59,734 bases of DNA from an uncultured Syntrophales bacterium (GTDB taxonomy: Bacteria; Desulfobacterota; Syntrophia; Syntrophales; JAAYKM01), in NCBI GenBank assembly GCA_964408155.1, contig CAYOYJ010000001.1, positions 1 through 59,734 on the forward strand, in the 5' to 3' direction. Below, piece after piece: positions 1-59,734 of the stretch. Made by a program: the position numbers and the translations under genes. The notes under the pieces were generated by a model. That model worked only from the letters and a program-made list of their open reading frames with translations. It had not been told where the DNA came from and did not search any database. Each line of letters begins with the position of its first letter. Within the stretch, counting starts at the first letter, position 1.

Positions 1-60
1 CTAATTTTAGCAGAAGTTAGTAAAATAGAAGCAAAAATAAAGATATATTCAACTTGGAAA

Positions 61-543
61 ATGAACTATTTTCTAATTTCCGGTGGAGATCCAGAAGAAG
101 TACATTTTGTAGAGACAAAACCTGAAGTACCAAATCCAAATTATGAATACGTAGAAATAGGGTCACCAATCTTGGAATTTGATGTGATAGAACTCGGTGA
201 TAAGTCCAAAAGGGATAAATACCATAAAATATTGGATGAATGGATTGAATTAGACAGAGAAAATTACAAGTGGAGAAAAGCACACATTCCTTATGTTTAC
301 GGTTATTTTAAGTATACAACAAATGAGTCATTTTATGAAAAGACCTCGGAATGGGCTTTTAATTTCGTATACTCACCTCCAATATTCAATGAATTGAAAA
401 GTTCATTCACAAAAGCTGCAACTGCAATAGCAGTCCACTGCAAGGGCAACGGTTTTGATGAAGAATTAGGTTTACTAAAAGCTTACGTCAATAAATATTG
501 TGACCAATATTTGGATGATTTTGGGAAAGAACAATTCAAATAG
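61..543 (+). CDS. hypothetical protein (160 aa)
   Basis: Intact ATG-to-stop ORF in a visibly AT-rich segment (1 to ~600) that contrasts with the GC-rich DNA from ~780 onward. I recognise no motif. Confidence 0.45.
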   Translation: MNYFLISGGDPEEVHFVETKPEVPNPNYEYVEIGSPILEFDVIELGDKSKRDKYHKILDEWIELDRENYKWRKAHIPYVYGYFKYTTNESFYEKTSEWAFNFVYSPPIFNELKSSFTKAATAIAVHCKGNGFDEELGLLKAYVNKYCDQYLDDFGKEQFK

Positions 544-792
544 TAGCTTTGATATTATTATCATTTTGACATTTTCATAGTTCATCTTTTTTGAAAACAG
601 TCTTAGTCATTATTCTTGTCCCCCCTCATTAAGAGATCAAACTGTCTGTCTCTTCCCGAAAATAATCCATAAAACATAGTTTCTCTGTCTATAGCGTCTA
701 TAAGTGCCCACCTTCTTTGATTTTTCCAGACCACAGCCTTTACCATCGGCCCTAAAATTTGACCCCGAAACGACGGGGTGAAAGGGGGCGCG

Positions 793-2010
793 ATGGTGGA
801 CAAGGCAAGAATTCAGCGAAGCGGCAAGGCCAAATGGACGGTCATGGTCTACATGGCCGGGGACAACAACCTCGACGGCGCGGCCCTCCGGGACATCGCG
901 GAGATGGCCAGGGTGGGATCCACAAAGGACGTCAATGTCCTGGTCCAGCTTGACCGCCTGGAGGACAGGAAGACCCGGCGCTTTCTGATCACGAAAGGCG
1001 GCGGGTATGATCGGGACTGCGTGGAGACCTTCGGTGAGACAAACACCGGCGATCCCAAGGTCCTGGAGGATTTCCTCACGTGGTCCACCGAACGTTATCC
1101 CGCCGAGCGGTATTTCCTGATCCTCTGGAATCACGGCAGCGGCTGGTGGGAGGAGGCCAGGAGCCGGGCAGCGGCCCGGAGAACTCCCGATGTGCGATTT
1201 CGCCGTTCCGGTTCCCGAAGCTCTCTTTTTTGCCACAAGATTGACACCCCCGCACCTACTGCCCACCGGAGCATCTGCTATGACGATCACTCCGGCGGCG
1301 ACGCCCTGGACAACCGGGAACTGAAGGACGTTCTCGCCCGCGCCTGCTCCATCATCGGCAAGAAGATCGATATCCTCGGCATGGACGCCTGCCTCATGAC
1401 GATGGTGGAGGTCGCGTGGCAGCTTCGGGACTCCGTGGAGATCCTCGTCGGCTCGGAGATCGAGGAACCCAACGACGGCTGGCCCTATGCCGAGATCATC
1501 GCATTCCTCGCGGCGAAGCCGAAGAGCAAGACCCATATCGTCGCGAAAGAGGTCGTCAAGCAGTATATCGCCTCCTACCGGGATGAGGGTGAGACCGTCA
1601 CCCAGTCTGCCATCAATACGGCTGCTACCGTGGAGATCGTCCAGACGCTGAACCCCCTGGCGGCAGAAATTCTTTCCGATTTCGACAAGAACCGGAAGCT
1701 TATCGAGTGGGCCTGGGAGCGCGCCCCGAAGTTTTACGACGACAACTACCTGGATCTGTACGCCTTCGCCCGGAAACTCCGGAGCAAGGACGGGGGTCGG
1801 ATCAGGGAGAAGGCCGAGGCCCTCCTTGCCGCCCTCCGGACCGGAAAAACGAAGTCTCTCCTCTGTCAGGGAAAGCTGGGGCGGGATGTCGCCGGGACGA
1901 AAGGGCTTTCCATCTACTTCCCCGCCGACAGCATCAACCCCGCCTACCGGGGCCTGGACTTTGCCAACGACTGCCGGTGGGCCGACTTTCTGGAGAGGGT
2001 TCTGGGATGA
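793..2010 (+). CDS. clostripain-like cysteine peptidase (family C11)
   Basis: WTVMVYMAGDNNLD N-terminal strand is typical of C11 peptidases. Candidate His/Cys dyad lies in LILWNHGSGW and ILGMDACLM. The ATG at 793 is preceded by GAAAGGGGG; the GTG at 778 in the ORF track is less likely. Confidence 0.8.
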   Translation: MVDKARIQRSGKAKWTVMVYMAGDNNLDGAALRDIAEMARVGSTKDVNVLVQLDRLEDRKTRRFLITKGGGYDRDCVETFGETNTGDPKVLEDFLTWSTERYPAERYFLILWNHGSGWWEEARSRAAARRTPDVRFRRSGSRSSLFCHKIDTPAPTAHRSICYDDHSGGDALDNRELKDVLARACSIIGKKIDILGMDACLMTMVEVAWQLRDSVEILVGSEIEEPNDGWPYAEIIAFLAAKPKSKTHIVAKEVVKQYIASYRDEGETVTQSAINTAATVEIVQTLNPLAAEILSDFDKNRKLIEWAWERAPKFYDDNYLDLYAFARKLRSKDGGRIREKAEALLAALRTGKTKSLLCQGKLGRDVAGTKGLSIYFPADSINPAYRGLDFANDCRWADFLERVLG

Positions 2011-2570
2011 ACGCCGCCGACCGCTGGGACAGTCTGATTCAGTATTGGGCAGAGAAAGTCTGGCCGGGAACGGACTGGCGCCTTATCAAGTGTCAGATCC
2101 GCCAGGAGAGCGCCTTCAATTCAAAGGCCGTTTCCTCCTGCGGCGCCGTCGGCCTGATGCAGATCATGCCGACGACGGGTCAGTATCTCGGCGTTTCCCG
2201 GGACAAGCTCTTCGATCCCGAATCCAACCTGAAGACCGGGATCGCCTACTTGAAGCAGCAGTATGAACGCTTCCCGGAGATTCCCGACCATCGGGAACGG
2301 CTTCAATTCGCCCTCGCCTCATACAATGGCGGCCGGGGCTATATCAACCGGGCCATCGCTTTGGCCAGAAAGGAAGACGCCCCCTGGCAGACCTGGGAGG
2401 GCGTGAAACGCCATCTCGAAAGCGATGATTGTTCCGTGAGCGGCAAGCACCCCGACCACCGGCAGATCATCGCCTATGTGGACAGCATCTGGAACGACTA
2501 TGCCCGCCTGTCCGTTCCCCTGAGGGAGCGGGTCCGAGCGGCTGAACAGGACGGAGTGAACGGGCCATGA
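2007..2570 (+). CDS. lytic transglycosylase (SLT domain)
   Basis: IRQESAFN (catalytic Glu-Ser), GLMQIMP and ASYNGG motifs are present. ATG 2007 overlaps the upstream stop (ATGA). The 1707 start in the ORF track is an R/P-rich out-of-frame read-through of the upstream gene. Confidence 0.85.
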   Translation: MNAADRWDSLIQYWAEKVWPGTDWRLIKCQIRQESAFNSKAVSSCGAVGLMQIMPTTGQYLGVSRDKLFDPESNLKTGIAYLKQQYERFPEIPDHRERLQFALASYNGGRGYINRAIALARKEDAPWQTWEGVKRHLESDDCSVSGKHPDHRQIIAYVDSIWNDYARLSVPLRERVRAAEQDGVNGP

Positions 2571-2998
2571 CGGACAATCCCGACGGCGGCTTTGCCATGT
2601 ATGCCCAGCTCCTCCTGGAGAGCATCACGAAGCTCTCCTGCCAGACGGAGGAACTGAAGAAGCAATATGCCACCCTGGACAAGACCATCTGCCTCCTGAA
2701 GCAGGCCTACGAGGTGAACCTCCTGGCCGACCGACAGGTCATGAATGATCTGATCGCCCAGGTCAAGCGGATCTCCGATATCATCGAGGAACTCTCTTGC
2801 CGGGAGCATGCCGAGAAGATCGGGGACTTCCAGCAGCGGATCGGGGCACTGGAGGCGGGCATCACCCCGTCCCGGTGGGCCGCGAACTTCATCGACCAGT
2901 TCTTTCAGAAGACGGGCTGGATCTTTGGTGCGCTGATCATGGGGTCGGTCGGATACATCCTCTATCACGTCGTCGTAATGGCGCTTCGGTATCGATGA
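2567..2998 (+). CDS. hypothetical coiled-coil protein with C-terminal membrane anchor
   Basis: ATGA overlap with the SLT gene. The N-terminal part is Leu/Glu/Lys-rich and heptad-like. Hydrophobic C-terminal stretch WIFGALIMGSVGYILYHVVVMAL. Confidence 0.55.
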   Translation: MTDNPDGGFAMYAQLLLESITKLSCQTEELKKQYATLDKTICLLKQAYEVNLLADRQVMNDLIAQVKRISDIIEELSCREHAEKIGDFQQRIGALEAGITPSRWAANFIDQFFQKTGWIFGALIMGSVGYILYHVVVMALRYR

Positions 2999-3068
2999 GC
3001 GAAATATACCCCGTTCCTTTCCGGTGAGGCGAGGGACGGCATTCTCAGACGAAAGGAGGTGAGAGCAA

Positions 3069-3458
3069 ATGACGAAGCAGGGAAGAATGGTCGGCGCGCG
3101 GAAGCAGGAACTCGTTGACGCCGTTGCCGAGAAGGCGGGCATCACGAAGGCGAACGCCCAGACGGCCATCAAGTCCGTTCAGGACAGTCTCCTTGATCTT
3201 CTGGAGCAGAGCGGGAGGATTCAGCTCGCGAAGTTCGGGATCTTCAAGATGACCAGGACCAAAGCGCGTCAGGGCCGCAACCCGGCGACGGGTCAGCCCA
3301 TCACGATTCCGGCGGGCTACCGGATCGGCTTCAAGGTCTCCAAGACCTGGAAGGACAGCATGATGCTGCGGAAACGGTCGCAGGAGCAGAAGGCGGCCAA
3401 GCCGGCTGCGAAAGCAAAGGCAAAACCGGCGGCCGGGAAGAACTGGAAGAAGCGTTGA
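3069..3458 (+). CDS. HU/IHF-family DNA-binding protein with Lys/Ala-rich tail
   Basis: ELVDAVAEKAGITKANAQTAIKSV ... ARQGRNPATGQPITIPA (beta-arm RNPxTG signature). Unusual C-terminal extension QKAAKPAAKAKAKPAAGKNWKKR. An AGGAGG-like RBS (GAAAGGAGGTGAG) lies upstream. Confidence 0.85.
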   Translation: MTKQGRMVGARKQELVDAVAEKAGITKANAQTAIKSVQDSLLDLLEQSGRIQLAKFGIFKMTRTKARQGRNPATGQPITIPAGYRIGFKVSKTWKDSMMLRKRSQEQKAAKPAAKAKAKPAAGKNWKKR

Positions 3459-4006
3459 TGAAACAAAAAGCAGGGGATGCCGCAACCAAAGGAAGAGGAA
3501 AGACCGCCGCAGTGCCGGTTTCGGAACTTGCTTATCCGACGCCGGCCTGCAAGGTCCTCTTCTCCCCGAAGGCGGGCATCTCCAGGGAACTGTCCAGGCT
3601 GACGCAGGCGGCTGCGAAGGAAATCTCCGCGGCCGCCTACGCCTTCTCCTCGAAGTACCTGGGCAATGCCCTGGTCAAGGCCATGAAGCGGGGCGTCAAA
3701 GTCCGCCTGATCCTGGACATGAACAATGCGCGGAAATCCTATTCCATCGACGAATGGCTGATCGAAAACGGCATCGATATCCGCTTCATCAAGCTCAAGC
3801 GGGGCTGCATGCACCACAAGGTTCTGATCGTTGACCGCATCCACCTCATGACCGGCAGCTATAATTTTACCAACGATTTGGAATTCCGCAACCACGAGGC
3901 CGCCATTTTCACGGACGACGGCAATCTTGTCGCCCTCTTCATCGCCGAGTTCGAGCGTCTCTGGTCTCTTGCCGAACCCGTCACCGTTTCCGGGGGGAAG
4001 GGGTAG
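3455..4006 (+). CDS. PLD-family (Nuc-like) endonuclease
   Basis: A single HKD motif, HHKVLIVDRIHLMTGSYNFT (HxKx4Dx6GSxN), in a ~180-aa protein. The start overlaps the HU gene stop. Confidence 0.8.
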   Translation: MMKQKAGDAATKGRGKTAAVPVSELAYPTPACKVLFSPKAGISRELSRLTQAAAKEISAAAYAFSSKYLGNALVKAMKRGVKVRLILDMNNARKSYSIDEWLIENGIDIRFIKLKRGCMHHKVLIVDRIHLMTGSYNFTNDLEFRNHEAAIFTDDGNLVALFIAEFERLWSLAEPVTVSGGKG

Positions 4007-4089
4007 GGGTTGGGGGGAACAAAGTATTTGGAGTTATGCCGGTATTGAGACGATTTTCATCAAAAATTCAGTGATTTTGAGGCTATTTT

Positions 4090-4872
4090 ATGGTTCACGC
4101 CATACCCAAAAGCGGCATTGCCAGGACCTACCTGATCGAGGAAGATGAGGGCCTCATGGTCGTCGATGTGGGCAGCATCGGCGCCGTCCGGGACATCGAA
4201 ACATACTGCACCGGGATTGTGAAGAGGCCGCTTCAGGACATCCGGTTTATCTTCGCTACGCACTTTCACATCGATCACATCGGCGGGATCGGGTCCCTGC
4301 TGCAGAGATGCTCGCCGGAGACGCAGGTTCTGTTTCATCTTCGCGCGAAAGGATACATCGAGGGGCAGGAAGGCCTCGCGCCCATGCAAAACTGGCTGGA
4401 CGGCCTTGTCCCCACGATCCGGGAGAATTACTGCCGCATCGGAGACCTGTCGCATATCGCCTTTGAATCCCTTACCGGCGTTCCCCTGCCCATATTCAGC
4501 AACAACAGGCGCGTTCCATACGCGGACCGGGTATCCTATATCGACACGCAGGGCGTCTTGCTGCGCCGGATCGGGTTTTCCGACTGGCAGGCGGTTGCTA
4601 CGCCCGGCCACACGCCGGATTCCGTTTCCCTCTACAACGAAAAAGCACAGGAACTCATCAGCGGCGATCTCATTTTGGGTAGGCATGACGGCATGGGCTA
4701 TCTGAACCGCTTTTGCTGGGACGAGGTACTGGCGCGGGATTGTTTCGCCGTCCTGAACAATGTCCTCCGAGTCAGGGCGATTTATCCGGGTCACGGCGAG
4801 GTCATCCGGGACAATGAAAACGCCTTCGCTAAGGTTGCTTCTTTTCCTGAGAAGGGAGGTCAAAAAGCATGA
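4090..4872 (+). CDS. MBL-fold metallo-hydrolase
   Basis: THFHIDHIGG (HxHxDH) followed by PGHTPDS and YPGHG metal-ligand motifs. Confidence 0.8.
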   Translation: MVHAIPKSGIARTYLIEEDEGLMVVDVGSIGAVRDIETYCTGIVKRPLQDIRFIFATHFHIDHIGGIGSLLQRCSPETQVLFHLRAKGYIEGQEGLAPMQNWLDGLVPTIRENYCRIGDLSHIAFESLTGVPLPIFSNNRRVPYADRVSYIDTQGVLLRRIGFSDWQAVATPGHTPDSVSLYNEKAQELISGDLILGRHDGMGYLNRFCWDEVLARDCFAVLNNVLRVRAIYPGHGEVIRDNENAFAKVASFPEKGGQKA

Positions 4873-5795
4873 GCAGCCTTCCCGAACTTGAACGTGTCAG
4901 GCATATCACCCTCACTCCCGGCATGAAGCTGATCGTCATGTCCGACATGCACCGGGGCGATGGCTCCGGGGCCGATGACTTTGCCAAGAACTCCCTGATC
5001 TATCGCTGCGCCCTGAAGCATTACCTGGAAGAAGGTTTTACCTACATCGAACTGGGCGACGCCGAGGAGCTATGGGAGAACGACAATTTCGACCAGATCT
5101 ACATCACCCATACCCCGGTCTATGAGCTCCTGGCTAAATTCCATGATCCGGACCCGGCAAAGACCCGCTACCTGAAGGTGTGGGGGAACCATGACCTTTA
5201 CTGGAAGGACCACGAGGCAGTCTATCGGACGCTGTTCCCCGATATCGCGATTCATGAAGGGATTGTCCTGGAGAGCGGTAACCGGGAGGACAACGATGAG
5301 ATGGGCCGTGTCATCCTCCTCATCCACGGCCACCAGGCAGACCCGAAGTGCTATGGTGAGGGCGCGGTGGTCAGCAAATTTTTTGTCCATTATTTCTGGC
5401 CGGATCTCCAGCGCTGCGGGGTCAAGGACCCGACCCGGGCCGCCCTGAATCCAGGTCTGTGCAACGAGGTGGACAGGCGCCTCCATGAATGGGCAAACAA
5501 CAATGACCAGAGCATTGCCGCCATCATTGCCGGCCACACCCATCGGGCAGTTTTTGAAAACCTGTCGCTGACGGAGCGACGATACCTGGAATCCAAGATC
5601 AAGACCGAAGGCATCAAGATCAAGCACCAGCCCGACTGGAGCTATTACAACACCGGTTCCTGCGTCCACCCGCTGAGCATTACCGGGCTCGAAATCACTT
5701 TCGATGGCGGCACTGGCCCGCAACTTCGGTTGATTGAGTGGGGCCAGGCGACGGAGGGTCATGCGTTGACCATCCAGAGGGAGGAAATATCATGA
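4869..5795 (+). CDS. calcineurin-like metallophosphoesterase
   Basis: VMSDMHRGDG, ELGDAEELW, VWGNHD, LIHGHQ and AGHTH motifs occur in canonical order. The start overlaps the stop of the MBL gene. Confidence 0.8.
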   Translation: MSSLPELERVRHITLTPGMKLIVMSDMHRGDGSGADDFAKNSLIYRCALKHYLEEGFTYIELGDAEELWENDNFDQIYITHTPVYELLAKFHDPDPAKTRYLKVWGNHDLYWKDHEAVYRTLFPDIAIHEGIVLESGNREDNDEMGRVILLIHGHQADPKCYGEGAVVSKFFVHYFWPDLQRCGVKDPTRAALNPGLCNEVDRRLHEWANNNDQSIAAIIAGHTHRAVFENLSLTERRYLESKIKTEGIKIKHQPDWSYYNTGSCVHPLSITGLEITFDGGTGPQLRLIEWGQATEGHALTIQREEIS

Positions 5796-7057
5796 AGATA
5801 AAGCTCATATCGGCAGCGGTCCGGTCCCGGTCGAAGTGGTCTCAGATCATGACCCTATCCCTGCCGGCGTTGGCAGCGGCCACTCCTGAAGGGCATGACA
5901 TCACCATCGAGGATGAGAGGGTCAAGAAGATCCGTTTGGATGACACTCCCGATCTCGTGGGGATCTCTTTTGAGGTGTTCAGGGCCTACCGCGCCTATGA
6001 GATCGCCGATCATTACAGGCAGCGGCATGTGCCCGTGGTCCTGGGCGGGATGCACGCCTCGGTCATGCCGGAGGAAGGTCTCCTTCACGCCGATGCTGTG
6101 GTGGTGGGTGAGGCTGACGAGGTTTGGCCGCAGGTTGTCGCCGATGCCGAGGCTGGAAGGATGCGGGGAATCTACAAGGGCGATAGGGCGGTCGACCTGG
6201 CCAAGCTGAAACCGCCCAGGCTGGATCTGCTCGATGCTTCCCGGTATTTTCCGCTCTACCCCATTGAGGCGACGCGGGGCTGCACCCACGCCTGCTCGTT
6301 CTGCTCCACGCGCTACGTCCACGGCCTGGGATTCCGGACCCGGCCCATCGATCACGTCATGGCTGACTTGCAGCGGGCGGGGGATAAGATCATCGCTTTC
6401 CTGGACGACAACCTCGCTGCCGACGAGGCGTTCGCGAAAGCGCTTTTCACGGCGATGATCCCATACGGAAAGAAATTCTTCATGCAATCCCATGTCCTTC
6501 TCGCAGAAAACGAGGAGCTGCTCTCCCTGGCTGCGAAGGCGGGTTGCCTCGGAGTCTTTGTGGGGGTGGAGTCCGTGTCCGCTGCCGCGCTTTCTGAAGC
6601 GAACAAGGGGTTCAATAAGGTCGAGCGCCTGAAGGACAACATCGCGCGGTTCCACGATCGCGGCATCCTGGTGGACGGAGGGATCATCTTCGGATTCGAC
6701 ACCGATACGCCGGACGTGTTCGACCGAACCATCGAGGCCCTGAAAAGGGTGAAAATCGACAGCGTCGCCGTCAACATCCTGATCCCCTATCCGGGTACTG
6801 AGTTCTATCGGAGATTTGAAAGGGAGGGGCGCATCATCTGCACCGACTACTCGAAATACACGGGCGGCACGGTGATCGTGAGGCCGAAGAACATGACCGT
6901 TGAGCAGCTTCAGGCGGGCTATAACCGGTTCACGAAGGATTATTACCGGATGATGGAGATCGTCTACCGGGCCTTCAAGCAGCCCAACGCCGTGGCCACG
7001 ATTACCCGGCTCATCGCCAATGTGGGGCACAGGGTGAATTGTATGATAGGTGAATGA
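5792..7057 (+). CDS. B12-binding-domain radical SAM protein
   Basis: N-terminal Rossmann-like B12-binding layout (VVLGGMHAS, VVVGEAD) followed by EATRGCTHACSFCS (CxxxCxxC). ATG 5792 overlaps the upstream stop (ATGA). Confidence 0.85.
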   Translation: MKIKLISAAVRSRSKWSQIMTLSLPALAAATPEGHDITIEDERVKKIRLDDTPDLVGISFEVFRAYRAYEIADHYRQRHVPVVLGGMHASVMPEEGLLHADAVVVGEADEVWPQVVADAEAGRMRGIYKGDRAVDLAKLKPPRLDLLDASRYFPLYPIEATRGCTHACSFCSTRYVHGLGFRTRPIDHVMADLQRAGDKIIAFLDDNLAADEAFAKALFTAMIPYGKKFFMQSHVLLAENEELLSLAAKAGCLGVFVGVESVSAAALSEANKGFNKVERLKDNIARFHDRGILVDGGIIFGFDTDTPDVFDRTIEALKRVKIDSVAVNILIPYPGTEFYRRFEREGRIICTDYSKYTGGTVIVRPKNMTVEQLQAGYNRFTKDYYRMMEIVYRAFKQPNAVATITRLIANVGHRVNCMIGE

Positions 7058-7103
7058 GGAGGCACGCATACAGCCCGACGACCGTACGCTCAGACTCCCC
7101 TAA

Positions 7104-7841
7104 TTACTTAATGCTCTTCGCATATTTTTTTATTTTATCAACCATGGCCCGTGGGAATAAGGCAAAAGATATATCCTGCCCCTTATCTTTCATGAAGTAT
7201 AGAATAGATACGCTTTCGTTAAGGTATTCACCTGGACTTTGAAAATTCTGCAATTCTCTGACGATATTGCCATGACAGTTTCGCAACTTGATATTTGAGC
7301 CACAAGGGCAACTCATATGTCCGCGATAATTATCGTCGGCAAGGATTTTTAAAAAAGCCATGACCGCCAAATCGTCATTGATTTGAAAAAGTCCTTTATA
7401 TGACTCTAAAATTCCATTCACCCCGTGAGATAGTTCCCCGTATGGCATTTCTCCGCATTTTTCTCTGTAACTGTAGGCGTATAGGAAGGGGATGAGTAAG
7501 TCTTCGACAAATCCCAGCAGGGTTTCTTGTTTGCGGAATTTTATTCTTGTTTCAATAGGGGAACCGAGGCAAAGTGTGTTGTCGGGATAGGTATGAAAAT
7601 CTTTCGATATTCTACCGCCGATTTCTTTTGCCGTCGGCAATATTTCGGGGTAATCTTCCGGGACCGTTATTTCTACTATATATTCATCTTGTATCGACAC
7701 ACCGTTGTATTGGGCTGAAAAAGACAGCTTTCCCGAAACGGATAAAGGGGAACTGCTGCTAACACAGCTTAGCCCCCTATACTTTTCCGTCAGATCATCA
7801 ATCTGTTGATGGATCAATTCCGACCGTTCCTTAATATTCAT
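7104..7841 (-). CDS. E2 (UBC-fold)-like CBASS ancillary protein with SEC-C-type zinc motif
   Basis: FHTYPDNTLCLGSP resembles the HPN...Cys active-site loop of E2 enzymes. C-terminal CPCGSNIKLRNCHG matches a SEC-C motif. The start overlaps the CD-NTase stop. The position equals a Cap2-like gene, but the protein is only E2-sized with no E1 domain. Confidence 0.6.
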   Translation of the reverse strand: MNIKERSELIHQQIDDLTEKYRGLSCVSSSSPLSVSGKLSFSAQYNGVSIQDEYIVEITVPEDYPEILPTAKEIGGRISKDFHTYPDNTLCLGSPIETRIKFRKQETLLGFVEDLLIPFLYAYSYREKCGEMPYGELSHGVNGILESYKGLFQINDDLAVMAFLKILADDNYRGHMSCPCGSNIKLRNCHGNIVRELQNFQSPGEYLNESVSILYFMKDKGQDISFALFPRAMVDKIKKYAKSIK

Positions 7842-9009
7842 TACTTCGCCAAGGCCTAATCGGATTTCTGATAATGGTTTCCGGGTGTTTATTCGTTACG
7901 ACTGAAACTGTGCCTGCATATACAGCATCACCGAAGGAAAAGGCATTAGTGACGGCTAAGGTCCCGAAGGCCCCTTTTAGCCTTTCGGAAACTTTGGAGA
8001 TATTGTCCCCCCCGATCATGGCCTCCAAATCGGCCTGTACTTTTATCATCCAGGCCATGAATTTTGTTTCTTTATCCGGATTCTCCTGCCATTTCTCCGC
8101 AAAATTTTCATTAGGGTTGACGGGGTTGAGAATCTGCACAATCCCATTTGTCCGCTTGATGTATTTCGGCATCTGCTTGACGATGTCGGTGAGGGCCTCG
8201 ATAAGGTCGGCCTGGTTATTGTAGGCCAGAGCCGCAAGTGTCGTTATGATGATAGAAATGGGGCGGTTGTCCGGATCATCAAGGAACGCTATGTCTCTGT
8301 GCCTTTTCAATAGCTGAATGGACCGCTGAAGCGGCGTTTTGACGAGATATTCAGGGACATCCTCGATGCCGGCGCGCATGCTATCCGCAATCATCTTCCT
8401 TCTGGCAGTGTACTGGACCTTCATCCGCTCCTTAAACCATGAGGCATACCCGCGTGGATTGCTGCGTGGCCAGTCATCGTCGTATTGATCGTAATTCCAG
8501 AAGGTTTTATCGGTGAGGCAGATCGCATATTTGGCCCATTCCGCTGGAATGCCTATCCCCTTTAGTGATTCTATGAATACTGTCTCCTCCGGGATGGTCG
8601 GGAGTATATCCATATGAAACTGAGCGCCATCGGCGTATTGTATTGTCCAGCAACGCCTGCCTTCTTTCTTGTCAAGCATCTGTACATACTTTTTATTTTC
8701 TTTTAACCTGTCCCCGATCATTTGCTTTAATTCTTTTTGCGTGACCTCTTGCTTTGAGAGCTCAAGCTGGCACACCAAGTCGATATCGTATTCATCGTTG
8801 TCGCTGATGGGCTTGACCACTGTACCCAGACGGAATGACCCCTGAGGGTATATCTCGGGGCTGTACGGGGCAAGCGGTGAGTCATCCTTGCCGAGCCATT
8901 CCCCGATAGCCTTGTAGTGTCCCTCTGCTTCTTTGTACCTGGTTTCGGAGATGTCGATGTTGTCTGTCAGGTTTTCCAGTGCTTTGTTAACTTGCTGTCT
9001 ATACTCCAT
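7831..9009 (-). CDS. cGAS/DncV-like nucleotidyltransferase (CD-NTase)
   Basis: Pol-beta NTase core: YPQGSFRLGT (GS), EYDIDLV (DxD) and FHMDILP (third Asp). About 390 aa. Lies between the patatin effector and the E2-like gene with overlapping start/stop codons. Confidence 0.75.
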   Translation of the reverse strand: MEYRQQVNKALENLTDNIDISETRYKEAEGHYKAIGEWLGKDDSPLAPYSPEIYPQGSFRLGTVVKPISDNDEYDIDLVCQLELSKQEVTQKELKQMIGDRLKENKKYVQMLDKKEGRRCWTIQYADGAQFHMDILPTIPEETVFIESLKGIGIPAEWAKYAICLTDKTFWNYDQYDDDWPRSNPRGYASWFKERMKVQYTARRKMIADSMRAGIEDVPEYLVKTPLQRSIQLLKRHRDIAFLDDPDNRPISIIITTLAALAYNNQADLIEALTDIVKQMPKYIKRTNGIVQILNPVNPNENFAEKWQENPDKETKFMAWMIKVQADLEAMIGGDNISKVSERLKGAFGTLAVTNAFSFGDAVYAGTVSVVTNKHPETIIRNPIRPWRSNEY

Positions 9010-9887
9010 GATCCGCTTCCTCCTTGATTGATTGATGTATCGGTAGATATTCGGCCGCGTTATGCCCCATGAACGTTTCTCTGAATGCTGGTGAATAGAG
9101 CCGGCTTTCGTGCGCCGCCTTGCCCAGCAAATTCTTTTCGGATAGTTTATCTAAAGCAAACATTTTGTCGGGGACCTTGGGGTCTATTCGGAGGACCTTT
9201 TCTTTGCCTAGAAGGTGCATCGCCTGGGTGTTTGCACCGATGCTTTGGCCTCTCATAACGACATTCACCGCATCCGTTTTCCACTGCCATAGTCCTCCCA
9301 GGTCGAGTTTCTTTGACCGCCCCTTGACCTCATCCGTTGTTCCCAGGCTCAAAACACGGATATCTCCAGGGGAGATGCCAAGCAATCCGATCGCCTCGGT
9401 GATGCCAACCATGATAGGGTTGTTAGCCCAGACGCCTCCGTCCACGAGGCGTATGTCATCAATAAGCTGACAACAGGGGAAGAAGGTGGGTGCGGCACTG
9501 GTTGCTAACGCAATCTTCCAAATGGGCTCCTTATAATCCCTCCGCAGCCGCTCATGATGAGGGGTCTTGAAGAGGTAAACGTCATCGTCACCGATATTAT
9601 AAGAGGGGATCACAAGGCGCTTCTTGCTTTCACCCAGAAGCTGTTCTCCGAAGCAGCCTTGAAGTGCTTTCCTGAGAGGTCCTTGGCTATACTTATTCCG
9701 CAGCCCGTGACGTAGCCCATGCCAGATTTGCCTCGGCATTTCGGGGCGGTTCCCCGCGAATATGTTCCTGGCTTCGGTGACATAAAAGTGGACAATGTCT
9801 TTAGGCCTAATGCCAACTCCCAGCGCCAGTGCAATGATTCCTCCTGTCGAAGTTCCGACGATGAGATCGAAGTGATCCGTGACCTTG
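8999..9887 (-). pseudogene. capV: patatin-like phospholipase CBASS effector, C-terminal 294 codons (gene split by transposon)
   Basis: GTSTGG (GxSxG) and LVDGGVWANNP (catalytic Asp) are present, but the oxyanion-hole DGGG motif is missing. It is found in the fragment at 21792-21930. The ORF-track N-terminus (9888-9982) is IS sequence, not patatin. Confidence 0.85.
9883..9887. repeat. target-site duplication CCTTG (left copy)
   Basis: CCTTG directly abuts the IS terminus TGTTGGCGGCG at 9888. The same 5-mer directly follows the opposite terminus at 21792-21796. Confidence 0.8.
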
Positions 9888-10178
9888 TGTTGGCGGCGCC
9901 TTAGAAGAGCCAAAAGCGGCGGAGCTGTCCCACTGTATTTTGGAGATTGGATAAAGATATCCCTTGCCGCGGGATTGTTCAAAGAGCGGAGAATCCCCTG
10001 TCCCCGGATTCGGGGCTGTTCGTTAGCGATGTAGAGATTCCGGTTTACGCGAAGACTCGCTATTTTTTGCTGCGATAAGACCTCCCGTCAAACGTCAGAA
10101 AGCGGCCGTTGAGGCTGAGGCGATCCAGAATCGCCGAAGCGGTGGCCGTATCGAAGATTTTTCCCCAGTCGGAGGGGA
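9888..10178 (-). repeat. 291-bp solo IS21-family end (IR plus 3' end of istB), identical to 18776-19066
   Basis: Base-by-base visual comparison shows identity with 18776-19066 (offset 8888). It diverges at 10179 (T versus C at 19067), where IS66-derived sequence begins. Confidence 0.85.
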
Positions 10179-10222
10179 TCAAGTACTTATATTAAATATT
10201 TGCGCTTTTTTCTCTCTTTTTT

Positions 10223-10585
10223 TCATGTTTTTCCAATGGATTTTTCGACTGACGAATGGTTCCCAACATAGCGCTTTTCGATCCGCTTCGGCACGATGCC
10301 TTCCAATAGCAAGGTTAGATCGCGCCGGTCAATGCAACCGCTTCTGTCGGGCACGATAAACTTTCCTTCTTCCAGGCGCTTATACCACAGCGCCAGGCCA
10401 TCCTGATCCCAATAGAGAAGTTTAACCATTTTGCGGTTGCCGTTGACGAAAACGAATAAGGAACCGGATAAGGGGTCCATCTCCAGTTCGGAGCGGATGA
10501 TGCCACAAAGGGCGTCGAAAGATTTGCGCATGTCGCAGGCACCCCGGTAAAGATAAATGCGCGTGGCGGCGGTCAGGGATATCAT
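10223..10585 (-). CDS. tnpB: IS66-family accessory protein TnpB
   Basis: IYLYRGACDMRKSFDALCGIIRSELEMDP...LFVFVNGNRKMVKLLYWDQDGLALWYKRLEEGKF is the characteristic IS66 Orf2 sequence pattern. Confidence 0.85.
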   Translation of the reverse strand: MISLTAATRIYLYRGACDMRKSFDALCGIIRSELEMDPLSGSLFVFVNGNRKMVKLLYWDQDGLALWYKRLEEGKFIVPDRSGCIDRRDLTLLLEGIVPKRIEKRYVGNHSSVEKSIGKT

Positions 10586-10887
10586 CGGGAACTCAAAGCG
10601 GTCAAAACAGATCGAAGGGTCGGAAAATCAAATCCACGGGAAACTTCGATGTAAAGATTTCCGGCAATAATACGAATACCGGTTTCCTTCCCGGAAGCGG
10701 AAACCGAAGGACTCAGTTCGATAAATCCCTGCCTGTTCATTTGCCGTTTTGAAATCCGGCGGCGCCAGGCATAAAATATGTTGGTGCGTATCTGCTGATT
10801 CCGGCAATAATCGGCAATGCTCAAACCGCTGGTCTTTTGTTTTTCGATGATGGTGTTCCAGTGCGCATAGCGTTCTTCGATGGTCAT
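10582..10887 (-). CDS. IS66-family Orf1 (TnpA-like HTH protein)
   Basis: About 100 aa with an HTH-like SIADYCRNQQIRTNIFYAWRRR. ATGA-type overlap with tnpB. The third IS66 gene (DDE TnpC) is absent: only about 15 codons remain before the junction at 10179. Confidence 0.7.
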   Translation of the reverse strand: MTIEERYAHWNTIIEKQKTSGLSIADYCRNQQIRTNIFYAWRRRISKRQMNRQGFIELSPSVSASGKETGIRIIAGNLYIEVSRGFDFPTLRSVLTALSSR

Positions 10888-10901
10888 GACTCCGCCTCTA
10901 G

Positions 10902-11867
10902 TTGAAATATTTTCTCAATGCTGGCGGGTGTCATACCCCGGCTGACGAAAAAGGGAAAGATGGGTGGGCAAGACGGTTACTCCGGGAAGGCTATCGCACT
11001 GCCGTCGATGTGGATTTGTCGAAGTTCTTCGACACAGTCCATCATGATGTTCTGATGCGCCGTGTGGCGGGAAAGGTTCCTGACAAACGGGTTTTACGCC
11101 TCATCGGGAAATACCTGCGGGCCGGAGTCATGGTAAATGGCCGCCTACAGGAAACCCCTCTGGGAGTTCCTCAGGGCGGGCCATTGTCGCCATTACTGGC
11201 CAACATCATCCTGGATGATCTGGACAAAGAGCTTGAGAAACGCGGACACCGGTTTGCCCGTTATGCCGATGACTTTATCATTTTGGTGAAAAGTCATCGG
11301 GCGGGACAGCGGGTGATGGGAAGCATCAAACGCTTTCTGGAGCAAACGCTCAAACTCAAGATCAATCCGGAGAAAAGCCGAGTCGTCCCAACAAATCAGG
11401 CAGCCTTTCTTGGCTTCACATTCCGTGGAACCAAGATTCGCTGGTTGGAAAAGGCCTTCCGTGAATTCAAGCGAAGGGTCAAGGAACTGACCGGGCGATC
11501 CTGGTTTGTATCGATGGACTACCGGTACAAGAAGCTTGCCGAATACCTCCGTGGCTGGATGAACTACTTCGGAATATCGGAATACTACATACCGATTCCC
11601 GAAATAGATCACTGGCTGAGAAGACGGTTGCGCATGTGTTACTTCAAACAGTGGCGTAGAGCAAAAACCAAGGTTCGGGAACTTCGCAAACTGGGAACAT
11701 CGCTACATGCTGCTATATCTGTGGCAATAAGCCGCAAAGGGCCGTGGCGCTTGGCGAAAACGCTGGCAACGCAAACGGGCATGACCAACAAGTGGCTCAA
11801 GGATCAAGGGCTTCTGTCTGTCAAAGAGCTGTGGGTTCACATTCACTACCCGGCCACGGCCCGGTAA
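10902..11867 (+). pseudogene. group II intron reverse transcriptase/maturase, 5'-truncated
   Basis: RT motifs from about block 3 onward (VDVDLSKFFDTVHHDVLM, GVPQGGPLSPLLANI, FARYADDFIILV) plus the maturase X region are present. RT blocks 0-2 are missing, and the first ~25 codons look unrelated. Confidence 0.75.
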
Positions 11868-11877
11868 TCTCTGTGAA

Positions 11878-11945
11878 CCGCCCGGTGCGGACCCGCATGC
11901 CGGGTGGTGTGGGGGCTGGGGGAGAAAAACCCCCGGCTACCCGAT
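11878..11945 (+). ncRNA. group II intron domain V/VI-like 3' end
   Basis: A 30-nt hairpin, CCGCCCGGTGCG-GACC-CGCA(TG)CCGGGTGG, carries a 2-nt bulge on its 3' strand as in domain V. A second hairpin, CTGGGGG-AGAAAAA-CCCCCGG, and an unpaired A follow. It lies directly downstream of the RT ORF. The 3' boundary is approximate. Confidence 0.45.
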
Positions 11946-11965
11946 TGGGCTGGTTGGTTCAATAC

Positions 11966-12778
11966 TCATGCATCTATCCCAGTTTCGATGCGCTTGGTGA
12001 GTTCTTCGATAATTGTTGTAGGTAAGCTGATGTTATCGTTTCGTGCTGCTCTTTTCATCAACTCGCAACCCCACTTCCACGTCTCACGGTAAGCATGCCA
12101 AAGTCTTGCTTGATCGAGGTCGGCTGTACAGGAACGGTAGCGCCCATATGCTTCCACGGAGATATCTTTTTCCAGCCCCTTTGATGGGGTTGGCCAATGC
12201 TCTGTTGTTCCTTCTGCCAGACGGACCAATTTGAGTAGATTACTGTGACTGTCGCTCAATAAGGCCCAGGCTCTTGCAAATTCTCCTCTTGCCAGCACGT
12301 TTATTCCAAACAGCACCAGGTTTATGAAGTTAGCCGCAACCGACATTACCTCGGTGGTCGTATTGCGATCGGGAGGATTCCCGACAAAGGGGCGCAGATA
12401 TCTTTCGATTGCGCCTGTTCGATCGACAATGATCGTTGACTCTAGAGAAGGGAACCAGGCATATCCTTGCCATGTTTCGATAATCGGAATTCTTGATGCC
12501 GGTTCGAAATGAAACTCACCCCGGACCAGGTTTGTAAAAATCGCAGTATGATGTCCATAGTCATCGGCAAAATAAAGCTCAAGCGTTTCAATCTGTGCAA
12601 CCCAGTGTTCCTGATCGATATTGGGGAAACTCTCATCTTTAAAGAATAATATAAATTCAATATCGGAGAATCGGTCGCCCTCTCCAGTTGCAAATGAACC
12701 GAACATAAACGCGCCCTCAATACGGGCATCTTGCACACAAAGCTCGCGGACGCGCTCTATCATTTTCTCCTGCAACAT
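11966..12778 (-). CDS. Lnu(B/F)-family lincosamide nucleotidyltransferase-like protein
   Basis: MLQEKMIERV..., FGSFATGEGDRFSDIEFILFFK, NLVRGEFHF, GINVLARGEFARAWALLS and GLEKDIS parallel LinB/Lnu signatures as I remember them. ATG 12778 is preceded by GGAGG. The longer ORF-track start (12886) overlaps the neighbouring gene. Confidence 0.7.
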   Translation of the reverse strand: MLQEKMIERVRELCVQDARIEGAFMFGSFATGEGDRFSDIEFILFFKDESFPNIDQEHWVAQIETLELYFADDYGHHTAIFTNLVRGEFHFEPASRIPIIETWQGYAWFPSLESTIIVDRTGAIERYLRPFVGNPPDRNTTTEVMSVAANFINLVLFGINVLARGEFARAWALLSDSHSNLLKLVRLAEGTTEHWPTPSKGLEKDISVEAYGRYRSCTADLDQARLWHAYRETWKWGCELMKRAARNDNISLPTTIIEELTKRIETGIDA

Positions 12779-12816
12779 AAAAACCTCCGGGGAAAAGCTG
12801 TTCTCGTTCGCATTGC

Positions 12817-13575
12817 TCAGGTACGTAAAACGGCATCTGCACACAGCCAGAAAAGCTTCTCGCGTATGGCGGTTCTTGATTGCCATGAACGTTCATCCCA
12901 TTCTAAACAGCTCAAATCGTCACCGCCATATAATACCTGCCCTAGGACTACACCACGAAATTGAGCAACTGCCATCATCCCAGCGCTTTCCATTTCTACT
13001 GTAAGACAGCCTTCTTCTTTTCTCATGGCAATTCTATCCGGTGTCTCCCTGAAAGGCGCATCGGTCGTCCAAGTTTTACCGATATGATACGGAACGTTCG
13101 TATTGCTCAGGGTGTTTACAAGGGCCTTCACCCCCGCTTCGTGCGCAAACACTTCTCGACTTGGCTGCAGGTAATGATACGAAACGCCTTCGTCGCGAAT
13201 TGCGCTGGATACAACAACCAAGGTACCAACCGTTATAGGCTTGTCAAGAACTCCACAACCTCCACAAACCATGAATTTACGACAACCATAAGCGATGACC
13301 TTTTCGAGCAGGCCTGCAGCCAGTGGAGCGCCGACACCTGGATGGAAGAATGCCAATCGCTGGTCACAGTATTCAATTTCATAAATGGGATGAGGTCCAT
13401 CCTCCCAATAGTCTGTTACCAATACCTTTGCATTGTGCTCGATTACCACTTTATCGATCACTTCTCTGAAAAAACAGATTACACAAAGCTCAGGCATGTC
13501 CAGAGGTTTGATGACCTTTGAAGGTTCAATAAAAGCTATACGAGTTGAGTCGTATTCAAGAATAGGAAATGTCAT
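12817..13575 (-). CDS. nucleoside phosphorylase (PNP/UDP family)
   Basis: FHPGVGAPLAAGLLE, MVCGGCGVL, RDEGVSYHY and TVEMESAG motifs are typical of uridine/purine nucleoside phosphorylase-fold enzymes. Confidence 0.7.
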   Translation of the reverse strand: MTFPILEYDSTRIAFIEPSKVIKPLDMPELCVICFFREVIDKVVIEHNAKVLVTDYWEDGPHPIYEIEYCDQRLAFFHPGVGAPLAAGLLEKVIAYGCRKFMVCGGCGVLDKPITVGTLVVVSSAIRDEGVSYHYLQPSREVFAHEAGVKALVNTLSNTNVPYHIGKTWTTDAPFRETPDRIAMRKEEGCLTVEMESAGMMAVAQFRGVVLGQVLYGGDDLSCLEWDERSWQSRTAIREKLFWLCADAVLRT

Positions 13576-13712
13576 ATTTATAAATCCTTGGTATAGCCCA
13601 ACGAAAAGCTCACCGGGAGCAAGCCAGCGGCTTGCGATCCGGTGCAGCGCCTTGTTGGATAATGCATTTCCAATTACTTATGATGATACTACTCCATGTA
13701 AATGATTCCCAT

Positions 13713-14192
13713 TTAGTTCACTGTTTTATTTGCCTCTTGAATGGGGATATCCTTTTTGTCTAATTCAAAGTAATATTCTTCTTCATATCCAAGTACCCAG
13801 GGAAGCGCTAATAGCGGTGGCAGTATTAATCTATGGACATATAATACATCTTTTTTAACACTAATTATTTTGTCTATATATCCATCGCATTTAAGGAGAA
13901 AAGACGTTTCTGTCCCAGATGGACTTCGATCCCAATAATTATACGGCGTCATTCCAAGCAACTTCCCTTCAGGTGAATATATTTTGACTTTCTTGATAAG
14001 ACCTTGCTTTCTTTGGAAGTGAGTATAGGAAAGCCACACTTGTATGTCAAGGAAATCTTGACCACAAAATGTAGGGTGCTGCTCTAATGACCGCGTTGAA
14101 GGTACTCTGCAACATCCGTCCTTATGGTAAATCTGCTCACCTTTTGATCTGTTCACCCGCCATAAAGGTCGTTTCAGTCCCAATTCGGACAA
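13713..14192 (-). CDS. hypothetical protein (159 aa), AT-rich
   Basis: Intact ORF with composition distinct from its neighbours. I recognise no motif. Confidence 0.4.
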   Translation of the reverse strand: MSELGLKRPLWRVNRSKGEQIYHKDGCCRVPSTRSLEQHPTFCGQDFLDIQVWLSYTHFQRKQGLIKKVKIYSPEGKLLGMTPYNYWDRSPSGTETSFLLKCDGYIDKIISVKKDVLYVHRLILPPLLALPWVLGYEEEYYFELDKKDIPIQEANKTVN

Positions 14193-14231
14193 ACCTCTCC
14201 GGCACGCCTTATTTTATTTTTTAAAAATGCG

Positions 14232-15578
14232 TTATGACTGAATGTATTCATCCCAGGTGTATTCTGGGTCGCCGTAGATAGTATCGTTGTGTGGTTGGAT
14301 TTGGAGATTGGCAGCGGCGTATTCCCGGTTTGGCGGGTCATGGATTTTCGGCGGCGGCCTTGATCTGACCAGCCAGATGCCCAAATGTTTGAGGATGTCG
14401 CGGATGACCTGCGCATCTTCGATGAAGCTGATGATCCGCATTTTCCCCTGACACTTTGGACAGACCAGGGGATCAACTTCGTATATCTTCTGGATCAGTC
14501 GTGCCCAACTTTTCCTGAATGCCTTTTCGTTTCCCTGTGGTTCAAGGATGCAGGGGACGGCATCATCTTTGCCTGCCTTCTGCCGTTTTCCCCGTGCGAC
14601 GTTGCTGTAATATCCGTAGTACCGCACCATCTGTTCGCCACGATTCGGGATGTGCGTACACATTGCGGCCAGCCATTCCATCGCGGGGAAGACCTTGTTT
14701 GTCTTTCTGTCCTTTCCCGTATAGACAACAGTCCCCTCCTGTTCCAGATACTGCATCCGCTCCTGAGAGAAGGATGCCCTAATGATATAACGCGCCAGAT
14801 TTTCCATAGCTGTATCATCAGTGGGCGAGATGCGGTTGCCGCAGAAGACGTGAAAACCGGAATGTTTCCATGAAGAGTGCATGGCGATCAATTCGCGGGT
14901 AATTTTCCCTTTGGCGAGAAGCATTTTGAAAACATTGTGCCGGAAGATGGCCTCCAGCTTTTTCAGTTCCAGAGGCGGAGCAACGCGGAACATGCCCTTT
15001 TCGCCATAGAAGCAGCCATCGGTTACGAGAATGTGGCAGTGCGGATTGAATCCAAGGAAATCACCAAACGTCTGCATGGCGATGACAGCACCGGGGATTG
15101 GGGTATTTTCAGGGACGGCATCCTGAATGAAGATCTTCAACGATTCCCAGGCGCAGCGGCTGAGGGCGGCAAGAAGCTTTCGATCATACAGAAAATAGCG
15201 ACGAAGAATCTTCGGGATGCTAAAGACAAAATGCCGGTGAGGAATCTTTTTGAGGACTTCCACACAAAGCCGTTCTCCGAATTCCACCACGCGTTTCTGA
15301 TGGCAGGACGGGCAGAAGTGCCTGCGCTTACAGGAGAATGCCAGTAAGTATTCGTGTCCGCAGTCTTTGCATTTCACACGGGCAAAACCGTGTTGCAGAT
15401 CGCCGCAATCCAGATAACGGTAGATCACCTGTGCGATATAAGGCCGCCAGAAACCATACTGTCGTGAGAACTGTTCGTCATAGTCCTGCACAAAGGTTTC
15501 AAAATAATCCTCTACACAATGGTAATAATCCGAATCTTGCGGGTGGCGGGGCCGGTAAACGGCGGCTGGCAATGGCAT
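14232..15578 (-). CDS. IS91-family (rolling-circle, Y2) transposase
   Basis: N-terminal zinc-binding domain (VKCKDCGHEYLLAFSCKRRHFCPSCHQKR) followed by a HUH-type body (NPHCHILV). The length of 448 aa is typical for IS91/ISCR transposases. Confidence 0.85.
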   Translation of the reverse strand: MPLPAAVYRPRHPQDSDYYHCVEDYFETFVQDYDEQFSRQYGFWRPYIAQVIYRYLDCGDLQHGFARVKCKDCGHEYLLAFSCKRRHFCPSCHQKRVVEFGERLCVEVLKKIPHRHFVFSIPKILRRYFLYDRKLLAALSRCAWESLKIFIQDAVPENTPIPGAVIAMQTFGDFLGFNPHCHILVTDGCFYGEKGMFRVAPPLELKKLEAIFRHNVFKMLLAKGKITRELIAMHSSWKHSGFHVFCGNRISPTDDTAMENLARYIIRASFSQERMQYLEQEGTVVYTGKDRKTNKVFPAMEWLAAMCTHIPNRGEQMVRYYGYYSNVARGKRQKAGKDDAVPCILEPQGNEKAFRKSWARLIQKIYEVDPLVCPKCQGKMRIISFIEDAQVIRDILKHLGIWLVRSRPPPKIHDPPNREYAAANLQIQPHNDTIYGDPEYTWDEYIQS

Positions 15579-15663
15579 GTCTTCCTCGCTTCACAGGGTG
15601 GATAAATCCATCCCGAAGCGATAAGACATAGTAGAACGATCGTTCTATTGTCAAGAGAAATAT

Positions 15664-15786
15664 TCAAATAGTATTATCATTACATCCTTGTAATTTTTGA
15701 CCCCGGACAGTTTTCACGTCATGCCCGGCTTCTTGAAAAAGCCCTTGAGTTCTTGCCCCAAAATTTTCATCAAGCTTAAATTTCAA
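15664..15786 (-). pseudogene. PIN-like (DUF5615-type) toxin gene fragment, about 40 codons
   Basis: LKFKLDENFGARTQGLFQEAGHDVKTVRGQKLQG matches the N-terminus of the DUF5615 partner of DUF433 proteins. A TTGA overlap joins it to the DUF433 fragment. It is truncated next to the IS91 end. Confidence 0.3.
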
Positions 15787-16016
15787 CCTATTGCCTCCAC
15801 TGGGATTTCTACGTAACGTTCCCTGGCCATTTCCGCCCCGTAAGCTAATGCGGCCTGAATATCTTCAACTTCCAAATGGGGGTATTCAGTCAAAATTTCT
15901 TCTATAGTCATTCCACTTGCTAAAAAATCCAGGATAAGCGACGTTGGGACAGCAGTGATTGGCGTTGTTACAAAGTTTTTCCCTAAAGTAGCGAAATGAA
16001 TCATATTCCGTATCAA
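15783..16016 (-). pseudogene. DUF433-like antitoxin-type gene, N-terminally degenerate
   Basis: The C-terminal half, ILDFLASGMTIEEILTEYPHLEVEDIQAALAYGAE, is DUF433-like. The N-terminal part overlaps an RNase D-like fragment (15886-16101: ILGIDTEYDSFRYFREKLC) read in another frame. Confidence 0.4.
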
Positions 16017-17014
16017 TGCCCAGTATCGAAGCCTGTCGCAAATATTCGGCGGCGCGTTGAGCGGTTTCAGTGGTATTCACCAATAGCCAATCCGTATTCA
16101 TGGAAAGCTACTTAACCGAAACGGGAATTTAATGCTATAAAAATGATGCATCGAGGGATAAGAGCTGCCTACCTGTTTAGTTTCATTAAACTATTCTGCT
16201 TTACAAAATACCAGGATATGTTACTTTTACCGGCAATCGGAAAGAGTGAGGATCGTCACTACGGGTCATGAAAAAGCAATGGCTATTTCTTATCATCGTA
16301 ATATTTTTGGGAGGCTGTAATATGCAAAACAAATTTCTTTATTTTCCCGGCGGGGAGCGGCCGTCTGCGGAAATGCTTGCTGCCGAAAATATGTCGCTCA
16401 GGCAGGCGACGGGGACGGATTATCGGGGTTTGATCGCGGCGGGTGATGCCCTCGCGCCCAATGGCAAAATCATCTTTTTGTAGAAGTAAGCATTATGCAA
16501 CGCCGAATAGGACATGAGGCAGCGCGGCTTTAAAACAGGACGTTTTTAGCCGTCGTCCCTTGATACCAGCCCTGAAGGATGCCGCCAGGATGGCGGTATC
16601 CGGTTAAAATATTACCGTGCTCCGGATAGGATTCCGGAGACATCAAGGGGAACCGGGGATGTGCCCCGGTCCGGTGGGTTCCAAGGGATTGACGGCCCAA
16701 TCCCTTGGCCTTAGAGGGTGCAGGGAGAGCGGGTCGCTTCTCCCTGTCGGCATCCTGTGATTTCGTACCTTACATATTACCTCCGTTTAAGGGGCTGCCA
16801 TGAACTCTCAAAAGAAAAATATCCAGCGGAGCACAAGTTTCAAATGTCTGTATCAAAACTTTTACGCTAAATCATCCAATTCCCTCATCCGATACTTTAC
16901 CCAATATTACAATCCAAACAAATCGATAAACTTTCAGCAGGAAAATATTGATAATTATGCGAATTACTCGAAAGACTATCTAAAAATGAAACAATTTACG
17001 AAAGGACATATCTC

Positions 17015-17827
17015 ATGAAACTTTCCCGGCCAAAAATATTAGGGATTGTAAATATAACCGAAGACAGTTTTTCTGATGGCGGACTTTACCTGGACTCCGA
17101 TCAAGCCCTGAAAAAATCATTCCAGCTTATGACCGACGGAGCGGATATTATTGACTTAGGTGCCGCTTCCAGTAATCCCGCTACCAAAGATATTGAACCC
17201 ACAGTAGAAATTGAGCGCTTAATCCCCATCGTTAACCAGTTACTTACTAAAAACATTCCAGTATCAATCGATACCTTCAAATCAAGCGTTCAGCAATATG
17301 CTTTGAACAAAAAAATTCAATATATAAATGATATCCAGGGATTTCCCTATCCTGAAATATACCCCAAATTGGCGGCATCCGGTTGTAAACTCATTCTAAT
17401 GCATTCTGTCCAGCGTTTAGGACCGGCCACGATTGTCGAAACAGACCCGGAAAAAGTATTTGCCGGAATGATTGATTTCTTTACACAGCGCCTTGATGCC
17501 CTTCAAAATGCGGGAGTTTCACTCAACCGGATTATCTTAGACCCGGGGATGGGATTTTTCCTAGGTTCCAATCCCGAATCATCAATCTATGTAATAAAAA
17601 ACATCACCCGGTTGAAAGATCACTTCAACTTACCCATTTTAGTTTCAGTTTCTCGAAAATCGTTTTTAGGGAACATCGTAGACCGCGAGGTGAAGGAGCG
17701 AGGGCCGGCCACATTAGCGGCAGAGATTTATCTGAGCTATATGAATGTGGACTATATCCGTACTCATGATGTAAAATCTTTGAACGATGCCTTGAAAGTA
17801 CTTGTAACATTAAATTCAGCCAAGTAA
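17015..17827 (+). CDS. Sul-type (sulfonamide-resistance-like) dihydropteroate synthase
   Basis: ILGIVNITEDSFSDGGLYLD, DIIDLGAASSNP, YINDIQGFPYPEIYP, KLILMHSVQR, ILDPGMGFFLGSNPESS, VSVSRKSFLG and DYIRTHDVKSL. By eye these lie much closer to Sul1/Sul3 sequences as I recall them than to chromosomal FolP (DPGFGF). Confidence 0.8.
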   Translation: MKLSRPKILGIVNITEDSFSDGGLYLDSDQALKKSFQLMTDGADIIDLGAASSNPATKDIEPTVEIERLIPIVNQLLTKNIPVSIDTFKSSVQQYALNKKIQYINDIQGFPYPEIYPKLAASGCKLILMHSVQRLGPATIVETDPEKVFAGMIDFFTQRLDALQNAGVSLNRIILDPGMGFFLGSNPESSIYVIKNITRLKDHFNLPILVSVSRKSFLGNIVDREVKERGPATLAAEIYLSYMNVDYIRTHDVKSLNDALKVLVTLNSAK

Positions 17828-17890
17828 TTCTTAGACGTAAAGCAGATATTGAAAATATTTGGAGGATTAAATATACTAAATGTTGGCCTG

Positions 17891-18385
17891 CTATTTCCAA
17901 CTATTTTCTTCAATAACACCTTTGAATTTTAGACTTTGATAATGGACTGCCAGCCAATAAAAGTAGGGTAGGGATATCAGAAATCGAAAGAATGGATTCC
18001 AGTGAATATATTTTAATAACCCGATTTGATGAAAGACCTCATCATTTGCCCCATTGAGCAATGCAAAAAAGACAATATAAGTATAATAAGCATACCCTAC
18101 TTTTTTATCGGGCAAAAAATGGATAAATATTATTATGGCCGGTGCCCAAGCCAAATCAAGAAACAACGGCAAATTAAAAATAGTAAAAGGGTATACATGC
18201 TGGTATGTTAATAAGTGGAAAATATTTGAAAGAATAAATATGATTATGGTGGTAAGTATTGTACCCCAAATTATTCCAAACCAGAACAATGATTTAATTT
18301 CTTTCCGGTTTAGAAAAATTACCAACAACAATAATAGGCCGAGTGGAAAAGCAAAATAGTATAGAACCAAAGGATCTGTTAACAA
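17891..18385 (-). CDS. hypothetical polytopic membrane protein (164 aa)
   Basis: Several hydrophobic helices. AT-rich composition like the adjacent sul-type gene. Confidence 0.5.
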   Translation of the reverse strand: MLTDPLVLYYFAFPLGLLLLLVIFLNRKEIKSLFWFGIIWGTILTTIIIFILSNIFHLLTYQHVYPFTIFNLPLFLDLAWAPAIIIFIHFLPDKKVGYAYYTYIVFFALLNGANDEVFHQIGLLKYIHWNPFFRFLISLPYFYWLAVHYQSLKFKGVIEENSWK

Positions 18386-18400
18386 TTTATCATGACTCCT

Positions 18401-18742
18401 TTAATCTTCGAATACTTTGTCAAATCGTTGCAGCAAATATCCCAGCACTATCCCCCACAAAACAGCTCCCAACAGATTTGATAAACGTCCCGGAAAAGTT
18501 TGGCCGATGATTAAAGGATTTAACCTAAAAAGGACCGCAATTGACCGGATGAAAAACCAAAGCAACGCGCCATATAAAGTCGCTTTAATCATAATCCCTT
18601 TGGAAGAAATTTTGATTAAAAGATGGGCAAAAATAGCCCCCAAAAAACCATCCCAAATAATTTGGATAATAAAATCGGTAATTATCTGAAAACCGGACTG
18701 GGACTTTTCCCCGCTAGTTAGGACAGCCACCCAGTCCAACAA
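18401..18742 (-). CDS. hypothetical membrane protein (113 aa)
   Basis: Three to four hydrophobic segments. Its start lies 34 bp from the IS21 terminus at 18776. Confidence 0.45.
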   Translation of the reverse strand: MLDWVAVLTSGEKSQSGFQIITDFIIQIIWDGFLGAIFAHLLIKISSKGIMIKATLYGALLWFFIRSIAVLFRLNPLIIGQTFPGRLSNLLGAVLWGIVLGYLLQRFDKVFED

Positions 18743-18947
18743 ACGTACATTGGAGACCCGGAAAAAGTAATAATCTGTTGGCGGCGCCTTAGAAGAGCCA
18801 AAAGCGGCGGAGCTGTCCCACTGTATTTTGGAGATTGGATAAAGATATCCCTTGCCGCGGGATTGTTCAAAGAGCGGAGAATCCCCTGTCCCCGGATTCG
18901 GGGCTGTTCGTTAGCGATGTAGAGATTCCGGTTTACGCGAAGACTCG

Positions 18948-19649
18948 CTATTTTTTGCTGCGATAAGACCTCCCGTCAAACGTCAGAAAGCGGCCGTTGA
19001 GGCTGAGGCGATCCAGAATCGCCGAAGCGGTGGCCGTATCGAAGATTTTTCCCCAGTCGGAGGGGACGAGATTCGTGGTGATAATGGACGTGGAGACTTC
19101 CGAACGTTTGGAGATAATCTGAAACAGAGCGTCCGCCTGTTCCTTGGAGGGGATCACATACCCCAGTTCATCCAGACACAGGACATGGACGCGCGCATAA
19201 TAGTCGATCAGCGAATAAATGTTTTTGGCTTTGGCCAGTTTGGCCGTCAGATCGAATAAAGTCGTAAAAACCGTTTGTTTTCCTTTCATCACGGCATCGT
19301 GGCAGAAGGCGGCGGCGATATGAGATTTTCCCACGCCTGTCGGGCCGATCATCACCAGATTGGCGGGGCTTTTGAGCCAGTCGGTATTCATAAACGCCAG
19401 AATCTTGTCCCGGGGAACCTTCGGGTTAAATTTCCAGTCAAAATCAGACAGCAGCTTGACGCGCTTCATGCCGGACATTTTCAAAAGATATTCGATGCGG
19501 CGATTTTCTCGTCTTTGATGCTCCTGTACAAGAAAGGAATGAAGCGTGGCCTTTTGTTCCTCCGAGAACGTCTCCATATCGGTCAAAAACCGGAAGTGCC
19601 TCCATAAATCAGATAAGGTCATCATAGCGGGCCAACTCCCTCCTTTCAT
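18948..19649 (-). CDS. istB: IS21-family helper ATPase IstB
   Basis: Walker A GPTGVGKSH, Walker B LCLDELGY, and the DnaC/IstB layout. The true start is probably MMTLSD (about 19625), overlapping the istA stop. Confidence 0.9.
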   Translation of the reverse strand: MKGGSWPAMMTLSDLWRHFRFLTDMETFSEEQKATLHSFLVQEHQRRENRRIEYLLKMSGMKRVKLLSDFDWKFNPKVPRDKILAFMNTDWLKSPANLVMIGPTGVGKSHIAAAFCHDAVMKGKQTVFTTLFDLTAKLAKAKNIYSLIDYYARVHVLCLDELGYVIPSKEQADALFQIISKRSEVSTSIITTNLVPSDWGKIFDTATASAILDRLSLNGRFLTFDGRSYRSKK

Positions 19650-21075
19650 AGTCGATCTGCAACAGCTGGGTGTTTTGTGGATAAACGGGCTGCGGATTAT
19701 TCGCCTGAGGTGTCAGAAGATTCTGCAGGTAGGACACCTGGAAGGTGCCCAGCGCATTGGCCTGACGAACGGCCGACAGGAGCATGGCTTTGGAAACGAT
19801 CTTGAGGAGCTTAAACAGGACATAAGCGTCTTTTACAGGATCGGCGCCTTGGGCTTCGGCGCGCCTCAGGAAGAGCGCAACCGCCTCGTCCATACGCGTC
19901 ATTAACTGCAAAATCCGTTGATCTTTAAAATGCGGTGTGATCGAAATGAGCTTTTCCCGATGCAGGGGATGCTCGATCGTCTGATTTTTCAGAAAGGAGC
20001 GTTGATGGGTGGCAACCGTCCGATGGCCGATGACGATCTCCAAGCGCCGGGGATAAACCGTCAGAGTGCAAGACTGATGACTGTAACCGGACGGCAGGGA
20101 GTAACGGTTCGTTTCAAAATGGACAAACCCCGTTGGCGTAACCGTAGCCATTTTCAGGCGATAGGCCCGATAAGGGATTTGCGGCAATGTTTTGAGTTTT
20201 TCTTCCGGCAATAAATCCAGCGGCGCCTTCCCGGTGGACCGGTGAACCGTCTTGTTGCGCTCTTGACGCCAGAGGGTGACTTTCCGGTTGAGATCATCCA
20301 TATCCGTAAAAGCATTCACCGATATAAATCCGCCGATATCCCGGATCACTCTTTCCACACGGCCTTTTTCGTTGGCTCTTCCGGGTGTGCAGGCATAAAG
20401 AGAAAAACCGTAATGCCTGGCGAAGTCCAGAAACTGACTGTTGAAGGTAATCTCCGGCCGTCGTTTGATCACAACGCTTTTGAGATTGTCATAACGGCCG
20501 CGGCGGGGAATGCCGCCTGTCTCCCGGAAAGCTTCGATATGCCCTTCCAGAAAAAACTCCATCGACTGCCGCGGATAAAACCGGCAATACAGATACCGGC
20601 TGTAAGACAAGATCAACACAAAGCCGTAGGCCGTGCCGAACGGAAAAGAGCGCTGCATCCAATCGACCTGCGCTTCCTCGCCCGGAAGGAACGTCAACTC
20701 GTGGTACATCCGTTTCTTTTTCCGGCGAAACGGCCGGGTGTATTCTTTCACCGTGGTGTAACCACCGGAAAATCCATACGTCTGCAGCCGGTCATAAATC
20801 TGGCTGGCTTTCAGCGACGGATAGGCCTCATACCAGTCTTCAATCAGGCGCGCATACTCGTCAAGGATGCTTTTACGCGGCTTGCGCAGGATTTTTCCCT
20901 GCCGGATCAACCGGGTAACCTTTGTTCGAGACAAGCCCAGGGCATCGGCCACCTGGCGAATGCTCAAGCCTTCGACTTCCTGCAAATGACGAACCTGATT
21001 CACTAAATGCTCTTCGTCCATATCCCGATCCCCCTTTTTGCTCTGGTTCGCTTGTCTGCTCGTTTGTCTTTCCAT
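19609..21075 (-). CDS. istA: IS21-family transposase IstA
   Basis: N-terminal HTH (LSIRQVADALGLSRTKVTRL) and DDE integrase core (EEAQVDW..., RYDNLKS..., PGRANEKGRVER). The start may be the internal MDEEH at 21021. Confidence 0.9.
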   Translation of the reverse strand: MERQTSRQANQSKKGDRDMDEEHLVNQVRHLQEVEGLSIRQVADALGLSRTKVTRLIRQGKILRKPRKSILDEYARLIEDWYEAYPSLKASQIYDRLQTYGFSGGYTTVKEYTRPFRRKKKRMYHELTFLPGEEAQVDWMQRSFPFGTAYGFVLILSYSRYLYCRFYPRQSMEFFLEGHIEAFRETGGIPRRGRYDNLKSVVIKRRPEITFNSQFLDFARHYGFSLYACTPGRANEKGRVERVIRDIGGFISVNAFTDMDDLNRKVTLWRQERNKTVHRSTGKAPLDLLPEEKLKTLPQIPYRAYRLKMATVTPTGFVHFETNRYSLPSGYSHQSCTLTVYPRRLEIVIGHRTVATHQRSFLKNQTIEHPLHREKLISITPHFKDQRILQLMTRMDEAVALFLRRAEAQGADPVKDAYVLFKLLKIVSKAMLLSAVRQANALGTFQVSYLQNLLTPQANNPQPVYPQNTQLLQIDYERRELARYDDLI

Positions 21076-21147
21076 CTTTTCCTGATGATGTTTTCTTCTG
21101 ATGCAGACCGCGGGGATCGGTTTAAATCATCCATCCTCCTTTCGTCT

Positions 21148-21300
21148 ATCTCGTCTTGTATCACCCGCCATGCGCCGCAAACGTAATGCCGTTAAGCCTT
21201 CGCAGGATGATCTCGTCTTGTATCATCCCTGTTTTATCCTCCGGGATCAGCAAAACGTACTTCCGGATTGGCTTTGAACGGGGTATCTCGTCTTGTATCA
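21148..21300. repeat. three direct copies of ATCTCGTCTTGTATCA
   Basis: Identical 16-mers at 21148-21163, 21210-21225 and 21285-21300 (spacing 62 and 75 bp), inside the IS21-family element upstream of istA. Confidence 0.85.
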
Positions 21301-21514
21301 TCGCGCCCGAAGTTTGCGTCTTCTTCCTGAGACGCCATGCTTTGATCTCCTCATAGCGTCCCCGAAAGTAGCCCTCATTCCTGGACAGCCATCGCCGCTG
21401 CGCTTCCTGTTTCCGTTTCTTTCTGCATTCCGGCCGGCCGCAGGCCTTCTGTTTCACCCCCGCTCGTCTGTCCGGAATAAAATACCGCCCGCAATACGCG
21501 CATCTCTTCCTCAA
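21161..21514 (-). CDS. small Cys-containing basic protein (117 aa) carried inside the IS21-family element
   Basis: CAYCGRYF...KACGRPEC looks like a zinc ribbon followed by an Arg/Lys-rich stretch. Two of the 16-bp repeats fall inside it and encode MIQDEI twice. Coding status is uncertain. Confidence 0.35.
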   Translation of the reverse strand: MRKRCAYCGRYFIPDRRAGVKQKACGRPECRKKRKQEAQRRWLSRNEGYFRGRYEEIKAWRLRKKTQTSGAMIQDEIPRSKPIRKYVLLIPEDKTGMIQDEIILRRLNGITFAAHGG

Positions 21515-21791
21515 AGGCAGCCTCCCTCTATCTTAATCCCCCATAGGGGCGGCTACCTTTCTACCGGCGTCTTATTCTTTTGCAAATATGGAATTGAAAA
21601 TCAGAAGGTTACAAACAAAATGCTTTTTAAGAAAAAATCCCCGCCGTCCAACACCCGGCGGCGGTTACCCACAGCCATCCCGAAGCCATGCTCCGCCGAA
21701 GGGCCGCTTCGGGATGGCTGTGGATAACTGCCTTGGCTCAGCACTAAAACCACCACCGCTATTTTTGGTCTAATTTTTTCCGCCGCCAACA

Positions 21792-21796
21792 CCTTG
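21792..21796. repeat. target-site duplication CCTTG (right copy)
   Basis: Immediately follows the IS terminus ...CGCCGCCAACA and is identical to 9883-9887. Confidence 0.8.
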
Positions 21797-21930
21797 ATGC
21801 CGAAATCATCTTCGAAGTGGGAAAGGATGGCAGCGGAAAATAGACCTTTTATCCCGCCACCATCGAGAGAAAGAATCTGGAAATGTTTGTTTTCGTTTGA
21901 GGCCTTACCGTTTATCGGCTTGATCATCAT
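21792..21930 (-). pseudogene. capV: patatin-like phospholipase CBASS effector, N-terminal 46 codons
   Basis: MMIKPINGKASNENKHFQILSLDGGGIKGLFSAAILSHFEDDFGIK carries the patatin oxyanion-hole motif DGGGIKG. RBS GAGGAA upstream. The reading frame then runs into IS sequence; the rest of ORF 21601-22008 is read-through. Confidence 0.85.
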
Positions 21931-21946
21931 CGTTTCCTCACTATAA

Positions 21947-22144
21947 TTAGCTGAAACCCTTATCATTCTCCCATTCCCGGGCTGCTTCTTCGGTGGTACG
22001 CCGCCCAACCTGAGTTATATGCCCGTTGGGCCATTTTTGCTGGTGCTCGGTTTCTCGCCGCTCTATGTCATCGGTGATCCCGCCGTGAACAATCTTGTTT
22101 CCGATCTTAAAGTAGTATTTGTAAGTGTCTCTCGGCTTTCCCAT
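21947..22144 (-). CDS. minimal GIY-YIG-like protein (65 aa)
   Basis: YKYYFKIGNKIVHGGITDDIERRETEH follows the GIY...YIG...R...E/H spacing of small COG2827-type GIY-YIG proteins. It ends 17 bp upstream of the capV start on the same strand. Confidence 0.5.
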   Translation of the reverse strand: MGKPRDTYKYYFKIGNKIVHGGITDDIERRETEHQQKWPNGHITQVGRRTTEEAAREWENDKGFS

Positions 22145-22181
22145 GGGTGCTACCTCCTTGTTGTTGATTTATAGTTAACAG

Positions 22182-22194
22182 AATGATAATCATT
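22182..22194. promoter_or_regulatory. perfect palindrome AATGAT-A-ATCATT in the divergent CBASS/regulator intergenic region
   Basis: Seen directly in the sequence. It lies between the minus-strand operon start (22144) and the XRE gene start (22291) and is a candidate operator of the XRE/CapH-like repressor. Confidence 0.4.
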
Positions 22195-22290
22195 GCCAGG
22201 GAAATTGTCAAGCCGTGTTGTGAATATTTTCTTACCGATCTGTGAATTTTTATGCTATAGGTTACCCTAACAGGACAAGGAGGTGGCGTT

Positions 22291-22644
22291 ATGCGCAAGA
22301 ACTTTGATGAAAGTGTACTCCGTATGCGGATCACAAAAACGAGAGAAAGCAAGGGCATAAATCAAGCGCAACTTGCCGAAAAAGCGGGTGTTACACCTGC
22401 AGCCATATCACAGATCGAGAAAGGAAATAGAGTCCCTTCTATTCCGGTATTGCATCGCATCGCCAGTGTCTTAGAGGTTTCTCTTGACTATCTTATGGGG
22501 AAGACCGATAAATCAGAAATTGAAGATCTACTCCAATCCGGCGATATAAAGACCTTCTTTCGAGGGTTTGCATCTCTAAGCAGCCAGGATAAGGAGGTCA
22601 TTAAAAAACATATCGAGTTTCTAAAATCTCAAAATCAGGGATAG
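22291..22644 (+). CDS. XRE-family HTH regulator (CapH-like position)
   Basis: INQAQLAEKAGVTPAAISQIEKGNRVPSIPVLHRIASVLEVSLDYLMG is a classical Cro/C1 HTH. Divergent from the CBASS operon and followed 5 bp later by an ImmA-type protease gene. RBS AAGGAGG. Confidence 0.8.
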   Translation: MRKNFDESVLRMRITKTRESKGINQAQLAEKAGVTPAAISQIEKGNRVPSIPVLHRIASVLEVSLDYLMGKTDKSEIEDLLQSGDIKTFFRGFASLSSQDKEVIKKHIEFLKSQNQG

Positions 22645-22649
22645 AATGA

Positions 22650-23516
22650 ATGATTCCGCAGGCTGAAGCCTCGAGTTTCTTGGAGGAGCTGGGGATTGCA
22701 GAGCTTCCTATTGTTCCGGTTGAAATATGCCGGAAGCTAGGAATTTGCTATAGAGAAGATCATTTAACAGGATTGGATGGCGTACTAATCCTGCATCCCT
22801 CTACTGGTCACAGTCTCATCTGCGTAAGCAACCGCATTACTGAACAGGGTCGAAAAAATTTTACCATCGCCCATGAGTTAGGCCATTATTGTATGGATGG
22901 ACTCAGAAAAACAGAGTTTTACTGTTCGAGTGAGGTAGTGGAGTCTTTTAAATCGACGATTGATCCTATGGAACTCAGGGCAAACGAATTTGCGGCAGAG
23001 CTTCTCATGCCCCAAAACATATATCAGCCTTTAGTGAAGAAAATGGAGCCGGGTTGGGATGCCATCAAGGACCTTGCCGGGAAGAGCCAGACTTCGTTAA
23101 CCGCAACGGCGATCAGATTCATTGACCTTTCTGATTTCGCTTGCTGCCTCATTGTCAGTTGTGCAGGAAAGATTCGGTGGTTTCACAAATCGAAAGAATT
23201 CCGGCCTTATGTGCAAATGGACAGTCGTCTCGTGTCGAGGGGTACTGTTGCCTTCAATATTTTTCAGGGTTGTGTGCCTGCTGACAACTTTGAAGACGTA
23301 AAAGCCTGCGAATGGATTGCGGGTAAGGGAGTGGAGCCGCATACCGAGATACTGGAGTGGTCTCTGCCTCTTAATTCGTACGGGCATGTCTTAACTCTTC
23401 TTTATGACGAAGAAGGGATCGCTGGTTGGGATGAAGAGGATGGCGATGACGATGACGAGAAGGCCGATATTGAGTGGGAACCTCCAACTTTTCATAAGAG
23501 TAAGAGGAAGAGTTAA
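22650..23516 (+). CDS. ImmA/IrrE-family zinc metallopeptidase (CapP-like position)
   Basis: HELGHY (HExxH) in a DUF955-type N-terminal domain, an additional C-terminal domain of about 150 aa, and an acidic tail (EEDGDDDDEKAD). Confidence 0.8.
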   Translation: MIPQAEASSFLEELGIAELPIVPVEICRKLGICYREDHLTGLDGVLILHPSTGHSLICVSNRITEQGRKNFTIAHELGHYCMDGLRKTEFYCSSEVVESFKSTIDPMELRANEFAAELLMPQNIYQPLVKKMEPGWDAIKDLAGKSQTSLTATAIRFIDLSDFACCLIVSCAGKIRWFHKSKEFRPYVQMDSRLVSRGTVAFNIFQGCVPADNFEDVKACEWIAGKGVEPHTEILEWSLPLNSYGHVLTLLYDEEGIAGWDEEDGDDDDEKADIEWEPPTFHKSKRKS

Positions 23517-23557
23517 GGATCGATTCTGAATCGCCGATCTCGAAGAAAGGATGCGAG

Positions 23558-24229
23558 GTGCCCGAATCAGGTGGAACGTTAATCAAGTTCGGCCGAGAAG
23601 TAGACCTTTTACAACTCAGAGATAAGGGGCTGCTTTACATGAACAAGCTTCCCTATTTTTGGGGCATCGAGGACGAGGAACTGCGAGGTGATCCCTTTGA
23701 TTGCGTTGCCGAGGTCACCAGGGGGCCCAAAGTGACTATGCGGCAGCCCGATGGGTCAGATCTCGTCATTGGAGGGAACTGGGTCATCCGGATGCACCCA
23801 CCAGCACCCGAGAAGATCAACATCTTCAGCATGTATGCCCTGCGCCCGGTAATAGGGAATTTCCCCATCGACGAACGCAACTTCAGGTTCGGGCAGCATG
23901 CCCTTGTCATGTTGAACCCCCAGGAATTCATGACAAGAATTGAAGCGATCCTTAAAACCAGTGAAATAGAAGCCAAAGGCGACTTGGTTGAATACGTGGA
24001 TGATGATCACACAGGGAAATTGGGTCCATTCAAGAAGCTTAGGAAATTTGCCTATCAGTCGGAATGGCGACTTGTCTGCATGGGTGGTTCTGGAGGTCCC
24101 AGGAAGATTCAGATTGGCAGCATCCGTGACATCTCTGCCCTGATCCGCTGCGACGAGATCAACACGCTTCTGAGGGTCGAGTATGAAGAATTGTCGACCC
24201 CGATAGATCAGGTTACAGAAAAGTCATAA
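23558..24229 (+). CDS. hypothetical protein (223 aa)
   Basis: Intact ORF (GTG start in the ORF track; the first ATG is at codon 28), co-directional with and 41 bp after the ImmA-like gene. I recognise no motif. Confidence 0.5.
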   Translation: MPESGGTLIKFGREVDLLQLRDKGLLYMNKLPYFWGIEDEELRGDPFDCVAEVTRGPKVTMRQPDGSDLVIGGNWVIRMHPPAPEKINIFSMYALRPVIGNFPIDERNFRFGQHALVMLNPQEFMTRIEAILKTSEIEAKGDLVEYVDDDHTGKLGPFKKLRKFAYQSEWRLVCMGGSGGPRKIQIGSIRDISALIRCDEINTLLRVEYEELSTPIDQVTEKS

Positions 24230-25018
24230 CAGAGCAGAGCGAGCGAGGCCGCAAACAAAGACACCAATGGTGGTACGCAAGGTTCGCGCCGGCCACCGGA
24301 CGGATGGCCGTCACGCCCCTTGCATTTTTCCCTGTCCCCCCTGCATCCCCCGGAGGGGGAATTCCCGACCACCCGCCCCTCAAGGGCAAGGGACATGCCA
24401 GCCCCAACGGGTCTGTCATGTCCCTTGCTGAGGTACGCATGGGTCGCGCCATCGCCTGACGGCTCTGTCACGCCCCCTGCAATCTGCCTTTTCCCGGTCG
24501 CCGGGTGCGCTTTGCGCGCGATTGTCGATAAGATCGCCACGGGGCGACCGCATCGCCCGTTTTGATCACCCCCTTTCTTTCCCCCTCAAGGGGGACCCGC
24601 CACCCACCCTCTAAAAGGTACCTCCTCTCTCTAACGCTTTCCATTGTAGCGCGGGCTCCCGGCTCCGGCCGTCAAGGGTATACGAGCTCCGGCATGGGCT
24701 TCGGCCCGATGGGCCTTGCAGCCCACCGGAAAAGCGTATTTTTTCCGTCACAGCCCGTGAAGGGGCTTTAGAGGTAAGGCGCTCACGGTCAGTGCCGAAA
24801 AAAATCTTCCTTTTCCTTGCCTGCGCCCTTGACTACCTTCGCGCTCACTCGCTGCTCCGACAACGGCCCGCTCCCGCCGCTCCGCCTTCTTCCTCGTTCC
24901 GCCGCGCTTCGCTTGCGTCGCTCGTCATCCGTCTGCGCTGTGCTCGCTTGGCCTGTCTCCGCCACGCTCGTTCGCCCCGCGCTGGTGTCAAGCGAAAAAT
25001 CGAGAGGAGGTGTTGGTT

Positions 25019-25573
25019 ATGTCTATTTGGTCCGTCATCGGTTCCCGATGCCTGCCCAGCGAATGGGATTCCCGCGTCGGGGATGTGGTCGATCTGCTCT
25101 TGTCCCGCGGGCATCGGATCTGTTCGGGCGGCGCCGTGGGCGCCGATCTCGCGGCGCTTCGCTCCATGGTCCGCCATGGCGCTTCCGCCTGCAAGGGCTC
25201 TTCGGTGTTCCTGCCCGGTGATCTGTCACTGGCCCCGCCGTCTTGCTTGCCCTGGCTCTCCCGGTTCGCCGCTCTGGGCGGTGAGATAATTGAAGGTTCA
25301 GCGTCGGAGCGTTCCTCCCGCCGGGAGGTGGTTGCCGCGCTTCTCATCCGAAATTGCGCCATTGTCCGGGCCTCTGCCGGCGTGGTCGCTTTCGTCTCCG
25401 GTTGTTCTACAGGTTCTTGGTTCACCGTCGAGCAGGCCATCCGGCGTGATCTGGCCGTGGTCGTCTTCCCGGTGGATGGTCCGTCGTGTCTTCATCATTT
25501 TGTCCGCGGTTCCTGGGTTCCCTGCCGTTCCCTGGCCGGGGCTTATGTCTTCACGTATTTCGAGAAAGAATAG
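25019..25573 (+). CDS. Rossmann-fold SLOG/DprA-like protein (DUF2493-like)
   Basis: ICSGGAVGADLAALR and AGVVAFVSG...GSWFTVEQA resemble the GGAxGAD signature of SLOG/DprA-type domains. ATG 25019 lies 8 nt after GAGAGGAGG. Confidence 0.5.
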   Translation: MSIWSVIGSRCLPSEWDSRVGDVVDLLLSRGHRICSGGAVGADLAALRSMVRHGASACKGSSVFLPGDLSLAPPSCLPWLSRFAALGGEIIEGSASERSSRREVVAALLIRNCAIVRASAGVVAFVSGCSTGSWFTVEQAIRRDLAVVVFPVDGPSCLHHFVRGSWVPCRSLAGAYVFTYFEKE

Positions 25574-25583
25574 GAGGTGCATC

Positions 25584-26510
25584 ATGAAAACCACGTCGTC
25601 TGAAATCAATCTGTTCAATCATGAAGATTATGGTGAGGCCTATCTCGGCATGGCGTTCCACGTCCGGGATATGAATCAACTGGATCGGATGATCTTCGAG
25701 GATTGCGCCGTCGCCGATGGGGCGGTGGTCGCCCCGCATTTGAATGTCAAGTCCCACTGTCCCGTTCACCTCCGGCCGGAGATTCTCCGGAAGCGAATCG
25801 GTTGCACATTCCCCCAGGCGGTCGTTCTGGCCGATGCCTGGTCGATCATCGAGGCCACGCCGAAGATGGTCGATGCCTTCATCGGCTGGGTCAAGGCCAA
25901 GGGAATCGAAGCGGGCGTGGCCTATTTCGAACACATCGCCATGAATCTGGCGGAGGTGGAGGTCTCCTGGGATCACGATGTCGGTGAACCGCTTCAAGAT
26001 GATGCTGATGATGATGCCGATGATGCCCTGGATCTTTCCGGGTATCCCGATGAGGCTTATCGGGAAGAGATCCCCGATCTCTATGCCTACCATGTCATTG
26101 GATATGATGAACTTGCGGAGGCGATGGATCTTACCTGGGAGGAAAGGCAGCCGCGCTCTTACAAGGGCTTACTGCGCAAGGTCCGCTGCATTGCCGATCT
26201 GGATGCGCTCCGTGATCTCGGGAAGAGGGTTTACGCCCTCGATCTGGCCCGTGATCAGGCCGGGGTGTTCTGGTATGAATATCGGAAAACGGAGCGGCGG
26301 ATCATGGCGGAAATCGGGAAATCTCTGAGTATCTCCGCCCGAAGGCTCCTGCATCAGGTCCGCAATGCCAACGGCAATCTGGCCGCCCTGGGTGCGCGGC
26401 TCTTCAAGATCCAACGCGGCGATATCAAGATGGCCGATCCGCCCCGGAAGCATGAATGGATCGTCATCTGGGAGGCCTATCATGATCAGCAGGCAGCTAT
26501 CCGGCCTTGA
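25584..26510 (+). CDS. hypothetical protein with acidic linker (308 aa)
   Basis: ATG 25584 is preceded by AGGAGG. Central DDADDDADDALD run. The ORF-track start at 25290 overlaps the upstream gene and is R/S/P-rich, so it is probably not real. Confidence 0.55.
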   Translation: MKTTSSEINLFNHEDYGEAYLGMAFHVRDMNQLDRMIFEDCAVADGAVVAPHLNVKSHCPVHLRPEILRKRIGCTFPQAVVLADAWSIIEATPKMVDAFIGWVKAKGIEAGVAYFEHIAMNLAEVEVSWDHDVGEPLQDDADDDADDALDLSGYPDEAYREEIPDLYAYHVIGYDELAEAMDLTWEERQPRSYKGLLRKVRCIADLDALRDLGKRVYALDLARDQAGVFWYEYRKTERRIMAEIGKSLSISARRLLHQVRNANGNLAALGARLFKIQRGDIKMADPPRKHEWIVIWEAYHDQQAAIRP

Positions 26511-27946
26511 AACCATCCTCTGGGAGATGTGCTTCCGGAGGATCTGCCCCGGGCTTCCTTCCGGTTTGCTGGCATGATCCGGGAGAAGGTCCGGGGTTTT
26601 TCATTTGCCGTGCGCCATAATGCCAAGTTGACAGCAAAGGTCGCGCCGGCCCCAAGGTCCGTCACACCCTTTGCAATTATCATCTCCCGCCCGCCCGACC
26701 CCATTTCCGGCTGGCGGGGATAGCCTGCGAAGACAATCTCGCCAGCGGCCCGCTTGTGCCCCTCGAACTACCCGGCGAAGAGATGCCGGGTTGTCTCGGG
26801 GCGCGTACGCTTGATTATTACCGCTGCACAAAGAACCAGGTCAACACCCGCAGTACTTTCTGCTTTTCCCGCTCTTCTCGTCGCTATGAGCACGCTGAGC
26901 ATAGAACCCCGCCCACCCGGCCCCGTTTCCGGCTGTCATGCCGCCTGCACCGCTTCGCACAAGACATGACCGGCTGCGCAGCCATGTCCTGTGACTCGCA
27001 GCAGGCGTCCCGCCAGCCTTTCCCCCGCCCGACCCGGCGGCTGCGTCCGCCTGCGGGGCAGCGCTTCGCGCCGCCGCCGCAAGCGATCCTCGCCTGCTCC
27101 CGTCCGCCCCAGGGGGCTCCCTTCAGCCTCCGGGCCATCGGCGGACACGCGCTGCGCCGCGTGACCGCCTCGGCCCTCCGGCTTTGTACGTTGCAGGCGC
27201 CCCGTACCCGGCGCGACCTCGCTTCGCTTGGACGCGCCCGGAACGGGTCTGGTGAGAATCACGCCTTCCTGCCTCCGGGACGCGCCGGACGACCGCTGCG
27301 CGGCGACCGGCCCGTCCCTCCGGCAAGAGGTACTTCCCCTTTTCCCGGTCCCGGCAGACCTCACTGCGTTCGGACTGCCGGTCCTCGGGCGTTGCGGCCG
27401 GCTCCGCGACCGCAAACCCGCGTTCGCTCCGCCCGCCTGCTCATTGGTGCGCCCGACAGCCGCCTGACTCCTCCTTCGTCGGAGACAGGCGGCCCCGGGC
27501 GTCCTTTTTCCCTCGTCGGGGCGACACGTGCGTGACGCCCCGCCTCGGCGGTCGCCGTGACTCGCCCTCCGCGACGCTCCGGACGAGACACGTCTCCCTT
27601 TTCGCGCCCTCGCCCTCGAGACCGCTGACGCGGACTCCAGGGCGCCGGACGGCCTCTCCCTCCGGTCGCGACCGTCCGGTCGGGCGCTTCCCCCTATCCT
27701 CCATTCTGCGTGCCGGATGCTTCTTTCATCTTCGGGACGCGATCCCTCACAGAAAATTTCATCAGGGCTGTCTCTCAAGTGAAATACCATCAAGGAGGTG
27801 TCCCATGAATCCAGTCAATATCCACCAGACCCTGGCCAGTCTCCGCTTTCTCCACGACTTCGAGCGGGCCTTCCGGATTATCACCCGGCAGGGTGCGCAG
27901 AGAGATCAGATTGAAGCTGTAAAGCGGGTGAAAGGAGGTGAAAACG

Positions 27947-28342
27947 ATGAAGCTCACGCAGGTCAACAGTCAGAGGCTGAGGGAACTGAAACCAACCCTC
28001 CGTCTCCCCATGAACAGGATCGTCAACGACATCCTGGAAAAGTACTTTAACCATCAACTCAAGGAGGTAGCGGCCATGAAAGTCACGGAAGTCGAAGTCA
28101 TGGTTTCTAAAAAGAAAAGTGTCAATTTCAACTCCTGCTGCGTATCCTACACGGCCCGGGCGACGCTGGACGAAAACGATCCGGGTCATCTGGAGGCGCT
28201 ATCCGCCCTGAAGGATCAGCTCGTCGTCAGGGTCCAGGACGCCCTGAACGGAAAACGGAACGGCAACGGCCAAGGTCAGCTCGGTCCCGGAGATCAGACT
28301 GAGCAGGAAGGGGCCAACACACAGGTGGATGGCCATGAATAA
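27947..28342 (+). CDS. hypothetical protein (131 aa)
   Basis: ATG 27947 lies 6 nt after AAAGGAGGTG. A second internal SD-plus-ATG (AAGGAGGTAGCGGCC-ATG, ATG at 28076) exists. The ORF overlaps an alternative ORF at 27805-28050. Confidence 0.45.
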   Translation: MKLTQVNSQRLRELKPTLRLPMNRIVNDILEKYFNHQLKEVAAMKVTEVEVMVSKKKSVNFNSCCVSYTARATLDENDPGHLEALSALKDQLVVRVQDALNGKRNGNGQGQLGPGDQTEQEGANTQVDGHE

Positions 28343-28384
28343 ACTATCACCCTACATCGAAGCAATCGAAAGGAGGAACGAACC

Positions 28385-28777
28385 ATGATCAACACAGTCA
28401 CCATCGTCGGCAATCTGGGGCAGGATCCGGAAATCCGGTACACCGCGAGCGGCGTCCCCGTCGCCAGCTTCACCGTCGCGGTCAACGAAGTTTACAAGGG
28501 GAAGGACGGCCAGAAGGTCAAGAAGGTCCACTGGTTTCGGGTCTCGGCCTTCCAGCGCCTGGCGGAGGTCATCGGCGAATACTGCGCCAAGGGTTCCAAG
28601 GTCGGCGTCCGTGGTCAGTTGCAGCAGCGAACCTGGCAGGACAGCGAGGGTTTGAACCACAACCTCGTGGAGATCCGGGCGCGGGAGCTTGAACTCCTGA
28701 GCGGCAAAAACGGCAATCCCGCCACAACGGATGAGGACGTCCCCGCCGCTGCCGAGGACGATGAGATTCCCTTCTGA
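28385..28777 (+). CDS. ssb: single-stranded DNA-binding protein
   Basis: VTIVGNLGQDPEIRYTASGVPVASFTVAVNE (OB fold), WFRVSAF, and an acidic C-terminal tip AEDDEIPF. Confidence 0.9.
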   Translation: MINTVTIVGNLGQDPEIRYTASGVPVASFTVAVNEVYKGKDGQKVKKVHWFRVSAFQRLAEVIGEYCAKGSKVGVRGQLQQRTWQDSEGLNHNLVEIRARELELLSGKNGNPATTDEDVPAAAEDDEIPF

Positions 28778-28800
28778 TCCCGCAAGCAGCCCACCCATGA

Positions 28801-28838
28801 AAGGCATCCCGGTCAATTCCGGCGATGCCTTTTTTTAT
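28801..28838 (+). terminator. rho-independent terminator after ssb
   Basis: GGCATC-N15-GATGCC stem followed by TTTTTTT, about 25 bp downstream of the ssb stop. Confidence 0.6.
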
Positions 28839-29064
28839 TTCGGGTTATGCCATATTCATCCTTTGTAAAATCAAGCAAATAGTGGTATTTATCAACGCAA
28901 CCGCTGCCGCCTTGTATCGCTATGAAATCGTGGAGAAAGAATCCGGCATGATCGATAAATAATACGACTCCCCTTTGTCGTTTGGGCCTTGAGTAGGTGA
29001 TCCGCCGCCGTTAAGATCGGCCGGTACGATCACCGGAAAGGACAGACCAGGACTGATTAACGCC

Positions 29065-31902
29065 ATGCGCATCGACCTCTTGGAAGCCTTCGGGCTGGAC
29101 CCGAACGTCATCGCCATCCTGAAAGAGAAATACGGCGCAGAGCTCCTCCCCATCCAGGAGCGGGCTTTCAAGGAATATCAGATCCTCAACGGCGGCAACT
29201 TCCTCCTCTCCGCCGTCACCTCCTCCGGCAAGACCCTCGTCGGCGAGATCCTCGCCCTCCACTACGGCAGCAAGGGCAAGCGCGTCTTCTACCTCGTCCC
29301 CACCAAGGCCCTGGCGGAAGAAAAGTTCGAGCAGTTCCACGAGGACTACGAAAGGGCCGGCATCCAGACCGTCATCTCCACCCATGATCGCCGCGAATAC
29401 GACGAGCGCATCGAGGGCCGCCGGTTCCACATTGCCATCATCGTCTATGAGAAGCTCCATTCCCTTCTCGTCGGCAACCCCAAGCTCATCAATGACATCG
29501 GCCTCGTCCTGGTGGATGAGCTGCAATACCTGACCGATGAGGAGCGGGGACCCGTTCTGGAGGTCCTCCTCACGCGGATCCTTCTGAACCCGAAGCAGCC
29601 CCAGCTCGTGGGACTCTCCGCCGTCCTGGGCAAAAGCGAGGCCTTGGCCCAATGGCTCCGGGCCAAAATGATCCGGGAGGACAAGCGCCCCGTGGAGCTT
29701 CGCCAGGGCGTCTTTTTCGACGGCAGGTTCCGCTACCGAGAGTTCAACAGCGGGCTCGAAGGCGAAGAGGAGTGGTTCGCTCTCAAGTCCGAAAGGGAAG
29801 CAGGGCAGTACGTGGAGACGGCCAAGTTCCTTGTGGAAGAAAAGGGCGAACAGACCATTATCTTCCTTCCCGACAAGCCCACGACGGAAGCCCTGGCCCA
29901 CCACCTCTCCCATGCCTTGAATCTTCCGCCCGCCGCCGGCGCCATCGCCGAGATGAACGCTTTGGAAGAGAGCGTCTCCAAGGACATGCTCATTACCTTT
30001 CTGAGCAGCGGCGTCGCCGTCCACAACGCCGATCTCTCCTGGGAGGAGCGGGACATCGTCGAGCGCTACACCCGCAAGGGGGAGATCCGCGTCCTCTGCA
30101 CGACCACCACCCTCGCCGTCGGCCTCAATCTCCCCATGAAGAATGCCATCGTCGCGCCGCTGCGCTGGAAGTATTTCCGGGATACGCGAAGCCTCTCCAA
30201 GGAACGCATCCTCGTTTCCGACTACGAGAACATGGGCGGTCGGGTGGCCCGTTACGGCTTCGTCTCCGACTTCGGCCGGGCGCTCTTCGTCACCGCCTCC
30301 TACGTGGATCACAAGTTCTACACCGACCATTACGTCAAAGGCCCCATCGAGGAGATGACCCCCGCGCTGAACCGCAGGGAGATGGACCGGCACATCCTGA
30401 ACCTCGTCGCCTCGGAGATCTGCCGCGACGCCGGGGAGATCAAGACCTTCCTGAAGAGCACCTTCACGGGCCGGACCCTCTGGAACACCGAGATGACCGA
30501 TGCCGACTACGACAAGGTCATCGAGGAGACCATTGCCCTTTCCGTCAAATGGGGCCTCATCGAGAAGACCGCCAAGGACCGGCTCATCCCCACGCCCCTG
30601 GGAAAGAACACCGCCGCCAAGGGGATCGCCCTGGAGACCGCCGTCTTCTTCCTCGAATTCCTCAACAATGCCGATCCCCGCAATGTCTCCGACTTTGAAA
30701 TCCTTATGCTCCTGGCCATGTCTCATGACGCCATTCCCGTCTATATCCCCCTCAAGCGGAACGAGCGGGGACAGGGCGGCTATCTCTATGAACTGAAGCA
30801 GGCGATCCACGACAGCATGGAGGAGACCAAGCCCGTCTTTCAGTCCGTCTGGAAGATCTCGGGCATGCTCTCCCAGGAGAAGGAGCGGGCCGTAAAGAAG
30901 GCCCTGATGATGAACCGGTGGATCTCGCCGGCGGAGACGAAGGAGATCGAGAACAGCTACGAGGTTTTCAGCGGCGCCATCAAGCGCGTGGGGGAGGACT
31001 TCAGTTGGCTGGCCGAGACCCTGGCCTCCCTGGCCAGGGAAATCCGCTGGGACCCGCGGGCCATCGCCAGGATCGAGCGACTTTCTCAGCGGCTGATCTA
31101 TGGCGTCACGGAAAAGGGACTCGCCCTCTCGAAGATCCGCCTGCGGGGCCTGGGCCGGACCTACATCAACACCCTGCTCGCCGAAGGCTACGATACCCCC
31201 GAGGCCGCCGCCGAACTGCCACTGACGGAGCTGGAAAGGCTCCTTCCGAAGCACCTGGCCGAGCGGCTCTACCGCCATTTCCACAAGGACTATCAGAAAC
31301 AGGAAGAAGCGACGGATCAGAAAGCGACAACAGGGATCTGCGAGACATCCGAACAAACCAACACGGATAAAGATCAAACCAGGACGGACTCAGAAGCCGC
31401 GCCGCTGCCAATCGCGCCCCCGGCTGGTGACATCTCCTTTCCCCGTACCCTTGCCGACATCCTCCAGGATAAAATACTTCTTTCCGTCCTGCGCACCCGC
31501 CTTGCCGACGCCAAAGACCTGCGGGAATGGATTGCCAATCCGCCGGTCATCTTCATAGACGAAGGGCAGCAGCTCTTTTTCTATCGAGGCTGTCCGATCA
31601 AGCTTCAACCGGCCAGCTTCCAGTACCTGTTGATCCTGGCGGGAAAACCGAAGCAGATCATAGCCCGTGACGAGATCTACCGCCGCCTCTGGCCCGGTCC
31701 CATGAAGTACGACGGGTCCAACAAACCTTACGAGCGCCAGATCTCCGACCACAAGCGCCGCTGCATCGCCCAGATCAGGAAGGGCGTCGCAGGGAAAGTC
31801 GCCGTCGATCCGGGGGAACTGGAAACACTGATCTTCACCAGGCCAAAGGTGGGGTATATGCTGAATCTGACTCAAGGGAACGTGCTGATACTCTCCCAGT
31901 AG
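29065..31902 (+). CDS. Ski2/Hel308-like SF2 helicase fused to a C-terminal OmpR/PhoB-type winged-helix domain
   Basis: LLPIQERAF (Q motif), SAVTSSGKT (I), LVLVDELQ (II, DExQ/H), TTTLAVGLNLP (V/VI region). The C-terminal ~110 aa, IKLQPASFQYLLILAGKPKQIIARDEIYRRLW...ISDHKRRCIAQIRK...IFTRPKVGYMLNL, follow the trans_reg_C pattern. Confidence 0.8.
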   Translation: MRIDLLEAFGLDPNVIAILKEKYGAELLPIQERAFKEYQILNGGNFLLSAVTSSGKTLVGEILALHYGSKGKRVFYLVPTKALAEEKFEQFHEDYERAGIQTVISTHDRREYDERIEGRRFHIAIIVYEKLHSLLVGNPKLINDIGLVLVDELQYLTDEERGPVLEVLLTRILLNPKQPQLVGLSAVLGKSEALAQWLRAKMIREDKRPVELRQGVFFDGRFRYREFNSGLEGEEEWFALKSEREAGQYVETAKFLVEEKGEQTIIFLPDKPTTEALAHHLSHALNLPPAAGAIAEMNALEESVSKDMLITFLSSGVAVHNADLSWEERDIVERYTRKGEIRVLCTTTTLAVGLNLPMKNAIVAPLRWKYFRDTRSLSKERILVSDYENMGGRVARYGFVSDFGRALFVTASYVDHKFYTDHYVKGPIEEMTPALNRREMDRHILNLVASEICRDAGEIKTFLKSTFTGRTLWNTEMTDADYDKVIEETIALSVKWGLIEKTAKDRLIPTPLGKNTAAKGIALETAVFFLEFLNNADPRNVSDFEILMLLAMSHDAIPVYIPLKRNERGQGGYLYELKQAIHDSMEETKPVFQSVWKISGMLSQEKERAVKKALMMNRWISPAETKEIENSYEVFSGAIKRVGEDFSWLAETLASLAREIRWDPRAIARIERLSQRLIYGVTEKGLALSKIRLRGLGRTYINTLLAEGYDTPEAAAELPLTELERLLPKHLAERLYRHFHKDYQKQEEATDQKATTGICETSEQTNTDKDQTRTDSEAAPLPIAPPAGDISFPRTLADILQDKILLSVLRTRLADAKDLREWIANPPVIFIDEGQQLFFYRGCPIKLQPASFQYLLILAGKPKQIIARDEIYRRLWPGPMKYDGSNKPYERQISDHKRRCIAQIRKGVAGKVAVDPGELETLIFTRPKVGYMLNLTQGNVLILSQ

Positions 31903-31953
31903 CAATGAAACGTCTGAAATGAGACTCAAAAGTTGGTAGGCAAAGGAGTGATA

Positions 31954-33417
31954 ATGAACCTGTATTTTAGTGATGTCTTCCAAATCGACGAGTCAATTTT
32001 GGAAGACTATGGAGCATTCAATATCTCCTTGGTTACGGACCTACCGTTGTTCATAGACCCATTCCTTCTGTTCAACAGTGAAAATGCTGATTATCAGAGA
32101 CTTCATGCACATATCATTTCTTACCTGCGCTTTCTTAAAGGTAAGTCTGAACGCGGCAGTGTATCGGAAGCATTATTGAAATCATGGTATTGTTTTTCCG
32201 AAGTGAGGCAGAATTGGCTCGGCTTTTGTAAAAGTGGGAATTCCGGACGGGGCCTGGGTAGTGATTTCGCCCGTTCATTAAACAGGAATTTGGTCCTCGT
32301 CTTCAGTGACTTCGGAGAAGAACAGGTCACACAGGGCAGTCATCTTGAGAAACTATGTCTTATCAAAGGCGGCGTCGGGCGTGACATGATCAGTGATTTC
32401 ACAACGAATGTTATTAAACAGTACCTTCTGGAGTACACCGAGGCATTTGCTAAAGAGCATATCCAGACGGAGTTTTTACGTAATGTTGCAGTAGACAGAG
32501 CATTATTCAGTTATGATCTTGAACGCTGGATGCCAAAAACGTATTTTTTACCCTTTTATCAAGGAGACTATGTTCTTCTGACACCGAAGGATATATTGAC
32601 GAAAGATGAAACATGGATAAATCACTCCGACATGGTATCCAGATTTGAGGACATACCTGATGCCATCGAGAATTCTTCACTGAGAGCTCAGATAAACAAC
32701 TACTTTGAATCCATGATTCCTCGGGATAGAGATCCAAATAAAGAGGATTATGCACGCGCCATCGAAGCTACCTTGGAGAAATATCCGCAGATTATCGACT
32801 ATTACATAAGGCAAAAAGAAGATACTGGTGAAGAAGCTGTGGCGCTCAGCGCCACCAAGGTTCTTGAGTCACAAAAACTTTATATTAAGCAGTTTGCGGA
32901 ACTTATCGCTCTTCTCAACCAGCAAACGCCTTTCTATAGTATTTCCGGCAAAACAAAAGAAGAAACGAGACAGAAGATTGAGTTCTTTAAAGACGTCGTT
33001 GAAAACAAGGGTGGATATCGGATCTTTTATGTGGACGAAAAACCAGTACGGAAGGAAACAGACGTTCATATACTCTTTCGGCTGACTTGGCACGGTACTC
33101 CATCGGATGTCAGCAGAGAGGTTAACGACGGTCGAGGCCCCGCAGATTTCAAGGTGTCCAGAGGCTCCTCAGATAAGACCATGGTTGAGTTCAAGCTTGC
33201 CAGCAACACACAACTAAGAAGAAACTTAGAAAAGCAACTGGAAATATACCAGAAGGCGAGCGATGCCACCGCCGGTTTCAAAGTGATCATCTATTTTACC
33301 GAAGAGGAATTAGATCGCGTAAAACGTGTTTTACGGGAACTTGAAATGGAGAAAGATCCACACATATACCTTGTGGATGCACGGCAGGACAATAAGCCCT
33401 CAGCTTCGAAAGCTTAA
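31954..33417 (+). CDS. hypothetical protein with C-terminal PD-(D/E)xK nuclease-like motif (487 aa)
   Basis: ATG 31954 lies after AAAGGAG, 52 bp after the helicase stop. C-terminus: GPADFKV...TMVEFKLAS (D...ExK). The N-terminal ~380 aa are unrecognised. Lower GC than the helicase gene. Confidence 0.55.
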   Translation: MNLYFSDVFQIDESILEDYGAFNISLVTDLPLFIDPFLLFNSENADYQRLHAHIISYLRFLKGKSERGSVSEALLKSWYCFSEVRQNWLGFCKSGNSGRGLGSDFARSLNRNLVLVFSDFGEEQVTQGSHLEKLCLIKGGVGRDMISDFTTNVIKQYLLEYTEAFAKEHIQTEFLRNVAVDRALFSYDLERWMPKTYFLPFYQGDYVLLTPKDILTKDETWINHSDMVSRFEDIPDAIENSSLRAQINNYFESMIPRDRDPNKEDYARAIEATLEKYPQIIDYYIRQKEDTGEEAVALSATKVLESQKLYIKQFAELIALLNQQTPFYSISGKTKEETRQKIEFFKDVVENKGGYRIFYVDEKPVRKETDVHILFRLTWHGTPSDVSREVNDGRGPADFKVSRGSSDKTMVEFKLASNTQLRRNLEKQLEIYQKASDATAGFKVIIYFTEEELDRVKRVLRELEMEKDPHIYLVDARQDNKPSASKA

Positions 33418-33560
33418 GACGGCAAACCATAAGATCTGACCCGCAATCGTCATATGAGCGAAGCTGTGGGAAAGAGAGCGTGTCGATTCTCCTTTAATCG
33501 AATGAAATGAAAGTTTATTGGTTGTGTAGCAACGCCCAAATTTCATGCCGCTTCATTTTG

Positions 33561-34343
33561 TTACATCACGCCAAGTATCCATCCCTCAACTTTGGCAAGC
33601 GTACGTTCTGCGGGGGTCAGCGACGGTGACAAGGATGTTGATATGCTGCCATCGAGATCAACTTGTCGCATCCATCTGGCCACTGAATAAGCGTCATGCT
33701 GGTCCTGATTGCGGTCTTCGCGGACAAAACCCCGGCTCCATAAGGATGGGTAAACCTCCACGATTACCGAACGACCTGGTGGGAGTTCCCAGCCATCGAA
33801 AGGCCAGAAGTGGATTTTATCAGTCAACTTCTGGCGAAGGTATCTCAACCAAGGTATTCCGGAATGCGTCGATTTGGCTACTTCACCCGGCACGTCAAAG
33901 TGAAAGACCGATTTGGCAGAACCAGCCCTTTCCTCTGTCAAGCGACGCCAACGGGTATTGCCCGTTCGGTCGGCGCCATTCCCTCTAAGACCATCCCGAA
34001 TGAAATCAACATAGACATTATCACCATCTGTCGGCCAGTGGCGCTGGAAATCATCGAGAAAGGTGGGCCAGTCAGGAAGCAGATGGTGAACCTCGAAATA
34101 ACGTAGGGGGAAAGAAAAGCCGTGATCAATACCGACAATGGTGGAATGATCTTCTTGTAGATGATCGACCAACCACTCGGCAATACCCCTTCTTGTCCAA
34201 TATTTTCGGGGGCTCGGCGGCGGTTGTACCTCTGTCGGCAGAGTGTCCAAATCAGCCGTATAAGCCCGCAGCCCTTTAAGGCTCGATATCGGCGTTTGGG
34301 CTCCCGAATAATCGATGCCGATATAACGGTGAAAAAATGACAT
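33561..34343 (-). CDS. hypothetical protein, possible RNase H-like fold (260 aa)
   Basis: YIGIDYSGA near the N-terminus, then VGIDHGFSFP, VIVEVYPSLW and QDQHDAYSVARW recall DUF429/RuvC-like nuclease layouts. Start M23 (34343) lies 13 nt after the upstream stop. This is the last gene of the BREX-like operon. Confidence 0.4.
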   Translation of the reverse strand: MSFFHRYIGIDYSGAQTPISSLKGLRAYTADLDTLPTEVQPPPSPRKYWTRRGIAEWLVDHLQEDHSTIVGIDHGFSFPLRYFEVHHLLPDWPTFLDDFQRHWPTDGDNVYVDFIRDGLRGNGADRTGNTRWRRLTEERAGSAKSVFHFDVPGEVAKSTHSGIPWLRYLRQKLTDKIHFWPFDGWELPPGRSVIVEVYPSLWSRGFVREDRNQDQHDAYSVARWMRQVDLDGSISTSLSPSLTPAERTLAKVEGWILGVM

Positions 34344-34356
34344 GCCTACGTCCTGA

Positions 34357-35583
34357 TCATTTATCGAATAAGCTTGGTTGAGCTTCCCTGGCAGCCTCAT
34401 ACTCCTCATAGAGTTTGAGGATAGGCATTCTCTTCTTCACCGTCTTGATAAATTCTGGATTATTCAGCGTTTCGTAAGTGACACCTTTGAAGATTAGCGA
34501 TACTTCTATTTTCTTGAGGTTCCTTTCGGCAGAGCCGAAATGGTCTGTAAGTTCACAATCCAATACCTGTCGAATATCAGCTGCGGACGGTTTTGAAGGT
34601 AAGAATTTTTTCCACCGCTCCGGGGTCTGTGCGATAACAGCCGGAGCAAGCGCATTGACTAGCGCCAAGCGATTATTGTCGATGGCCTTCTGAAGTTTCG
34701 CTTCGAGTTCCTTTTGAAAATCCTCGATGTGTTTTTTAAGTTCCTTTACCGCAGCTTCAAACTCCTCCTTTTTGCTCCTAAGAATGACATTCCCAAAGTT
34801 GGGCAGATTGACTAGAAAATCATCGGCAATCCTTTCCTTGTGTGCAGTAATCTCCTCCCCTGATATCTTGGTATCTTCATCATCAATCAACTGAAATGAG
34901 CTGTGCAGCAGCTTTTTGGTTTTGTCATCCTTTGCCAAGCCAAGCAGGTCGCTCGGTATATTGACCTTCCTTTTGCCGATTTGATGACCTCTTAACTCGA
35001 ATTCTACGAACTCAATTTGTGAATTGAAAACGCGCACCTTTCTGGCAATATCGAACTTCATTGGAGGATTGCGAATCAGATCGTTGGAAGTCTCCATTAT
35101 CTTTGTAGGACTTATGGGATTGGTTCCTACGGTGGCCCCACCTCCGGCCTTTTCAAGACCCATATCTTTGGCGATGTCAGTGGGCACCAAATTTAGTTTA
35201 ACGGCATTCGGGCGAACCGGAGTATCTGAACCACCTTCGATAAGCAATGGCGTTGGCGCATAGAATAGCGTTACATCATCTGCGATCAGCAGTGCAATCC
35301 TTACTCCGGGCTGTTCATGTATTGCACTTCCGAGCTTTCTGGCTTTTTCATTTAATTTTTTGAGGGCATCGATCGTTCCAAAGCCCATCCGACATACTTC
35401 AGGATCAACATCGAGTATGATGTTGATAGCTTCTGGTGGTAATTCGTCCCATTTCCTACAGACAGCCTCGGCTACTGGATCAGACATCCCGGGCGTCATA
35501 TAAACAAGACGTCTCTTGACGCTCTGGATAATTTGGCAAAGATAAGCATCGTCAACGGTAGTGATTGCAGTTGGTTCAGACAT
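34357..35583 (-). CDS. hypothetical protein (408 aa)
   Basis: Intact ORF 21 nt downstream of the 129-aa gene. The N-terminal ~120 aa have a PLD-repeat-like layout without HxK. The C-terminal half is helical and Lys/Glu-rich. Confidence 0.5.
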   Translation of the reverse strand: MSEPTAITTVDDAYLCQIIQSVKRRLVYMTPGMSDPVAEAVCRKWDELPPEAINIILDVDPEVCRMGFGTIDALKKLNEKARKLGSAIHEQPGVRIALLIADDVTLFYAPTPLLIEGGSDTPVRPNAVKLNLVPTDIAKDMGLEKAGGGATVGTNPISPTKIMETSNDLIRNPPMKFDIARKVRVFNSQIEFVEFELRGHQIGKRKVNIPSDLLGLAKDDKTKKLLHSSFQLIDDEDTKISGEEITAHKERIADDFLVNLPNFGNVILRSKKEEFEAAVKELKKHIEDFQKELEAKLQKAIDNNRLALVNALAPAVIAQTPERWKKFLPSKPSAADIRQVLDCELTDHFGSAERNLKKIEVSLIFKGVTYETLNNPEFIKTVKKRMPILKLYEEYEAAREAQPSLFDK

Positions 35584-35604
35584 CGGAGCCCTCCAATTTT
35601 TTTA

Positions 35605-35994
35605 CTAAATCCGGATGCACTTCTGGTCGCCATTCATGAAATATCTTACGCAGCCGGCAGCCTCTAAGATAGCTGCGACGTAGTTACCAATCGCACGGGG
35701 AAAATGGACAGCAGCGCGGGCAACTTCATCTACGCTGTCCTCCGTTGGGATAACCGCATGTTCAGCGGCAATTCGCAACAGACCTGACGGATTATTTCGA
35801 AAATAGGTGTCGACGGCATCAAACATTGCTCGCGGAAGACGATTTGGTGTCTGCGATTTTCCGATTTCGATATCTATGTGCGTTGGGGCGGCACCTGTGA
35901 CGATAAAAGGCCTTTGTCTGCTGGCGGGAATCCCTCTGCCGGGCGTCAGGAGTTGCTGACCGGGGCTTAAATTTGCCATGACCTTATTCCACAT
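35605..35994 (-). CDS. hypothetical protein (129 aa)
   Basis: ATG 35994 lies 6 nt after AGGAGG and 17 nt after the BrxL-like stop. The longer ORF-track start (36051) would overlap the BrxL-like gene. Confidence 0.5.
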   Translation of the reverse strand: MWNKVMANLSPGQQLLTPGRGIPASRQRPFIVTGAAPTHIDIEIGKSQTPNRLPRAMFDAVDTYFRNNPSGLLRIAAEHAVIPTEDSVDEVARAAVHFPRAIGNYVAAILEAAGCVRYFMNGDQKCIRI

Positions 35995-36011
35995 AAGCGC
36001 CTCCTTCTGTG

Positions 36012-38060
36012 TCAATCGGCCTTCAGATAGATAATTTCCGATTCCCGGCATTTTCTTTTCCGTTGGTCTATTTCACTGAGCTCATACTTTGATGCCGGTT
36101 TCTGAAAAATATCCAGCCCGCGACCCGGAATGATTCGCCATCCGTTATCCAAGGCGATGCTTCGATCATGAATGGTCGGATTAAACGCGTAACTGAATTC
36201 AATCCCATGTTTTGCAAGGCTATCCTTTATCTCTTCCAGCTTTTTTGCATTCGTCTGTTCCTGGAAAGAATTTTCGGCAGCCGTTGTTAGGATCAGTTTG
36301 ACCGGCCCGCCCGAGGTGTCAATGACGTTGGTAAAGATCAGAAAATTCCTGATTTGATATTCCATGCGAATATAAGGATCCGTAACATGGATAACGCGCG
36401 CTCCTTTCAGATATGATCCGAAAAGTCGTTGATAGCTTTGTCCCGTTTCACCATCTTGAATACGCACCGTTTTTTCGACAGGTGTTTCAACCCCATCTTT
36501 TTGAGGTTCCGTTATTTCAGTTTGGTGGGGAGCATCAGTCGCTGGCGACAATATGTCGTTCGGTATTGATACGCCTTTTTCCGGCTTTGAATTATCCGCA
36601 TAGGATGGTTTCCTATGATGACTTTGAAAATCATCGGGGAACTTCGAGAGTATTGTAAGCGGGATATATTCCCGATCCAATTTGCATAATTCATCTCTGA
36701 CCCGCTGCCGTAGCTCAATGGCGGGGTTTACGCAATACTGGAAAAAATCTGTGTCAGCCGGTTTCTTATCGGGAAAGAGTATTTTAAGCAGCCCCGTTGC
36801 TCCCGCCTCAATCGCTTTGCTGTCCCGCATATCGTCACAATTGGAAAGCTCCATGTTTGTTTTCACGTAATCGCGATAGCTGATGTCACCCCGTAGCGTA
36901 TGGAGAATTTCTCCGAAGATGTCGCCTTTCAGTCCCAGTGAGACGGATGGGGTTTTTTTGCTGATACGCGGTAGATCCCAGCCGGGCAGCAGTCCCGAGA
37001 ATCGGTCGATAAAAGCCGTCTCTCTTAAAAAATTGGGGAATATTCTAAACAGACCGATGTCCTCGTTTAAGGGTCTTCTGTTTTGGTCAAGGTCGATATT
37101 AGCCAATATGACGATCCCAGCTTCTGCGGTAATCGAACCGGCGCTGCCGCGTCCGAACCGGCCAGCTTCCAGGTAAGATTTCAAGAGGGCCGTCAATTCT
37201 CCTGAACTGTCCGCTTTAACTTTTTGTGCTTCGTCGATGACCACACAGTCATAGCGGGTAATCAAACCGGGCGTCTTTCGGGAATCGTTAAAGAAGAGAA
37301 CCGGTGCCGTGATCGCGCCGGAACGAACAGCCACATAGCGAGACATGTTTTCAAACACAAAGGATTTGCCTGTTCCTTTTGGGGCCAACTCCACCAGATT
37401 GTACCTTGGTTCGACTAAGGAAATAAGCCGAGATATCAGCAGAATCTTTTGCCGTTCGGAATATAGAAGATGGTTAAACCCCATCGAAGAAATGATCAGA
37501 TCGATCCATTCGGATGTCGTAAATGCACTCCGACACTCTGTGAAGTACGCAATATCCACGTTTGCCAACTGGAAAGGCCGAAATTCCCGTGCCCATATCG
37601 CGCCTTTTCCTTTCGTCTTCCCGTCGGACGGCGGCACATAAAAGAGAGATCCCAACCCCCATAAACCGCTGCTCAGCAGCATGTCATTTTCTTGGACAAT
37701 TTGTGGCGTGATGAAAGCGGAATCTTCATCCAAGAAGGGTATGCTTAAATAACGGTCTCCCTTCGCCAAATTTACATGTACTGAGAAATTATCGAGTATT
37801 TTAACTTCCTGCTGCTCATAGAGGTGGTTTTTGATGGTTTCCTTTTCGCTTTTATCCGGGACGTAGGTATGAACGAACTTAGCGATCTTTTGGCGAACCG
37901 CTTCGGTTAAATCGCTTTCACCGGCAATATAGTGCGAGATGATCCATTCCCTAACGTAGGTGGGTATGGCGCGGCTGCCAAAGCCCGCTTGATGGACAAA
38001 GGATTTATTGATGACAATTTCACCGAAGTTCTCCAGTGCTTTTTTCTCAAACGTGTCCAT
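36012..38060 (-). CDS. BrxL-like AAA+ ATPase with C-terminal MIT_C/PLD-like domain (no evident Lon protease domain)
   Basis: N-terminus FGEIVINKSFV...RAIPTYVREWIISHYI and the AAA+ core LVELAPKGTGKSFVF, CVVIDEAQ and ITAEAGIVILANI are BrxL-like. The C-terminus VTDPYIR...HGIEFSYAFNPTIHDRSIALDNGWRIIPGRGLDIFQKP resembles MITD1 MIT_C. Confidence 0.7.
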   Translation of the reverse strand: MDTFEKKALENFGEIVINKSFVHQAGFGSRAIPTYVREWIISHYIAGESDLTEAVRQKIAKFVHTYVPDKSEKETIKNHLYEQQEVKILDNFSVHVNLAKGDRYLSIPFLDEDSAFITPQIVQENDMLLSSGLWGLGSLFYVPPSDGKTKGKGAIWAREFRPFQLANVDIAYFTECRSAFTTSEWIDLIISSMGFNHLLYSERQKILLISRLISLVEPRYNLVELAPKGTGKSFVFENMSRYVAVRSGAITAPVLFFNDSRKTPGLITRYDCVVIDEAQKVKADSSGELTALLKSYLEAGRFGRGSAGSITAEAGIVILANIDLDQNRRPLNEDIGLFRIFPNFLRETAFIDRFSGLLPGWDLPRISKKTPSVSLGLKGDIFGEILHTLRGDISYRDYVKTNMELSNCDDMRDSKAIEAGATGLLKILFPDKKPADTDFFQYCVNPAIELRQRVRDELCKLDREYIPLTILSKFPDDFQSHHRKPSYADNSKPEKGVSIPNDILSPATDAPHQTEITEPQKDGVETPVEKTVRIQDGETGQSYQRLFGSYLKGARVIHVTDPYIRMEYQIRNFLIFTNVIDTSGGPVKLILTTAAENSFQEQTNAKKLEEIKDSLAKHGIEFSYAFNPTIHDRSIALDNGWRIIPGRGLDIFQKPASKYELSEIDQRKRKCRESEIIYLKAD

Positions 38061-38069
38061 AATGCTCTC

Positions 38070-40427
38070 CTACTCCAGATCATCGAAGGCGCTTTTGCCC
38101 TTTGTTTCGACCATGGCGCGCATTGTGATCGGCATCGTGACACTTTGCTCGTGCCGCTCATCATGACAGGTGAATCGAATGTGGAGGGTCAGGTTGTTTC
38201 TTTCATCAGCATTAGTCGTCTGTTTGAATTGGGCGGTCATTTCCACCAGGCCCTTATTTTTTCCGTTTAACAAGTCGATCGTTATCTGATCCGTTTCGAT
38301 ATTGGAATTGATGACCGATATACAGATATTTTCGATAGCAAACTCATTGGGATTGCCGATCTCCAGAGCAATCGTTTCCTTGCGATAGCGGAATTCTTTA
38401 GTTGCCAAGAGTAGTGTAAGATCCCGGAGAGGCGCTTTGGCCGCTTCAAAGATCAGATAGGGCACAACGACCTCTTCTGGAGATAACCCGCCGTGGGTAT
38501 AGGAATTGTCATCCGTCTTTGAAAAACGATTACCCCGTCTGGCACTCAGGTAATGGCTGGCATTTCCAAATTCTGTAGCATCCAAAAAGAAACAGTCCTC
38601 TTTCCAATTTTCCGGAAGACTGGAGAATCTCTCGTTTGAAACAGCGATATATCGAGGCGAGCGGATGGTGAATTCTGTGCTTTCAAATCCAGAAGGATCG
38701 AGGTCGTTGGCAATTTCCGCGGGAATTGTCGTGGAGCCGTGATCTGTGAGCACGTGAATCGCAATCTTTTTTTTCAGATCATGCTTATCAATGAATTCGG
38801 CAATCGTTTCTACGAAACCTTCGAGGAGGCTGCTGATGTACTTCAGATGCGGCATCCCGATCTGATCAGACGACATGTGTAGGGCTTTGTCTATAGCCAG
38901 GTAATTGACAACATAGGTATGCCCGGTTATTTTTCCGATATCAGACAGCTTGCCTGGATCGCTGATATACTGAAAAGTCGCGTCGTTGAAATAGGGGACC
39001 CAGCCCTTTTCTATGATGTTCTTGTATGTCTTGTTGTCTATGTCATTGTATGTAGGTGTGCCGGCGAGCAAACATTTTTTGGAAATTTCTGTTTCTGACG
39101 GCAACATCGATAGGTAAGGTTCTACTTTGGAGAGAAAGAAACCATGCATCTGGAAAAGGTCCTTGATAATCGGGACGAGCCCCCACCATAGATTGTCAAT
39201 GACGAGAACCAGATTGATGCTTTCATCCGATTTTAACCGGTCAGCGTTGTTCGGAAGGATGTTAAAAACCATCCTTTTGGAATTTGCGTGTATATCCTGC
39301 CATTTGCTATAGAGCCATTGAGAAAACTCGTCGGCAAGTTTATAGATTCCCTCATTCATCTTGTTGTTCGAAGCGCACCAGGTCTGATAGGGCAGATAGA
39401 ATTGCGTTGCCCATGTTATCATTTGGTCGAGATCCCAGGTTTTATCAGGCTGAGACGGAAGGGGTGGTTGGACAAGGCCTTTCAGCGCTTTAAGACGCCT
39501 CCCCACACGATCCTGAAGCGCTTCAAATTTCACATCCACGGCATTGATGATGTCTGCGGTAATCCAGTCAGGCTGACTCTTGAGAATCTTTTCCACCGTT
39601 TCAAATTCAGTGACCAGATAACCGCTCATATTGGAAATGAGGGCTTCCATTTCCGCCACATTCGCAGGTACCTGGTATGCATTCAGGATGTAAGTTATTT
39701 GGGTAACAATATCTTTTATGCCGGATTCGTCGATGCTCACTTTCGACAAATCAGGCTTCAGTGATTCAAGAATAGAAAAGTCATCTCCCATCAGTTTATG
39801 CCCCAGGGCTTTATAGGACCTGAGGACTTTGTATTTCATCAACTGATCTTTGAGGGCATCTACATCCGTAGAGAACAAGTCTATCAGCCGTCTGAGATCG
39901 GAACTTTTGGCCTTTGTTTTCCATTCGGCTAATCGCTTTGAATAGATTCCAGAAATAAGCGGATTCTTTGTGTTGGTATCCCACTTTGTGGAATCATAAG
40001 CCGCAAGAAGGACGCCCAATTTCGCAAATGGGAAGGTTTTCCCGGTAAAGAGAGGATGGTAAAAGTGATCCAGAATAACGTTGTCAAAGTGCGCCCCCTT
40101 GGGTGGGGATATATCCAACTCCAGCAAGCCGGCTGCGACGATCTCCTCATTGGATATCTCTTTTGGTATGGATATGCCCCAGATCTCTTCCAAACGACAG
40201 CGCGCGTCGATGCATTCGATTTTGACGCTTTCCTTGGGATAGCGACCGGACATGTGCACAAACCATTGCATAACCGTCGCATCGCGAACGTAGAGGGTTA
40301 TATCGCGGCCCTCAGCAAGAGCTTTCAGGATTTTAACGTAAGCTGATACGTATCCCGCTATGGATGAAACCACGTCATCCTCAGCGGTTGACACCAGTCC
40401 ATTCAAATCCTCAATCAGCCTAATCAT
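38070..40427 (-). CDS. pglZ: PglZ-domain alkaline-phosphatase-fold protein
   Basis: LVLVIDNLWWG, HVLTDHGST and YTHGGLSPEEVVVPYLIF are PglZ hallmarks. 785 aa. The start overlaps the brxC stop by 8 nt. Confidence 0.85.
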   Translation of the reverse strand: MIRLIEDLNGLVSTAEDDVVSSIAGYVSAYVKILKALAEGRDITLYVRDATVMQWFVHMSGRYPKESVKIECIDARCRLEEIWGISIPKEISNEEIVAAGLLELDISPPKGAHFDNVILDHFYHPLFTGKTFPFAKLGVLLAAYDSTKWDTNTKNPLISGIYSKRLAEWKTKAKSSDLRRLIDLFSTDVDALKDQLMKYKVLRSYKALGHKLMGDDFSILESLKPDLSKVSIDESGIKDIVTQITYILNAYQVPANVAEMEALISNMSGYLVTEFETVEKILKSQPDWITADIINAVDVKFEALQDRVGRRLKALKGLVQPPLPSQPDKTWDLDQMITWATQFYLPYQTWCASNNKMNEGIYKLADEFSQWLYSKWQDIHANSKRMVFNILPNNADRLKSDESINLVLVIDNLWWGLVPIIKDLFQMHGFFLSKVEPYLSMLPSETEISKKCLLAGTPTYNDIDNKTYKNIIEKGWVPYFNDATFQYISDPGKLSDIGKITGHTYVVNYLAIDKALHMSSDQIGMPHLKYISSLLEGFVETIAEFIDKHDLKKKIAIHVLTDHGSTTIPAEIANDLDPSGFESTEFTIRSPRYIAVSNERFSSLPENWKEDCFFLDATEFGNASHYLSARRGNRFSKTDDNSYTHGGLSPEEVVVPYLIFEAAKAPLRDLTLLLATKEFRYRKETIALEIGNPNEFAIENICISVINSNIETDQITIDLLNGKNKGLVEMTAQFKQTTNADERNNLTLHIRFTCHDERHEQSVTMPITMRAMVETKGKSAFDDLE

Positions 40428-43400
40428 GCGCGATCTCGCTCAATATCTTTGAAGTCATCTCTTCAAGCTCCGTAGTATCTACGGTGCCTGCCTCCGTGAG
40501 CTCTTCAAACAGCGACCTGACAGTGATTTTCGCTCCCTCTTTATCTTTCGGGAAGATGAAATTAATTACCTCATCCCCAAGGACACGCTGGCGTGCCCTT
40601 TTGATCTTGTACTTCTGCAATTCATCTATTGCCTGGATGGTTTCTATCTTTCCATAATTACCCTTGTCATCGACGACGACCAGTTTTAAGGTTCGGTTTC
40701 CCTTTACAGTTAAAATCTGGCCGGGTTTTAACTTTTGGCGTTCGCTCGCTTTATCTGTTGGATCCGCACCATTATCTGTAAAATAAATCGCGCCCTTTCC
40801 ATCTTCTGCAACACCAGTAATTTTCAATTCCCCTTTATAATAGACTTGGTTTCCTTTCTGACTTTCAGCGTTTTCATAAGTGACCTTGAGACGACCTATT
40901 TTGGGAGCATTTTTTTCAATATGCTCCTTCCCCCGTTTGATTTTGTTTATGTAGTCCGAAACCAAATCGGCGCTCCAGTTTGGCACCGCATTCAGACCAT
41001 AGGCATCAGGTAAAGCGCTGAACAGCGTGTCTCTGATATTGACCAGCTTATCCAGTTTAAGAATAAGCGGCTTGCTGTCATTGTTGTGGAAGGGGCTCAG
41101 CGCATCTTTCTGAATGCTGGTTAAACTATCTTTGAACCATGTCTTGATGGCTTCCTGAATATCAACATCCAAAACGCTGGGGCTTGCATAAATCTCGGCA
41201 ACCTGCTTCAGGATGTCATTCTGGACGGCTTCCAGAATTCCCTGCGCAGTGTCTTTGAAACTGGACAAGCGTGAGTCTATTTGGGCAAGCTTCTTGGCGG
41301 TGATCTTTTCACCGGGAATGATGTCAAGCAATTCCAGGAGGTCGTGTTTGATGAAATTAAAGGGATCTTTGGTCTTGGTTTGATTCAATGCCGTCACGAA
41401 GGGTTTGTCCTTGTCTTGATAAAAGTTCTCGGATCGGGCAATGATCGGCAGCCCTTGCCACCATTTGGTCACGGCCTGGAAGGCGTCGCCCAGGTTGTAT
41501 GTCTTCCCGGCCGGTACCGGATCAACACTGAAGATTTGAAAGACTTTGGTGAAATAGGCCTTATCCTCCTGACTGACGGGTTCAAAGAGGATGATGGCGG
41601 TTTTTTCCTGACCCGTAACCAGGTTGATGACTTGGTCCATGTCGGTAAACGGTAAGTCCGTCAGGGCATCCTTTTCCCTTTTAAAGCGTAAGCTGTCCCC
41701 ATAAAAACGTCTTGCCAGCAACACCATGAGGGTCATGGCAATTTCTCCCTGGCCATAGCTTTCATAGAAGGGTTGCAAAAAGGGCCAGCAAAGCGTTGCG
41801 CCTTTGCCTTGCAGTGCATCAAGATCCTCTAATAGCTTCACGAAGGCCGGCAGTTGGGTTTTGAATTTGTCAAAATTCTGTTCTGCCTCGTAATACCGGA
41901 TGTCGCCTTCCGTGTTCAGGAGGCGTAAGACCTGGTTATCCACAAAACATTTTCGCAGATAGCGCGTTCCCCCGCGATTGTCCGGCCATGCCCAGTTGAT
42001 CTGTATAGTCTGACTCAAATCCAGCAGAATTTTCCCGGCATCCTGCAAAATGCTGCGAACTTGACCGTCGATCTTCAAATGGGACCGGTTGAATTCCGTA
42101 TGCGAAAAAGTATTGCGCTTACTTGCGTACAATGACTCCATGAGTTTGCTGGAAACATCATGCTTTTTGGTGTCATTCACCGGGATATTGGCGCCACCGA
42201 TCCCAAACCACTCGACACGCGCATTGCTGAAATATGCACCCTTGGCATCTGCCAATAGCCCGTTGGCCGTCTTTCTTGATTCACTGATCTGGATATTTTC
42301 ATAAGGCCCAAAACTTTCGGCTTCTTTCGACTTTTGGATATGTTCAAGCGCCTTTAGCGTAAAGATGGGATCAAATACGGCTATTGGGGTGCGCGGAATC
42401 GCTAAGACAACCCTTTGCTGATCGTTTTTGACAATCGTCTTTTTGGCCTGCTCGATATCTTGATCGTTTTCGCAAAAGACATATAAGGCCGTCCCTTCAT
42501 AACCGCTCTTGCCATACCCCTCGTCGTTGCGCTGGCTCTCCAGCCATGCAAAGTAGGAAACATCCTTGCCGTTCAATGTGTGCTTTGAATCGATCATGGA
42601 TGGCGTTGCAAAAACCACGCGGAGCCGTTTATCCTCGTAATATGTACTGTTATAGTCTTTAGCTTCGAGATAAATTTCGTCGCTCTTGAGGGGATTGAGG
42701 GATAGAAAATGTTCAAGGATATTGGCTGGTCGATTATCGGGATTGGCTTTGTATTGTTCAATGAGGCGGTGGATATCTTTCCGCTCGCCGCGCATCAGTT
42801 CATAAATCCCCTGATTGTTATATAGGATACCTGCTTTGCAGAGCGTCTGAAGCCGGCTTTCCACCATGGTTTTTTCCGTCTCACTCACGGCATGCAAAGC
42901 AAATTGGATGTTCTGCATGGTGTTGGTGATGCGCAATTCATCCGTACTGATCATTTCATGGATAAGGATGACCTTGAGGATCCGCAGCATGAGGTCGTCT
43001 GTTTCCTCAAAAAGCTTCCCCTCGTCTTGCCTGGCGATGTATGTATTGAGCTCTCGCAGCGTGGCTTCATAGTTCACAACAGCCGTCTTGACTCGATCGA
43101 CAAGCTTGCGGTTATCGATCGACAAGCCGTCTTTGAAGTAATCCACCAGTATGTCTGCCGTGTATAGCACCAGGCGCTTCTCGCGCAGAATGTCATTGTG
43201 CTCGATAAACCATGGATAAGAATATTCCTGGACGTTCTTCCATCCCTCTTCCCCGGTCTCAAACTCGGGAGAGAAAAATTTGAATACCGAACGATTGTCA
43301 GATCCGGCTTCCAGTGCCAGCCGGAGCAGGGCGTAAATCGCCAGCGGATGCATCGGGTAGATATTCTCGATGATATTGTTTTTGACTTTGGGCGCCGGCA

Positions 43401-44547
43401 GCCAATTGAAAAGTCCCAGCCGTTTGCATTCGCCGGACAGGAAAGTGAAAGTACCTGCTTGCGGTACAACCTGCTTTAACCAAGCGTCTTCCTCTTTTTT
43501 CGGCTGTACGATTGCGGCGATAATATCTTCCATTCCCTGAGTCTGTAGCGGAATCTCTGTCACGCGCGCCTCAAGGGTGCTGTAGTGAACGGCGTCTCCC
43601 ACCTGGCCATGATTTCGAAAGGCTTTATGCCCCGTGCCGATAAAGATCAGGGGCAGGTGTTCCATACCGCTGTTTGCGCAGAACTGGGCGAAATTGTGCA
43701 ACCGGCTTAAGTTGACCAGGCCGTCGTCCAGGGCATAACCCAACTCATCGTATAAAATGACCAGCCCTTTGAATTTCTTCTTAAATGTCGAATTGGTTAA
43801 AATGTCTTTCAGGATATCCTGGAGATTGTCTTTCTTGAACGCAAAATCAGTATCCGTGACGACGGCAAAACAGGCTTTGAAAACCTTCAGCGCCTCTTCG
43901 TCGCGCTTTTTCAAACCGTCCTTCAGGTCATTGATCGTCCAACCGCTGTATCGTTTCGCCAGGGCAGCGCCCAGGTCGGAAAAGAACCTTTTATCGCTTT
44001 TCTGTTTTTCCCAGTCCTTGATGCGTCTCAATGCCTCTTGGTAATGGCTATCCAATTCGAAGTCCGCCTCTTCTTTCTGCAAGGCCTCTTCGATCGCGCG
44101 TAGCACTGCGCCCTCGAACTCCAGGTTCAAATCAAAACGGCAAATGGCCACCAGAAAACGGCCGGACTTGCGCGATGCCTTCAACGAAGATGCGGCGCGT
44201 TCTTTGAGGATTTCCCCAGGCTTTAAAAGGACCTGTTTTTGCGCCGTCTCGTAATTCTGAAAGAAGGTGGTCATTTCAGGCAGGTCGCTGGGGGAAGCGA
44301 AGTAATTCGCCAGCATCAAGAGCAGATGAGATTTGCCGGTTCCATAACTGCCGGACAGAAAATAGAAGCGGCGGTCTTTGGGATTCAATGAGCCGGCAAT
44401 TTTTTCAAATGCAAGGCGGTGAGCGGTAATCGGCTGATAGCGCTCCATCCGCACGCGGTTTTTCTCCAAGCTATAATACTCGTTCACCAAGTCCACGTAG
44501 CTTGTATAGCCGCTGTTGATTTGAATGATGTCGCGAATTTTACTCAT
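40420..44547 (-). CDS. brxC: BrxC/PglY-like P-loop NTPase (1375 aa)
   Basis: Walker A FLSGSYGTGKSHLLL about 70 aa from the N-terminus and Walker B LVILYDELGY. Giant size and a position immediately upstream of pglZ. Confidence 0.75.
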   Translation of the reverse strand: MSKIRDIIQINSGYTSYVDLVNEYYSLEKNRVRMERYQPITAHRLAFEKIAGSLNPKDRRFYFLSGSYGTGKSHLLLMLANYFASPSDLPEMTTFFQNYETAQKQVLLKPGEILKERAASSLKASRKSGRFLVAICRFDLNLEFEGAVLRAIEEALQKEEADFELDSHYQEALRRIKDWEKQKSDKRFFSDLGAALAKRYSGWTINDLKDGLKKRDEEALKVFKACFAVVTDTDFAFKKDNLQDILKDILTNSTFKKKFKGLVILYDELGYALDDGLVNLSRLHNFAQFCANSGMEHLPLIFIGTGHKAFRNHGQVGDAVHYSTLEARVTEIPLQTQGMEDIIAAIVQPKKEEDAWLKQVVPQAGTFTFLSGECKRLGLFNWLPAPKVKNNIIENIYPMHPLAIYALLRLALEAGSDNRSVFKFFSPEFETGEEGWKNVQEYSYPWFIEHNDILREKRLVLYTADILVDYFKDGLSIDNRKLVDRVKTAVVNYEATLRELNTYIARQDEGKLFEETDDLMLRILKVILIHEMISTDELRITNTMQNIQFALHAVSETEKTMVESRLQTLCKAGILYNNQGIYELMRGERKDIHRLIEQYKANPDNRPANILEHFLSLNPLKSDEIYLEAKDYNSTYYEDKRLRVVFATPSMIDSKHTLNGKDVSYFAWLESQRNDEGYGKSGYEGTALYVFCENDQDIEQAKKTIVKNDQQRVVLAIPRTPIAVFDPIFTLKALEHIQKSKEAESFGPYENIQISESRKTANGLLADAKGAYFSNARVEWFGIGGANIPVNDTKKHDVSSKLMESLYASKRNTFSHTEFNRSHLKIDGQVRSILQDAGKILLDLSQTIQINWAWPDNRGGTRYLRKCFVDNQVLRLLNTEGDIRYYEAEQNFDKFKTQLPAFVKLLEDLDALQGKGATLCWPFLQPFYESYGQGEIAMTLMVLLARRFYGDSLRFKREKDALTDLPFTDMDQVINLVTGQEKTAIILFEPVSQEDKAYFTKVFQIFSVDPVPAGKTYNLGDAFQAVTKWWQGLPIIARSENFYQDKDKPFVTALNQTKTKDPFNFIKHDLLELLDIIPGEKITAKKLAQIDSRLSSFKDTAQGILEAVQNDILKQVAEIYASPSVLDVDIQEAIKTWFKDSLTSIQKDALSPFHNNDSKPLILKLDKLVNIRDTLFSALPDAYGLNAVPNWSADLVSDYINKIKRGKEHIEKNAPKIGRLKVTYENAESQKGNQVYYKGELKITGVAEDGKGAIYFTDNGADPTDKASERQKLKPGQILTVKGNRTLKLVVVDDKGNYGKIETIQAIDELQKYKIKRARQRVLGDEVINFIFPKDKEGAKITVRSLFEELTEAGTVDTTELEEMTSKILSEIAHD

Positions 44548-44556
44548 GGCGTGCTC

Positions 44557-45036
44557 CTATACCAGTTCGTTAAACTCCTCTAACCGATGGACCCGACGAT
44601 CTCCGTGCGAATCGGTGATCTTCAGTGCTTCAATCTCATCCGAGGTTTGCAGACAAAAGATCAAAGTGGCGCCCATAGTTCCTATAAAAGAATTCCATTG
44701 CTTTTCGATCATGCGGAAAAAAGCCTGCCGTTCAGTTTTACGCCATGTATCCAGGAGAAAATCGGCGCGATCCACAATAAACAATTTTTCTCCTTTCGAT
44801 TTATCCTGCAGGAGGGCCTTGAACTGATCGGGATTGAAGCGATCCACTTCTGCGGACAACTCTGTATCGGCCTGGAAGTATCCGAGAACATCAAGATAGC
44901 CGCCTCCAATCTTTTCGTGGATCTGACTGGCAAATTGCCTCAAGGCGGTATCGGATTGCGGCCTTGCATGGATGATAATCGCTCGGAACTTTTCCTGTCC
45001 TAATTTTGTGAGACATTCTTTGATATTAAAGCCCAT
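44557..45036 (-). CDS. small BREX-associated protein of unknown family (159 aa)
   Basis: Sits 9 nt upstream of brxC, the position of BrxB/BrxF in known BREX types. Walker-B-like KLFIVDRAD is present but there is no intact Walker A. Confidence 0.5.
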   Translation of the reverse strand: MGFNIKECLTKLGQEKFRAIIIHARPQSDTALRQFASQIHEKIGGGYLDVLGYFQADTELSAEVDRFNPDQFKALLQDKSKGEKLFIVDRADFLLDTWRKTERQAFFRMIEKQWNSFIGTMGATLIFCLQTSDEIEALKITDSHGDRRVHRLEEFNELV

Positions 45037-45039
45037 TTT

Positions 45040-45852
45040 TCATTTCCCATAAAGCCGGTAAAGGACCTCGGTGAGTGCCAGCTCTTCAGAAAACCGCACC
45101 TGATCCAGATCGCCGAACTGCTCCCATCGCACCAATCCGCTGTCGTGCAATCGGTTTAGCAAGTCTCGAAACATATATTCCGGGAGATTCAGCACCGCAC
45201 CGGGGCTGTCCTTTCCCTTTTCAATCTCTTCGATGGGTAAGGCGCTTGCGGAAATGGCGTGCATTTCCCTGAAATGAAGCAACTGATATAGGAAAGCCAG
45301 TGGTGGAATGTCCACTGGCGTATCCCTATGATAGACACCCGTTTGCTCCTTGTGCAGCAGGTTAAGTCTGGACAGAGATGAATGAACGTAAGATTGGAGC
45401 ACGGCCCCAATCTCACCCGGCAACTTTGCCTTGAGCGTTCGTTCGGAGAAGGAAGATTTCAGGTCTGAAAAGTAAGGCAACGCCACGTCGGAAATGACGA
45501 TGCGATCATTGATGGGGAGGATCTGATTGACGATACGGTACCAGACTACCCATTCCGGATTGCTCGATATGATGTAATGAACAATCCACAGCGTCTCGAT
45601 GCGCTCAAAGTAAACGTCCTTTTCCGCGAGGATCTTTCCCAGAGGTGTAAGGATGGATGTCCGAGGCTTAAGCAAACCAAAGCCGACTGATACGCTGATG
45701 AGGCTTTCCACTTGTCGGTCCGAGAGGCCCAAGGTTGCCACTATTTCCTGCCGGGGAATTTTCTTGCGGCTTCCCGTCGTCAACAGATATTGCAGTATGC
45801 GGGAGATCTGGTCGAAACGGACGTGATAGCCGTTGGTTAATTGTAGTTTCAT
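45040..45852 (-). CDS. DUF4007-like protein (270 aa)
   Basis: N-terminal wHTH-like segment (IPRQEIVATLGLSDRQVESLISVSVGFGLL), FERIETLWIVHYIISS, SPGAVLNLPE and a terminal LYRLYG follow the DUF4007 pattern as I remember it. Ends 3 nt before the next gene. Confidence 0.55.
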   Translation of the reverse strand: MKLQLTNGYHVRFDQISRILQYLLTTGSRKKIPRQEIVATLGLSDRQVESLISVSVGFGLLKPRTSILTPLGKILAEKDVYFERIETLWIVHYIISSNPEWVVWYRIVNQILPINDRIVISDVALPYFSDLKSSFSERTLKAKLPGEIGAVLQSYVHSSLSRLNLLHKEQTGVYHRDTPVDIPPLAFLYQLLHFREMHAISASALPIEEIEKGKDSPGAVLNLPEYMFRDLLNRLHDSGLVRWEQFGDLDQVRFSEELALTEVLYRLYGK

Positions 45853-45895
45853 ATATTCAACTCAATCTTATCGACGTTATTAGCGAATCATCCCT

Positions 45896-48800
45896 CTAAT
45901 TATGCTTTATTAATTCTCTTTCGTCTTCATCCAAGTTATACATATCAAATATCATTTTATTCATTTCACTTTCATATTCAGTAACGTTGCTCGACCTATC
46001 TTTTTGTTTTTCTAATAGTATTTTATCAATCAGTTTTATTAATATTTTCTTCTCTTGAGAGGATAATTTTTTCATCGGCAAGTTATTGATCATTTCTTTT
46101 GTGAAACTTATTCCTCCATTGTAACTTGCTGCAGAATATCTTTGCTTTATATAAAAAATATATATCTTCGAATTTAGTAGCGCTAAAAGACACTTTAAGT
46201 CATCGATTTGGTCGCTCGTTATTATCATCGTTGATTTACCTGGAATTATTGTCCCATCATCATCCAAACAAGCATCAAGTAACGTGAGTCCTTTGATAAT
46301 AATTTTTGGTTTTATGGATTTTTTTGAGTATGTATTTTTAAATAATTGGAAAAAATCGTCCTTTTCAACTACTGGAAAAAGATATTTATCCTTTAAATAT
46401 GTCATGCTTTTAAAACCCCATCTGGATACATATTTATCTATTGTGCCGGTGTTTATAATCTTCAAGTGTTTTTTATTGTTAAAATATGAATCACTTTCTA
46501 AATCATATATGATCTCTTTAAGCTTATATGCATCAGAGGTTGCACATGCATTTTCACAAAGGGGGAATAACTTACTTAGTGCGATTGAATCTTTTTCTAT
46601 TTTACTGATCAATCCTAATGAATCGGAAAATAGCACGTCCAGTGCATAAGGCGGTGCTAAAATACTTTTATTTACAGTTCGCTTAAAATCAATCTTTGCA
46701 TCCTTACTAGAGAATATAGTTATCTCATCAGTTTGTTTGTTTGTAAACTTAGTCACTATTGAGTCAACTTTTGAAGTTTCAAAAACGCCTCTTCCGACAT
46801 CAAATATGCTGTTAATGTTGCGAAATAGAATCCTTCGCAATTCATCTCCAAATGGTTTTGATATCCATTTATCAGGAGTAATAAAACTCAGCATGCCATT
46901 ATGAGATAACATTTTAAAACCAATCTCCATAAAAGCTATATAGATATCCCAGTTACCTTTCGTCGTTGCATATCTTTGAGATATAAAATCTCTTAAGTAA
47001 CCTAACCCAGATTGGACCATATTTTCGGAATCTAAATAAGGTGGATTACCAATAACAACATCAAATCCTAGATTTACGAAAAATGTCTCAGGGAATTCTA
47101 ATTCCCAATGAAAATATGAGGCCATATTTGGGAGGGGAATAATGGCTTCGCTGTCAACTAGCTCCTTATACTTCCATTCACTTATCTCGTTTCCGAAGTA
47201 GATGCTGGTATGCATGTCGCAAACCAGTTTGTAGGGCTTCAAAATGTCATCAATCTCGTCAAGCCAGGCTTTTTTATCGGCAATAACATCAAGCGTCGCG
47301 GAATCGGTGGATGTAATTCGGGTATAGTTCGAAATTGCCCTGCCCACAGCCTGCTTGAAATCCCTGTCATCGGAGAAGACGGAGTGTTGCTTTTTCTCTG
47401 CTTTGCCGGGATATTTGCCGATATCATCCAAACGTGCGCCAATCAGAGAATTGCCGGTCTTCAGTCTGTGATTAAGGAAGGATAGCGGCTTCTCTTTGGA
47501 CATGGAAAGAATCCAGAGAGAAAGTTTAGCCAGCTCGACGGCTAACGGGTTGACATCAACGCCGTAAACGCAGTTTTCCACGACCCAGCGCCGCCAATGC
47601 GTGGTCGAGGTATCGGTTGTTCCGATTATTGCGCATTCATTCAGAATCTCTGTAATGAAATTCGCTATGTAATTTGAGGTGTTCACCAGGAAGTGCCCGC
47701 TGCCCATCGCCGGATCGAGCACGCTGAGTTTCAGGGCTTTCTCTCTTATAAACGTCTTCAAATTGTCCTCTAACAATTCGGTTAGGGCTTTTCGCTCCTT
47801 TTGATCGATGGCCTTGCCTACAGCGCTCAAAAGGTCTTTCTGTTCCGCCAGAAAATTCTGCCGCAATTGTGAAAGCTTTTCTCCGACCGTGTTGCGCACG
47901 ATGTAATCGACGATGTATTCGGGCGTATAATATGAACCTGTCGCCTTTCGTTCACTGCGATCACTTCCGAAATAGACCTGTCCTGCCGGAATGTATCGTC
48001 CGGCGACGATCTTTCCGCCTAGTGACGCCGGAATGAATTGAATCTTGTCTTTTGCCGCACGAACCTCCGTATCTTCCTTGGTAATAAACAATTTATGCTC
48101 CAGCAATCCTTCATAGAGTGTGCCCAGGTGTCGCACGCTCATATCCCGATAGCTGATGGCTTTTTCCTCCCCTGATCGTTCCTGGTAGGATGTCAGGTAA
48201 TGAAGGGCGGAGGCCAGATGACTGTTGTTGACGCGCGACTCTTCGATGAACTGGGTAAATTCACTTTCATGGGGGTCAAACAGACCGCCGTTGTAGCTCT
48301 GGTCAATATCGACGAAGATGCGTTCCAGGTCCTCCCAAATGCTGTAGCCTGAAGCAGACGTATTATTTGCGGAAGATGCCTTGCTGCGCCGGAGAACATC
48401 TTTTAGCAAACTGCTGTTTGTTTCATTCAGCAGGCCGCGCGCGTCGGCATAAAAGAGAAAAAGCAACCGGAACATATAGAGCATGGCGCCGTGATAGATC
48501 TTCCGTCGCAGGTCGTCGTCATCGAAATTGGGAGATCCGCTTGACTTTAGGAATTCCACATATCCCATACACAGGTTGGAAAGAACGCCTTTGCCGCCTT
48601 CTTCCTTTTGCCTCAGGGCATTGGCCAGTTCGCTTTCAATATAATCAATCTTCGCCAGGGACTCTTTCTTGAACACGTCAAGGCGGCATTGCCCCAGTTC
48701 GCCGGTGGTGAAGTTCTCCACTTTCATAAACTTGTGGAAGATCTGATAAGCCTGCGATGCACTGTCCGATAGGATGGCGGCAAGATTCATTTCGAGGAAG

Positions 48801-49231
48801 ATTTCATAGGGCGTGGATTCGTCGAGATGGTACATTCTCCACTGTTCGCCGTTGGTCAATAGGCCCCATTTAAGATTGTGATGGCGCAGGCTGCGGATGA
48901 CCTTTTCAGCCCAATTTCGGCCCATCGTGGTGTTATCCAAATCTTCCGTGGGCAGCAACACGTAGCAAAGGGTGATCGGCGTCTCTGTATCTCCGACAGG
49001 ATAAAGCAGGGTCAGCCTTTCATTTTCTATTTTAATGTTGAAACGAAGGGCATACAGCACCTCATGGACAAATGACTCTTTCCACTCCTGGATGGTGGCG
49101 GTCCGGGCAAATTCTCGATATTCTTTTAACGTGATCAGTGATGCCAGGATTTCCGTGTCTTCAGGTTGCTGCGTGATTTCCTGGAGGTATATCTCGGAGA
49201 AGAGGTATTCGTTCCGGTAGTAGGTCGTCAT
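45896..49231 (-). CDS. pglX: PglX-type (type IIG-like) N6-adenine DNA methyltransferase
   Basis: GSYYTPEYIVDYIV, VLDPAMGSGHFLV (motif I), YGVDVNPLAVELAKLSLW, VVIGNPPY (motif IV) and a long C-terminal TaqI-like specificity region. 1111 aa. Confidence 0.85.
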   Translation of the reverse strand: MTTYYRNEYLFSEIYLQEITQQPEDTEILASLITLKEYREFARTATIQEWKESFVHEVLYALRFNIKIENERLTLLYPVGDTETPITLCYVLLPTEDLDNTTMGRNWAEKVIRSLRHHNLKWGLLTNGEQWRMYHLDESTPYEIFLEMNLAAILSDSASQAYQIFHKFMKVENFTTGELGQCRLDVFKKESLAKIDYIESELANALRQKEEGGKGVLSNLCMGYVEFLKSSGSPNFDDDDLRRKIYHGAMLYMFRLLFLFYADARGLLNETNSSLLKDVLRRSKASSANNTSASGYSIWEDLERIFVDIDQSYNGGLFDPHESEFTQFIEESRVNNSHLASALHYLTSYQERSGEEKAISYRDMSVRHLGTLYEGLLEHKLFITKEDTEVRAAKDKIQFIPASLGGKIVAGRYIPAGQVYFGSDRSERKATGSYYTPEYIVDYIVRNTVGEKLSQLRQNFLAEQKDLLSAVGKAIDQKERKALTELLEDNLKTFIREKALKLSVLDPAMGSGHFLVNTSNYIANFITEILNECAIIGTTDTSTTHWRRWVVENCVYGVDVNPLAVELAKLSLWILSMSKEKPLSFLNHRLKTGNSLIGARLDDIGKYPGKAEKKQHSVFSDDRDFKQAVGRAISNYTRITSTDSATLDVIADKKAWLDEIDDILKPYKLVCDMHTSIYFGNEISEWKYKELVDSEAIIPLPNMASYFHWELEFPETFFVNLGFDVVIGNPPYLDSENMVQSGLGYLRDFISQRYATTKGNWDIYIAFMEIGFKMLSHNGMLSFITPDKWISKPFGDELRRILFRNINSIFDVGRGVFETSKVDSIVTKFTNKQTDEITIFSSKDAKIDFKRTVNKSILAPPYALDVLFSDSLGLISKIEKDSIALSKLFPLCENACATSDAYKLKEIIYDLESDSYFNNKKHLKIINTGTIDKYVSRWGFKSMTYLKDKYLFPVVEKDDFFQLFKNTYSKKSIKPKIIIKGLTLLDACLDDDGTIIPGKSTMIITSDQIDDLKCLLALLNSKIYIFYIKQRYSAASYNGGISFTKEMINNLPMKKLSSQEKKILIKLIDKILLEKQKDRSSNVTEYESEMNKMIFDMYNLDEDERELIKHN

Positions 49232-49264
49232 AAAGACTCCTTTGAGCTGTAAAAAATACTTGCC

Positions 49265-50062
49265 TTAATTTACGTTCAGCTTATCGACGATTTCTTTTTT
49301 TATGAGGACATAGGCCTCCTGGACATCATATATCGCGTCTGCAGGCAGCAAGGGGTTCAGATCGCTGAGGAAGCCTCGATGCCTCAGTTTCTCCTGCAAA
49401 TTCTTTTCATAATGCATGCTGTCAACGGTTTGGCCTTCGGTCTCCATGTATTTTTTGAAGACATGGATTATTCTGCCGGCATCAGCTTTCCCTTCCGTGA
49501 CACCCAGCCACAAATCGAAAAGATCACGCCCTTTTCTCCTTTGATACAAGGCCCTCAGTTTCGTCGCGAGCAGTTCTTCCAGTGTATAGGTCGTGATCTC
49601 ACACCCACCTTTGAACCATCGGGACTCCACGCCAAACGGTTGTTTCTGATAGCCTTCCACCGCGAAATGTTCTCGCGTGTTGATTTCAACTTTCAGTCGT
49701 ATTTGCACGACCGGAGGCCCCTCCGATTCCATGCGATAGGTCAATATGACCGATTGCTCCGTTTGCTTGCGCCGCGGCGCTCCCAGAAAGCCGTTCAACA
49801 GCTCCTGGAGGGAATCAATGACCTGCCCGATCGGCGCGGGGATAATTTGCACCAGGTCAATGTCTTCCGAATAGCGCCGCGGAATATCGAAGTAGAGCTT
49901 GTGCAACGCTGTGCCGCCCCGAAAGGCCAACCGCTCCGCCAGCAAGGGGCTCTGAAAAATGGCGACAAGCGCCCTGCTGATGATCAGGTCCTGTTCCACC
50001 TGGGCATCGTTGACCCAGGGTGCAAACCGACGCCAAGCGACTATATCCGCCTTGGGAATCAC
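49265..50062 (-). CDS. abiEii: AbiEii/AbiGii-family nucleotidyltransferase toxin
   Basis: FRGGTALHKLYF...RYSEDIDLV is the DUF1814 NTase signature. A 4-nt overlap joins it to the upstream AbiEi-like gene. Confidence 0.85.
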   Translation of the reverse strand: MIPKADIVAWRRFAPWVNDAQVEQDLIISRALVAIFQSPLLAERLAFRGGTALHKLYFDIPRRYSEDIDLVQIIPAPIGQVIDSLQELLNGFLGAPRRKQTEQSVILTYRMESEGPPVVQIRLKVEINTREHFAVEGYQKQPFGVESRWFKGGCEITTYTLEELLATKLRALYQRRKGRDLFDLWLGVTEGKADAGRIIHVFKKYMETEGQTVDSMHYEKNLQEKLRHRGFLSDLNPLLPADAIYDVQEAYVLIKKEIVDKLNVN

Positions 50063-50874
50063 AGATCACCCTCCACATCCGTATTGACCAGAAGCCGCCA
50101 GCGGGTGTCCCTTTCAGCTTCGCCCGCGGGCAATGAGGGGTCGAGCCTGGTAAAGGGTGGATTCTTATCGGCGATTAAAACAGCCAGATCTTTTACCAGC
50201 GCGGCATAGCCGGATTTTTCCATCAACCACCCCAGTCTTTGCGCGCAGACCAGGTTTCCCTCCGCTTTTATTGCATCTTTCAGCTTAGCAGGGTCCATAG
50301 ACTCGCCAAGTTCTTGAAGCACGGTCATCACACGATCCAGCCCGCCATTGGATCGGGCATAACGGATGAGATCAAGGGCCGTGGCCTCCGGTGAAGAAAC
50401 AAAAATATGCCCCGTTTGAACCTTGATTTGGGTGACCGGGGTTGCCTTGAAGTTGGTCTTGAAGAAGAAGCGAATGGCAAGGCCTTTCTTGCGGACTTCG
50501 CGTTGGGGGGCGGTGGTGACAACCTGAAACTGCTGTGGTTGTTGGTGTGCGGCGCCTTGAAGCGAGGCGGCGCTTAGCAGCCCCACGTAATAGGGTTGCT
50601 CCAGGTAAGCCATCAGGTCGGCGATAAACCACTCCGCCGGCAATATGCCGGTGGTACGGTATTCCAGGGGGACGATGACGAAAAAGCCGCTCCGGATGCG
50701 TAATACCCGATTTTTTTTCGCCAGCCTTGCGGCGGCCTTCTTAAAGGCTTCTTCGGTGAATTGAAGGGATTCAATGGCCTCTTCGCGGGTGAAGAAATAG
50801 AGCCCTTGCTCCTGACGGGAATCAACCCAGGATGGGAGATCGCTTGAAAATGCAGTTTTCGCTTTTCGAGGCAT
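50059..50874 (-). CDS. abiEi: AbiEi-family antitoxin/transcriptional regulator
   Basis: N-terminal wHTH-like region (FTREEAIESLQFTEEAFKKAAARLAKKNRVLRIRSGFF) plus a C-terminal AbiEi domain. Translationally coupled to abiEii. Confidence 0.75.
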   Translation of the reverse strand: MPRKAKTAFSSDLPSWVDSRQEQGLYFFTREEAIESLQFTEEAFKKAAARLAKKNRVLRIRSGFFVIVPLEYRTTGILPAEWFIADLMAYLEQPYYVGLLSAASLQGAAHQQPQQFQVVTTAPQREVRKKGLAIRFFFKTNFKATPVTQIKVQTGHIFVSSPEATALDLIRYARSNGGLDRVMTVLQELGESMDPAKLKDAIKAEGNLVCAQRLGWLMEKSGYAALVKDLAVLIADKNPPFTRLDPSLPAGEAERDTRWRLLVNTDVEGDL

Positions 50875-51309
50875 ACCACCTTCCTGGGAAAATTTTCACA
50901 AATAAGACCATAAAAGAGGCCTTATTGCAAATGAAAAAATGCTTGTTAGATGCTGAAATTTGCTGGCCGCTTTTTGTCCGCAGAAAATCCGCTTTTTCGT
51001 GTTTTCTCCATCAAGATAGGTCGGCGCGACCACTGTCCGGCCGCACATCGGCCATAAATTCCGAATTCGCCCCTCCCGTCGGCCGCAAAAAAACCGCAAA
51101 AAGACCGCTTTTTGTCCGAAACTTTTTCGATCCCTTTGAGGTAGTACTTTGGCGAAGCGTTTTCCCCAGGCAATGAAAAAAAATGTATCGGTTTATGAAG
51201 CGTAGCGGTCACCGGGTCCGGTCAGAGGTGTGCATCATTTTATGACACGAAATGCCGGAGACTGCCTGTGTTCTTTGATCATGTTCATTTTTTGTCTTGT
51301 AATCAGACC

Positions 51310-51558
51310 ATGTACGAATGCCGCTGCCCCCATGACGGAAAGAAACTGGCCGAACTGGCCCGGCCACCCCTGGCCCTGGGCCACTACGACTACCCCTGCG
51401 AATGCGGGAGGTGGGTCCGGGGGCAGATCATCCTCGAGCAGGGGACGGACTGCATCCTGGCTGTCGATTCCTGCCCCTGCGGGAGAATGACTCGACGGGT
51501 CGTCGGCCACCTGGTCGCCATTCAGTGTTCCAAGTGCAGAAGAATCATTAGCTTTTAG
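51310..51558 (+). CDS. Com-like zinc-ribbon protein (82 aa)
   Basis: Four Cys pairs (CRCP, CECG, CPCG, CSKC). The C-terminal IQCSKCRRII resembles Mu Com-type zinc fingers. I chose ATG 51310 over the ORF-track 51268. Confidence 0.4.
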   Translation: MYECRCPHDGKKLAELARPPLALGHYDYPCECGRWVRGQIILEQGTDCILAVDSCPCGRMTRRVVGHLVAIQCSKCRRIISF

Positions 51559-51638
51559 AGGCCCCCGAGGCCCGGAATATTAAATAATCTCAAAAGAGGA
51601 GGCTCCGAGGCTCCCGAAGCCCATGCCGCTGTCGACGC

Positions 51639-52376
51639 ATGGGCTTATCTTTTTCCGGTTACCGGAAAGAACTTTCCTCCCAGGGATTCAAACGGGCCTA
51701 TGAGGGCCTGCGGTCGGAATGCCCGGAGCTGTTTCCCTTTACCCAACCGGGCGAACTGATTGCCTTCTTCCATGACCAGGCGGCGGATCTGGACCGGAAA
51801 GACGCCATCCTCTTCGATCTCGTTTCCCGTTACCGGAACGACAACCGGCATCGCGACATTGCCCCGCTCTTCATCGTCCTTTTCACACCGGCGCTGGCGA
51901 GCATCTACACCCATACAAGGCGGAGGCATCCTGGCATCGACCGGGAGGACCTCATCCAGGACCTCTGCCTTTTCCTCATCCAGATCATCAGGGAAAGCGC
52001 CATCACCCCATACAAAGTGGCCGGCCGGATCGTCGGGGAGCTGAAAAACCGGGTACGGGGATTGTTGTCCCCGATCCCCGACGAGAGATTCGTTGCCCTC
52101 AAAGGGGACGGCACAGACGAATTTGAGTCGAACCGGACCTATGCCGCCGGTGACGGTGAAAACGTCCGAATCGAGCAGATCGTGACGGAGACCGCCGCCT
52201 TCCTGGATCACCTGATCCGGGCCAGGAAGATCACGAAGCAGGACAAGCGAATGATCATGGAAACGCTCATCAAGGGAAAACCCCTCAAGGACATCGTCTC
52301 CCCCGGCGACTACGACCGCCTGAAGCGCCGGCGGCTCAGGATCATGGGGCTCATAAAAAAACATTTTTCCAAGTAG
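51639..52376 (+). CDS. hypothetical regulator, possibly sigma-factor-like (245 aa)
   Basis: REDLIQDLCLFLIQII (region-2-like) and a C-terminal basic helix pair (KRMIMETLIKGKPLKDI...RLKRRRLRIMGLIKK, region-4-like). Weak, by eye only. Confidence 0.35.
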   Translation: MGLSFSGYRKELSSQGFKRAYEGLRSECPELFPFTQPGELIAFFHDQAADLDRKDAILFDLVSRYRNDNRHRDIAPLFIVLFTPALASIYTHTRRRHPGIDREDLIQDLCLFLIQIIRESAITPYKVAGRIVGELKNRVRGLLSPIPDERFVALKGDGTDEFESNRTYAAGDGENVRIEQIVTETAAFLDHLIRARKITKQDKRMIMETLIKGKPLKDIVSPGDYDRLKRRRLRIMGLIKKHFSK

Positions 52377-52462
52377 CTGATTTTATATGGGCAATAAAGA
52401 TTTTTTGTCCCCTGGAGCACTTTTTTTGACGTATCCAGGTAGGAGGCATTTTTTTCAGGAGG

Positions 52463-52723
52463 ATGGTCATGACCAACCCGGAACCGACAAACACGACCCG
52501 CATCGTCAGGGATACCTTCATCGACATGGCCCTGTACCTGGAGTGCCTGTTTCTCCTCCATGGCGTGAACGACATTCTGGTCGAGGACATTGTCCACTGC
52601 ATGGAGGAAGGCTACGCCAAAGCTATAAAAAATCTCAAGAGAATCAATAAGCAGCAACCGAAGCCGAAAAGAAGGACCGCCGTGGATCGCTTCCTCAAGA
52701 AGCTGGAACAGGAAGGAATCTGA
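52463..52723 (+). CDS. hypothetical protein (86 aa)
   Basis: Intact ORF with CAGGAGG upstream. I recognise no motif. Confidence 0.4.
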   Translation: MVMTNPEPTNTTRIVRDTFIDMALYLECLFLLHGVNDILVEDIVHCMEEGYAKAIKNLKRINKQQPKPKRRTAVDRFLKKLEQEGI

Positions 52724-52769
52724 TCGGGGGCTGTCCGGGGGGTGAATCTCAATGAAAGGAGGATCGGTT

Positions 52770-53804
52770 ATGAACGTTCAGAAATATCCAGTTGCCCCGG
52801 AAGCGGCAGCGGAGAGGATGGTTCTGGGAAGGATGGTTTTGAGGATTGAGGAATCCGGGAGGGCGGTTTCGGAAGGCATGGCGACCTATGGCGCAGTCTC
52901 AGGGGAGGGGGCGCACCCGCCTGCCACCCCGGATGAAAACCCTTTTCAACGTGGCGACGGCGCCAATGGTTTCTATCTCTCCAAGAGCCGCGTGAACCGT
53001 TACATCGCCTGCCCCCGCAGTTATCTTCTGCACTATGATCTCGGGATTGTACCCCTCCGGCCGGACAGGGATCTCCTCATCGGCCGCTCCACCCACCGAC
53101 TTATTGCCGCCCATCACCTGGCCCGAAAGAAGGAAGAGTTTGTCGATGCGAACGCCGTTCTTGATGGCGTCTGGTCGAGGTATATGCAGGGAGACGAGGC
53201 GCCGGAGGCCCGGCAGGAGATGGAAGCGGCGCGGACGGAATCCCTCCAGTATGCGCAGTTATTCCTCCGGGACGTCCCCCTCGATCCCCTGGAGATCGAG
53301 CGGGATTTCTCCCTCCCCCTGGTCGATCTCGAAAACGGCGACACCCTGCCCGTGCCTCTGGTCGGCGTCATCGATCTCGTGGATCAGCCGAACGGCGTCC
53401 TGCGCCCCCTGGAGATCAAGACCCGCGCCCGCAAGGCCGACGCCTGGCAGGCCCGCCTGGCGCTTGAGTTGACCTGTTACGCCTGGTGGGTCCGGCAGCG
53501 GATCATGGAAAGCGGCGCCCGCGAGCCCGAAGAAATCCCCGTCGGCTACGTCAACATCATCAAGACCAAAACCCCCACGATCCAGTGGCAGACGGATTGC
53601 CGCACCCCCGCCGATTTTATCGCCCTCTACCGCACCGCCCGGGCCGTCTATGAAAACATCATGGACCGGCGGTTCTACCTGAATCCGGGCACGCACTGCA
53701 ACTGGTGCGATTTTCCCTCCATCTGCGGGAAAGACAAAGACGCGATCGTTCGGATCTTCGGCGACGCCACATACCTCCGCCTCTGGGAAGCGGATCTGAT
53801 CTGA
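52770..53804 (+). CDS. PD-(D/E)xK nuclease with Cas4/AddB-type Cys cluster
   Basis: N-terminal YIACPRSY, core VIDLVD...LEIKT (D...ExK) and C-terminal CNWCDFPSIC (Cx2Cx5C). ATG 52770 follows AAAGGAGG. Confidence 0.75.
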   Translation: MNVQKYPVAPEAAAERMVLGRMVLRIEESGRAVSEGMATYGAVSGEGAHPPATPDENPFQRGDGANGFYLSKSRVNRYIACPRSYLLHYDLGIVPLRPDRDLLIGRSTHRLIAAHHLARKKEEFVDANAVLDGVWSRYMQGDEAPEARQEMEAARTESLQYAQLFLRDVPLDPLEIERDFSLPLVDLENGDTLPVPLVGVIDLVDQPNGVLRPLEIKTRARKADAWQARLALELTCYAWWVRQRIMESGAREPEEIPVGYVNIIKTKTPTIQWQTDCRTPADFIALYRTARAVYENIMDRRFYLNPGTHCNWCDFPSICGKDKDAIVRIFGDATYLRLWEADLI

Positions 53805-53960
53805 GCTGTCTGGGGGTGAAGGGAGGTGATGCGATGGAGCTGAAGGAATCGGAAAGGGTCAAGAAGGACGAAGCGGGAAAGAGGATTCTATGTATCGGCA
53901 AAATTCACAAAGGCAGAAAAACCATGATTTTTGCCTTTCCACGGAAAGGAGGAAACGAAG

Positions 53961-55322
53961 ATGTCACAGTTTCACAAGGCAGAGAGGAAGAAGGGAAAAC
54001 TTAGGCTGGCCATTGCCGGTCCCGCGGGATCGGGGAAGACCTACTCGGCGCTCCTGATCGCCCTGGGTCTAGGCGGCCGGATCGCCATGATCGACACGGA
54101 AAGGGGCTCCGGGGAGCTCTACGACCACCTGGGGGAATACGACGCCTGCACCATCCATCCGCCCTTCGAGCCCCGGAAATACGTCGAGACCATTCGGGCG
54201 GCGGAAGACCTGGGCTACGAGACGATCATTATCGATTCCCTGTCCCACGCCTGGGTGGGTCAGGGAGGGTTGCTGGACGTCCACGGTCATATCGCCGACA
54301 AGACGGGCAACTCCTGGAGCGCTTGGCGGCAGGTGACGCCGAAGCACAACGAGCTGGTGGACGCCATGCTCCAGTCCAAATGCCACATTATTGCCACCAT
54401 GCGGAGCAAGATGGAATACGCCCAGGTGGAGGAGAACGGCAAGAAGCAGGTCAAGAAGCTTGGCATGAGCCCCATCCAACGCGACGGCATGGAGTACGAG
54501 TTCACCATCTTCATCGATCTCGATCAGCAGCACACCGCCACGACCACCAAGGACCGGACGACCCTGTTCGACGGCCAGTACTTCGTGCCCACCACCGAGA
54601 CGGGCAGGACGCTCCTCGCCTGGCTGGAGAACAACGGGCAGGCGTCGTCGGGAGCGGTCGCCCAGGAGAAGCCGTTTGGTGGGCGGCAGCAGGAAGATTC
54701 CCAGGGAGACCGGGGCAAGGTTGCAGCGGTACCGAAGCAGGCGGAGTCAACGGGGAGGAGCGCGGCATCTGCCACTTTGCCGCCGGTAGGACAAGCGGTC
54801 CAGTCAGAGAAAGGCGATGAGGCGGGGAAGGCTTCCGTGGCTGCGGCGACGTCACAGCAGGCACGGCAAACCGGCGAGACGGGGAAACCTTCCGCAGCCG
54901 CCACGCCGCAGGATGAGACGAAGCAGGCAACGCCCGTCGGGATGAGCAACGGACTGAAGACCCTTTTCGCGAAAATCGGCGCCCTCGACCTACCGCGGGA
55001 GGGTTACAAACGCTACTGCTACAAGCGCTACGGCATCGCCTCCATGACGGAGATGGCACCGGGGCAGATCGCCGAACAGGCGAAGCTTCTCGATTCCCTC
55101 AAGCGGCCCGCGCGTCTGAAGGAATTCAGGGCCGTCCTGGAGGGATTCGGCGGCAACGGCCAGGGCGCGGGAGGGTCAGCATCCATGAATGCTCCCTCCT
55201 TGAACGCAGCGGGAACGGAAGCAGCCCCGGTTTCAGTACAAGGTACTGGCGGACCGGTCCCGATCCCAGCATCGGCAACCGCAGGCATTGCCCCGGCTGC
55301 TGGTGGGTTTGACCTGTTTTGA
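53961..55322 (+). CDS. Sak4-like RecA-fold ATPase (AAA_24-type) with long low-complexity tail
   Basis: LRLAIAGPAGSGKTYSAL (Walker A), IIIDSLSHAW (Walker B), and a core of about 220 aa as in phage Sak4 annealases, followed by about 230 aa rich in A/G/Q/S/T. Confidence 0.7.
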   Translation: MSQFHKAERKKGKLRLAIAGPAGSGKTYSALLIALGLGGRIAMIDTERGSGELYDHLGEYDACTIHPPFEPRKYVETIRAAEDLGYETIIIDSLSHAWVGQGGLLDVHGHIADKTGNSWSAWRQVTPKHNELVDAMLQSKCHIIATMRSKMEYAQVEENGKKQVKKLGMSPIQRDGMEYEFTIFIDLDQQHTATTTKDRTTLFDGQYFVPTTETGRTLLAWLENNGQASSGAVAQEKPFGGRQQEDSQGDRGKVAAVPKQAESTGRSAASATLPPVGQAVQSEKGDEAGKASVAAATSQQARQTGETGKPSAAATPQDETKQATPVGMSNGLKTLFAKIGALDLPREGYKRYCYKRYGIASMTEMAPGQIAEQAKLLDSLKRPARLKEFRAVLEGFGGNGQGAGGSASMNAPSLNAAGTEAAPVSVQGTGGPVPIPASATAGIAPAAGGFDLF

Positions 55323-55416
55323 CAGACTGTAAGCCCTCGTCACTCCTTCGCCGGGAGGGAGCAGAAGATCCCTCCCGGCAGGGGGAGACAGGGGCGCTGA
55401 TGGAAGGAGAACGACC

Positions 55417-57330
55417 ATGAAGATTGAAAAGATCACTTTGCAGGATTTCAAGTGCTTCGAGGATCTGAACATCCGGTTCACGAAACCCGTCAATCTGATC
55501 TTCGGAGAGAACGCCTCGGGCAAAACCTCTATTGCCCAGGCCATCGCCCTGGCTCTGACCGGCCGGGTTAATGGCCAGAACGGCGGCGGCAGCGACCGCC
55601 GACCCCTGGTGCGCCATGACGCGGAGGAGTTCGCCGTCTCTGTCTCCCTTTCCCAAAACGGCGTCCCCGATCGTTTGGAGCATTACGATCTAACCCAGTA
55701 CGCCAGCGCCAAAGAGAGCACCGATCCCGAGACATTGTTCCAGGGACTGAAGACGAACCGGGAGACCCTCGGGGCCCTCCTGGAGACAACCAACTTTCTG
55801 AGCCTCCATCCCGACGAGAAGAAACGGGTCTTCTTCGATCTCTTGCCTGACCTGAAGGTGGATGGGAGCAACATGGCCCGTCACCTGGCCGCCTGGCTGA
55901 AGGCACGGCCGGAACTCTTCGCGAAGCACGGCATCGCCCCGGAGGAGGACCTCCTGGGGATGCTTGGCTCCTCCGCCACCCTGGAAGAGGCCTACGACCA
56001 GGCCTACGAGGAACGGCGGATCGCCCGGCGGGAGCTGAAGATCATGGGCGATCCTCCCCGGCTTCCCCGAGGCCTGACCAGGGAACAACTGGAGGCAGGC
56101 ATCAGCAAGAGGCGGGAAGAGCTTGCTTCCCTCCATGTCTCCATCGGCGAGACGAAGGGCATGGCGGAGGGGGAGCGCAGGCAGATCGAACGGGAACTGG
56201 CAAACATCGCCCAGGAATTGGAACGTCTGGAGACGCTCCTGAGGGATGCCGATCCGGCGGATCTCGAAACCCGGCTCGATGATCTGGAAAAAGAGCGCCT
56301 TGTCGTCGTGAAAGAGATCCAGAGCCTCAAGGAAGACTACGCCGCCCTCCAGCGAGAGACGGGGAAACTCCTGGCCCGGCAGGAACAGGAAGAGAAGGCC
56401 AGGGCAAAGGCAAAGACCTTCACCGGCCACTGCCCGGTATTTCCCGAGGTGATCTGCAAGACAAAAGCAGTGACCTCCAGAATCACGGCTGTCGTTGCCG
56501 ATCAAGCCGGAATCGATGCCGCCATCGAAGCGCAGACCGGAAAGACGAACGACGTTGTGCGTCGCCTCAGGGAAAATGAAGAGACATTGAATCAGACGAA
56601 CGGCGGGATCGCCGCTGCCAAAAACGCCCTGGCCCGACTGGCCGAGGCGCGGCGGAAAGAGGGCGACCTCCGGGAGAAACGGCGGGAGCTGGAGGCGGTC
56701 CTGGCTGCCGTGGGCGAAGACAAGGCAGCGGAAACGGAGCGGCTGAAGGAGCGGATCGCCCTCCTGCACGGTCAGATCCGGGAGGAGTCGGAACTTCTGG
56801 CCGCCCTGGAGAAGGCGGAGCGCATCCGGGCCCTGGAGGTGCGGGCCAACAAGCTGGAGGTCCTTACCCAGGCCTTTTCTCCCAAGGGGATCATGTCCGA
56901 ACTCATGCAGAGCGCCGCCGCCTCCCTCATGACCCTGGCCAACGGCCTGATGGGGGAGCTGACCGGCAACCGTTACGCCCTAGACATTGATTTTGAGGAA
57001 GGCTTCCGGATCTTCCTCTGCGATTACGAGAAGAGTTGCCGAACGGAGGTCAATCTGATTTCCGCAAGCGAACGGTTCCGGGTGGGCATCGTCCTGCAGG
57101 CGGTCTTGAGCGAACTGGCGGGGCTCCGCTTCATGGTCATCGACGGCATCGACGTCCTGGATCAGACCAACCGGGGCTTCTTTTTCCAGTTCCTCCGGAA
57201 GGCGCTGCCGCGCTTCGACCAGATCATCGGCTTCTGCACCACGGGCCAGCAGGCGCCGAAGAATCCTGGGCTCCTCGAGGTGGATTTTTTCCTTCTGGCC
57301 GACCGGCAATTGAGGCAAATCGCGGCGTAA
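55417..57330 (+). CDS. SMC/SbcC-like ATPase (AAA_23-type)
   Basis: MKIEKITLQDFKCFEDLNIRF...LIFGENASGKTSI (Walker A), a long coiled coil, and C-terminal ISASERFRVGIV (signature-like) and FMVIDGIDVLD (Walker B). Confidence 0.75.
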   Translation: MKIEKITLQDFKCFEDLNIRFTKPVNLIFGENASGKTSIAQAIALALTGRVNGQNGGGSDRRPLVRHDAEEFAVSVSLSQNGVPDRLEHYDLTQYASAKESTDPETLFQGLKTNRETLGALLETTNFLSLHPDEKKRVFFDLLPDLKVDGSNMARHLAAWLKARPELFAKHGIAPEEDLLGMLGSSATLEEAYDQAYEERRIARRELKIMGDPPRLPRGLTREQLEAGISKRREELASLHVSIGETKGMAEGERRQIERELANIAQELERLETLLRDADPADLETRLDDLEKERLVVVKEIQSLKEDYAALQRETGKLLARQEQEEKARAKAKTFTGHCPVFPEVICKTKAVTSRITAVVADQAGIDAAIEAQTGKTNDVVRRLRENEETLNQTNGGIAAAKNALARLAEARRKEGDLREKRRELEAVLAAVGEDKAAETERLKERIALLHGQIREESELLAALEKAERIRALEVRANKLEVLTQAFSPKGIMSELMQSAAASLMTLANGLMGELTGNRYALDIDFEEGFRIFLCDYEKSCRTEVNLISASERFRVGIVLQAVLSELAGLRFMVIDGIDVLDQTNRGFFFQFLRKALPRFDQIIGFCTTGQQAPKNPGLLEVDFFLLADRQLRQIAA

Positions 57331-57385
57331 CCCATCGGCCGGGGTGGACAGGAACACTATCCCGGCCTGATTCAAAAAGGGCGGC

Positions 57386-58348
57386 ATGAAAAGGACCGGA
57401 CATCCTAAACGAGAAGACGGCTATACCATGATCTTCAACGAACTCCTGGAAGCCTTGATGTGCGCCGACATCCCCAAGCGGGCGCGGAGGCTCATCGATG
57501 TGCAGATGCGCTTCTCATTCGGGTGCGGCCCGAAGACGTTCACCAGTTTGACCAAGAGCGAATATGCGGCCCTGGCCAACCTGGACTGGTCGGACACGCA
57601 TCGCGCCTTGCAGTGGCTGCTGGAGAAAAAGATTTTCGAACAGGATGAAAGGGACATGAAGCGATACCGGCTGAACAAATATTACCGCGACTGGATGGTT
57701 CAGGTGGGACTGCGGGATCTCCCGGACTACAAGAACCACCTCAGCAGGATGGTCAAGAAGCACCTCGGTTTCTCTGGTAAGACGCCAGAGCAATCTGGTG
57801 AAACACCAGATCCCCAACCTGGCAAAACGCCAGATGCAGCAGAGGCCCTGATCTGGCGAAACACCAGACGCCCATCTGGTGAATCGCCAGACGGCGATCT
57901 GGCAAAACGCCAGACTGAACTCGGTGATTCTTCTTTACAATCAGGCAGTTGTGACCTCCTAAAGAAAAAGAAAAGAAAAGGTAAAGAAAATAAAGATTAT
58001 GAAGAAGTATATTCATACTTCTTCTGTCGCGACCTTGCCGATTTGTTGGATGGTCATCCCTTCTTTTCCGGTCTGAAAACAGACGCGGGTTTCTGGAACG
58101 CCCTGGCAGCAGCTTACCCCGGACAAGACATCCCCATGCAGGTCAACCGCATGACCGCCTGGCTGATAGCCAACCCCAACAAACGATACAAGAATTACAA
58201 ACGGTTCATTCAAGGCTGGCTCTCCAGAGCCGACCGAAAGGAGAACGATCATGGAAAAGCAGGTATCGAGCACCGTCGAGGAGATCGGGACGATTCTCAA
58301 GAAAGGCCCGCTCCCTTTTCCGATATCCCGCCGGAACTCATCGCCTGA
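57386..58348 (+). CDS. replication initiator, phage RepO/DnaD-like N-terminal domain
   Basis: YTMIFNELLEALMCADIPKRARRLIDVQMRFSFG...KSEYAALANLDWSDTHRALQWLLEKKIF matches the winged-helix N-domain pattern of lambda-O-type proteins. Sits directly upstream of a DnaC-like loader. Confidence 0.6.
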   Translation: MKRTGHPKREDGYTMIFNELLEALMCADIPKRARRLIDVQMRFSFGCGPKTFTSLTKSEYAALANLDWSDTHRALQWLLEKKIFEQDERDMKRYRLNKYYRDWMVQVGLRDLPDYKNHLSRMVKKHLGFSGKTPEQSGETPDPQPGKTPDAAEALIWRNTRRPSGESPDGDLAKRQTELGDSSLQSGSCDLLKKKKRKGKENKDYEEVYSYFFCRDLADLLDGHPFFSGLKTDAGFWNALAAAYPGQDIPMQVNRMTAWLIANPNKRYKNYKRFIQGWLSRADRKENDHGKAGIEHRRGDRDDSQERPAPFSDIPPELIA

Positions 58349-59192
58349 GCCGGAAAGGAGATGCCCGGATTGCGGCGCACCACTTCATTCCATCTTCATG
58401 GATCATCCGTCCTACCTGAAGGTCACCGGGAAGGAGCCCCACTGGACGGAGCTTCCCTGCGAAGCCTGCGAGCGGGAGCGGTTTCTGCGTGAGATGGAGG
58501 AGAGGGCCAAAGACGCCGTCCAGCAGAGGTTGAACACCCTGCTTGCGAACAGCATGCTCCGGGAACGGTTCATCGACAAGACCTTTGAAAATTTTCTCCC
58601 GTTTGGGAAGGACAGGGAAAAGCAGCTCCGCGTCCTGTCCATCGCGCGCGATTTTGCCGGCGCATTTCATCGTCATCGCCGGTCGGGGACATGGCTTCTG
58701 TTCATGGGCAGCGTGGGCACAGGCAAGAGCCATCTCTGTGCCGCCATCATCAACGATGTCATTCGCTCCGGCTGCACGGCGCTCTTTACCAAGGCCCCCC
58801 GCCTCCTCAGGGAGGTCAAGGACACCTTCCACCGGGATTCGGAGATTTCCCAGAGCGAGATCATTGCCCGGATGGGTGAGATCGACCTCCTGGTCATCGA
58901 CGAGGTGGGCATCCAGTTCGGCACGGACACGGAACGGATGATCCTCTACGAGATCCTCGACCTGCGCTACGAGGCCATGCGGCCCGTGATCCTCACAACG
59001 AACATCACGGACCTGAAGAGCCTGGAGAAGCTCCTCGGGGAGCGGATCATCGACCGCCTCTTCGAAGGAGAATCGAGGATCGTCGTCTTTGAATGGGAGA
59101 GCTACCGGCGGTTTCAGAAAGCCGCTTCCGGGGCGGTGTCACCGTTCAAGGCGGAGGCAGGAATCCCTATGCCGGGAGGGCGGCGCCGATGA
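58251..59192 (+). CDS. DnaC/IstB-like helicase loader ATPase
   Basis: LLFMGSVGTGKSHL (Walker A), LLVIDEVG (Walker B) and an N-terminal CPDC...CEAC zinc-ribbon-like pair. Overlaps the initiator gene by 98 nt. Confidence 0.8.
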   Translation: MEKQVSSTVEEIGTILKKGPLPFPISRRNSSPEPERRCPDCGAPLHSIFMDHPSYLKVTGKEPHWTELPCEACERERFLREMEERAKDAVQQRLNTLLANSMLRERFIDKTFENFLPFGKDREKQLRVLSIARDFAGAFHRHRRSGTWLLFMGSVGTGKSHLCAAIINDVIRSGCTALFTKAPRLLREVKDTFHRDSEISQSEIIARMGEIDLLVIDEVGIQFGTDTERMILYEILDLRYEAMRPVILTTNITDLKSLEKLLGERIIDRLFEGESRIVVFEWESYRRFQKAASGAVSPFKAEAGIPMPGGRRR

Positions 59193-59734
59193 GGCAAATG
59201 ACTTTTTCCCTGCCTTTCCTGCCACCGTCCCTGAACGTCTATCGGAATGACCATTGGCGGAAACAGAGGGGCGAGGAAAAGACATGGAAGGATTATATCG
59301 CCGTGAAGTGGGCGGAAATGGGCAGGCCGAAGCTGAAGACCGTCCGGATCGCCATGGTCTTCTCCTTCCCCAACCGGCGGACCCGTGACCTGGACAACTA
59401 CCTGGCCACGGGGAGCAAGCTGGTGGGGGATGCCATCAAGGGGCTCTTCATCCCCGATGACAACCCGGAGCACCTGACGGCATGGAGCTTCCGGTTCGAA
59501 TTCGGGGAAGAGGCCAAGACGACGATTGTGATCGAGGAGGCGGGTCGGGGCGTAACCGGCGACCAGGCGACGCTTTGGGAAGACAGTTCTGCCCGGGCGA
59601 GAAAGACGATTGCCTTTCCCGGCGATGATTCTGAATGTCCCGCCGAAAATCCAGCTTCGATGGAGCGCCGTATCAGTCAGCAGGCAACGGAGCCGGAGGC
59701 TGCCATCGGCCGCCCTGCTTGCACCCTCTATGAG
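59189..59734 (+). CDS. rusA: RusA-family Holliday junction resolvase (3' end beyond window)
   Basis: LPFLPPSLNVYRNDHWRKQ...RRTRDLDNYLATGSKLVGDAIKGLFIPDDNPEHL follows the RusA pattern. ATG 59189 overlaps the upstream stop. The frame stays open to the window end, so it is absent from the ORF track. Confidence 0.7.
   Translation, partial: MRQMTFSLPFLPPSLNVYRNDHWRKQRGEEKTWKDYIAVKWAEMGRPKLKTVRIAMVFSFPNRRTRDLDNYLATGSKLVGDAIKGLFIPDDNPEHLTAWSFRFEFGEEAKTTIVIEEAGRGVTGDQATLWEDSSARARKTIAFPGDDSECPAENPASMERRISQQATEPEAAIGRPACTLYE

What the first reader, a model, noticed from the sequence alone, without database searches (positions are those of the whole stretch)
9883..21796. CBASS effector gene capV cleanly split by an 11.9-kb resistance-gene transposon
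The patatin ORF at 8999-9887 lacks the DGGG oxyanion motif. The missing 46 codons (MMIKPING...ILSLDGGGIKG...DDFGIK) lie 11.9 kb away at 21792-21930. The intervening DNA starts TGTTGGCGGCG and ends CGCCGCCAACA, and it is flanked by CCTTG on both sides. Removing 9888-21796 gives ...DDFGIKVTDHFDLIVGTSTGG..., an in-frame patatin of about 340 aa. The immune effector is therefore insertionally inactivated, while the cyclase, the E2-like gene and the regulators look intact. This is a recent event with no visible decay.
Basis: seen in the sequence. Interest (0 to 1): 0.65.

Follow-up and report, generated by a model that had tools for sequence, protein, structure and literature searches.

The report
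IS21-bounded transposon splits CBASS capV
A phage-defence gene (the CBASS phospholipase effector capV) has been cut in two by an 11.9-kb mobile element. The element is built on an IS21-type insertion sequence and carries likely sulfonamide- and lincosamide-resistance genes. The event is real and recent, but it is an ordinary kind of event.

Summary
CCTTG flanks both ends (9883-9887 and 21792-21796). The ends are TGTTGGCGGCG and its reverse complement. Removing 9888-21796 restores a 340-aa patatin that is 339/340 identical to intact alleles found in three other metagenome assemblies, each with a single CCTTG. PADLOC identifies an otherwise intact CBASS: phospholipase effector, CD-NTase, E2, CapH and CapP.

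- 18776-21791 is a complete 3,016-bp IS21-family IS (istA, istB and a conserved 117-aa ORF).
- 9888-10178 is a 291-bp, 100% identical direct repeat of its istB-side end.
- Between them lie 8,597 bp of mosaic cargo: a truncated IS66, a group II intron remnant, an lnu(F)-like gene, a phosphorylase, an IS91-family transposase, and a Sul3-like DHPS block.

Both "resistance" genes score below the curated Sul3 and Lnu(F) cut-offs, so they are candidates only.

Independent contigs from several samples confirm every junction. One contig joins the full IS directly to the cargo. No contig spans the left repeat from capV into the cargo, so a simple 3-kb IS insertion with the cargo elsewhere is unlikely but not excluded.

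Verdict: a new member of a known kind (an IS21-bounded pseudo-compound transposon inactivating a defence gene). Interest is modest.

The parts
21792..21930 (-). capV 5' fragment: codons 1-46, including the DGGG oxyanion motif. Its first 5 nt (21792-21796, CCTTG) are the right copy of the target-site duplication.
8999..9887 (-). capV 3' fragment: residues 47-340, including GTSTG. Bases 9883-9887 (CCTTG) are the left copy of the target-site duplication.
9888..10178 (-). 291-bp remnant of a second IS21-family copy. It holds the istB-side terminal inverted repeat, 172 nt of non-coding end and the last 119 nt of istB. It is 100% identical and in direct orientation to 18776-19066.
   Evidence: (D1)
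10179..10980 (-). IS66-family remnant: the first 802 nt of the element, with tnpA at 10582-10887 and tnpB (orf2) at 10223-10585. tnpC is missing. The join to the IS21 remnant at 10178|10179 is blunt.
10981..11950 (+). 3' part of a group II intron: the C-terminal part of the reverse transcriptase/maturase, and domain V-VI RNA at 11876-11945. It is cut at 10980/10981 by the IS66 insertion.
   Evidence: RVT_1, GIIM; RF00029, 45.1 bits
11966..12778 (-). lnu(F)-like lincosamide nucleotidyltransferase homologue (270 aa from Met37 of the ORF)
   Evidence: LinB-like_C, 4.3e-42; Lnu(F) 336 bits, below the cut-off of 450
12817..13575 (-). PNP_UDP_1 family phosphorylase-like gene
14232..15578 (-). IS91-family Y2 (HUH) transposase
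   Evidence: (NF033538, 177.5 bits, above the cut-off of 125)
15783..16016 (-). DUF433 small ORF
16949..18775 (+). Block found 100% identical in a second genomic context (L014, L016, L018). It holds the Sul3-like DHPS (17015-17827, +), a 164-aa membrane ORF (17891-18385, -), and a 148-aa ORF whose 5' end is cut off by the IS21 end at 18775|18776.
18776..21791 (-). Complete IS21-family insertion sequence, 3,016 bp: istB at 18948-19649, istA at 19609-21075, a conserved 117-aa ORF at 21161-21514, and ends TGTTGGCGGCG...CGCCGCCAACA.
7831..9009 (-). CBASS CD-NTase (cyclase), intact
7104..7841 (-). CBASS E2-only accessory protein, intact
   Evidence: PDLC00871, 1.7e-85
22291..23516 (+). capH (22291-22644) and capP (22650-23516) regulators, divergent from capV, intact

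Best explanation
**What it is.** capV is the first gene of a capV-cyclase-E2 CBASS operon with divergent capH/capP. It was hit by an IS21-family transposition event that made a 5-bp CCTTG duplication. The inserted DNA is an 11,904-bp pseudo-compound transposon made of three parts:
- a 291-bp remnant of one IS21 copy, which supplies the outer istB-side end;
- 8,597 bp of cargo;
- one complete IS21 copy, which supplies IstA, IstB and the other outer end.

**Cargo.** The cargo is a junkyard of earlier events: an IS66 inserted into a group II intron and later truncated, an lnu(F)-like gene, a phosphorylase-like gene, an IS91-family transposase, and a Sul3-like DHPS block whose right edge is an older IS21 insertion into a 148-aa membrane-protein gene.

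**Consequence.** CapV is split between its oxyanion motif (DGGG) and its nucleophile motif (GTSTG), so the effector is dead. The cyclase and E2 are also separated from the operon's promoter by 11.9 kb.

**Shown:** the disruption, the duplication, the empty site, the architecture, and the physical link between the full IS and the cargo.

**Inferred:** that the whole 11.9 kb moved or integrated through the two outer IS21 ends. The route could be composite transposition, IS21 tandem-mediated replicon fusion followed by deletion, or homologous integration of a cargo circle into a simple IS21 insertion. Loss of CBASS function and any resistance phenotype are also inferred.
For: **Disruption and empty site**
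- Junctions and in-frame restoration.
- Empty sites with a single CCTTG in L002, L005 and L006, whose CapV is 99.7% identical.
- CBASS gene identities.

**Architecture**
- The 291-nt 100% direct repeat 9888-10178 = 18776-19066.
- IstA is above the NCBIfam IS21 cut-off (227 vs 160), and IstB matches Pfam IstB_IS21 at 5e-47.
- The same IS occurs at about 20 other sites at 83-98% identity. A full copy in L036 (3,010 bp) has a 5-bp duplication, GCTTG/GCTTG.
- Published IS21-family work reports ends made of multiple repeats, 5-bp duplications, and action on single and tandem copies: PMC10122671.

**Independent contigs for each edge (k-mer breaks fall exactly at the repeat boundaries)**
- capV-3'|IS end: L001, L003, L004, L007-L009, each ending at 9917.
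- Cargo|IS end: L011-L013, L015 and L017, each ending at 18805.
- IS remnant|IS66: L024, L026, L027.
- capV-5'|IS through istA: L021, ending at 19037.
- L133 is 100% colinear with 21698->17821. This joins the full IS, through the repeat, to the cargo.
Against: - No independent contig spans the left 291-bp repeat from capV into the cargo. A scan for any JGI contig holding the whole repeat found none. That link therefore rests on the window assembly and on elimination.
- No second site was recovered where the whole unit is flanked by its own duplication. In the sewage assemblies L134 and L135 the same IS has a different flank on its istA side, but the other end was not found.
- Subterminal repeats within the ends were not detected by a simple word search.
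- Loss of function and polarity on the cyclase and E2 were not tested. The promoter scan was uninformative.
Confidence: 0.82

Rival explanations
1. Only the 3,016-bp IS21-family element is inserted in capV. The 8.6-kb cargo plus the 291-bp remnant lies elsewhere, for example as an 8,888-bp circle or at another locus, and the assembler threaded it into capV through the 291-bp repeat.
For: - The assembly graph through a 291-bp perfect repeat is ambiguous in principle.
- No contig spans capV-3' -> repeat -> IS66.
- Short-k assemblies all break at the repeat.
- The 5-bp duplication fits a simple IS insertion equally well.
Against: - L133 shows the full IS copy contiguous with the cargo across the repeat.
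- L021 crosses the istA-side tip without branching, so in that sample the full IS has only the capV-5' flank.
- With the full IS joined to the cargo on one side and to capV-5' on the other, capV-3' can only connect to the remnant copy.
- capV-junction contigs and cargo contigs were recovered from the same three run-accession series, and from three of the same runs (SRR15734598, SRR15734599, SRR31227862).
Confidence: 0.12
2. The structure arose in two steps in place. First a simple IS21 insertion into capV created the CCTTG duplication. Later a circular molecule carrying the cargo and a 291-bp IS21 fragment integrated by homologous recombination. Alternatively, IS21 tandem-mediated replicon fusion was followed by deletion of most of the left copy. 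In either case a ready-made composite transposon did not hop in.
For: - The two repeat copies are direct and 100% identical, as Campbell-type integration would leave them.
- IS21 is known to fuse replicons, leaving the donor flanked by direct IS copies (references in PMC10122671).
- The remnant|IS66 join is a blunt internal-to-internal junction, so a deletion or illegitimate join occurred at some stage.
Against: - Nothing distinguishes this from unit transposition. The end product and the duplication are identical.
- No sample was found with the simple IS insertion alone.
- In the sewage assemblies the identical remnant|IS66 junction coexists with a different IS flank. This hints that the unit existed before it reached capV.
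Confidence: 0.3
3. The element is a Tn7-like or Mu-like transposon, as the TGT...ACA ends with a 5-bp duplication might suggest.
For: The terminal TGT/ACA and the 5-bp duplication are shared with Tn7 and Mu.
Against: - There are no TnsA/B/C or MuA/B genes in the insert.
- The only DDE transposase and AAA+ pair are IstA and IstB, and they match the IS21 models.
- The 3,016-bp unit recurs on its own at many sites.
Confidence: 0.01

Closest known systems
IS21-family insertion sequences (IS21, IS5376) and the compound structures they form
   Same: - An istA DDE transposase followed by an istB AAA+ helper.
- Ends beginning TG...CA.
- A 5-bp target duplication.
- Many dispersed copies.
- Direct-repeat IS copies bracketing foreign DNA, as after IS21 replicon fusion.
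   Different: - At 3,016 bp it is longer than typical members, because of a 716-bp leader that carries a conserved 117-aa ORF.
- One bracketing copy is reduced to a 291-bp end fragment fused to a truncated IS66.
- Multiple subterminal repeats were not demonstrated.
Type II 'short' (E2-only) CBASS with a patatin effector (CapV) and CapH/CapP regulators
   Same: The gene set and order are capV, CD-NTase, E2, with divergent capH-capP. All match the PADLOC models over their full length. The cyclase's nearest solved relatives are a cGAMP synthase (9woo) and CdnG (8hsb).
   Different: The effector is split by the insertion. The cyclase is not DncV-like: V. cholerae DncV is absent from the PDB hits.
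Mobile sul genes next to IS91/ISCR elements (sul1-sul4), especially Sul3
   Same: - The DHPS aligns without gaps to Sul3 at 59.5% identity.
- It has an identical ILDPGMGFFLGSNPE stretch, including the Phe equivalent to Sul3 Phe177, which is needed for sulfonamide discrimination (PMC10328974).
- It is flanked by IS91-family transposases in two different contexts.
   Different: - It scores below the curated Sul3 cut-off (354.6 vs 475 bits).
- Its closest named relatives are chromosomal DHPS of Sporomusaceae (71-72%).
- Its phenotype is untested.

Membership tests
CBASS (patatin/CapV effector type, E2-only accessory) | A CD-NTase (SMODS) gene adjacent to the effector | tested here: met
   7831-9009(-) matches Pfam SMODS and DncV-like_NTFase and the PADLOC cyclase PDLC00770 at 7.6e-140. 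It overlaps the capV stop by 11 nt.
CBASS (patatin/CapV effector type, E2-only accessory) | A patatin effector with the DGGG oxyanion motif and the GxSxG nucleophile motif in one polypeptide | tested here: not met
   In the window the two motifs are 11.9 kb apart. After in-silico excision the feature is met: a 340-aa product matching PDLC00757 at 2.5e-111 over its full length, 339/340 identical to the intact alleles. The gene is therefore a disrupted member.
CBASS (patatin/CapV effector type, E2-only accessory) | Accessory E2 and CapH/CapP regulators | tested here: met
   PADLOC E2 PDLC00871 at 1.7e-85, capH at 7.4e-21, capP at 4.3e-59.
IS21 family | An IstA DDE transposase and an IstB AAA+ helper in tandem | tested here: met
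   IstA scores 227.3 bits on NF033546 (cut-off 160). IstB matches Pfam PF01695 at 5e-47, and scores 193.3 bits on NCBIfam IS21_help_AAA, just under its cut-off of 200.
IS21 family | Terminal inverted repeats ending TG...CA and a short (4-8 bp) target duplication | tested here: met
   11-nt perfect ends TGTTGGCGGCG. The duplication is CCTTG here and GCTTG around an independent full copy in L036.
IS21 family | Multiple transposase-binding repeats within each end (L1/L2, R1/R2) | tested here: inconclusive
   A 12-mer search allowing 2 mismatches found only the tip match. An indel-containing look-alike (TGTTGGACGGCGG) lies about 130 nt inside the istA-side end.
Compound (composite) transposon | Two copies of one IS bracket the cargo | tested here: inconclusive
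   There is one full copy and one 291-bp end remnant, direct and 100% identical. It is better called a pseudo-compound structure.
Compound (composite) transposon | A target duplication flanks the whole unit, and the unit is seen at more than one site | tested here: inconclusive
   A duplication around the whole unit is present. A second site is only hinted at by L134, L135, L024 and L027, and the other flank was not recovered.
Sul (sulfonamide-insensitive DHPS) | Score above a curated Sul1-4 model cut-off | tested here: not met
   Sul3 354.6/475, Sul2 260/575, Sul1 238/600, Sul4 116/600. The protein does pass the generic DHPS model TIGR01496.
Sul (sulfonamide-insensitive DHPS) | The alpha6 Phe (Sul3 Phe177) required for discrimination against sulfonamides | tested here: met
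   The local sequence ILDPGMGFFLGSNPE is identical to Sul3 in a gapless alignment. The residue's role is taken from PMC10328974. The numbering is inferred from the alignment.
Sul (sulfonamide-insensitive DHPS) | Confers sulfonamide resistance | not testable with these tools
   This needs an MIC or complementation assay.
Lnu(F) lincosamide nucleotidyltransferase | Score above the curated Lnu(F) cut-off | tested here: not met
   336.1 bits against a cut-off of 450. The LinB-like C-terminal domain matches at 4.3e-42.
Tn7-like transposon | TnsA/TnsB/TnsC genes | tested here: not met
   No such domains were found in any ORF of the insert.

The most novel reading that the evidence does not exclude
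The insertion may be selected rather than neutral. In V. cholerae, folate depletion by sulfamethoxazole triggers DncV-CapV CBASS and kills the cell (PMC10653837; bioRxiv 10.1101/2023.02.27.530311). A transposon that brings a Sul3-like DHPS and at the same time destroys capV would protect twice against sulfonamides in wastewater. That would link spread of a resistance gene to loss of an abortive-infection effector. Against this, the published effect is specific to DncV-like cyclases, and this cyclase is CdnG-like or 9woo-like, not DncV-like.
Probability: 0.04. Interest if true: 0.7.

Novelty: new member of a known kind. Interest (0 to 1): 0.3.

Why it matters
This is a clean natural example of a defence-system effector knocked out by a mobile element with likely antibiotic-resistance cargo. 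Filled and empty alleles both exist in public wastewater and digester metagenomes, so the frequency of the knockout could be followed across samples. It shows one way that abortive-infection systems are lost. It also flags two things that may deserve their own study: an uncatalogued IS21-family element with a conserved third ORF, and a Sul3-clade DHPS that has been moved by IS91- and IS21-type elements and may be a new mobile sul gene. As biology, transposon insertion into a defence gene is expected, not surprising.

Tried and rejected
- **Tn7/Mu reading of the TGT...ACA ends with a 5-bp duplication.** Rejected on gene content.
- **Known resistance transposon.** Megablast of the whole insert against 72,556 plasmids matched only about 45-85 nt of group II intron domain V, so it is not a catalogued plasmid element.
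- **A contig spanning the whole 291-bp repeat.** A pattern scan of JGI metagenomes found none.
- **Look-ups of the capV-3' fusion ORF** with three alternative starts found nothing. The 233-aa IstB was not on record. The 225-aa version worked.
- **Host identification.** A scan of GTDB representative genomes with CapV gave a best hit of only 54% (a Nitrospiraceae MAG), so the host species is not represented. IstA relatives with names are from Syntrophales and Thermodesulfobacteriota MAGs at 58-68%, which is only a weak hint.
- **Rfam at gathering threshold over 14 kb** found nothing. The group II domain V-VI hit appeared only in the focused search.
- **Promoter/terminator scan** of the left junction did not exceed shuffled expectation for promoters, so no claim is made about expression of the cyclase.
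- **Antifolate-CBASS link.** Considered but not supported, because the cyclase is not DncV-like.
- **Literature searches.** A search for sul5 found nothing relevant. A search for IS insertions in capV found only a V. cholerae review.

Full report
**1. Observation**

- On the + strand, ...GTGACCTTG|TGTTGGCGGCGCC... lies at 9883-9898.
- ...CCGCCGCCAACA|CCTTGATGCC... lies at 21780-21799.
- The minus-strand ORF ending at 8999 carries the patatin nucleophile motif (GTSTG) but not DGGG.
- The 46 N-terminal codons, with DGGG, are at 21930-21792.
- Deleting 9888-21796 (11,909 bp, which is the 11,904-bp element plus one CCTTG) gives a 340-aa ORF. It reads ...HFEDDFGIK|VTDHFDLIVGTSTGG... across the join.

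**2. Is the restored gene a CBASS effector?**

The restored protein matches Pfam Patatin (E=6.5e-30). It matches the PADLOC CBASS phospholipase effector model PDLC00757 at E=2.5e-111 over profile positions 4-326 of 331.

Its neighbours are:
- a CD-NTase at 7831-9009 (SMODS/DncV-like NTase; PADLOC cyclase 7.6e-140);
- an E2-only accessory protein at 7104-7841 (PDLC00871, 1.7e-85);
- divergently, capH at 22291-22644 and capP at 22650-23516.

The cyclase's nearest solved relatives are a cGAMP synthase (9woo) and CdnG (8hsb). V. cholerae DncV is not among the hits.

The restored CapV is colinear across the join with homologues at 41-55% identity in MAGs and genomes of many phyla.

**3. Empty site and independent junctions**

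A look-up of the exact cyclase protein returned contigs of two kinds.
- **Empty site.** L002 (JGI 3300010351), L005 (ENA ERZ795063) and L006 (JGI 3300009682) are 98.4-99.7% identical to the window. They join 9887 directly to 21792 with a single CCTTG. Their CapV is 339/340 (338/339 for L005) identical to the restored protein.
- **Filled site.** Six Logan contigs from different runs are 100% identical and all stop at 9917. That is 30 nt into the element, the position where a k=31 graph must break if the element's end is repeated.
- **Right junction.** L021 (SRR15734604) runs 26461->19037 at 100% identity.

**4. What the insert really is**

The key new finding is a 291-nt perfect direct repeat: 9888-10178 = 18776-19066. 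TGTTGGCGGCG occurs exactly three times in the window: at 9888, at 18776, and reverse-complemented at 21791.

*The complete IS.* Bases 18776-21791 form a complete 3,016-bp IS21-family element.
- IstA at 19609-21075 scores 227 bits on NF033546 (cut-off 160).
- IstB at 18948-19649 matches Pfam IstB_IS21 at 5e-47.
- A 117-aa Cys-rich ORF lies in the 716-bp leader.

A degenerate scan for either tip found the same IS at about 20 other sites in sludge, digester and sewage assemblies, at 83-98% identity. One full copy (L036, 3,010 bp) is flanked by GCTTG on both sides. The 117-aa ORF is kept full-length at 85-99% amino-acid identity in nine of those copies. A 5-bp duplication, ends made of repeats, and activity on single and tandem copies are published IS21-family properties (PMC10122671).

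*The remnant.* Bases 9888-10178 are the istB-side end of a second copy, truncated at its nt 291.

*The cargo (10179-18775).*
- An IS66 element present only as its first 802 nt, with tnpA and tnpB but no tnpC. Its true end at 10980 and the truncation point at 10179 were defined against seven full copies elsewhere.
- The 3' part of a group II intron into which that IS66 had inserted: RT/maturase domains and RF00029 at 11876-11945. L025 shows the same intron::IS66 junction with a full IS66.
- An lnu(F)-like nucleotidyltransferase, a PNP_UDP_1 phosphorylase-like gene, an IS91-family Y2 transposase and a DUF433 ORF.
- A block at 16949-18775 holding a DHPS and two small membrane ORFs.

That last block occurs 100% identical in L014, L016 and L018. 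There its right side continues into an intact 148-aa gene and a thioesterase gene. Its left side abuts a different IS91-family transposase. The junction at 18775|18776 is therefore an older IS21 insertion into that 148-aa gene.

The remnant|IS66 join at 10178|10179 is blunt and has no microhomology.

**5. Is the cargo really inside capV?**

A 291-bp perfect repeat makes the assembly path ambiguous. The two possibilities are:
- (i) capV3'-R-cargo-R-IS-capV5', as in the window;
- (ii) capV3'-R-IS-capV5', plus a separate R+cargo circle or locus.

Every edge is seen independently, and contigs break exactly k-1 nt into R.
- Logan contigs (k=31) break at 9917, 18805, 10149 and 19037.
- Megahit k141 and k127 contigs break at 10038/18926 and at 10052/18940.

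Two results favour (i).
- L133 (SRR33737692) is 100% colinear with 21698->17821. It crosses R and the tip, so the full IS is physically joined to the cargo.
- L021 crosses the istA-side tip without branching, so the full IS has only the capV-5' flank in that sample.

The remaining end, capV-3', can then only attach to the remnant copy. The link from capV-3' through R into IS66 is nevertheless not spanned by any independent contig. I put (i) at roughly 0.8-0.85. In either case capV is disrupted by an IS21-end insertion.

**6. Mechanism**

*Shown:*
- an IS21-type insertion with a 5-bp duplication between the DGGG and GxSxG motifs of capV;
- a complete istAB copy at one end and a matching outer end at the other.

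*Inferred:* the outer ends were used together. Three routes lead to the same product:
- transposition of a pseudo-compound transposon;
- IS21 tandem-mediated replicon fusion, which leaves direct IS copies around the donor (Schmid et al. 1998, cited in PMC10122671), followed by a deletion from nt 292 of the left copy into IS66;
- a simple IS insertion followed by homologous integration of an R+cargo circle.

In the Copenhagen sewage assemblies, the identical IS has a different flank on its istA side, an IS5/IS1182-like transposase fragment (L134, L135). The same samples hold the identical remnant|IS66 junction (L024, L027). This hints that the unit pre-existed and sits at another site there. 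The other flank was not recovered.

*Consequence (inferred):* the effector is dead, and the cyclase and E2 are cut off from the operon promoter.

**7. The "resistance" label**

*The DHPS.*
- It passes the generic DHPS model but falls below all the Sul cut-offs (Sul3: 354.6 against 475).
- It aligns without gaps to Sul3 crystal-structure chains at 59.5% identity.
- It shares the ILDPGMGFFLGSNPE stretch, including the Phe equivalent to Sul3 Phe177, which is required for sulfonamide discrimination (PMC10328974).
- Its closest named relatives are chromosomal DHPS of Sporomusa ovata (72%, with Asn at that position) and Propionispora (71%).

*The nucleotidyltransferase* scores 336 bits against the Lnu(F) cut-off of 450.

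Both are plausible but unproven resistance genes. The whole insert has no near match in PLSDB plasmids.

**8. Comparison and novelty**

This is a disrupted member of E2-only CBASS with a CapV-type effector. The insert is a new IS21-family pseudo-compound transposon. Transposon inactivation of a defence gene is an expected kind of event, so the finding is a new member of a known kind.

The most novel reading is that loss of CapV together with gain of a sul-like gene jointly protects against sulfonamide-triggered CBASS killing, as shown for DncV-CapV in V. cholerae (PMC10653837; bioRxiv 10.1101/2023.02.27.530311). It is weakened because that effect is specific to DncV-like cyclases and this cyclase is not one.

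**9. Context**

The window is a defence island. It holds a BREX-like cluster (BrxL, a PglZ-like protein, a PglX-like methylase, DUF4007), a DEAD-box helicase, and a phage-like replication module.

Noticed in passing
window 17015-17827 (+); block 16949-18775; loci L014, L016, L018: A Sul3-clade DHPS, 59.5% identical to Sul3 and below the curated Sul3 cut-off, keeps Sul3's ILDPGMGFFLGSNPE stretch, including the Phe needed for sulfonamide discrimination. The same 1,827-bp block is 100% identical next to a different IS91-family transposase in other samples. Its nearest named relatives are chromosomal DHPS of Sporomusaceae. It is a candidate new mobile sul gene.
   Followed up: partly
window 21161-21514 (-), 21148-21302, 21660-21732: The IS21-family element has a 716-bp leader with a 117-aa Cys-rich ORF (no Pfam, NCBIfam or PADLOC match). 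The ORF is kept full-length at 85-99% amino-acid identity in nine other copies, so it is probably a third IS gene. It contains three 18-nt direct repeats that encode a repeated MIQDEI peptide. A 27-nt hairpin, 93% complementary, lies nearby.
   Followed up: partly
window 36012-49231 (-): A BREX-like defence cluster: BrxL (Lon-like ATPase plus MIT_C), a weak PglZ-like 785-aa protein, a 1,375-aa protein, a DUF4007 protein, and a PglX-like Eco57I-type methylase. CBASS therefore sits in a defence island.
   Followed up: partly
window 29065-31902 (+) and 52752-58348 (+): A 945-aa DEAD/DEAH helicase with an archaeal-helicase domain 4, and a phage-like replication and recombination module (PD-(D/E)XK nuclease, AAA_24, an SMC-like ATPase, Phage_rep_O). 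These suggest the island lies in or next to a prophage-like or other mobile element.
   Followed up: no
L134 1-414, L135 1-401 (ENA sewage assemblies ERZ22666022 and ERZ22666087): The same IS at 100% identity has its istA-side tip next to ...GCAGAGATAAT inside an IS5/IS1182-like transposase fragment, not capV. The same samples hold the cargo with the identical IS21-remnant|IS66 junction (L024, L027). This may be a second location of the unit.
   Followed up: partly
window 10178|10179: The junction between nt 291 of the IS21 remnant and nt 802 of IS66 is internal to both elements and has no microhomology. How it formed (a deletion or an illegitimate join) is unexplained.
   Followed up: partly
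L023 (JGI 3300010353) 152-8227 vs window 61-4000: A related contig has a similar gene set (Peptidase_C11, SLT, HU-like and PLD-like genes), a patatin-SLT fusion protein, and a full copy of the same IS66 at another site. The IS66 is therefore active in this community, and the region left of CBASS is variable.
   Followed up: no
L010 (JGI 3300009669): A contig 99.8% identical to the window ends exactly at 9887, the insertion point. This may mean that filled and empty alleles coexist in that sample and break the assembly there.
   Followed up: no

Follow-up and report, generated by a model that had tools for sequence, protein, structure and literature searches.

Two neighbouring genes

Within the window (the whole stretch of DNA that was analysed, 59,734 nucleotides), two ORFs follow each other:

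29065-31902, forward: helicase ORF, 945 aa, containing VTSSGKT and VDELQ
29089-31218, forward: Hel308 core of the helicase, aa 9-718
about aa 745-830, forward: low-complexity linker between the Hel308 core and the winged helix
31555-31866, forward: winged helix of OmpR/PhoB type at the helicase C-terminus, about aa 831-934
31867-31899, forward: variable, cargo-linked tail at the helicase end, aa 935-945
31954-33417, forward: predicted nuclease ORF, 487 aa
31954-33033, forward: its N-terminal domain, aa 1 to about 360, strongly conserved
33034-33417, forward: its C-terminal PD-(D/E)xK-type domain, aa about 361-487, with E368, D398, E412-x-K414 and Q428

The ATG of the 487-aa gene lies 51 nt beyond the helicase stop codon and is preceded by AAGGAG (31943-31948) as RBS; terminator prediction found none in this gap. 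The original prediction had described both ORFs with this gap and RBS, the SF2 motifs SSGKT and DELQ in the helicase, a D...ExK motif at the C-terminus of the 487-aa protein (...GPADFKVSRGSSDKTMVEFKLAS...), a contrast in GC content and a convergent BREX-like operon. All were found in place: the operon is of BREX type, and the helicase gene has a GC of 60.6% (GC3 82.9%), against 43.2% (GC3 45.7%) for its neighbour. As an overall reading, a dedicated helicase-plus-nuclease system had been proposed, with the reservation that the pairing may be recent. The domain calls and the reservation held, the dedicated system did not.

A Hel308-type helicase with an additional winged helix

The helicase had been called as Ski2-like, and correctly so. 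Over aa 9-718 it aligned end to end with archaeal Hel308/Hjm proteins (P. furiosus Hjm, PDB 2zj2, E 5.7×10−66; A. fulgidus Hel308, 2p6r), having in common with them both RecA domains, the winged-helix domain 3, the ratchet domain 4 and the helix-hairpin-helix domain 5. NCBIfam Hel308-type models matched aa 11-771 with an E value of 2.8×10−99, under their cut-offs (333 bits, for a Hel308 equivalog cut-off of 887 bits). The PHROG family phrog_6819, 'Holliday junction branch migration helicase', was matched at E 1.2×10−69, and Pfam Helicase_dom4_arc was present. The GKT, DELQ, SAV and GGRVAR motifs recur, with few or no exceptions, in 27 full-length relatives. From these matches, the 945-aa protein is an intact, full five-domain helicase of the Hel308/Hjm type. 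It departs from the archaeal proteins in being bacterial and placed on a mobile element, in motif II (DELQ instead of DEIH), in motif III (SAV instead of SAT), and in an additional tail of ∼200 aa carrying the OmpR-type winged helix. Hel308 was not found named together with OmpR in the literature searched.

This winged helix, also part of the original prediction, was confirmed at the family level. On the window helicase itself, Pfam Trans_reg_C was marginal (E 1.1×10−3, 19.4 bits for a cut-off of 26.2). When the last 176 aa were searched as a profile, OmpR/PhoB-family DNA-binding domains made up 16 of 16 PDB matches (best E 1.5×10−4), and Trans_reg_C was matched by 41 of the 46 relatives of the domain (best E 4.6×10−42). 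The wing motif T-R-x-x-V-G-Y is that of the OmpR/PhoB family. AlphaFold modelled the winged-helix region poorly (pLDDT 41). We conclude from the profile matches that the domain is genuine, and its assignment solid for the family. Its DNA-binding fold family is that of the OmpR/PhoB response regulators (Pfam Trans_reg_C), but it has no receiver domain and is joined, unlike in these regulators, to a helicase or, in relatives of about 290 aa, to a helix-hairpin-helix remnant. The latter proteins (289-292 aa, at least 15 loci) form a stable class reduced to the last helix-hairpin-helix with linker and winged helix. Internal deletions at three loci (L092, L120 and G024) likewise removed the motor and retained the winged helix.

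The helicase belongs to the backbone of a mobile element

Conserved genes were found on both sides of the helicase:

25010-25573, forward: DprA-like gene (PHROG phrog_768, E 5.6×10−6; Pfam DNA_processg_A in homologues)
25446-26510, forward: conserved gene of about 307-354 aa, upstream backbone
27938-28342, forward: 134-aa gene, upstream backbone
28385-28777, forward: ssb, 130-aa single-strand DNA-binding protein (Pfam SSB, E 8.8×10−33)
28803-29036, forward: conserved ssb-helicase intergenic region (8 loci aligned)
28803-28840, forward: terminator-like hairpin with a T-run, in this region
28863-28891, forward: promoter-like TTGTAA-17 nt-TATTTA, in this region
28964-28981 and 28996-29036, forward: leader with two conserved hairpins, in this region
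51268-51555, forward: Zn-ribbon-like small ORF, downstream backbone
51639-52376, forward: 245-aa gene, downstream backbone
52752-53804, forward: PD-(D/E)XK exonuclease, downstream backbone (Pfam/PHROG)
53931-55322, forward: Sak4-like AAA_24 protein, downstream backbone (Pfam/PHROG)
55417-57330, forward: SbcC/SMC-like ATPase, downstream backbone (Pfam/PHROG)
57386-58348, forward: Rep O-like protein, downstream backbone (Pfam/PHROG)
58251-59192, forward: DnaC/IstB-like loader, downstream backbone (Pfam/PHROG)

The upstream genes (25010-28342) keep their order ahead of the helicase in L025, L026, L029-L031, L083 and L084, with 73-98% aa identity, and ssb adjoins the helicase on its upstream side in nearly all related loci (76-99% identity). 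The intergenic region between ssb and helicase is kept in 8 loci, including one (L029) where other genes separate the two; it had no match in Rfam, and its terminator, promoter and leader are putative. Downstream, the segment 51268-59192 is contiguous with the helicase in L071, L083 and L085 (64-92% aa identity). Its GC3 is 60-79%, against 46-59% for the cargo, and the values for the exonuclease, Sak4 and SbcC genes (76-79%) are close to those of ssb and helicase (82-83%). The gene order of the element is DprA-like, SSB, helicase, then a hotspot, then exonuclease, Sak4-like annealase, SbcC-like, RepO and DnaC-like.

Among 40 relatives of the window genome, the helicase was present in none of the 7 of the same genus and in 3 of the 33 from elsewhere in the order, with partial copies in two; it was not found in 50,697 phage records or in IMG/VR. 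We conclude from gene content and synteny that the helicase is a backbone gene of a sporadic, phage-like mobile element, which has no integrase, capsid or conjugation gene in the window.

A cargo hotspot at the end of the helicase gene

In about 45 related contigs, homology ends just past helicase residue N934; whichever class of cargo follows, the break falls at 31865/31866. The different cargo sets beyond N934 number at least 16 and are mostly defence systems, with BREX-type, DISARM-like, AbiE-like and Fic among them. In 'empty' relatives (L071, L072, L080, L082-L085, L131), homology with the window ends at 31865 and restarts at about 50964-51083. Each cargo set has its own version of the last 9-12 helicase residues, and the tail co-varies with the cargo class (45 loci). 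The window has the following cargo:

31867-50964: cargo island of about 19.1 kb, with the DUF8370/71 cassette, the BREX-type operon and AbiEii/AbiEi
31867-33467, forward: single-gene cassette of 1.6 kb, an indel relative to locus L032
33468-33497, forward: displaced older helicase-tail remnant, GKESVSILL-stop, aligning with the helicase 3′ ends of L032 and L027
33561-49231, reverse: three small genes and the BREX-type operon
49265-50874: AbiEii/AbiEi

Defence hotspots of mobile elements, located between conserved backbone genes, are known from P2 and P4 in E. coli. The helicase hotspot resembles them as a fixed site between conserved element genes that receives many alternative defence systems. 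Unlike in P2 and P4, its left border sits within the coding end of the helicase, every cargo encodes its own helicase tail, and in the window a displaced tail copy flanks the inserted cassette. This last feature suggests that insertion is repeat-mediated or site-specific.

The borders of the cassette, 31867 and 33467, were given by comparison with L032, which has the same helicase and BREX-type operon. The cassette consists of a helicase tail (LTQGNVLILSQ-stop), the 51-nt spacer with its RBS, the DUF8370/DUF8371 gene and about 50 nt of 3′ flank. The segment 33468-33497 behind it is an imperfect direct repeat of 31867-31902, and its GKESVSILL-stop, the sole such remnant found in the window between 24 and 53 kb, has VAKENVSILI-stop (L032) and VGKENVSILL-stop (L027) as counterparts. 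In related elements the 487-aa gene is 96-99% identical at the aa level, and their helicases 90-92%. Of 44 contigs, only 6 have this gene behind the helicase, each time at the 51-nt distance. We conclude, on the strength of these alignments, that the 487-aa gene is a recently inserted, stand-alone cargo cassette. This discrete insertion with its displaced tail bears out the earlier reservation on the age of the pairing.

The 487-aa protein and its family

The N-terminal domain displays in the alignment the motifs DLPLFIDPFLLF, QNWLGF, GNxGRGLG, GVGRDxISDFTTN and LLTPKDILTKD. The protein was modelled by AlphaFold with a pLDDT of 80; no Foldseek match covered the N-terminal domain, and a PDB sequence-profile search with it found nothing. 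For the C-terminal domain, the PD-(D/E)xK call was right: E368, D398, E412, K414 and Q428 do not vary among 29 homologues, whose identity to the window protein is 45-78%, and the model has the order alpha-beta-beta-beta-alpha-beta-alpha-beta. Foldseek gave no match to this domain at E≤10−3 (best E 0.15 in PDB, 0.007 in BFVD). Several of the weak top-ranked PDB matches (SfsA, Can2, Cdn1, PaqCI, NucS/EndoMS), and most of the named weak BFVD ones, are restriction-endonuclease-fold proteins.

The family corresponds to Pfam DUF8370+DUF8371, with >6,600 clusters in many phyla (the 120 listed carry DUF8370/DUF8371), and homologues are 64-78% identical across phyla. Members are carried by 15 viral contigs too, and PHROG includes the family as phrog_30194; the 487-aa protein was not found in 50,697 phage records, nor in 40 relatives of the window genome, save for one weak N-terminal match. 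No homologue of the window helicase was found within 8 kb at 23 genome loci and 15 viral-contig loci carrying a 487-aa homologue, and no conserved neighbour of any kind across these 38 independent loci. Neighbourhoods were mixed (type I R-M, Mokosh-like, STAND, transposase and housekeeping genes), clear defence islands being a minority.

The PADLOC model PDC-M36A matched aa 22-232 of the protein, i.e. its N-terminal half, with an E value of 1.9×10−20. PDCs are candidates found by 'guilt-by-embedding', and PDC-M36 is a candidate phage-defence system made of proteins A and B (Payne et al., bioRxiv 10.1101/2024.01.29.577857). Unlike M36A, the 487-aa protein has a C-terminal half without match to the model, and PDC-M36B (125 positions) was not found in the genome. 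The 487-aa protein is probably a one-protein nuclease defence candidate, related to PDC-M36A.

Do the two genes form a system?

The original prediction had likened the pair to Hachiman (HamA, a DUF1837 nuclease, and HamB, a Ski2-like helicase), where the helicase would sense or translocate on DNA and license its PD-(D/E)xK partner. The window does have a Ski2-like helicase beside a restriction-endonuclease-fold protein in a defence-rich region; the genes are co-oriented and closely spaced with no predicted terminator, their adjacency repeats in 6 contigs, and PADLOC HamB models match the helicase core (E about 10−28). However, the adjacency is conserved in neither family: homologues of the 487-aa protein, expected to lie consistently next to such helicases, did so at 0 of 38 independent loci, and 38 of the 44 contigs of the helicase's own lineage have no 487-aa neighbour. 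The partner has no DUF1837/HamA signal, and the two genes stand in the opposite order. Clustering with replicative or repair helicases of mobile elements had been named in advance as evidence against the pair, and the helicase does group with Hel308/Hjm repair-type helicases, in a replication/recombination module of a mobile element; its full-length Hel308 match far exceeds that to HamB (PDB 8vx9, E 5×10−16, N-terminal part only). GC3 differs widely (83% versus 46%), and the 487-aa gene is a discrete insertion. A Hachiman-type system was rejected on these grounds, and we hold it to be very improbable. Even less credit can be given to the other proposal, a BrxH-type accessory helicase of the convergent BREX-type operon. 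The helicase lies within 1.7 kb of the operon end, BREX-type cargo follows it in about 7 of 44 contigs, and PADLOC BrxHI models match it (E 1.2×10−14), but over the generic motor only (aa 25-282). It is convergent with the operon rather than within it, and has the composition of the ssb and recombination genes, unlike that of the BREX-type genes. Elsewhere the same helicase adjoins hotspots that are nearly empty or hold DISARM-like, Fic, AbiE-like or toxin-antitoxin genes. Because of the 51-nt spacing shared by the 6 contigs and the lack of a predicted terminator, helicase and 487-aa gene may still be co-transcribed, with some cooperation in this lineage.

We consider it likely that two unrelated things have been joined, a backbone helicase of the element and an independent nuclease cassette at the helicase-end hotspot. 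What was observed directly is how the genes are built and ordered, their synteny, where the hotspot begins and ends, the insertion, and that the two families occur independently. Directly past N934, related elements carry alternative cargo, each set with its own helicase-tail version; the 487-aa cassette was inserted at the junction ahead of an older BREX-type cargo, displacing the old tail downstream. The family of its protein is very large and widely scattered and has no fixed partner. As for biochemical activities and a defence role, we infer the following. The helicase, moving 3′ to 5′ on DNA, would act with SSB and the recombination genes to remodel the element's forks or its branched recombination intermediates, tethered to particular element DNA by the winged helix on its flexible linker. 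The 487-aa protein would work alone as a nuclease: its N-terminal domain would recognise either an infection signal or some feature of invading DNA, and its PD-(D/E)xK domain would cut DNA. If true, the protein would be a defence in itself, of the kind seen in type IV restriction or abortive infection.

Two other readings bear on parts of this scheme. It is unlikely, in our estimate, that the 487-aa protein is not immune but a selfish or addiction nuclease, or a mobile DNA-repair or processing enzyme. Many family neighbourhoods hold housekeeping genes or transposases and not defence genes, identity across phyla is unusually high for fast-evolving immune sensors, and the family reaches viral contigs and a PHROG; yet the window and 5 related contigs have the gene in a defence-filled hotspot, type I R-M genes adjoin some homologues, and the N-terminal domain has a relative among the defence candidates found by embedding. 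Rather less probable is an additional role of the helicase-winged-helix protein in the hotspot, as a DNA-binding regulator or sensor controlling the expression of the cargo behind it, or as a factor binding its own 3′-end repeat and aiding cassette capture. It would agree with cargo always starting within the last helicase codons, with tail-coding repeats flanking the cassette, and with the winged helix outliving the motor in the 289-292-aa class and in the three deleted loci; plus-strand cargo could also be read through from the helicase promoter. Against it, tail and cargo could co-vary through linkage and homologous exchange alone, neither the cassette nor its immediate surroundings hold a recombinase, and much of the cargo is carried by the opposite strand.

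The proposal that the helicase and the 487-aa gene behind it form a paired defence system, either Hachiman-like or with the helicase as a BrxH-type partner, is refuted. What the window holds is the backbone helicase of a mobile element, a defence hotspot with a sharp border, and a single-gene cassette, independent of the helicase, for a predicted nuclease. The two genes are:

29065-31902 (+), helicase gene, 945 aa
31954-33417 (+), 487-aa gene, DUF8370/DUF8371 family

A predicted Hel308/Hjm-type helicase with an OmpR-type winged helix

The 945-aa reading frame and the SF2 motifs of the original prediction were both recovered (VTSSGKT and VDELQ). The Hjm structure of P. furiosus (PDB 2zj2) aligned with aa 9-718 of the helicase (E 5.7e-66), the Hel308 structures of A. 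fulgidus and S. solfataricus (2p6r and 2va8) also aligned over its full length, and NCBIfam Hel308-type models spanned aa 11-771 (E 2.8e-99). By alignment to 2zj2, 2p6r and 2va8, the five-domain Hel308 architecture is present (two RecA domains, winged helix, ratchet, helix-hairpin-helix). Pfam recognised DEAD, Helicase_C and the archaeal domain 4 (Helicase_dom4_arc, E 1.8e-12), with a weak HHH_5 match (E 0.19), and among the PHROGs the protein falls in 'Holliday junction branch migration helicase' (E 1.2e-69). The ATPase/helicase motifs appear intact; across 27 full-length relatives, GKT, DELQ, SAV and GGRVAR are retained without, or almost without, exception. Judging from its sequence, we take the helicase to be a complete Hel308/Hjm-type enzyme, rather than a generic Ski2-like motor. 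Since it scores under the NCBIfam equivalog cut-offs (333 against 887 bits for PRK02362, 259 against 1200 for helicase_Hel308), it is a divergent Hel308 relative and not an equivalog. The family is small, with 25 clusters at 90% identity; further full-length relatives were found in two loci at 56-60% identity (L132, L133) and in another genome of the same order at 31% (L035). A search of 50,697 phage records gave only distant archaeal-virus Hjm-type matches, and no IMG/VR contig with the helicase was found.

Behind a low-complexity linker comes the C-terminal domain, which had been described as an unusual fusion to an OmpR-type winged helix. On the window protein alone, the Pfam match to Trans_reg_C was marginal (E 1.1e-3, 19.4 bits against a cut-off of 26.2). 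The fusion appears to be real, because all 16 PDB matches of a profile of the last 176 aa were OmpR/PhoB-family DNA-binding domains, and 41 of the 46 domain relatives scanned matched Trans_reg_C at E≤1e-3 (best 4.6e-42). At the family level, the predicted OmpR/PhoB-type assignment is solid. The segment LIFTRPKVGYML of this domain resembles the wing motif of the OmpR/PhoB family. The AlphaFold model of the region is poor (pLDDT 41), and no receiver domain (Response_reg) was matched in the helicase or in the 46 relatives. Only 111 relatives of the winged-helix domain turned up when 1.84 billion representative proteins were searched exhaustively. The literature searched had no paper on Hel308 together with OmpR, and no account of the present architecture, a bacterial, mobile-element-borne Hel308-type helicase with an OmpR-type DNA-binding domain.

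We propose that the helicase would act as a Hel308-like 3′-to-5′ translocase, remodelling either forks that have stalled on the element or the intermediates of its recombination. Its partners in this would be SSB, the exonuclease, the SbcC-like protein and the Sak4-like annealase, and the winged helix could serve as its address on element DNA.

The helicase in the backbone of a mobile element

In 9 contigs from exact protein look-ups and 80 metagenome loci, the helicase is preceded by a DprA-like gene, a ~307-aa gene, a 134-aa gene and ssb. The contigs found stem from anaerobic digesters and activated sludge. On its other side, a 245-aa gene lies only ~1.6 kb behind it in 8 related contigs (L071, L072, L080, L082-L085 and L131), followed, where these extend, by genes for a PD-(D/E)XK exonuclease, a Sak4-like protein, an SbcC-like ATPase and a Rep O-like protein. 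The same series stands at 51.6-59.2 kb of the window. Because these downstream backbone genes are found ~1.6 kb behind the helicase in the 8 contigs, we infer that the window has ~19.1 kb of inserted cargo (31867 to ~50964) splitting one replication/recombination module. The backbone genes are also alike in composition: GC3 is 82-83% in ssb and the helicase gene, 76-79% in the exonuclease, Sak4-like and SbcC-like genes, and 46-59% in the cargo. The element may be called phage-like because Rep O, DnaC, Sak4 and exonuclease genes are present; neither integrase nor structural genes of the element were found within the window. The helicase is an accessory gene: a search of 7 other genomes of the genus did not find it, and among 33 further genomes of the order it was found in 3, in two of these only in part.

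A terminator-like hairpin follows ssb, and behind it the helicase gene has a promoter-like site of its own, which is conserved, and a structured leader:

28803-29036, ssb-helicase spacer: terminator-like hairpin, promoter-like site TTGTAA-17-TATTTA, leader of ~190 nt with two conserved hairpins; conserved in 8 loci

No Rfam family matched this spacer, and a scan of 24.0-33.7 kb with Rfam returned nothing credible. The leader bears a ~120-nt insertion in L025 and L028.

A second variable slot was observed upstream of the DprA-like gene (window 7104-24229, compared with L031:1456-3120), bounded on its far side by a conserved metallophosphoesterase and radical-SAM pair. It contains a transposon-disrupted CBASS operon in the window, and TIR/ThsB-type genes in L031.

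The 487-aa gene as an inserted cassette

The 487-aa gene starts with ATG at 31954, 51 nt past the helicase stop, with AAGGAG at 31943-31948. The separate ribosome-binding site, the short gap and the length of the reading frame are as originally described, and so is the difference in GC content, with 60.6% (GC3 82.9%) for the helicase gene against 43.2% (GC3 45.7%) for the 487-aa gene. A scan for promoters and terminators predicted none between the two. The BREX-type operon of the window is convergent with them.

In its helicase and BREX-type operon the related contig L032 agrees with the window (95% nucleotide identity), but the 487-aa gene is missing from it. The segments of interest in this comparison are:

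31867-33467, extra segment of the window relative to L032
31867-31902, tail-coding segment at the end of the helicase gene
33468-33497, tail-coding segment right behind the insert, coding GKESVSILL*

The 33468-33497 segment is a displaced copy of the older helicase tail, a tail type that stands directly before o282 in L032. The two tail-coding segments, which flank the cassette, repeat each other imperfectly in direct orientation over ~30 nt. From the indel relative to L032 and the displaced tail, the cassette thus carried its own helicase tail and shifted the old one downstream. Among the related elements that have the cassette, identity is 96-99% for the 487-aa protein against 90-92% for the helicase, which, together with the GC contrast, points to the 487-aa gene as a recent arrival that is spreading among related elements. 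This agrees with the initial remark that the pairing may be recent. The window adds one more independent, recently inserted copy of the very widespread DUF8370/DUF8371 family of predicted nucleases in a defence setting, which strengthens the case for this family as a candidate one-protein immune gene.

Several ORFs behind cargo modules were first taken for helicase fragments and proved on inspection to be RadC-like genes. Among the helicase-like ORFs behind cargo, the only true displaced-tail remnants are a chimera in L081 and the 30-nt remnant of the window. The chimera, L081:1935-2327, lies downstream of the helicase end of that locus; its N-terminus is RadC-like and runs on into helicase residues 892-943. 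The cargo of L058, L069, L074 and L092 likewise includes RadC-like genes.

A cargo hotspot whose border lies within the helicase coding end

A census took in 44 distinct close-lineage contigs that extend 1.5 kb or more past the helicase. By the genes that come first behind it, they sort into at least 16 classes.

Cargo classes behind the helicase in 44 contigs
'Empty' (PIN-like toxin gene and small ORFs): 8 contigs
BREX-type sets: about 7 contigs
DUF8370/71: 6 contigs
AbiE-like: 4 contigs
Fic, DEAD, SNF2 and Eco57I-type methylase: 3 contigs
Set with a 1,715-aa DUF87 ATPase: 3 contigs
Uncharacterised three-gene set: 3 contigs
1,750-aa DEAD+MZB protein and SNF2 (DISARM-like): 2 contigs
Unique sets: several contigs

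When L024-L032 and L056-L095 are compared with the window, the DNA homology of all classes ends at the same point, 31865/31866 of the window, just past N934 of ...TRPKVGYMLN, and the final 9-12 residues of the helicase co-vary perfectly with the cargo class.

Helicase tails and the cargo they accompany
L[TPN]QG[NS][VA]LILSQ: DUF8370/71
VGKEATLILPPS: 'empty' form
VAKENVSILI: o282/BREX-type set
VRKEDVLITMPH, LKREDIVHI, VNNDTVSILHI and others: further cargo classes

Given this common end of homology and the co-variation of tail and cargo, the helicase gene is therefore the left anchor of a hotspot whose border sits within its own coding end. An integron-like or att-like capture seems to us rather improbable as the way in which cargo is exchanged: the last ~12 helicase codons would serve for attachment, and defence cassettes of one or several genes would enter there, each in front of the previous one, swapping in a new tail and displacing the old one. 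Binding of the site or control of the cargo might fall to the helicase's own winged helix or to the 290-aa relatives that lack the motor. Among the at least 16 alternative cargos of this defence hotspot, whose left edge lies inside a coding sequence, some are uncharacterised sets that merit screening for new defence systems; by their position, they are candidates.

Examples of such sets occur among L064-L066, L077/L078/L088, L067, L070 and L073, including a 435-aa and 276-aa pair adjoining the 1,715-aa DUF87/HerA-like ATPase, and a trio of 372, 185 and 267 aa. The 'empty' hotspot keeps a 147-aa PIN-like (VapC-type) gene with small ORFs (L083:7460-7903 (-), also L071, L072, L080, L082, L084, L085 and L131), probably a toxin-antitoxin pair. 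The three small genes behind BrxL (window 33561-36051) differ among related elements: genes of 282 and 408 aa are present in L032, L056 and L024, and a 248-aa gene is found instead in L031 and L090.

The 487-aa protein carries a predicted PD-(D/E)xK domain

The 487-aa protein is matched by more than 6,600 clusters, which is a lower bound. All 120 homologues listed, one of them 99% identical, carry both DUF8370 and DUF8371 in the precomputed Pfam annotation, and so do the genes in L024, L026 and L029. Homologues span Thermodesulfobacteriota, Planctomycetota, Verrucomicrobiota, Cyanobacteria, Bacteroidota, Proteobacteria, Thermotogae and Saccharibacteria, and occur on 15 IMG/VR contigs. No match was found among 50,697 phage records, nor in 40 relatives of the window's genome, save one weak match to the N-terminal part.

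In its C-terminal third, which includes GPADFKV...MVEFKLAS, residues E368, D398, E412, K414 and Q428 are invariant. The model (pLDDT 80) has a helix at 368-377, strands at 385-387, 399-404 and 407-415, a helix at 421-435 and a strand at 440-447. Taken together, invariant residues and model give the ordered E...D...ExK motif on the alpha-beta-beta-beta-alpha-beta core of a PD-(D/E)xK nuclease, which upholds the D...ExK motif first noticed at this end of the protein. Foldseek returned nothing at E≤1e-3 with the 487-aa model. Its weak top-ranked PDB matches for the nuclease domain include the restriction-endonuclease-fold proteins SfsA, Can2, Cdn1, PaqCI and NucS/EndoMS, and the weak BFVD matches, where named, are mostly of the same fold. 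Entries of the Mrr type and entries named 'restriction endonuclease' are also among the best-ranked weak matches. Conservation is very strong over the N-terminal 360 aa; no known fold was matched by this domain, and a PDB search with its sequence profile found nothing.

In the mechanism that we propose, the N-terminal domain would sense either an infection cue or some conserved feature of the invading DNA, and the PD-(D/E)xK domain would cleave DNA. Since no cognate methyltransferase travels with the 487-aa gene, its mode of action may be type IV-like or abortive infection.

Comparison with known systems

The Hachiman-like reading takes the helicase as HamB and the 487-aa protein as its HamA-like nuclease. 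HamB models do match the helicase, over the motor only (PADLOC, E about 1e-28; PDB 8vx9, E 5e-16, aa 16-212), whereas the Hel308 models span the whole protein (E 2.8e-99 and 5.7e-66). The 487-aa protein had no match to DUF1837/HamA at E≤1 in Pfam or PADLOC. Consistent adjacency of its homologues to helicases, which the original prediction had put forward as a check, was not found: none of 38 loci (23 genome and 15 IMG/VR) has a helicase relative within 8 kb of the 487-aa homologue, and in the other direction the 487-aa gene is next in 6 of the 44 helicase-lineage contigs. Without a DUF1837/HamA partner, with a helicase closer to Hel308 and with an adjacency that is not conserved, the Hachiman-like pair was rejected, and a false lead is removed. 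The reading of the helicase as a BrxH-type partner of the BREX-like operon fared no better. The match to BREX BrxHI is partial (motor only, E 1.2e-14), and the helicase does not co-occur consistently with BREX genes, being found also next to many cargos of other kinds and at hotspots that are empty.

The independence of the 487-aa gene extends to its other neighbours. An all-against-all BLAST of the 23 genome loci found no neighbour family common to more than two loci, and nothing recurred when 121 neighbours were pooled and scanned with Pfam and PADLOC; these neighbours are a mixture of type I R-M, Mrr, Mokosh-like, STAND, type ISP, transposase and metabolic genes. The only functional lead for the 487-aa protein is PDC-M36A of PADLOC, which matches aa 22-232 (E 1.9e-20). 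PDCs were proposed as phage-defence candidates because their genes lie embedded in known systems, and most of them are untested (bioRxiv 10.1101/2024.01.29.577857; PMC12988326). Because the match covers only aa 22-232 and the second component, M36B (125 positions), was not found in the window's genome, the 487-aa protein is best described as a relative, and not a member, of the PDC-M36 candidate. A literature search found no mention of DUF8370/DUF8371 or PDC-M36.

Motor-less derivatives of the helicase

A stable motor-less class of 289-292 aa was found in at least 15 loci (L096-L119, L122-L124; e.g. L110:7692-8570). Its members start with 60 N-terminal aa, go on with the last helix-hairpin-helix of Hel308 domain 5, the linker and the winged helix, and have a hydrophobic tail at the C-terminus. 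In a single case, L117, the gene of this class lies directly behind ssb. Other reduced forms are:

L092:7845-8453, motor-deleted derivative, helicase aa 1-53 joined to 787-944
L120:191-1420, motor-deleted derivative, helicase aa 1-42 joined to 608-943
G024:C6:23560-25002 (L034/L053), 3′ half of the helicase gene only, in one genome

In view of the motor-less forms, the internal deletions and the tail repeats, the winged-helix end of the helicase gene could conceivably have a role of its own, regulating or capturing cargo. The G024 fragment has TRAP-transporter genes of the host on one side and, on the other, a type I R-M system that includes a RhuM gene.

What the first reader, a model, noticed from the sequence alone, without database searches (positions are those of the whole stretch)
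36012..49231. BREX-like operon whose gene set fits none of the six described BREX types
Nine co-directional minus-strand genes (49231 down to 33561) are separated by only -8 to +43 nt, so they form one operon. BREX hallmarks are present: a PglX-type MTase (VLDPAMGSGHFLV, GNPPY), a BrxC/PglY-type P-loop giant (GSYGTGKSH), PglZ (DHGS...HGGLSPEEVVVP) and a BrxL-type ATPase. I see no BrxA (DUF1819)-like or BrxB (DUF1788)-like ORF. Instead, a DUF4007-like 270-aa protein and a 159-aa protein lacking a Walker A sit between pglX and brxC, and pglX leads the operon. As I recall, DUF4007 is linked to the PAPS-reductase BrxP of type 4 BREX. This locus therefore looks like a type-4-like backbone in which a methyltransferase replaces BrxP.
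Basis: partly seen in the sequence, partly recalled or inferred. Interest (0 to 1): 0.8.

Follow-up and report, generated by a model that had tools for sequence, protein, structure and literature searches.

The report
Unnamed methyltransferase-bearing BREX subtype
This is an intact six-gene BREX-type anti-phage system of a widespread but unnamed subtype, in which the protein chassis of the sulfur-modifying "type 4" BREX carries a DNA adenine methyltransferase instead, so one defence chassis appears to work with two different self-marks.

Summary
Nine co-directional minus-strand ORFs lie at 49231-33561, and every quoted motif is present. Only six genes (49231-36012) are conserved elsewhere: an Eco57I/PglX-like N6-adenine methyltransferase, a DUF4007/SspB-fold protein, a 159-aa AAA+/STAND-like protein without a Walker A, a BrxC/SspC-like ATPase, PglZ, and BrxL with a C-terminal PLD/HKD domain.

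The six-gene set recurs in about 100 loci from genomes and metagenomes (Anaerolineae, Syntrophaceae, Clostridiales, Ignavibacteriales, an Abditibacteriota plasmid). It has two fixed orders: X-A-B-C-Z-L, as here, or A-B-C-X-Z-L, the canonical type 1 order. None carries a PAPS reductase.

DUF4007, BrxC, PglZ and BrxL are each closer to type 4 BREX than to type 1. "Split" type 4 loci (Thermomicrobium, Pseudanabaena) share the order modifier-DUF4007-small protein-BrxC-PglZ-BrxL. Curated BREX HMM cut-offs are met only by BrxL.

Two corrections apply. DUF4007 and the 159-aa protein are the BrxA and BrxB counterparts. The three downstream genes are accessory.

No paper found names this subtype. It is a new variant of a known kind; function is inferred.

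The parts
45896..49231 (-). Modification subunit: a 1111-aa gamma-class N6-adenine DNA methyltransferase, PglX-like by role. The N-terminal domain is MmeI/PglX-like but has no D...ExK nuclease motif. Motif I is VLDPAMGSGHFLV and motif IV is GNPPY. The C-terminal target-recognition domain is variable (TaqI_C type).
   Evidence: Pfam Eco57I 1.7e-35, MmeI_Mtase, N6_Mtase and TaqI_C. NCBIfam BREX-1 PglX scores 119 bits, below the 500 cut-off. The best PADLOC model is DrmMI at 1.8e-81, then type IIG. PDB sequence hits are BseCI, PglX 8C45 and TaqI. Residues 1-~720 are conserved across 13 orthologues and the C-terminus is not; no conserved nuclease triad was seen. The TRD is replaced relative to L002, although the other operon proteins are 92-98% identical.
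45040..45852 (-). A 270-aa DUF4007 / SspB-fold multi-winged-helix DNA-binding protein that occupies the BrxA slot.
   Evidence: Pfam DUF4007 1e-19. PADLOC SspB 5e-15. AF2 model pLDDT 91. Foldseek top hit is the SspB crystal structure 6LB9, E 1.8e-8, TMq 0.78. It always lies immediately upstream of the 159-aa gene in related loci.
44557..45036 (-). A 159-aa standalone AAA+/STAND-like P-loop core that has lost its Walker A (HARPQSDTA). It keeps a Walker-B-like hhhhD strand and the conserved DFLLDTW motif. It occupies the BrxB slot.
   Evidence: No Pfam, NCBIfam or PADLOC hit. AF2 model pLDDT 91. Foldseek top hits are ORC and AAA+ ATPase cores, prob 0.99, E 1e-3. A profile search of 1.84 billion representatives found 145 relatives, all roughly 40-170 aa except one of 283 aa and none fused to a large protein. 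Distant members keep GxxxxGK[ST] and match AAA_22, AAA_16 and nSTAND.
40420..44547 (-). A 1375-aa BrxC/PglY-type P-loop ATPase of the SspC/type 4 BrxC lineage. Walker A is GSYGTGKSH and Walker B is ILYDE.
   Evidence: PADLOC SspC 1.4e-17 against BrxC 1.2e-5. NCBIfam BrxC scores 19.5 bits against a 400 cut-off. tblastn against 72,556 plasmids hits only its own family and SspC, and no canonical type 1 BrxC. BLASTP gives type 4 1e-11 and 2e-10 against type 1 0.02-0.6. The alignment with type 4 BrxC shares Walker A/B and the R328, W356, PxHP and RS motifs.
38070..40427 (-). A 785-aa PglZ (alkaline-phosphatase-fold metalloenzyme), the presumed effector/nuclease subunit. D411, S444/T446, D562-H563 and H645 are invariant.
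   Evidence: The Pfam PglZ hit is weak (18.9 bits, below the 25 cut-off) and hits to NCBIfam BREX PglZ types 3/4/5 are also weak. The family profile hits the PorX PglZ domain at 7e-8 and PglZ 9ZN5. More than 174 full-length homologue clusters exist. Invariant catalytic-type residues are listed. BLASTP gives Annamia 8e-19 and type 4 7e-7 and 2e-5, against type 1 0.2-0.8.
36012..38060 (-). A 682-aa BrxL: N-terminal DNA-binding region, an MCM-like AAA+ ATPase, and a C-terminal PLD/HKD-like (MIT_C) domain with an HxR...D motif (IHDRSIALD).
   Evidence: TIGR02688 at 433 bits, above the 329 cut-off. Pfam BrxL_N, BrxL_ATPase 3e-95 and MIT_C 2.8e-42. PADLOC BrxL 1.8e-133 over the full length. The C-terminal domain is conserved in the Anaerolineae/Clostridiales/Ignavibacteriales clade and is 34% identical to the C-terminus of a type 1 Rhodococcus BrxL. 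No tblastn match to it was found in the short-BrxL relatives (product lengths).
35605..36051 (-). An accessory gene of unknown function. It is 148 aa as the longest ORF, and 129 aa in two of three identical contigs and in L002. It is specific to the window's closest relatives.
   Evidence: No family hits. It is found only in L002, L003 and contigs identical to the window.
34357..35583 (-). A 408-aa accessory gene of unknown function, specific to the closest relatives.
   Evidence: No significant family hits. It is conserved only in L003 (89%) and in contigs identical to the window.
33561..34409 (-). A 282-aa co-directional ORF. Its membership of the system is doubtful.
   Evidence: The only hit is a weak NCBIfam match to the unknown domain of a MobB fusion. 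There is no Pfam hit. Beyond fragments in L003 it is not conserved next to the system elsewhere.

Best explanation
The locus is an intact member of a widespread, so far unnamed BREX subtype. Its six core proteins correspond one-to-one with type 1 BREX (A-B-C-X-Z-L). The chassis, however (the DUF4007 protein in the BrxA slot, the small STAND-derived protein in the BrxB slot, the SspC-like BrxC, PglZ and BrxL), belongs to the lineage of type 4 (phosphorothioate) BREX. The PAPS-reductase/cysteine-desulfurase modifier is replaced by a PglX-like N6-adenine methyltransferase.

The mechanism is inferred by analogy with type 1 BREX. The MTase, whose C-terminal domain sets the specificity, would methylate one adenine in an asymmetric host motif, working in a complex with BrxC and the small subunits. 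Incoming DNA that carries unmethylated motifs would be recognised by the same MTase/BrxC/DUF4007 assembly. The PglZ metallo-nuclease, probably partnered with the 159-aa inactive STAND as BrxB partners PglZ in type 1, would then block its replication together with BrxL. BrxL is a DNA-loading AAA+ ring that here carries an extra PLD/HKD nuclease-like domain.

Shown here: gene content, folds, motif conservation, similarity ranking, recurrent synteny and TRD swapping. Inferred: methylation, the motif, defence activity and subunit contacts.
For: The six-gene set recurs in 23 genome loci, in 80 metagenome loci sampled from at least 320 relatives, and on plasmid pIAD-21.

Among the metagenome loci there are 23 X-A-B-C-Z(-L) and 13 (A-B-)C-X-Z(-L). 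A further 13 are cut by a contig end but still carry X. None carries a PAPS reductase or cysteine desulfurase, and neither gene is present anywhere in the window.

The MTase sits inside the operon, between brxC and pglZ, in Leptolinea, Pelolinea and others. It is therefore a subunit and not a neighbouring system.

Similarity ranking places the chassis nearer type 4 than type 1 for BrxC, PglZ, DUF4007 and BrxL.

The type 4 loci L034 and L037 have the same order with PAPS reductase as the modifier. The L034 PglZ, WP_012642882.1, is listed as type 4 in PMC12839542 Suppl. S3.

DUF4007 has the SspB fold. The 159-aa protein is an AAA+/ORC-like core lacking a Walker A.

Catalytic-type residues are invariant in PglZ. 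MTase motifs I and IV are conserved. BrxL passes its equivalog cut-off.

The TRD was swapped between near-identical operons, which is typical of an active specificity subunit.

Literature support for the roles: PglZ is a metal-dependent nuclease that forms a sub-complex with BrxB (PMC12205998), and BrxL is an ATP-dependent DNA-binding ring (PMC10164562).
Against: No experimental data exist for any member of the family.

Five of the six proteins fail the curated BREX HMM cut-offs. The Pfam PglZ domain itself is sub-threshold.

The MTase scores higher against PADLOC DrmMI and type IIG models than against PglX models.

The 159-aa protein has no statistically supported sequence link to BrxB (DUF1788) or to the small proteins of the split type 4 loci. 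No BrxB structure appeared among the top 50 Foldseek hits.

The type 4 against type 1 similarity ranking rests on a few reference loci and pairwise BLAST, not on a phylogeny.
Confidence: 0.75

Rival explanations
1. It is simply a highly diverged type 1 BREX. The proteins have drifted beyond the current HMMs, and no special relationship to type 4 exists.
For: There is a one-to-one correspondence of six genes. The canonical A-B-C-X-Z-L order occurs in many relatives. The MTase is PglX-like, with its best solved-structure match among large MTases being PglX 8C45 and a BLASTP hit to E. coli PglX at 2e-17. The BrxL-HKD fusion is reported as type 1-specific (PMC12839542) and is 34% identical to a type 1 Rhodococcus BrxL C-terminus.
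Against: DUF4007 replaces DUF1819. BrxC gives no hit to any canonical BrxC among the 318 BrxL-bearing plasmids but does hit SspC. BrxC, PglZ and DUF4007 all rank type 4 above type 1. The NCBIfam BREX-1 cut-offs are missed by wide margins.
Confidence: 0.17
2. Two independent neighbours: a solitary type IIG/IIL-like methyltransferase next to a modifier-less (decayed) type 4 BREX remnant. This is how the Fischerella locus was treated in PMC12914056.
For: The best PADLOC matches for the MTase are DrmMI and type IIG models. Defence islands commonly juxtapose unrelated systems, and the window is such an island. PMC12914056 explicitly suggests independence for a similar cyanobacterial neighbourhood.
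Against: The MTase co-occurs with the other five genes in every sufficiently long locus, across phyla. It takes two fixed positions, one of them internal to the operon. The MTase N-terminus co-varies with the system (30-58% identity, tracking the other subunits). No nuclease motif is present in its N-terminal domain. All six ORFs are intact.
Confidence: 0.04
3. The chassis still works with phosphorothioation. A PAPS reductase (SspD/BrxP) and a cysteine desulfurase encoded elsewhere in the genome would supply the self-mark, and the MTase would be an add-on.
For: DUF4007 and SspC-like ATPases are otherwise known only from PT systems. Housekeeping desulfurases can substitute in PT systems (PMC12839542).
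Against: No PAPS reductase is present in the 59.7-kb window or within 10 kb in any of 80 metagenome loci. By contrast, the MTase is always present.
Confidence: 0.04

Closest known systems
Type 4 BREX, 'split' form (Thermomicrobium roseum NC_011961 locus L034; Pseudanabaena galeata pPg_05 locus L037)
   Same: Same chassis and same order: modifier, standalone DUF4007, a small ~140-170-aa protein, a giant BrxC/SspC-like ATPase, PglZ, then BrxL. These are the best non-family BLASTP matches for the window's DUF4007 and BrxC. For PglZ and BrxL they rank just below an uncharacterised Annamia locus.
   Different: The modifier there is a PAPS reductase plus a cysteine desulfurase (phosphorothioation); here it is a PglX-like m6A methyltransferase. 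Their BrxL is short (474-482 aa), whereas the window's carries a PLD/HKD domain. The small proteins show no significant sequence similarity to the window's 159-aa protein.
Type 1 BREX (brxA-brxB-brxC-pglX-pglZ-brxL; e.g. E. coli pPK8568 L028, Rhodococcus pdjl-6-1 L027)
   Same: Six genes with the same functional slots. Many relatives have the identical order. The methyltransferase is of the Eco57I/PglX class with a variable TRD. Some type 1 systems also have a BrxL-HKD fusion.
   Different: BrxA is DUF1819 and BrxB is DUF1788 in type 1; neither is detectable here. BrxC and PglZ show only motif-level similarity (E 0.02-0.8). The NCBIfam type 1 cut-offs are not met.
SspABCD phosphorothioation system
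   Same: It has the DUF4007 protein (SspB fold: Foldseek 6LB9 at E 1.8e-8) and an SspC-like ATPase (PADLOC SspC 1.4e-17; a tblastn hit to SspC in a cyanobacterial Ssp locus).
   Different: The window locus has no SspA or SspD and no SspE-type effector. It has PglZ, BrxL and a methyltransferase instead. The window's DUF4007 protein is shorter than SspB (270 against ~345 aa). Whether it keeps SspB's nickase activity was not tested.
BRC (BREX-related capture) system of PMC12839542
   Same: It combines PglZ, a BrxC-like ATPase, DUF4007 and a small STAND NTPase. Distant members of the window's 159-aa family likewise keep an intact Walker A.
   Different: BRC is defined by HerA/FtsK, GNAT and TGT components and has no methyltransferase or BrxL. 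No such component was detected among the nine operon ORFs or the other window ORFs scanned.

Membership tests
BREX superfamily (Goldfarb et al. 2015 definition) | A PglZ-domain protein encoded next to a BrxC/PglY-type large P-loop ATPase | tested here: met
   PglZ: the family profile hits PorX/PglZ structures, catalytic-type residues are invariant, and there are weak Pfam/NCBIfam PglZ hits. BrxC: Walker A/B are present, with PADLOC SspC/BrxC hits and an alignment with type 4 BrxC. The two genes are adjacent and overlap by 8 nt.
BREX superfamily | BrxL (in types 1 and 4) passing its curated model | tested here: met
   TIGR02688 equivalog at 433 bits against a 329 cut-off.
Type 1 BREX | BrxA of family DUF1819 | tested here: not met
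   No DUF1819 hit in Pfam, NCBIfam or PADLOC. No tblastn hit of two canonical BrxA proteins in the window. The slot is filled by a DUF4007 protein.
Type 1 BREX | BrxB of family DUF1788 | tested here: not met
   No hit for the 159-aa protein or for 58 family members. hhalign against two BrxB sequences gives probability below 1%. The fold class (AAA+/ORC-like, no Walker A) matches the published description of BrxB, but homology is unproven.
Type 1 BREX | BrxC, PglX and PglZ reaching the NCBIfam BREX/BREX-1 cut-offs | tested here: not met
   BrxC 19.5 against 400 bits. PglX 119 against 500 bits. PglZ type B 17 against 400 bits, with no type A hit.
Type 1 BREX | Gene order brxA-brxB-brxC-pglX-pglZ-brxL | tested here: inconclusive
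   The window has X-A-B-C-Z-L. Relatives in Anaerolineae and 13 metagenome loci have A-B-C-X-Z-L.
Type 4 BREX | PAPS-reductase modifier BrxP (with or without a cysteine desulfurase) and no methyltransferase | tested here: not met
   No PAPS_reduct domain in the nine proteins. No tblastn hit of four PAPS reductases or two desulfurases in the window, or in 80 related loci. A methyltransferase is present instead.
Type 4 BREX | DUF4007 module plus an SspC-like BrxC | tested here: met
   DUF4007 1e-19. SspB fold. BrxC is closest to SspC and type 4 BrxC.
Type 4 BREX | PglZ reaching the NCBIfam BREX-4 model NF033445 | tested here: not met
   28.9 bits against a 140 cut-off. Pairwise E-values to type 4 PglZ range from 7e-7 to 0.02.
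Type 4 BREX | Short BrxL without a C-terminal extension (PMC12839542) | tested here: not met
   The window's BrxL has a MIT_C/HKD C-terminal domain. More distant members of the same subtype (L026, L029) do have a short BrxL.
Type IIG restriction-modification enzyme (MmeI-like) | N-terminal PD-(D/E)xK nuclease motif fused to the MTase | tested here: not met
   An alignment of 14 orthologues shows a conserved WGLLTNGxxWRIYH block but no conserved D...ExK motif. This rests on motif reading only, with no structural test.
DISARM (suggested by the best PADLOC MTase model, DrmMI) | DrmA helicase, DrmB (DUF1998) and DrmC (PLD) partners | tested here: not met
   None of the nine proteins hits a DrmA, DrmB or DrmC model.
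Functional BREX (methylation-dependent exclusion) | System-dependent m6A at an asymmetric motif and phage exclusion without a classical restriction pattern | not testable with these tools
   This requires a methylome and phage challenge.

The most novel reading that the evidence does not exclude
The DUF4007-small STAND-BrxC-PglZ-BrxL chassis is indifferent to the chemistry of the self-mark. The same machinery is coupled in nature either to phosphorothioation (type 4) or to N6-adenine methylation (this subtype). Self/non-self reading would then reside in the interchangeable modifier subunit and not in the chassis. This subtype would be the evolutionary bridge between type 4 and type 1 BREX.

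In addition, the 159-aa family would capture the origin of BrxB-like 'inactive STAND' subunits. Its distant members still have a Walker A, while the window's clade has lost it.
Probability: 0.4. Interest if true: 0.75.

Novelty: new variant of a known kind. Interest (0 to 1): 0.6.

Why it matters
How BREX restricts phage is still unresolved, and the six-type classification is in everyday use in DefenseFinder, PADLOC and NCBI annotation.

This family is common in anaerobic and sediment/sludge lineages. At least 320 BrxC relatives were found in metagenome contigs, there are 145 clusters (at 50% identity) of the small subunit, and cultured carriers such as Leptolinea tardivitalis and Pelolinea submarina exist. 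Yet five of its six proteins fall below the curated BREX cut-offs. On the one plasmid record examined (pIAD-21) all six genes are annotated 'hypothetical protein'. BREX prevalence in these phyla is therefore probably underestimated.

The biology also matters. One chassis paired with two unrelated modification chemistries is a natural module-swap experiment. It allows a direct test of which subunits read the self-mark. TRD exchange between near-identical operons offers ready-made specificity variants.

Tried and rejected
- Sequence searches of the 159-aa profile against the PDB gave only noise.
- hhalign and hmmsearch of the 58-member profile against canonical BrxB and against the small proteins of split type 4 loci were not significant. 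The alignments were colinear, but that is not evidence.
- A DUF4007-profile protein search, intended to find BrxP fusions, was saturated by close relatives.
- BrxL-bearing plasmids from Deinococcus and Meiothermus proved to be unrelated contexts.
- The Annamia plasmid has PglZ and BrxL relatives in a different, uncharacterised arrangement, which I did not pursue.
- Three look-ups of distant small-subunit members landed on contigs too short to show the modifier.
- The promoter/terminator scan was uninformative.
- The supplementary files of PMC12839542 that are held as text do not contain the locus tables. I could not check whether individual members of this family were silently binned as type 4 or type 1 there.
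- I considered DISARM and type IIG RM because of the PADLOC MTase hits and rejected both. No partner genes and no nuclease motif are present.

Full report
**Observation.** The minus strand carries nine consecutive ORFs from 49231 down to 33561. Their sizes are 1111, 270, 159, 1375, 785, 682, 148, 408 and 282 aa. The first six are separated by +43, +3, +9, -8 and +9 nt. The region has 45-48% G+C against 58-63% in the flanks, as expected of an acquired island.

**Domain assignments.**
- The 1111-aa protein is an Eco57I/MmeI-class N6-adenine methyltransferase with a TaqI_C-type C-terminal domain.
- The 270-aa protein is DUF4007 (1e-19) and hits PADLOC SspB models.
- The 159-aa protein hits nothing.
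- The 1375-aa protein hits PADLOC SspC (1.4e-17) better than BrxC (1.2e-5).
- The 785-aa protein gives only weak PglZ hits.
- The 682-aa protein is a bona fide BrxL: TIGR02688 at 433 bits against a 329 cut-off, with a C-terminal MIT_C (PLD/HKD-like) domain at 2.8e-42.
- No DUF1819 or DUF1788 is detectable by HMM or by tblastn of canonical BrxA/BrxB against the whole window.

**Recurrence in genomes.** The window's PglZ has more than 174 full-length homologue clusters at 46-92% identity. A scan of one genome per species returned 23 loci. They are mostly Anaerolineae (Leptolinea, Levilinea, Pelolinea, Bellilinea, Flexilinea). There are also a Syntrophaceae MAG (89%, probably the window's own lineage), a Clostridiales MAG, Ignavibacteriales and Melioribacteraceae.

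tblastn of the window's proteins against these loci shows that six genes travel together: MTase, DUF4007, the 159-aa protein, BrxC, PglZ and BrxL. The 148-aa and 408-aa genes are confined to the nearest relatives, and the 282-aa gene is essentially unique. In Leptolinea tardivitalis and most Anaerolineae the order is DUF4007-159aa-BrxC-MTase-PglZ-BrxL. That is exactly the canonical type 1 order brxA-B-C-pglX-pglZ-brxL. The window's MTase-first order is shared by L002, by the Clostridiales MAG, by the Abditibacteriota plasmid pIAD-21 and by a distant metagenome locus.

**Recurrence in metagenomes.** A metagenome scan with the BrxC N-terminus found at least 320 relatives. The 80 best loci range from 97% to 37% identity. 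Of these, 23 resolve as X-A-B-C-Z(-L) and 13 as (A-B-)C-X-Z(-L). A further 13 are cut by a contig end but still carry the MTase. None carries a PAPS reductase or cysteine desulfurase. Nearly all of the loci without a detectable MTase end close to the side where it would lie. The MTase is therefore an integral subunit, and the system is a conserved six-gene unit in two syntenic forms.

**The two small proteins.**

*The 159-aa protein.* Its AF2 model (pLDDT 91) is an AAA+/ORC-like alpha/beta core. The top Foldseek hits are ORC subunits and AAA+ ATPases at probability 0.99. A profile search of 1.84 billion representative proteins found 145 relatives. All but one are about 40-170 aa, and none is fused to a large protein. 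The more distant members retain a Walker A (GxxxxGK[ST]) and match Pfam AAA_22, AAA_16 and nSTAND. The window's clade has lost the Walker A (HARPQSDTA) but keeps the Walker-B-like strand and a DFLLDTW motif.

This matches the published description of BrxB as an inactive STAND/ORC-like NTPase. However, I could not establish homology to DUF1788 or to the small proteins of type 4 loci by profile methods. The BrxB equivalence therefore rests on fold class and gene position.

**Relationship to known types.** Reference loci came from annotated plasmids.
- Canonical type 1: E. coli L028 and Rhodococcus L027, the latter with a BrxL-HKD.
- Canonical type 4: Methanosphaera L035, with a fused BrxP and an annotated BREX-4 PglZ.
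- Two 'split' type 4 loci: Thermomicrobium roseum L034 and Pseudanabaena L037. Both have PAPS reductase, standalone DUF4007, a small 142-166-aa protein, a giant ATPase, PglZ, a short BrxL and a cysteine desulfurase. The L034 PglZ accession is listed as type 4 in PMC12839542 Suppl. S3.

BLASTP of the window's proteins against these references gave the following.

| Window protein | Type 4 references | Type 1 references |
|---|---|---|
| BrxC | 1e-11, 2e-10, 8e-7 | 0.02-0.6 |
| PglZ | 7e-7, 2e-5, 0.02 | 0.2-0.8 |
| DUF4007 | 3e-8, 2e-4 | no hit to DUF1819 |
| BrxL | 298-311 bits (split loci), 243 bits (Methanosphaera) | 277 bits (Rhodococcus, alignment includes the HKD domain), 208 bits (E. coli) |

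Among 72,556 plasmids, the window's BrxC hits only its own family and SspC, although 318 plasmids carry a BrxL. The MTase behaves differently. Its relatives outside the family are type 1 PglX (E. coli 2e-17; PDB 8C45) and DrmMI/type IIG models.

One addition is needed: in this clade BrxL carries the HKD domain that PMC12839542 reports as type 1-specific.

**Signs of function.**
- All six ORFs are full length relative to their homologues.
- The PglZ family keeps its invariant Asp, Ser/Thr and His residues.
- BrxC has Walker A and B motifs.
- MTase motifs I and IV are conserved.
- The MTase N-terminal domain keeps the MmeI/PglX-like WGLLTNGxxWRIYH block but has no conserved D...ExK motif. It is probably not a nuclease (motif reading only).
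- Between the window and L002 the other five proteins are 92-98% identical. The MTase is 84% identical over residues 1-810 and unalignable thereafter. That is a TRD swap of the kind seen in active specificity subunits.

**Mechanism (inferred).** By analogy with type 1 BREX, the MTase would methylate an asymmetric motif on host DNA, working with BrxC and the small subunits. Unmethylated incoming DNA would be recognised by the same assembly and blocked by PglZ and BrxL. PglZ is a metal-dependent nuclease that pairs with BrxB in type 1 (PMC12205998). BrxL is an ATP-dependent DNA-binding ring (PMC10164562) and here carries an added PLD/HKD domain. None of this has been tested for any member of the family.

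**Novelty.** In the searchable library only two works connect DUF4007 with BREX. PMC12839542 treats DUF4007 as a type 4 or BRC component and type 4 as methyltransferase-less. PMC12914056 mentions a Fischerella neighbourhood with brxL, brxZ, sspB and a methyltransferase but dismisses the methyltransferase as possibly independent. PMC12839542 found DUF4007 in 97% of type 4 taxa but PAPS reductase in only 89%, so some members may have been binned silently. The locus tables were not available to check this.

I rate the finding a new variant of a known kind. It is real, widespread and unnamed, but it is clearly a BREX.

**Rivals.**
- 'Just a diverged type 1' is partly a question of naming. It is disfavoured by the similarity ranking and by DUF4007.
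- 'Two adjacent systems' is contradicted by the invariant co-occurrence of the MTase and its internal position in the operon.
- 'PT-dependent with a distal PAPS reductase' is contradicted by the absence of PAPS reductase around all 80 sampled loci. It cannot be excluded genome-wide.

**Context.** The window is a mosaic of mobile and defence genes. An AbiEi/AbiEii pair lies directly upstream of the MTase; the AbiEii gene also lies there in L002. Also present are a CBASS pair, a group II intron reverse transcriptase, IS91 and IS21 elements flanking lnu-like and sul-like genes, and a phage-like replication/recombination module.

Noticed in passing
window 49265-50874 (minus strand): An AbiEii toxin (PF08843, 2e-37) and AbiEi antitoxin (PF09407, 4e-34) pair lies immediately upstream of the MTase gene and is co-directional with it. 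An AbiEii gene (96% identical) sits in the same position in the 92%-related locus L002.
   Followed up: partly
window 7104-9982 (minus strand): A CBASS-like pair: a SMODS/DncV-like cyclase (7831-9009) and a patatin phospholipase effector (8999-9982). A small SEC-C-motif protein (7104-7841) lies just downstream.
   Followed up: no
window 10902-21075: A low-GC mobile block. It contains a group II intron RT/maturase (10902-11867), a LinB-like lincosamide nucleotidyltransferase (11966-12886), a PNP/UDP phosphorylase (12817-13575), an IS91-family Y2 transposase (14232-15578), a pterin-binding DHPS/sul-like gene (17015-17827) and IS21 istA/istB (19609-21075, 18948-19649). It looks like an antibiotic-resistance cassette arrangement.
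   Followed up: no
window 29065-33417 (plus strand): A 945-aa DEAD/DEAH helicase with an archaeal-type helicase domain 4, followed by a 494-aa protein with no family hits. The pair is convergent with the BREX-like operon and may be another defence module.
   Followed up: no
window 52752-59192 (plus strand): A phage-like recombination/replication module: PD-(D/E)XK nuclease, AAA_24, an SMC/AAA_23 ATPase, a replication protein O-like protein and a DnaC/IstB-like loader. The defence island may sit next to or inside a prophage.
   Followed up: no
window 45896-46800 (MTase C-terminus) against L002 2865-3671: The target-recognition domain of the MTase was replaced between two operons that are otherwise 92-98% identical. 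This points to recent specificity switching.
   Followed up: partly
alignment A3 (159-aa family); loci L026 5918-6403 and L029 10001-10462: Distant members of the small-subunit family keep an intact Walker A (GPPLSGKS/T), whereas the window's clade has lost it. Within one orthologous slot there are both apparently active and inactivated NTPases.
   Followed up: partly
L036 (Annamia dubia plasmid pANN4383.02) 7775-13416: A PglZ (8e-19 to the window's) and a short BrxL (39% identity) follow a 662-aa protein instead of a giant BrxC. No DUF4007 or MTase is annotated nearby. This may be yet another BREX-related arrangement.
   Followed up: no
L029 1-4293 (metagenome contig ERZ27233565 k141_785173): A distant member of the subtype sits beside a CBASS (SMODS + SAVED) and an HTH/M78-peptidase pair. 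A uracil-DNA-glycosylase-family gene follows brxL.
   Followed up: no
window 778-2010 and 5738-7057 (plus strand): A clostripain-family (C11) peptidase and a B12-binding radical SAM enzyme lie in the higher-GC part of the window. They probably belong to the host backbone.
   Followed up: no
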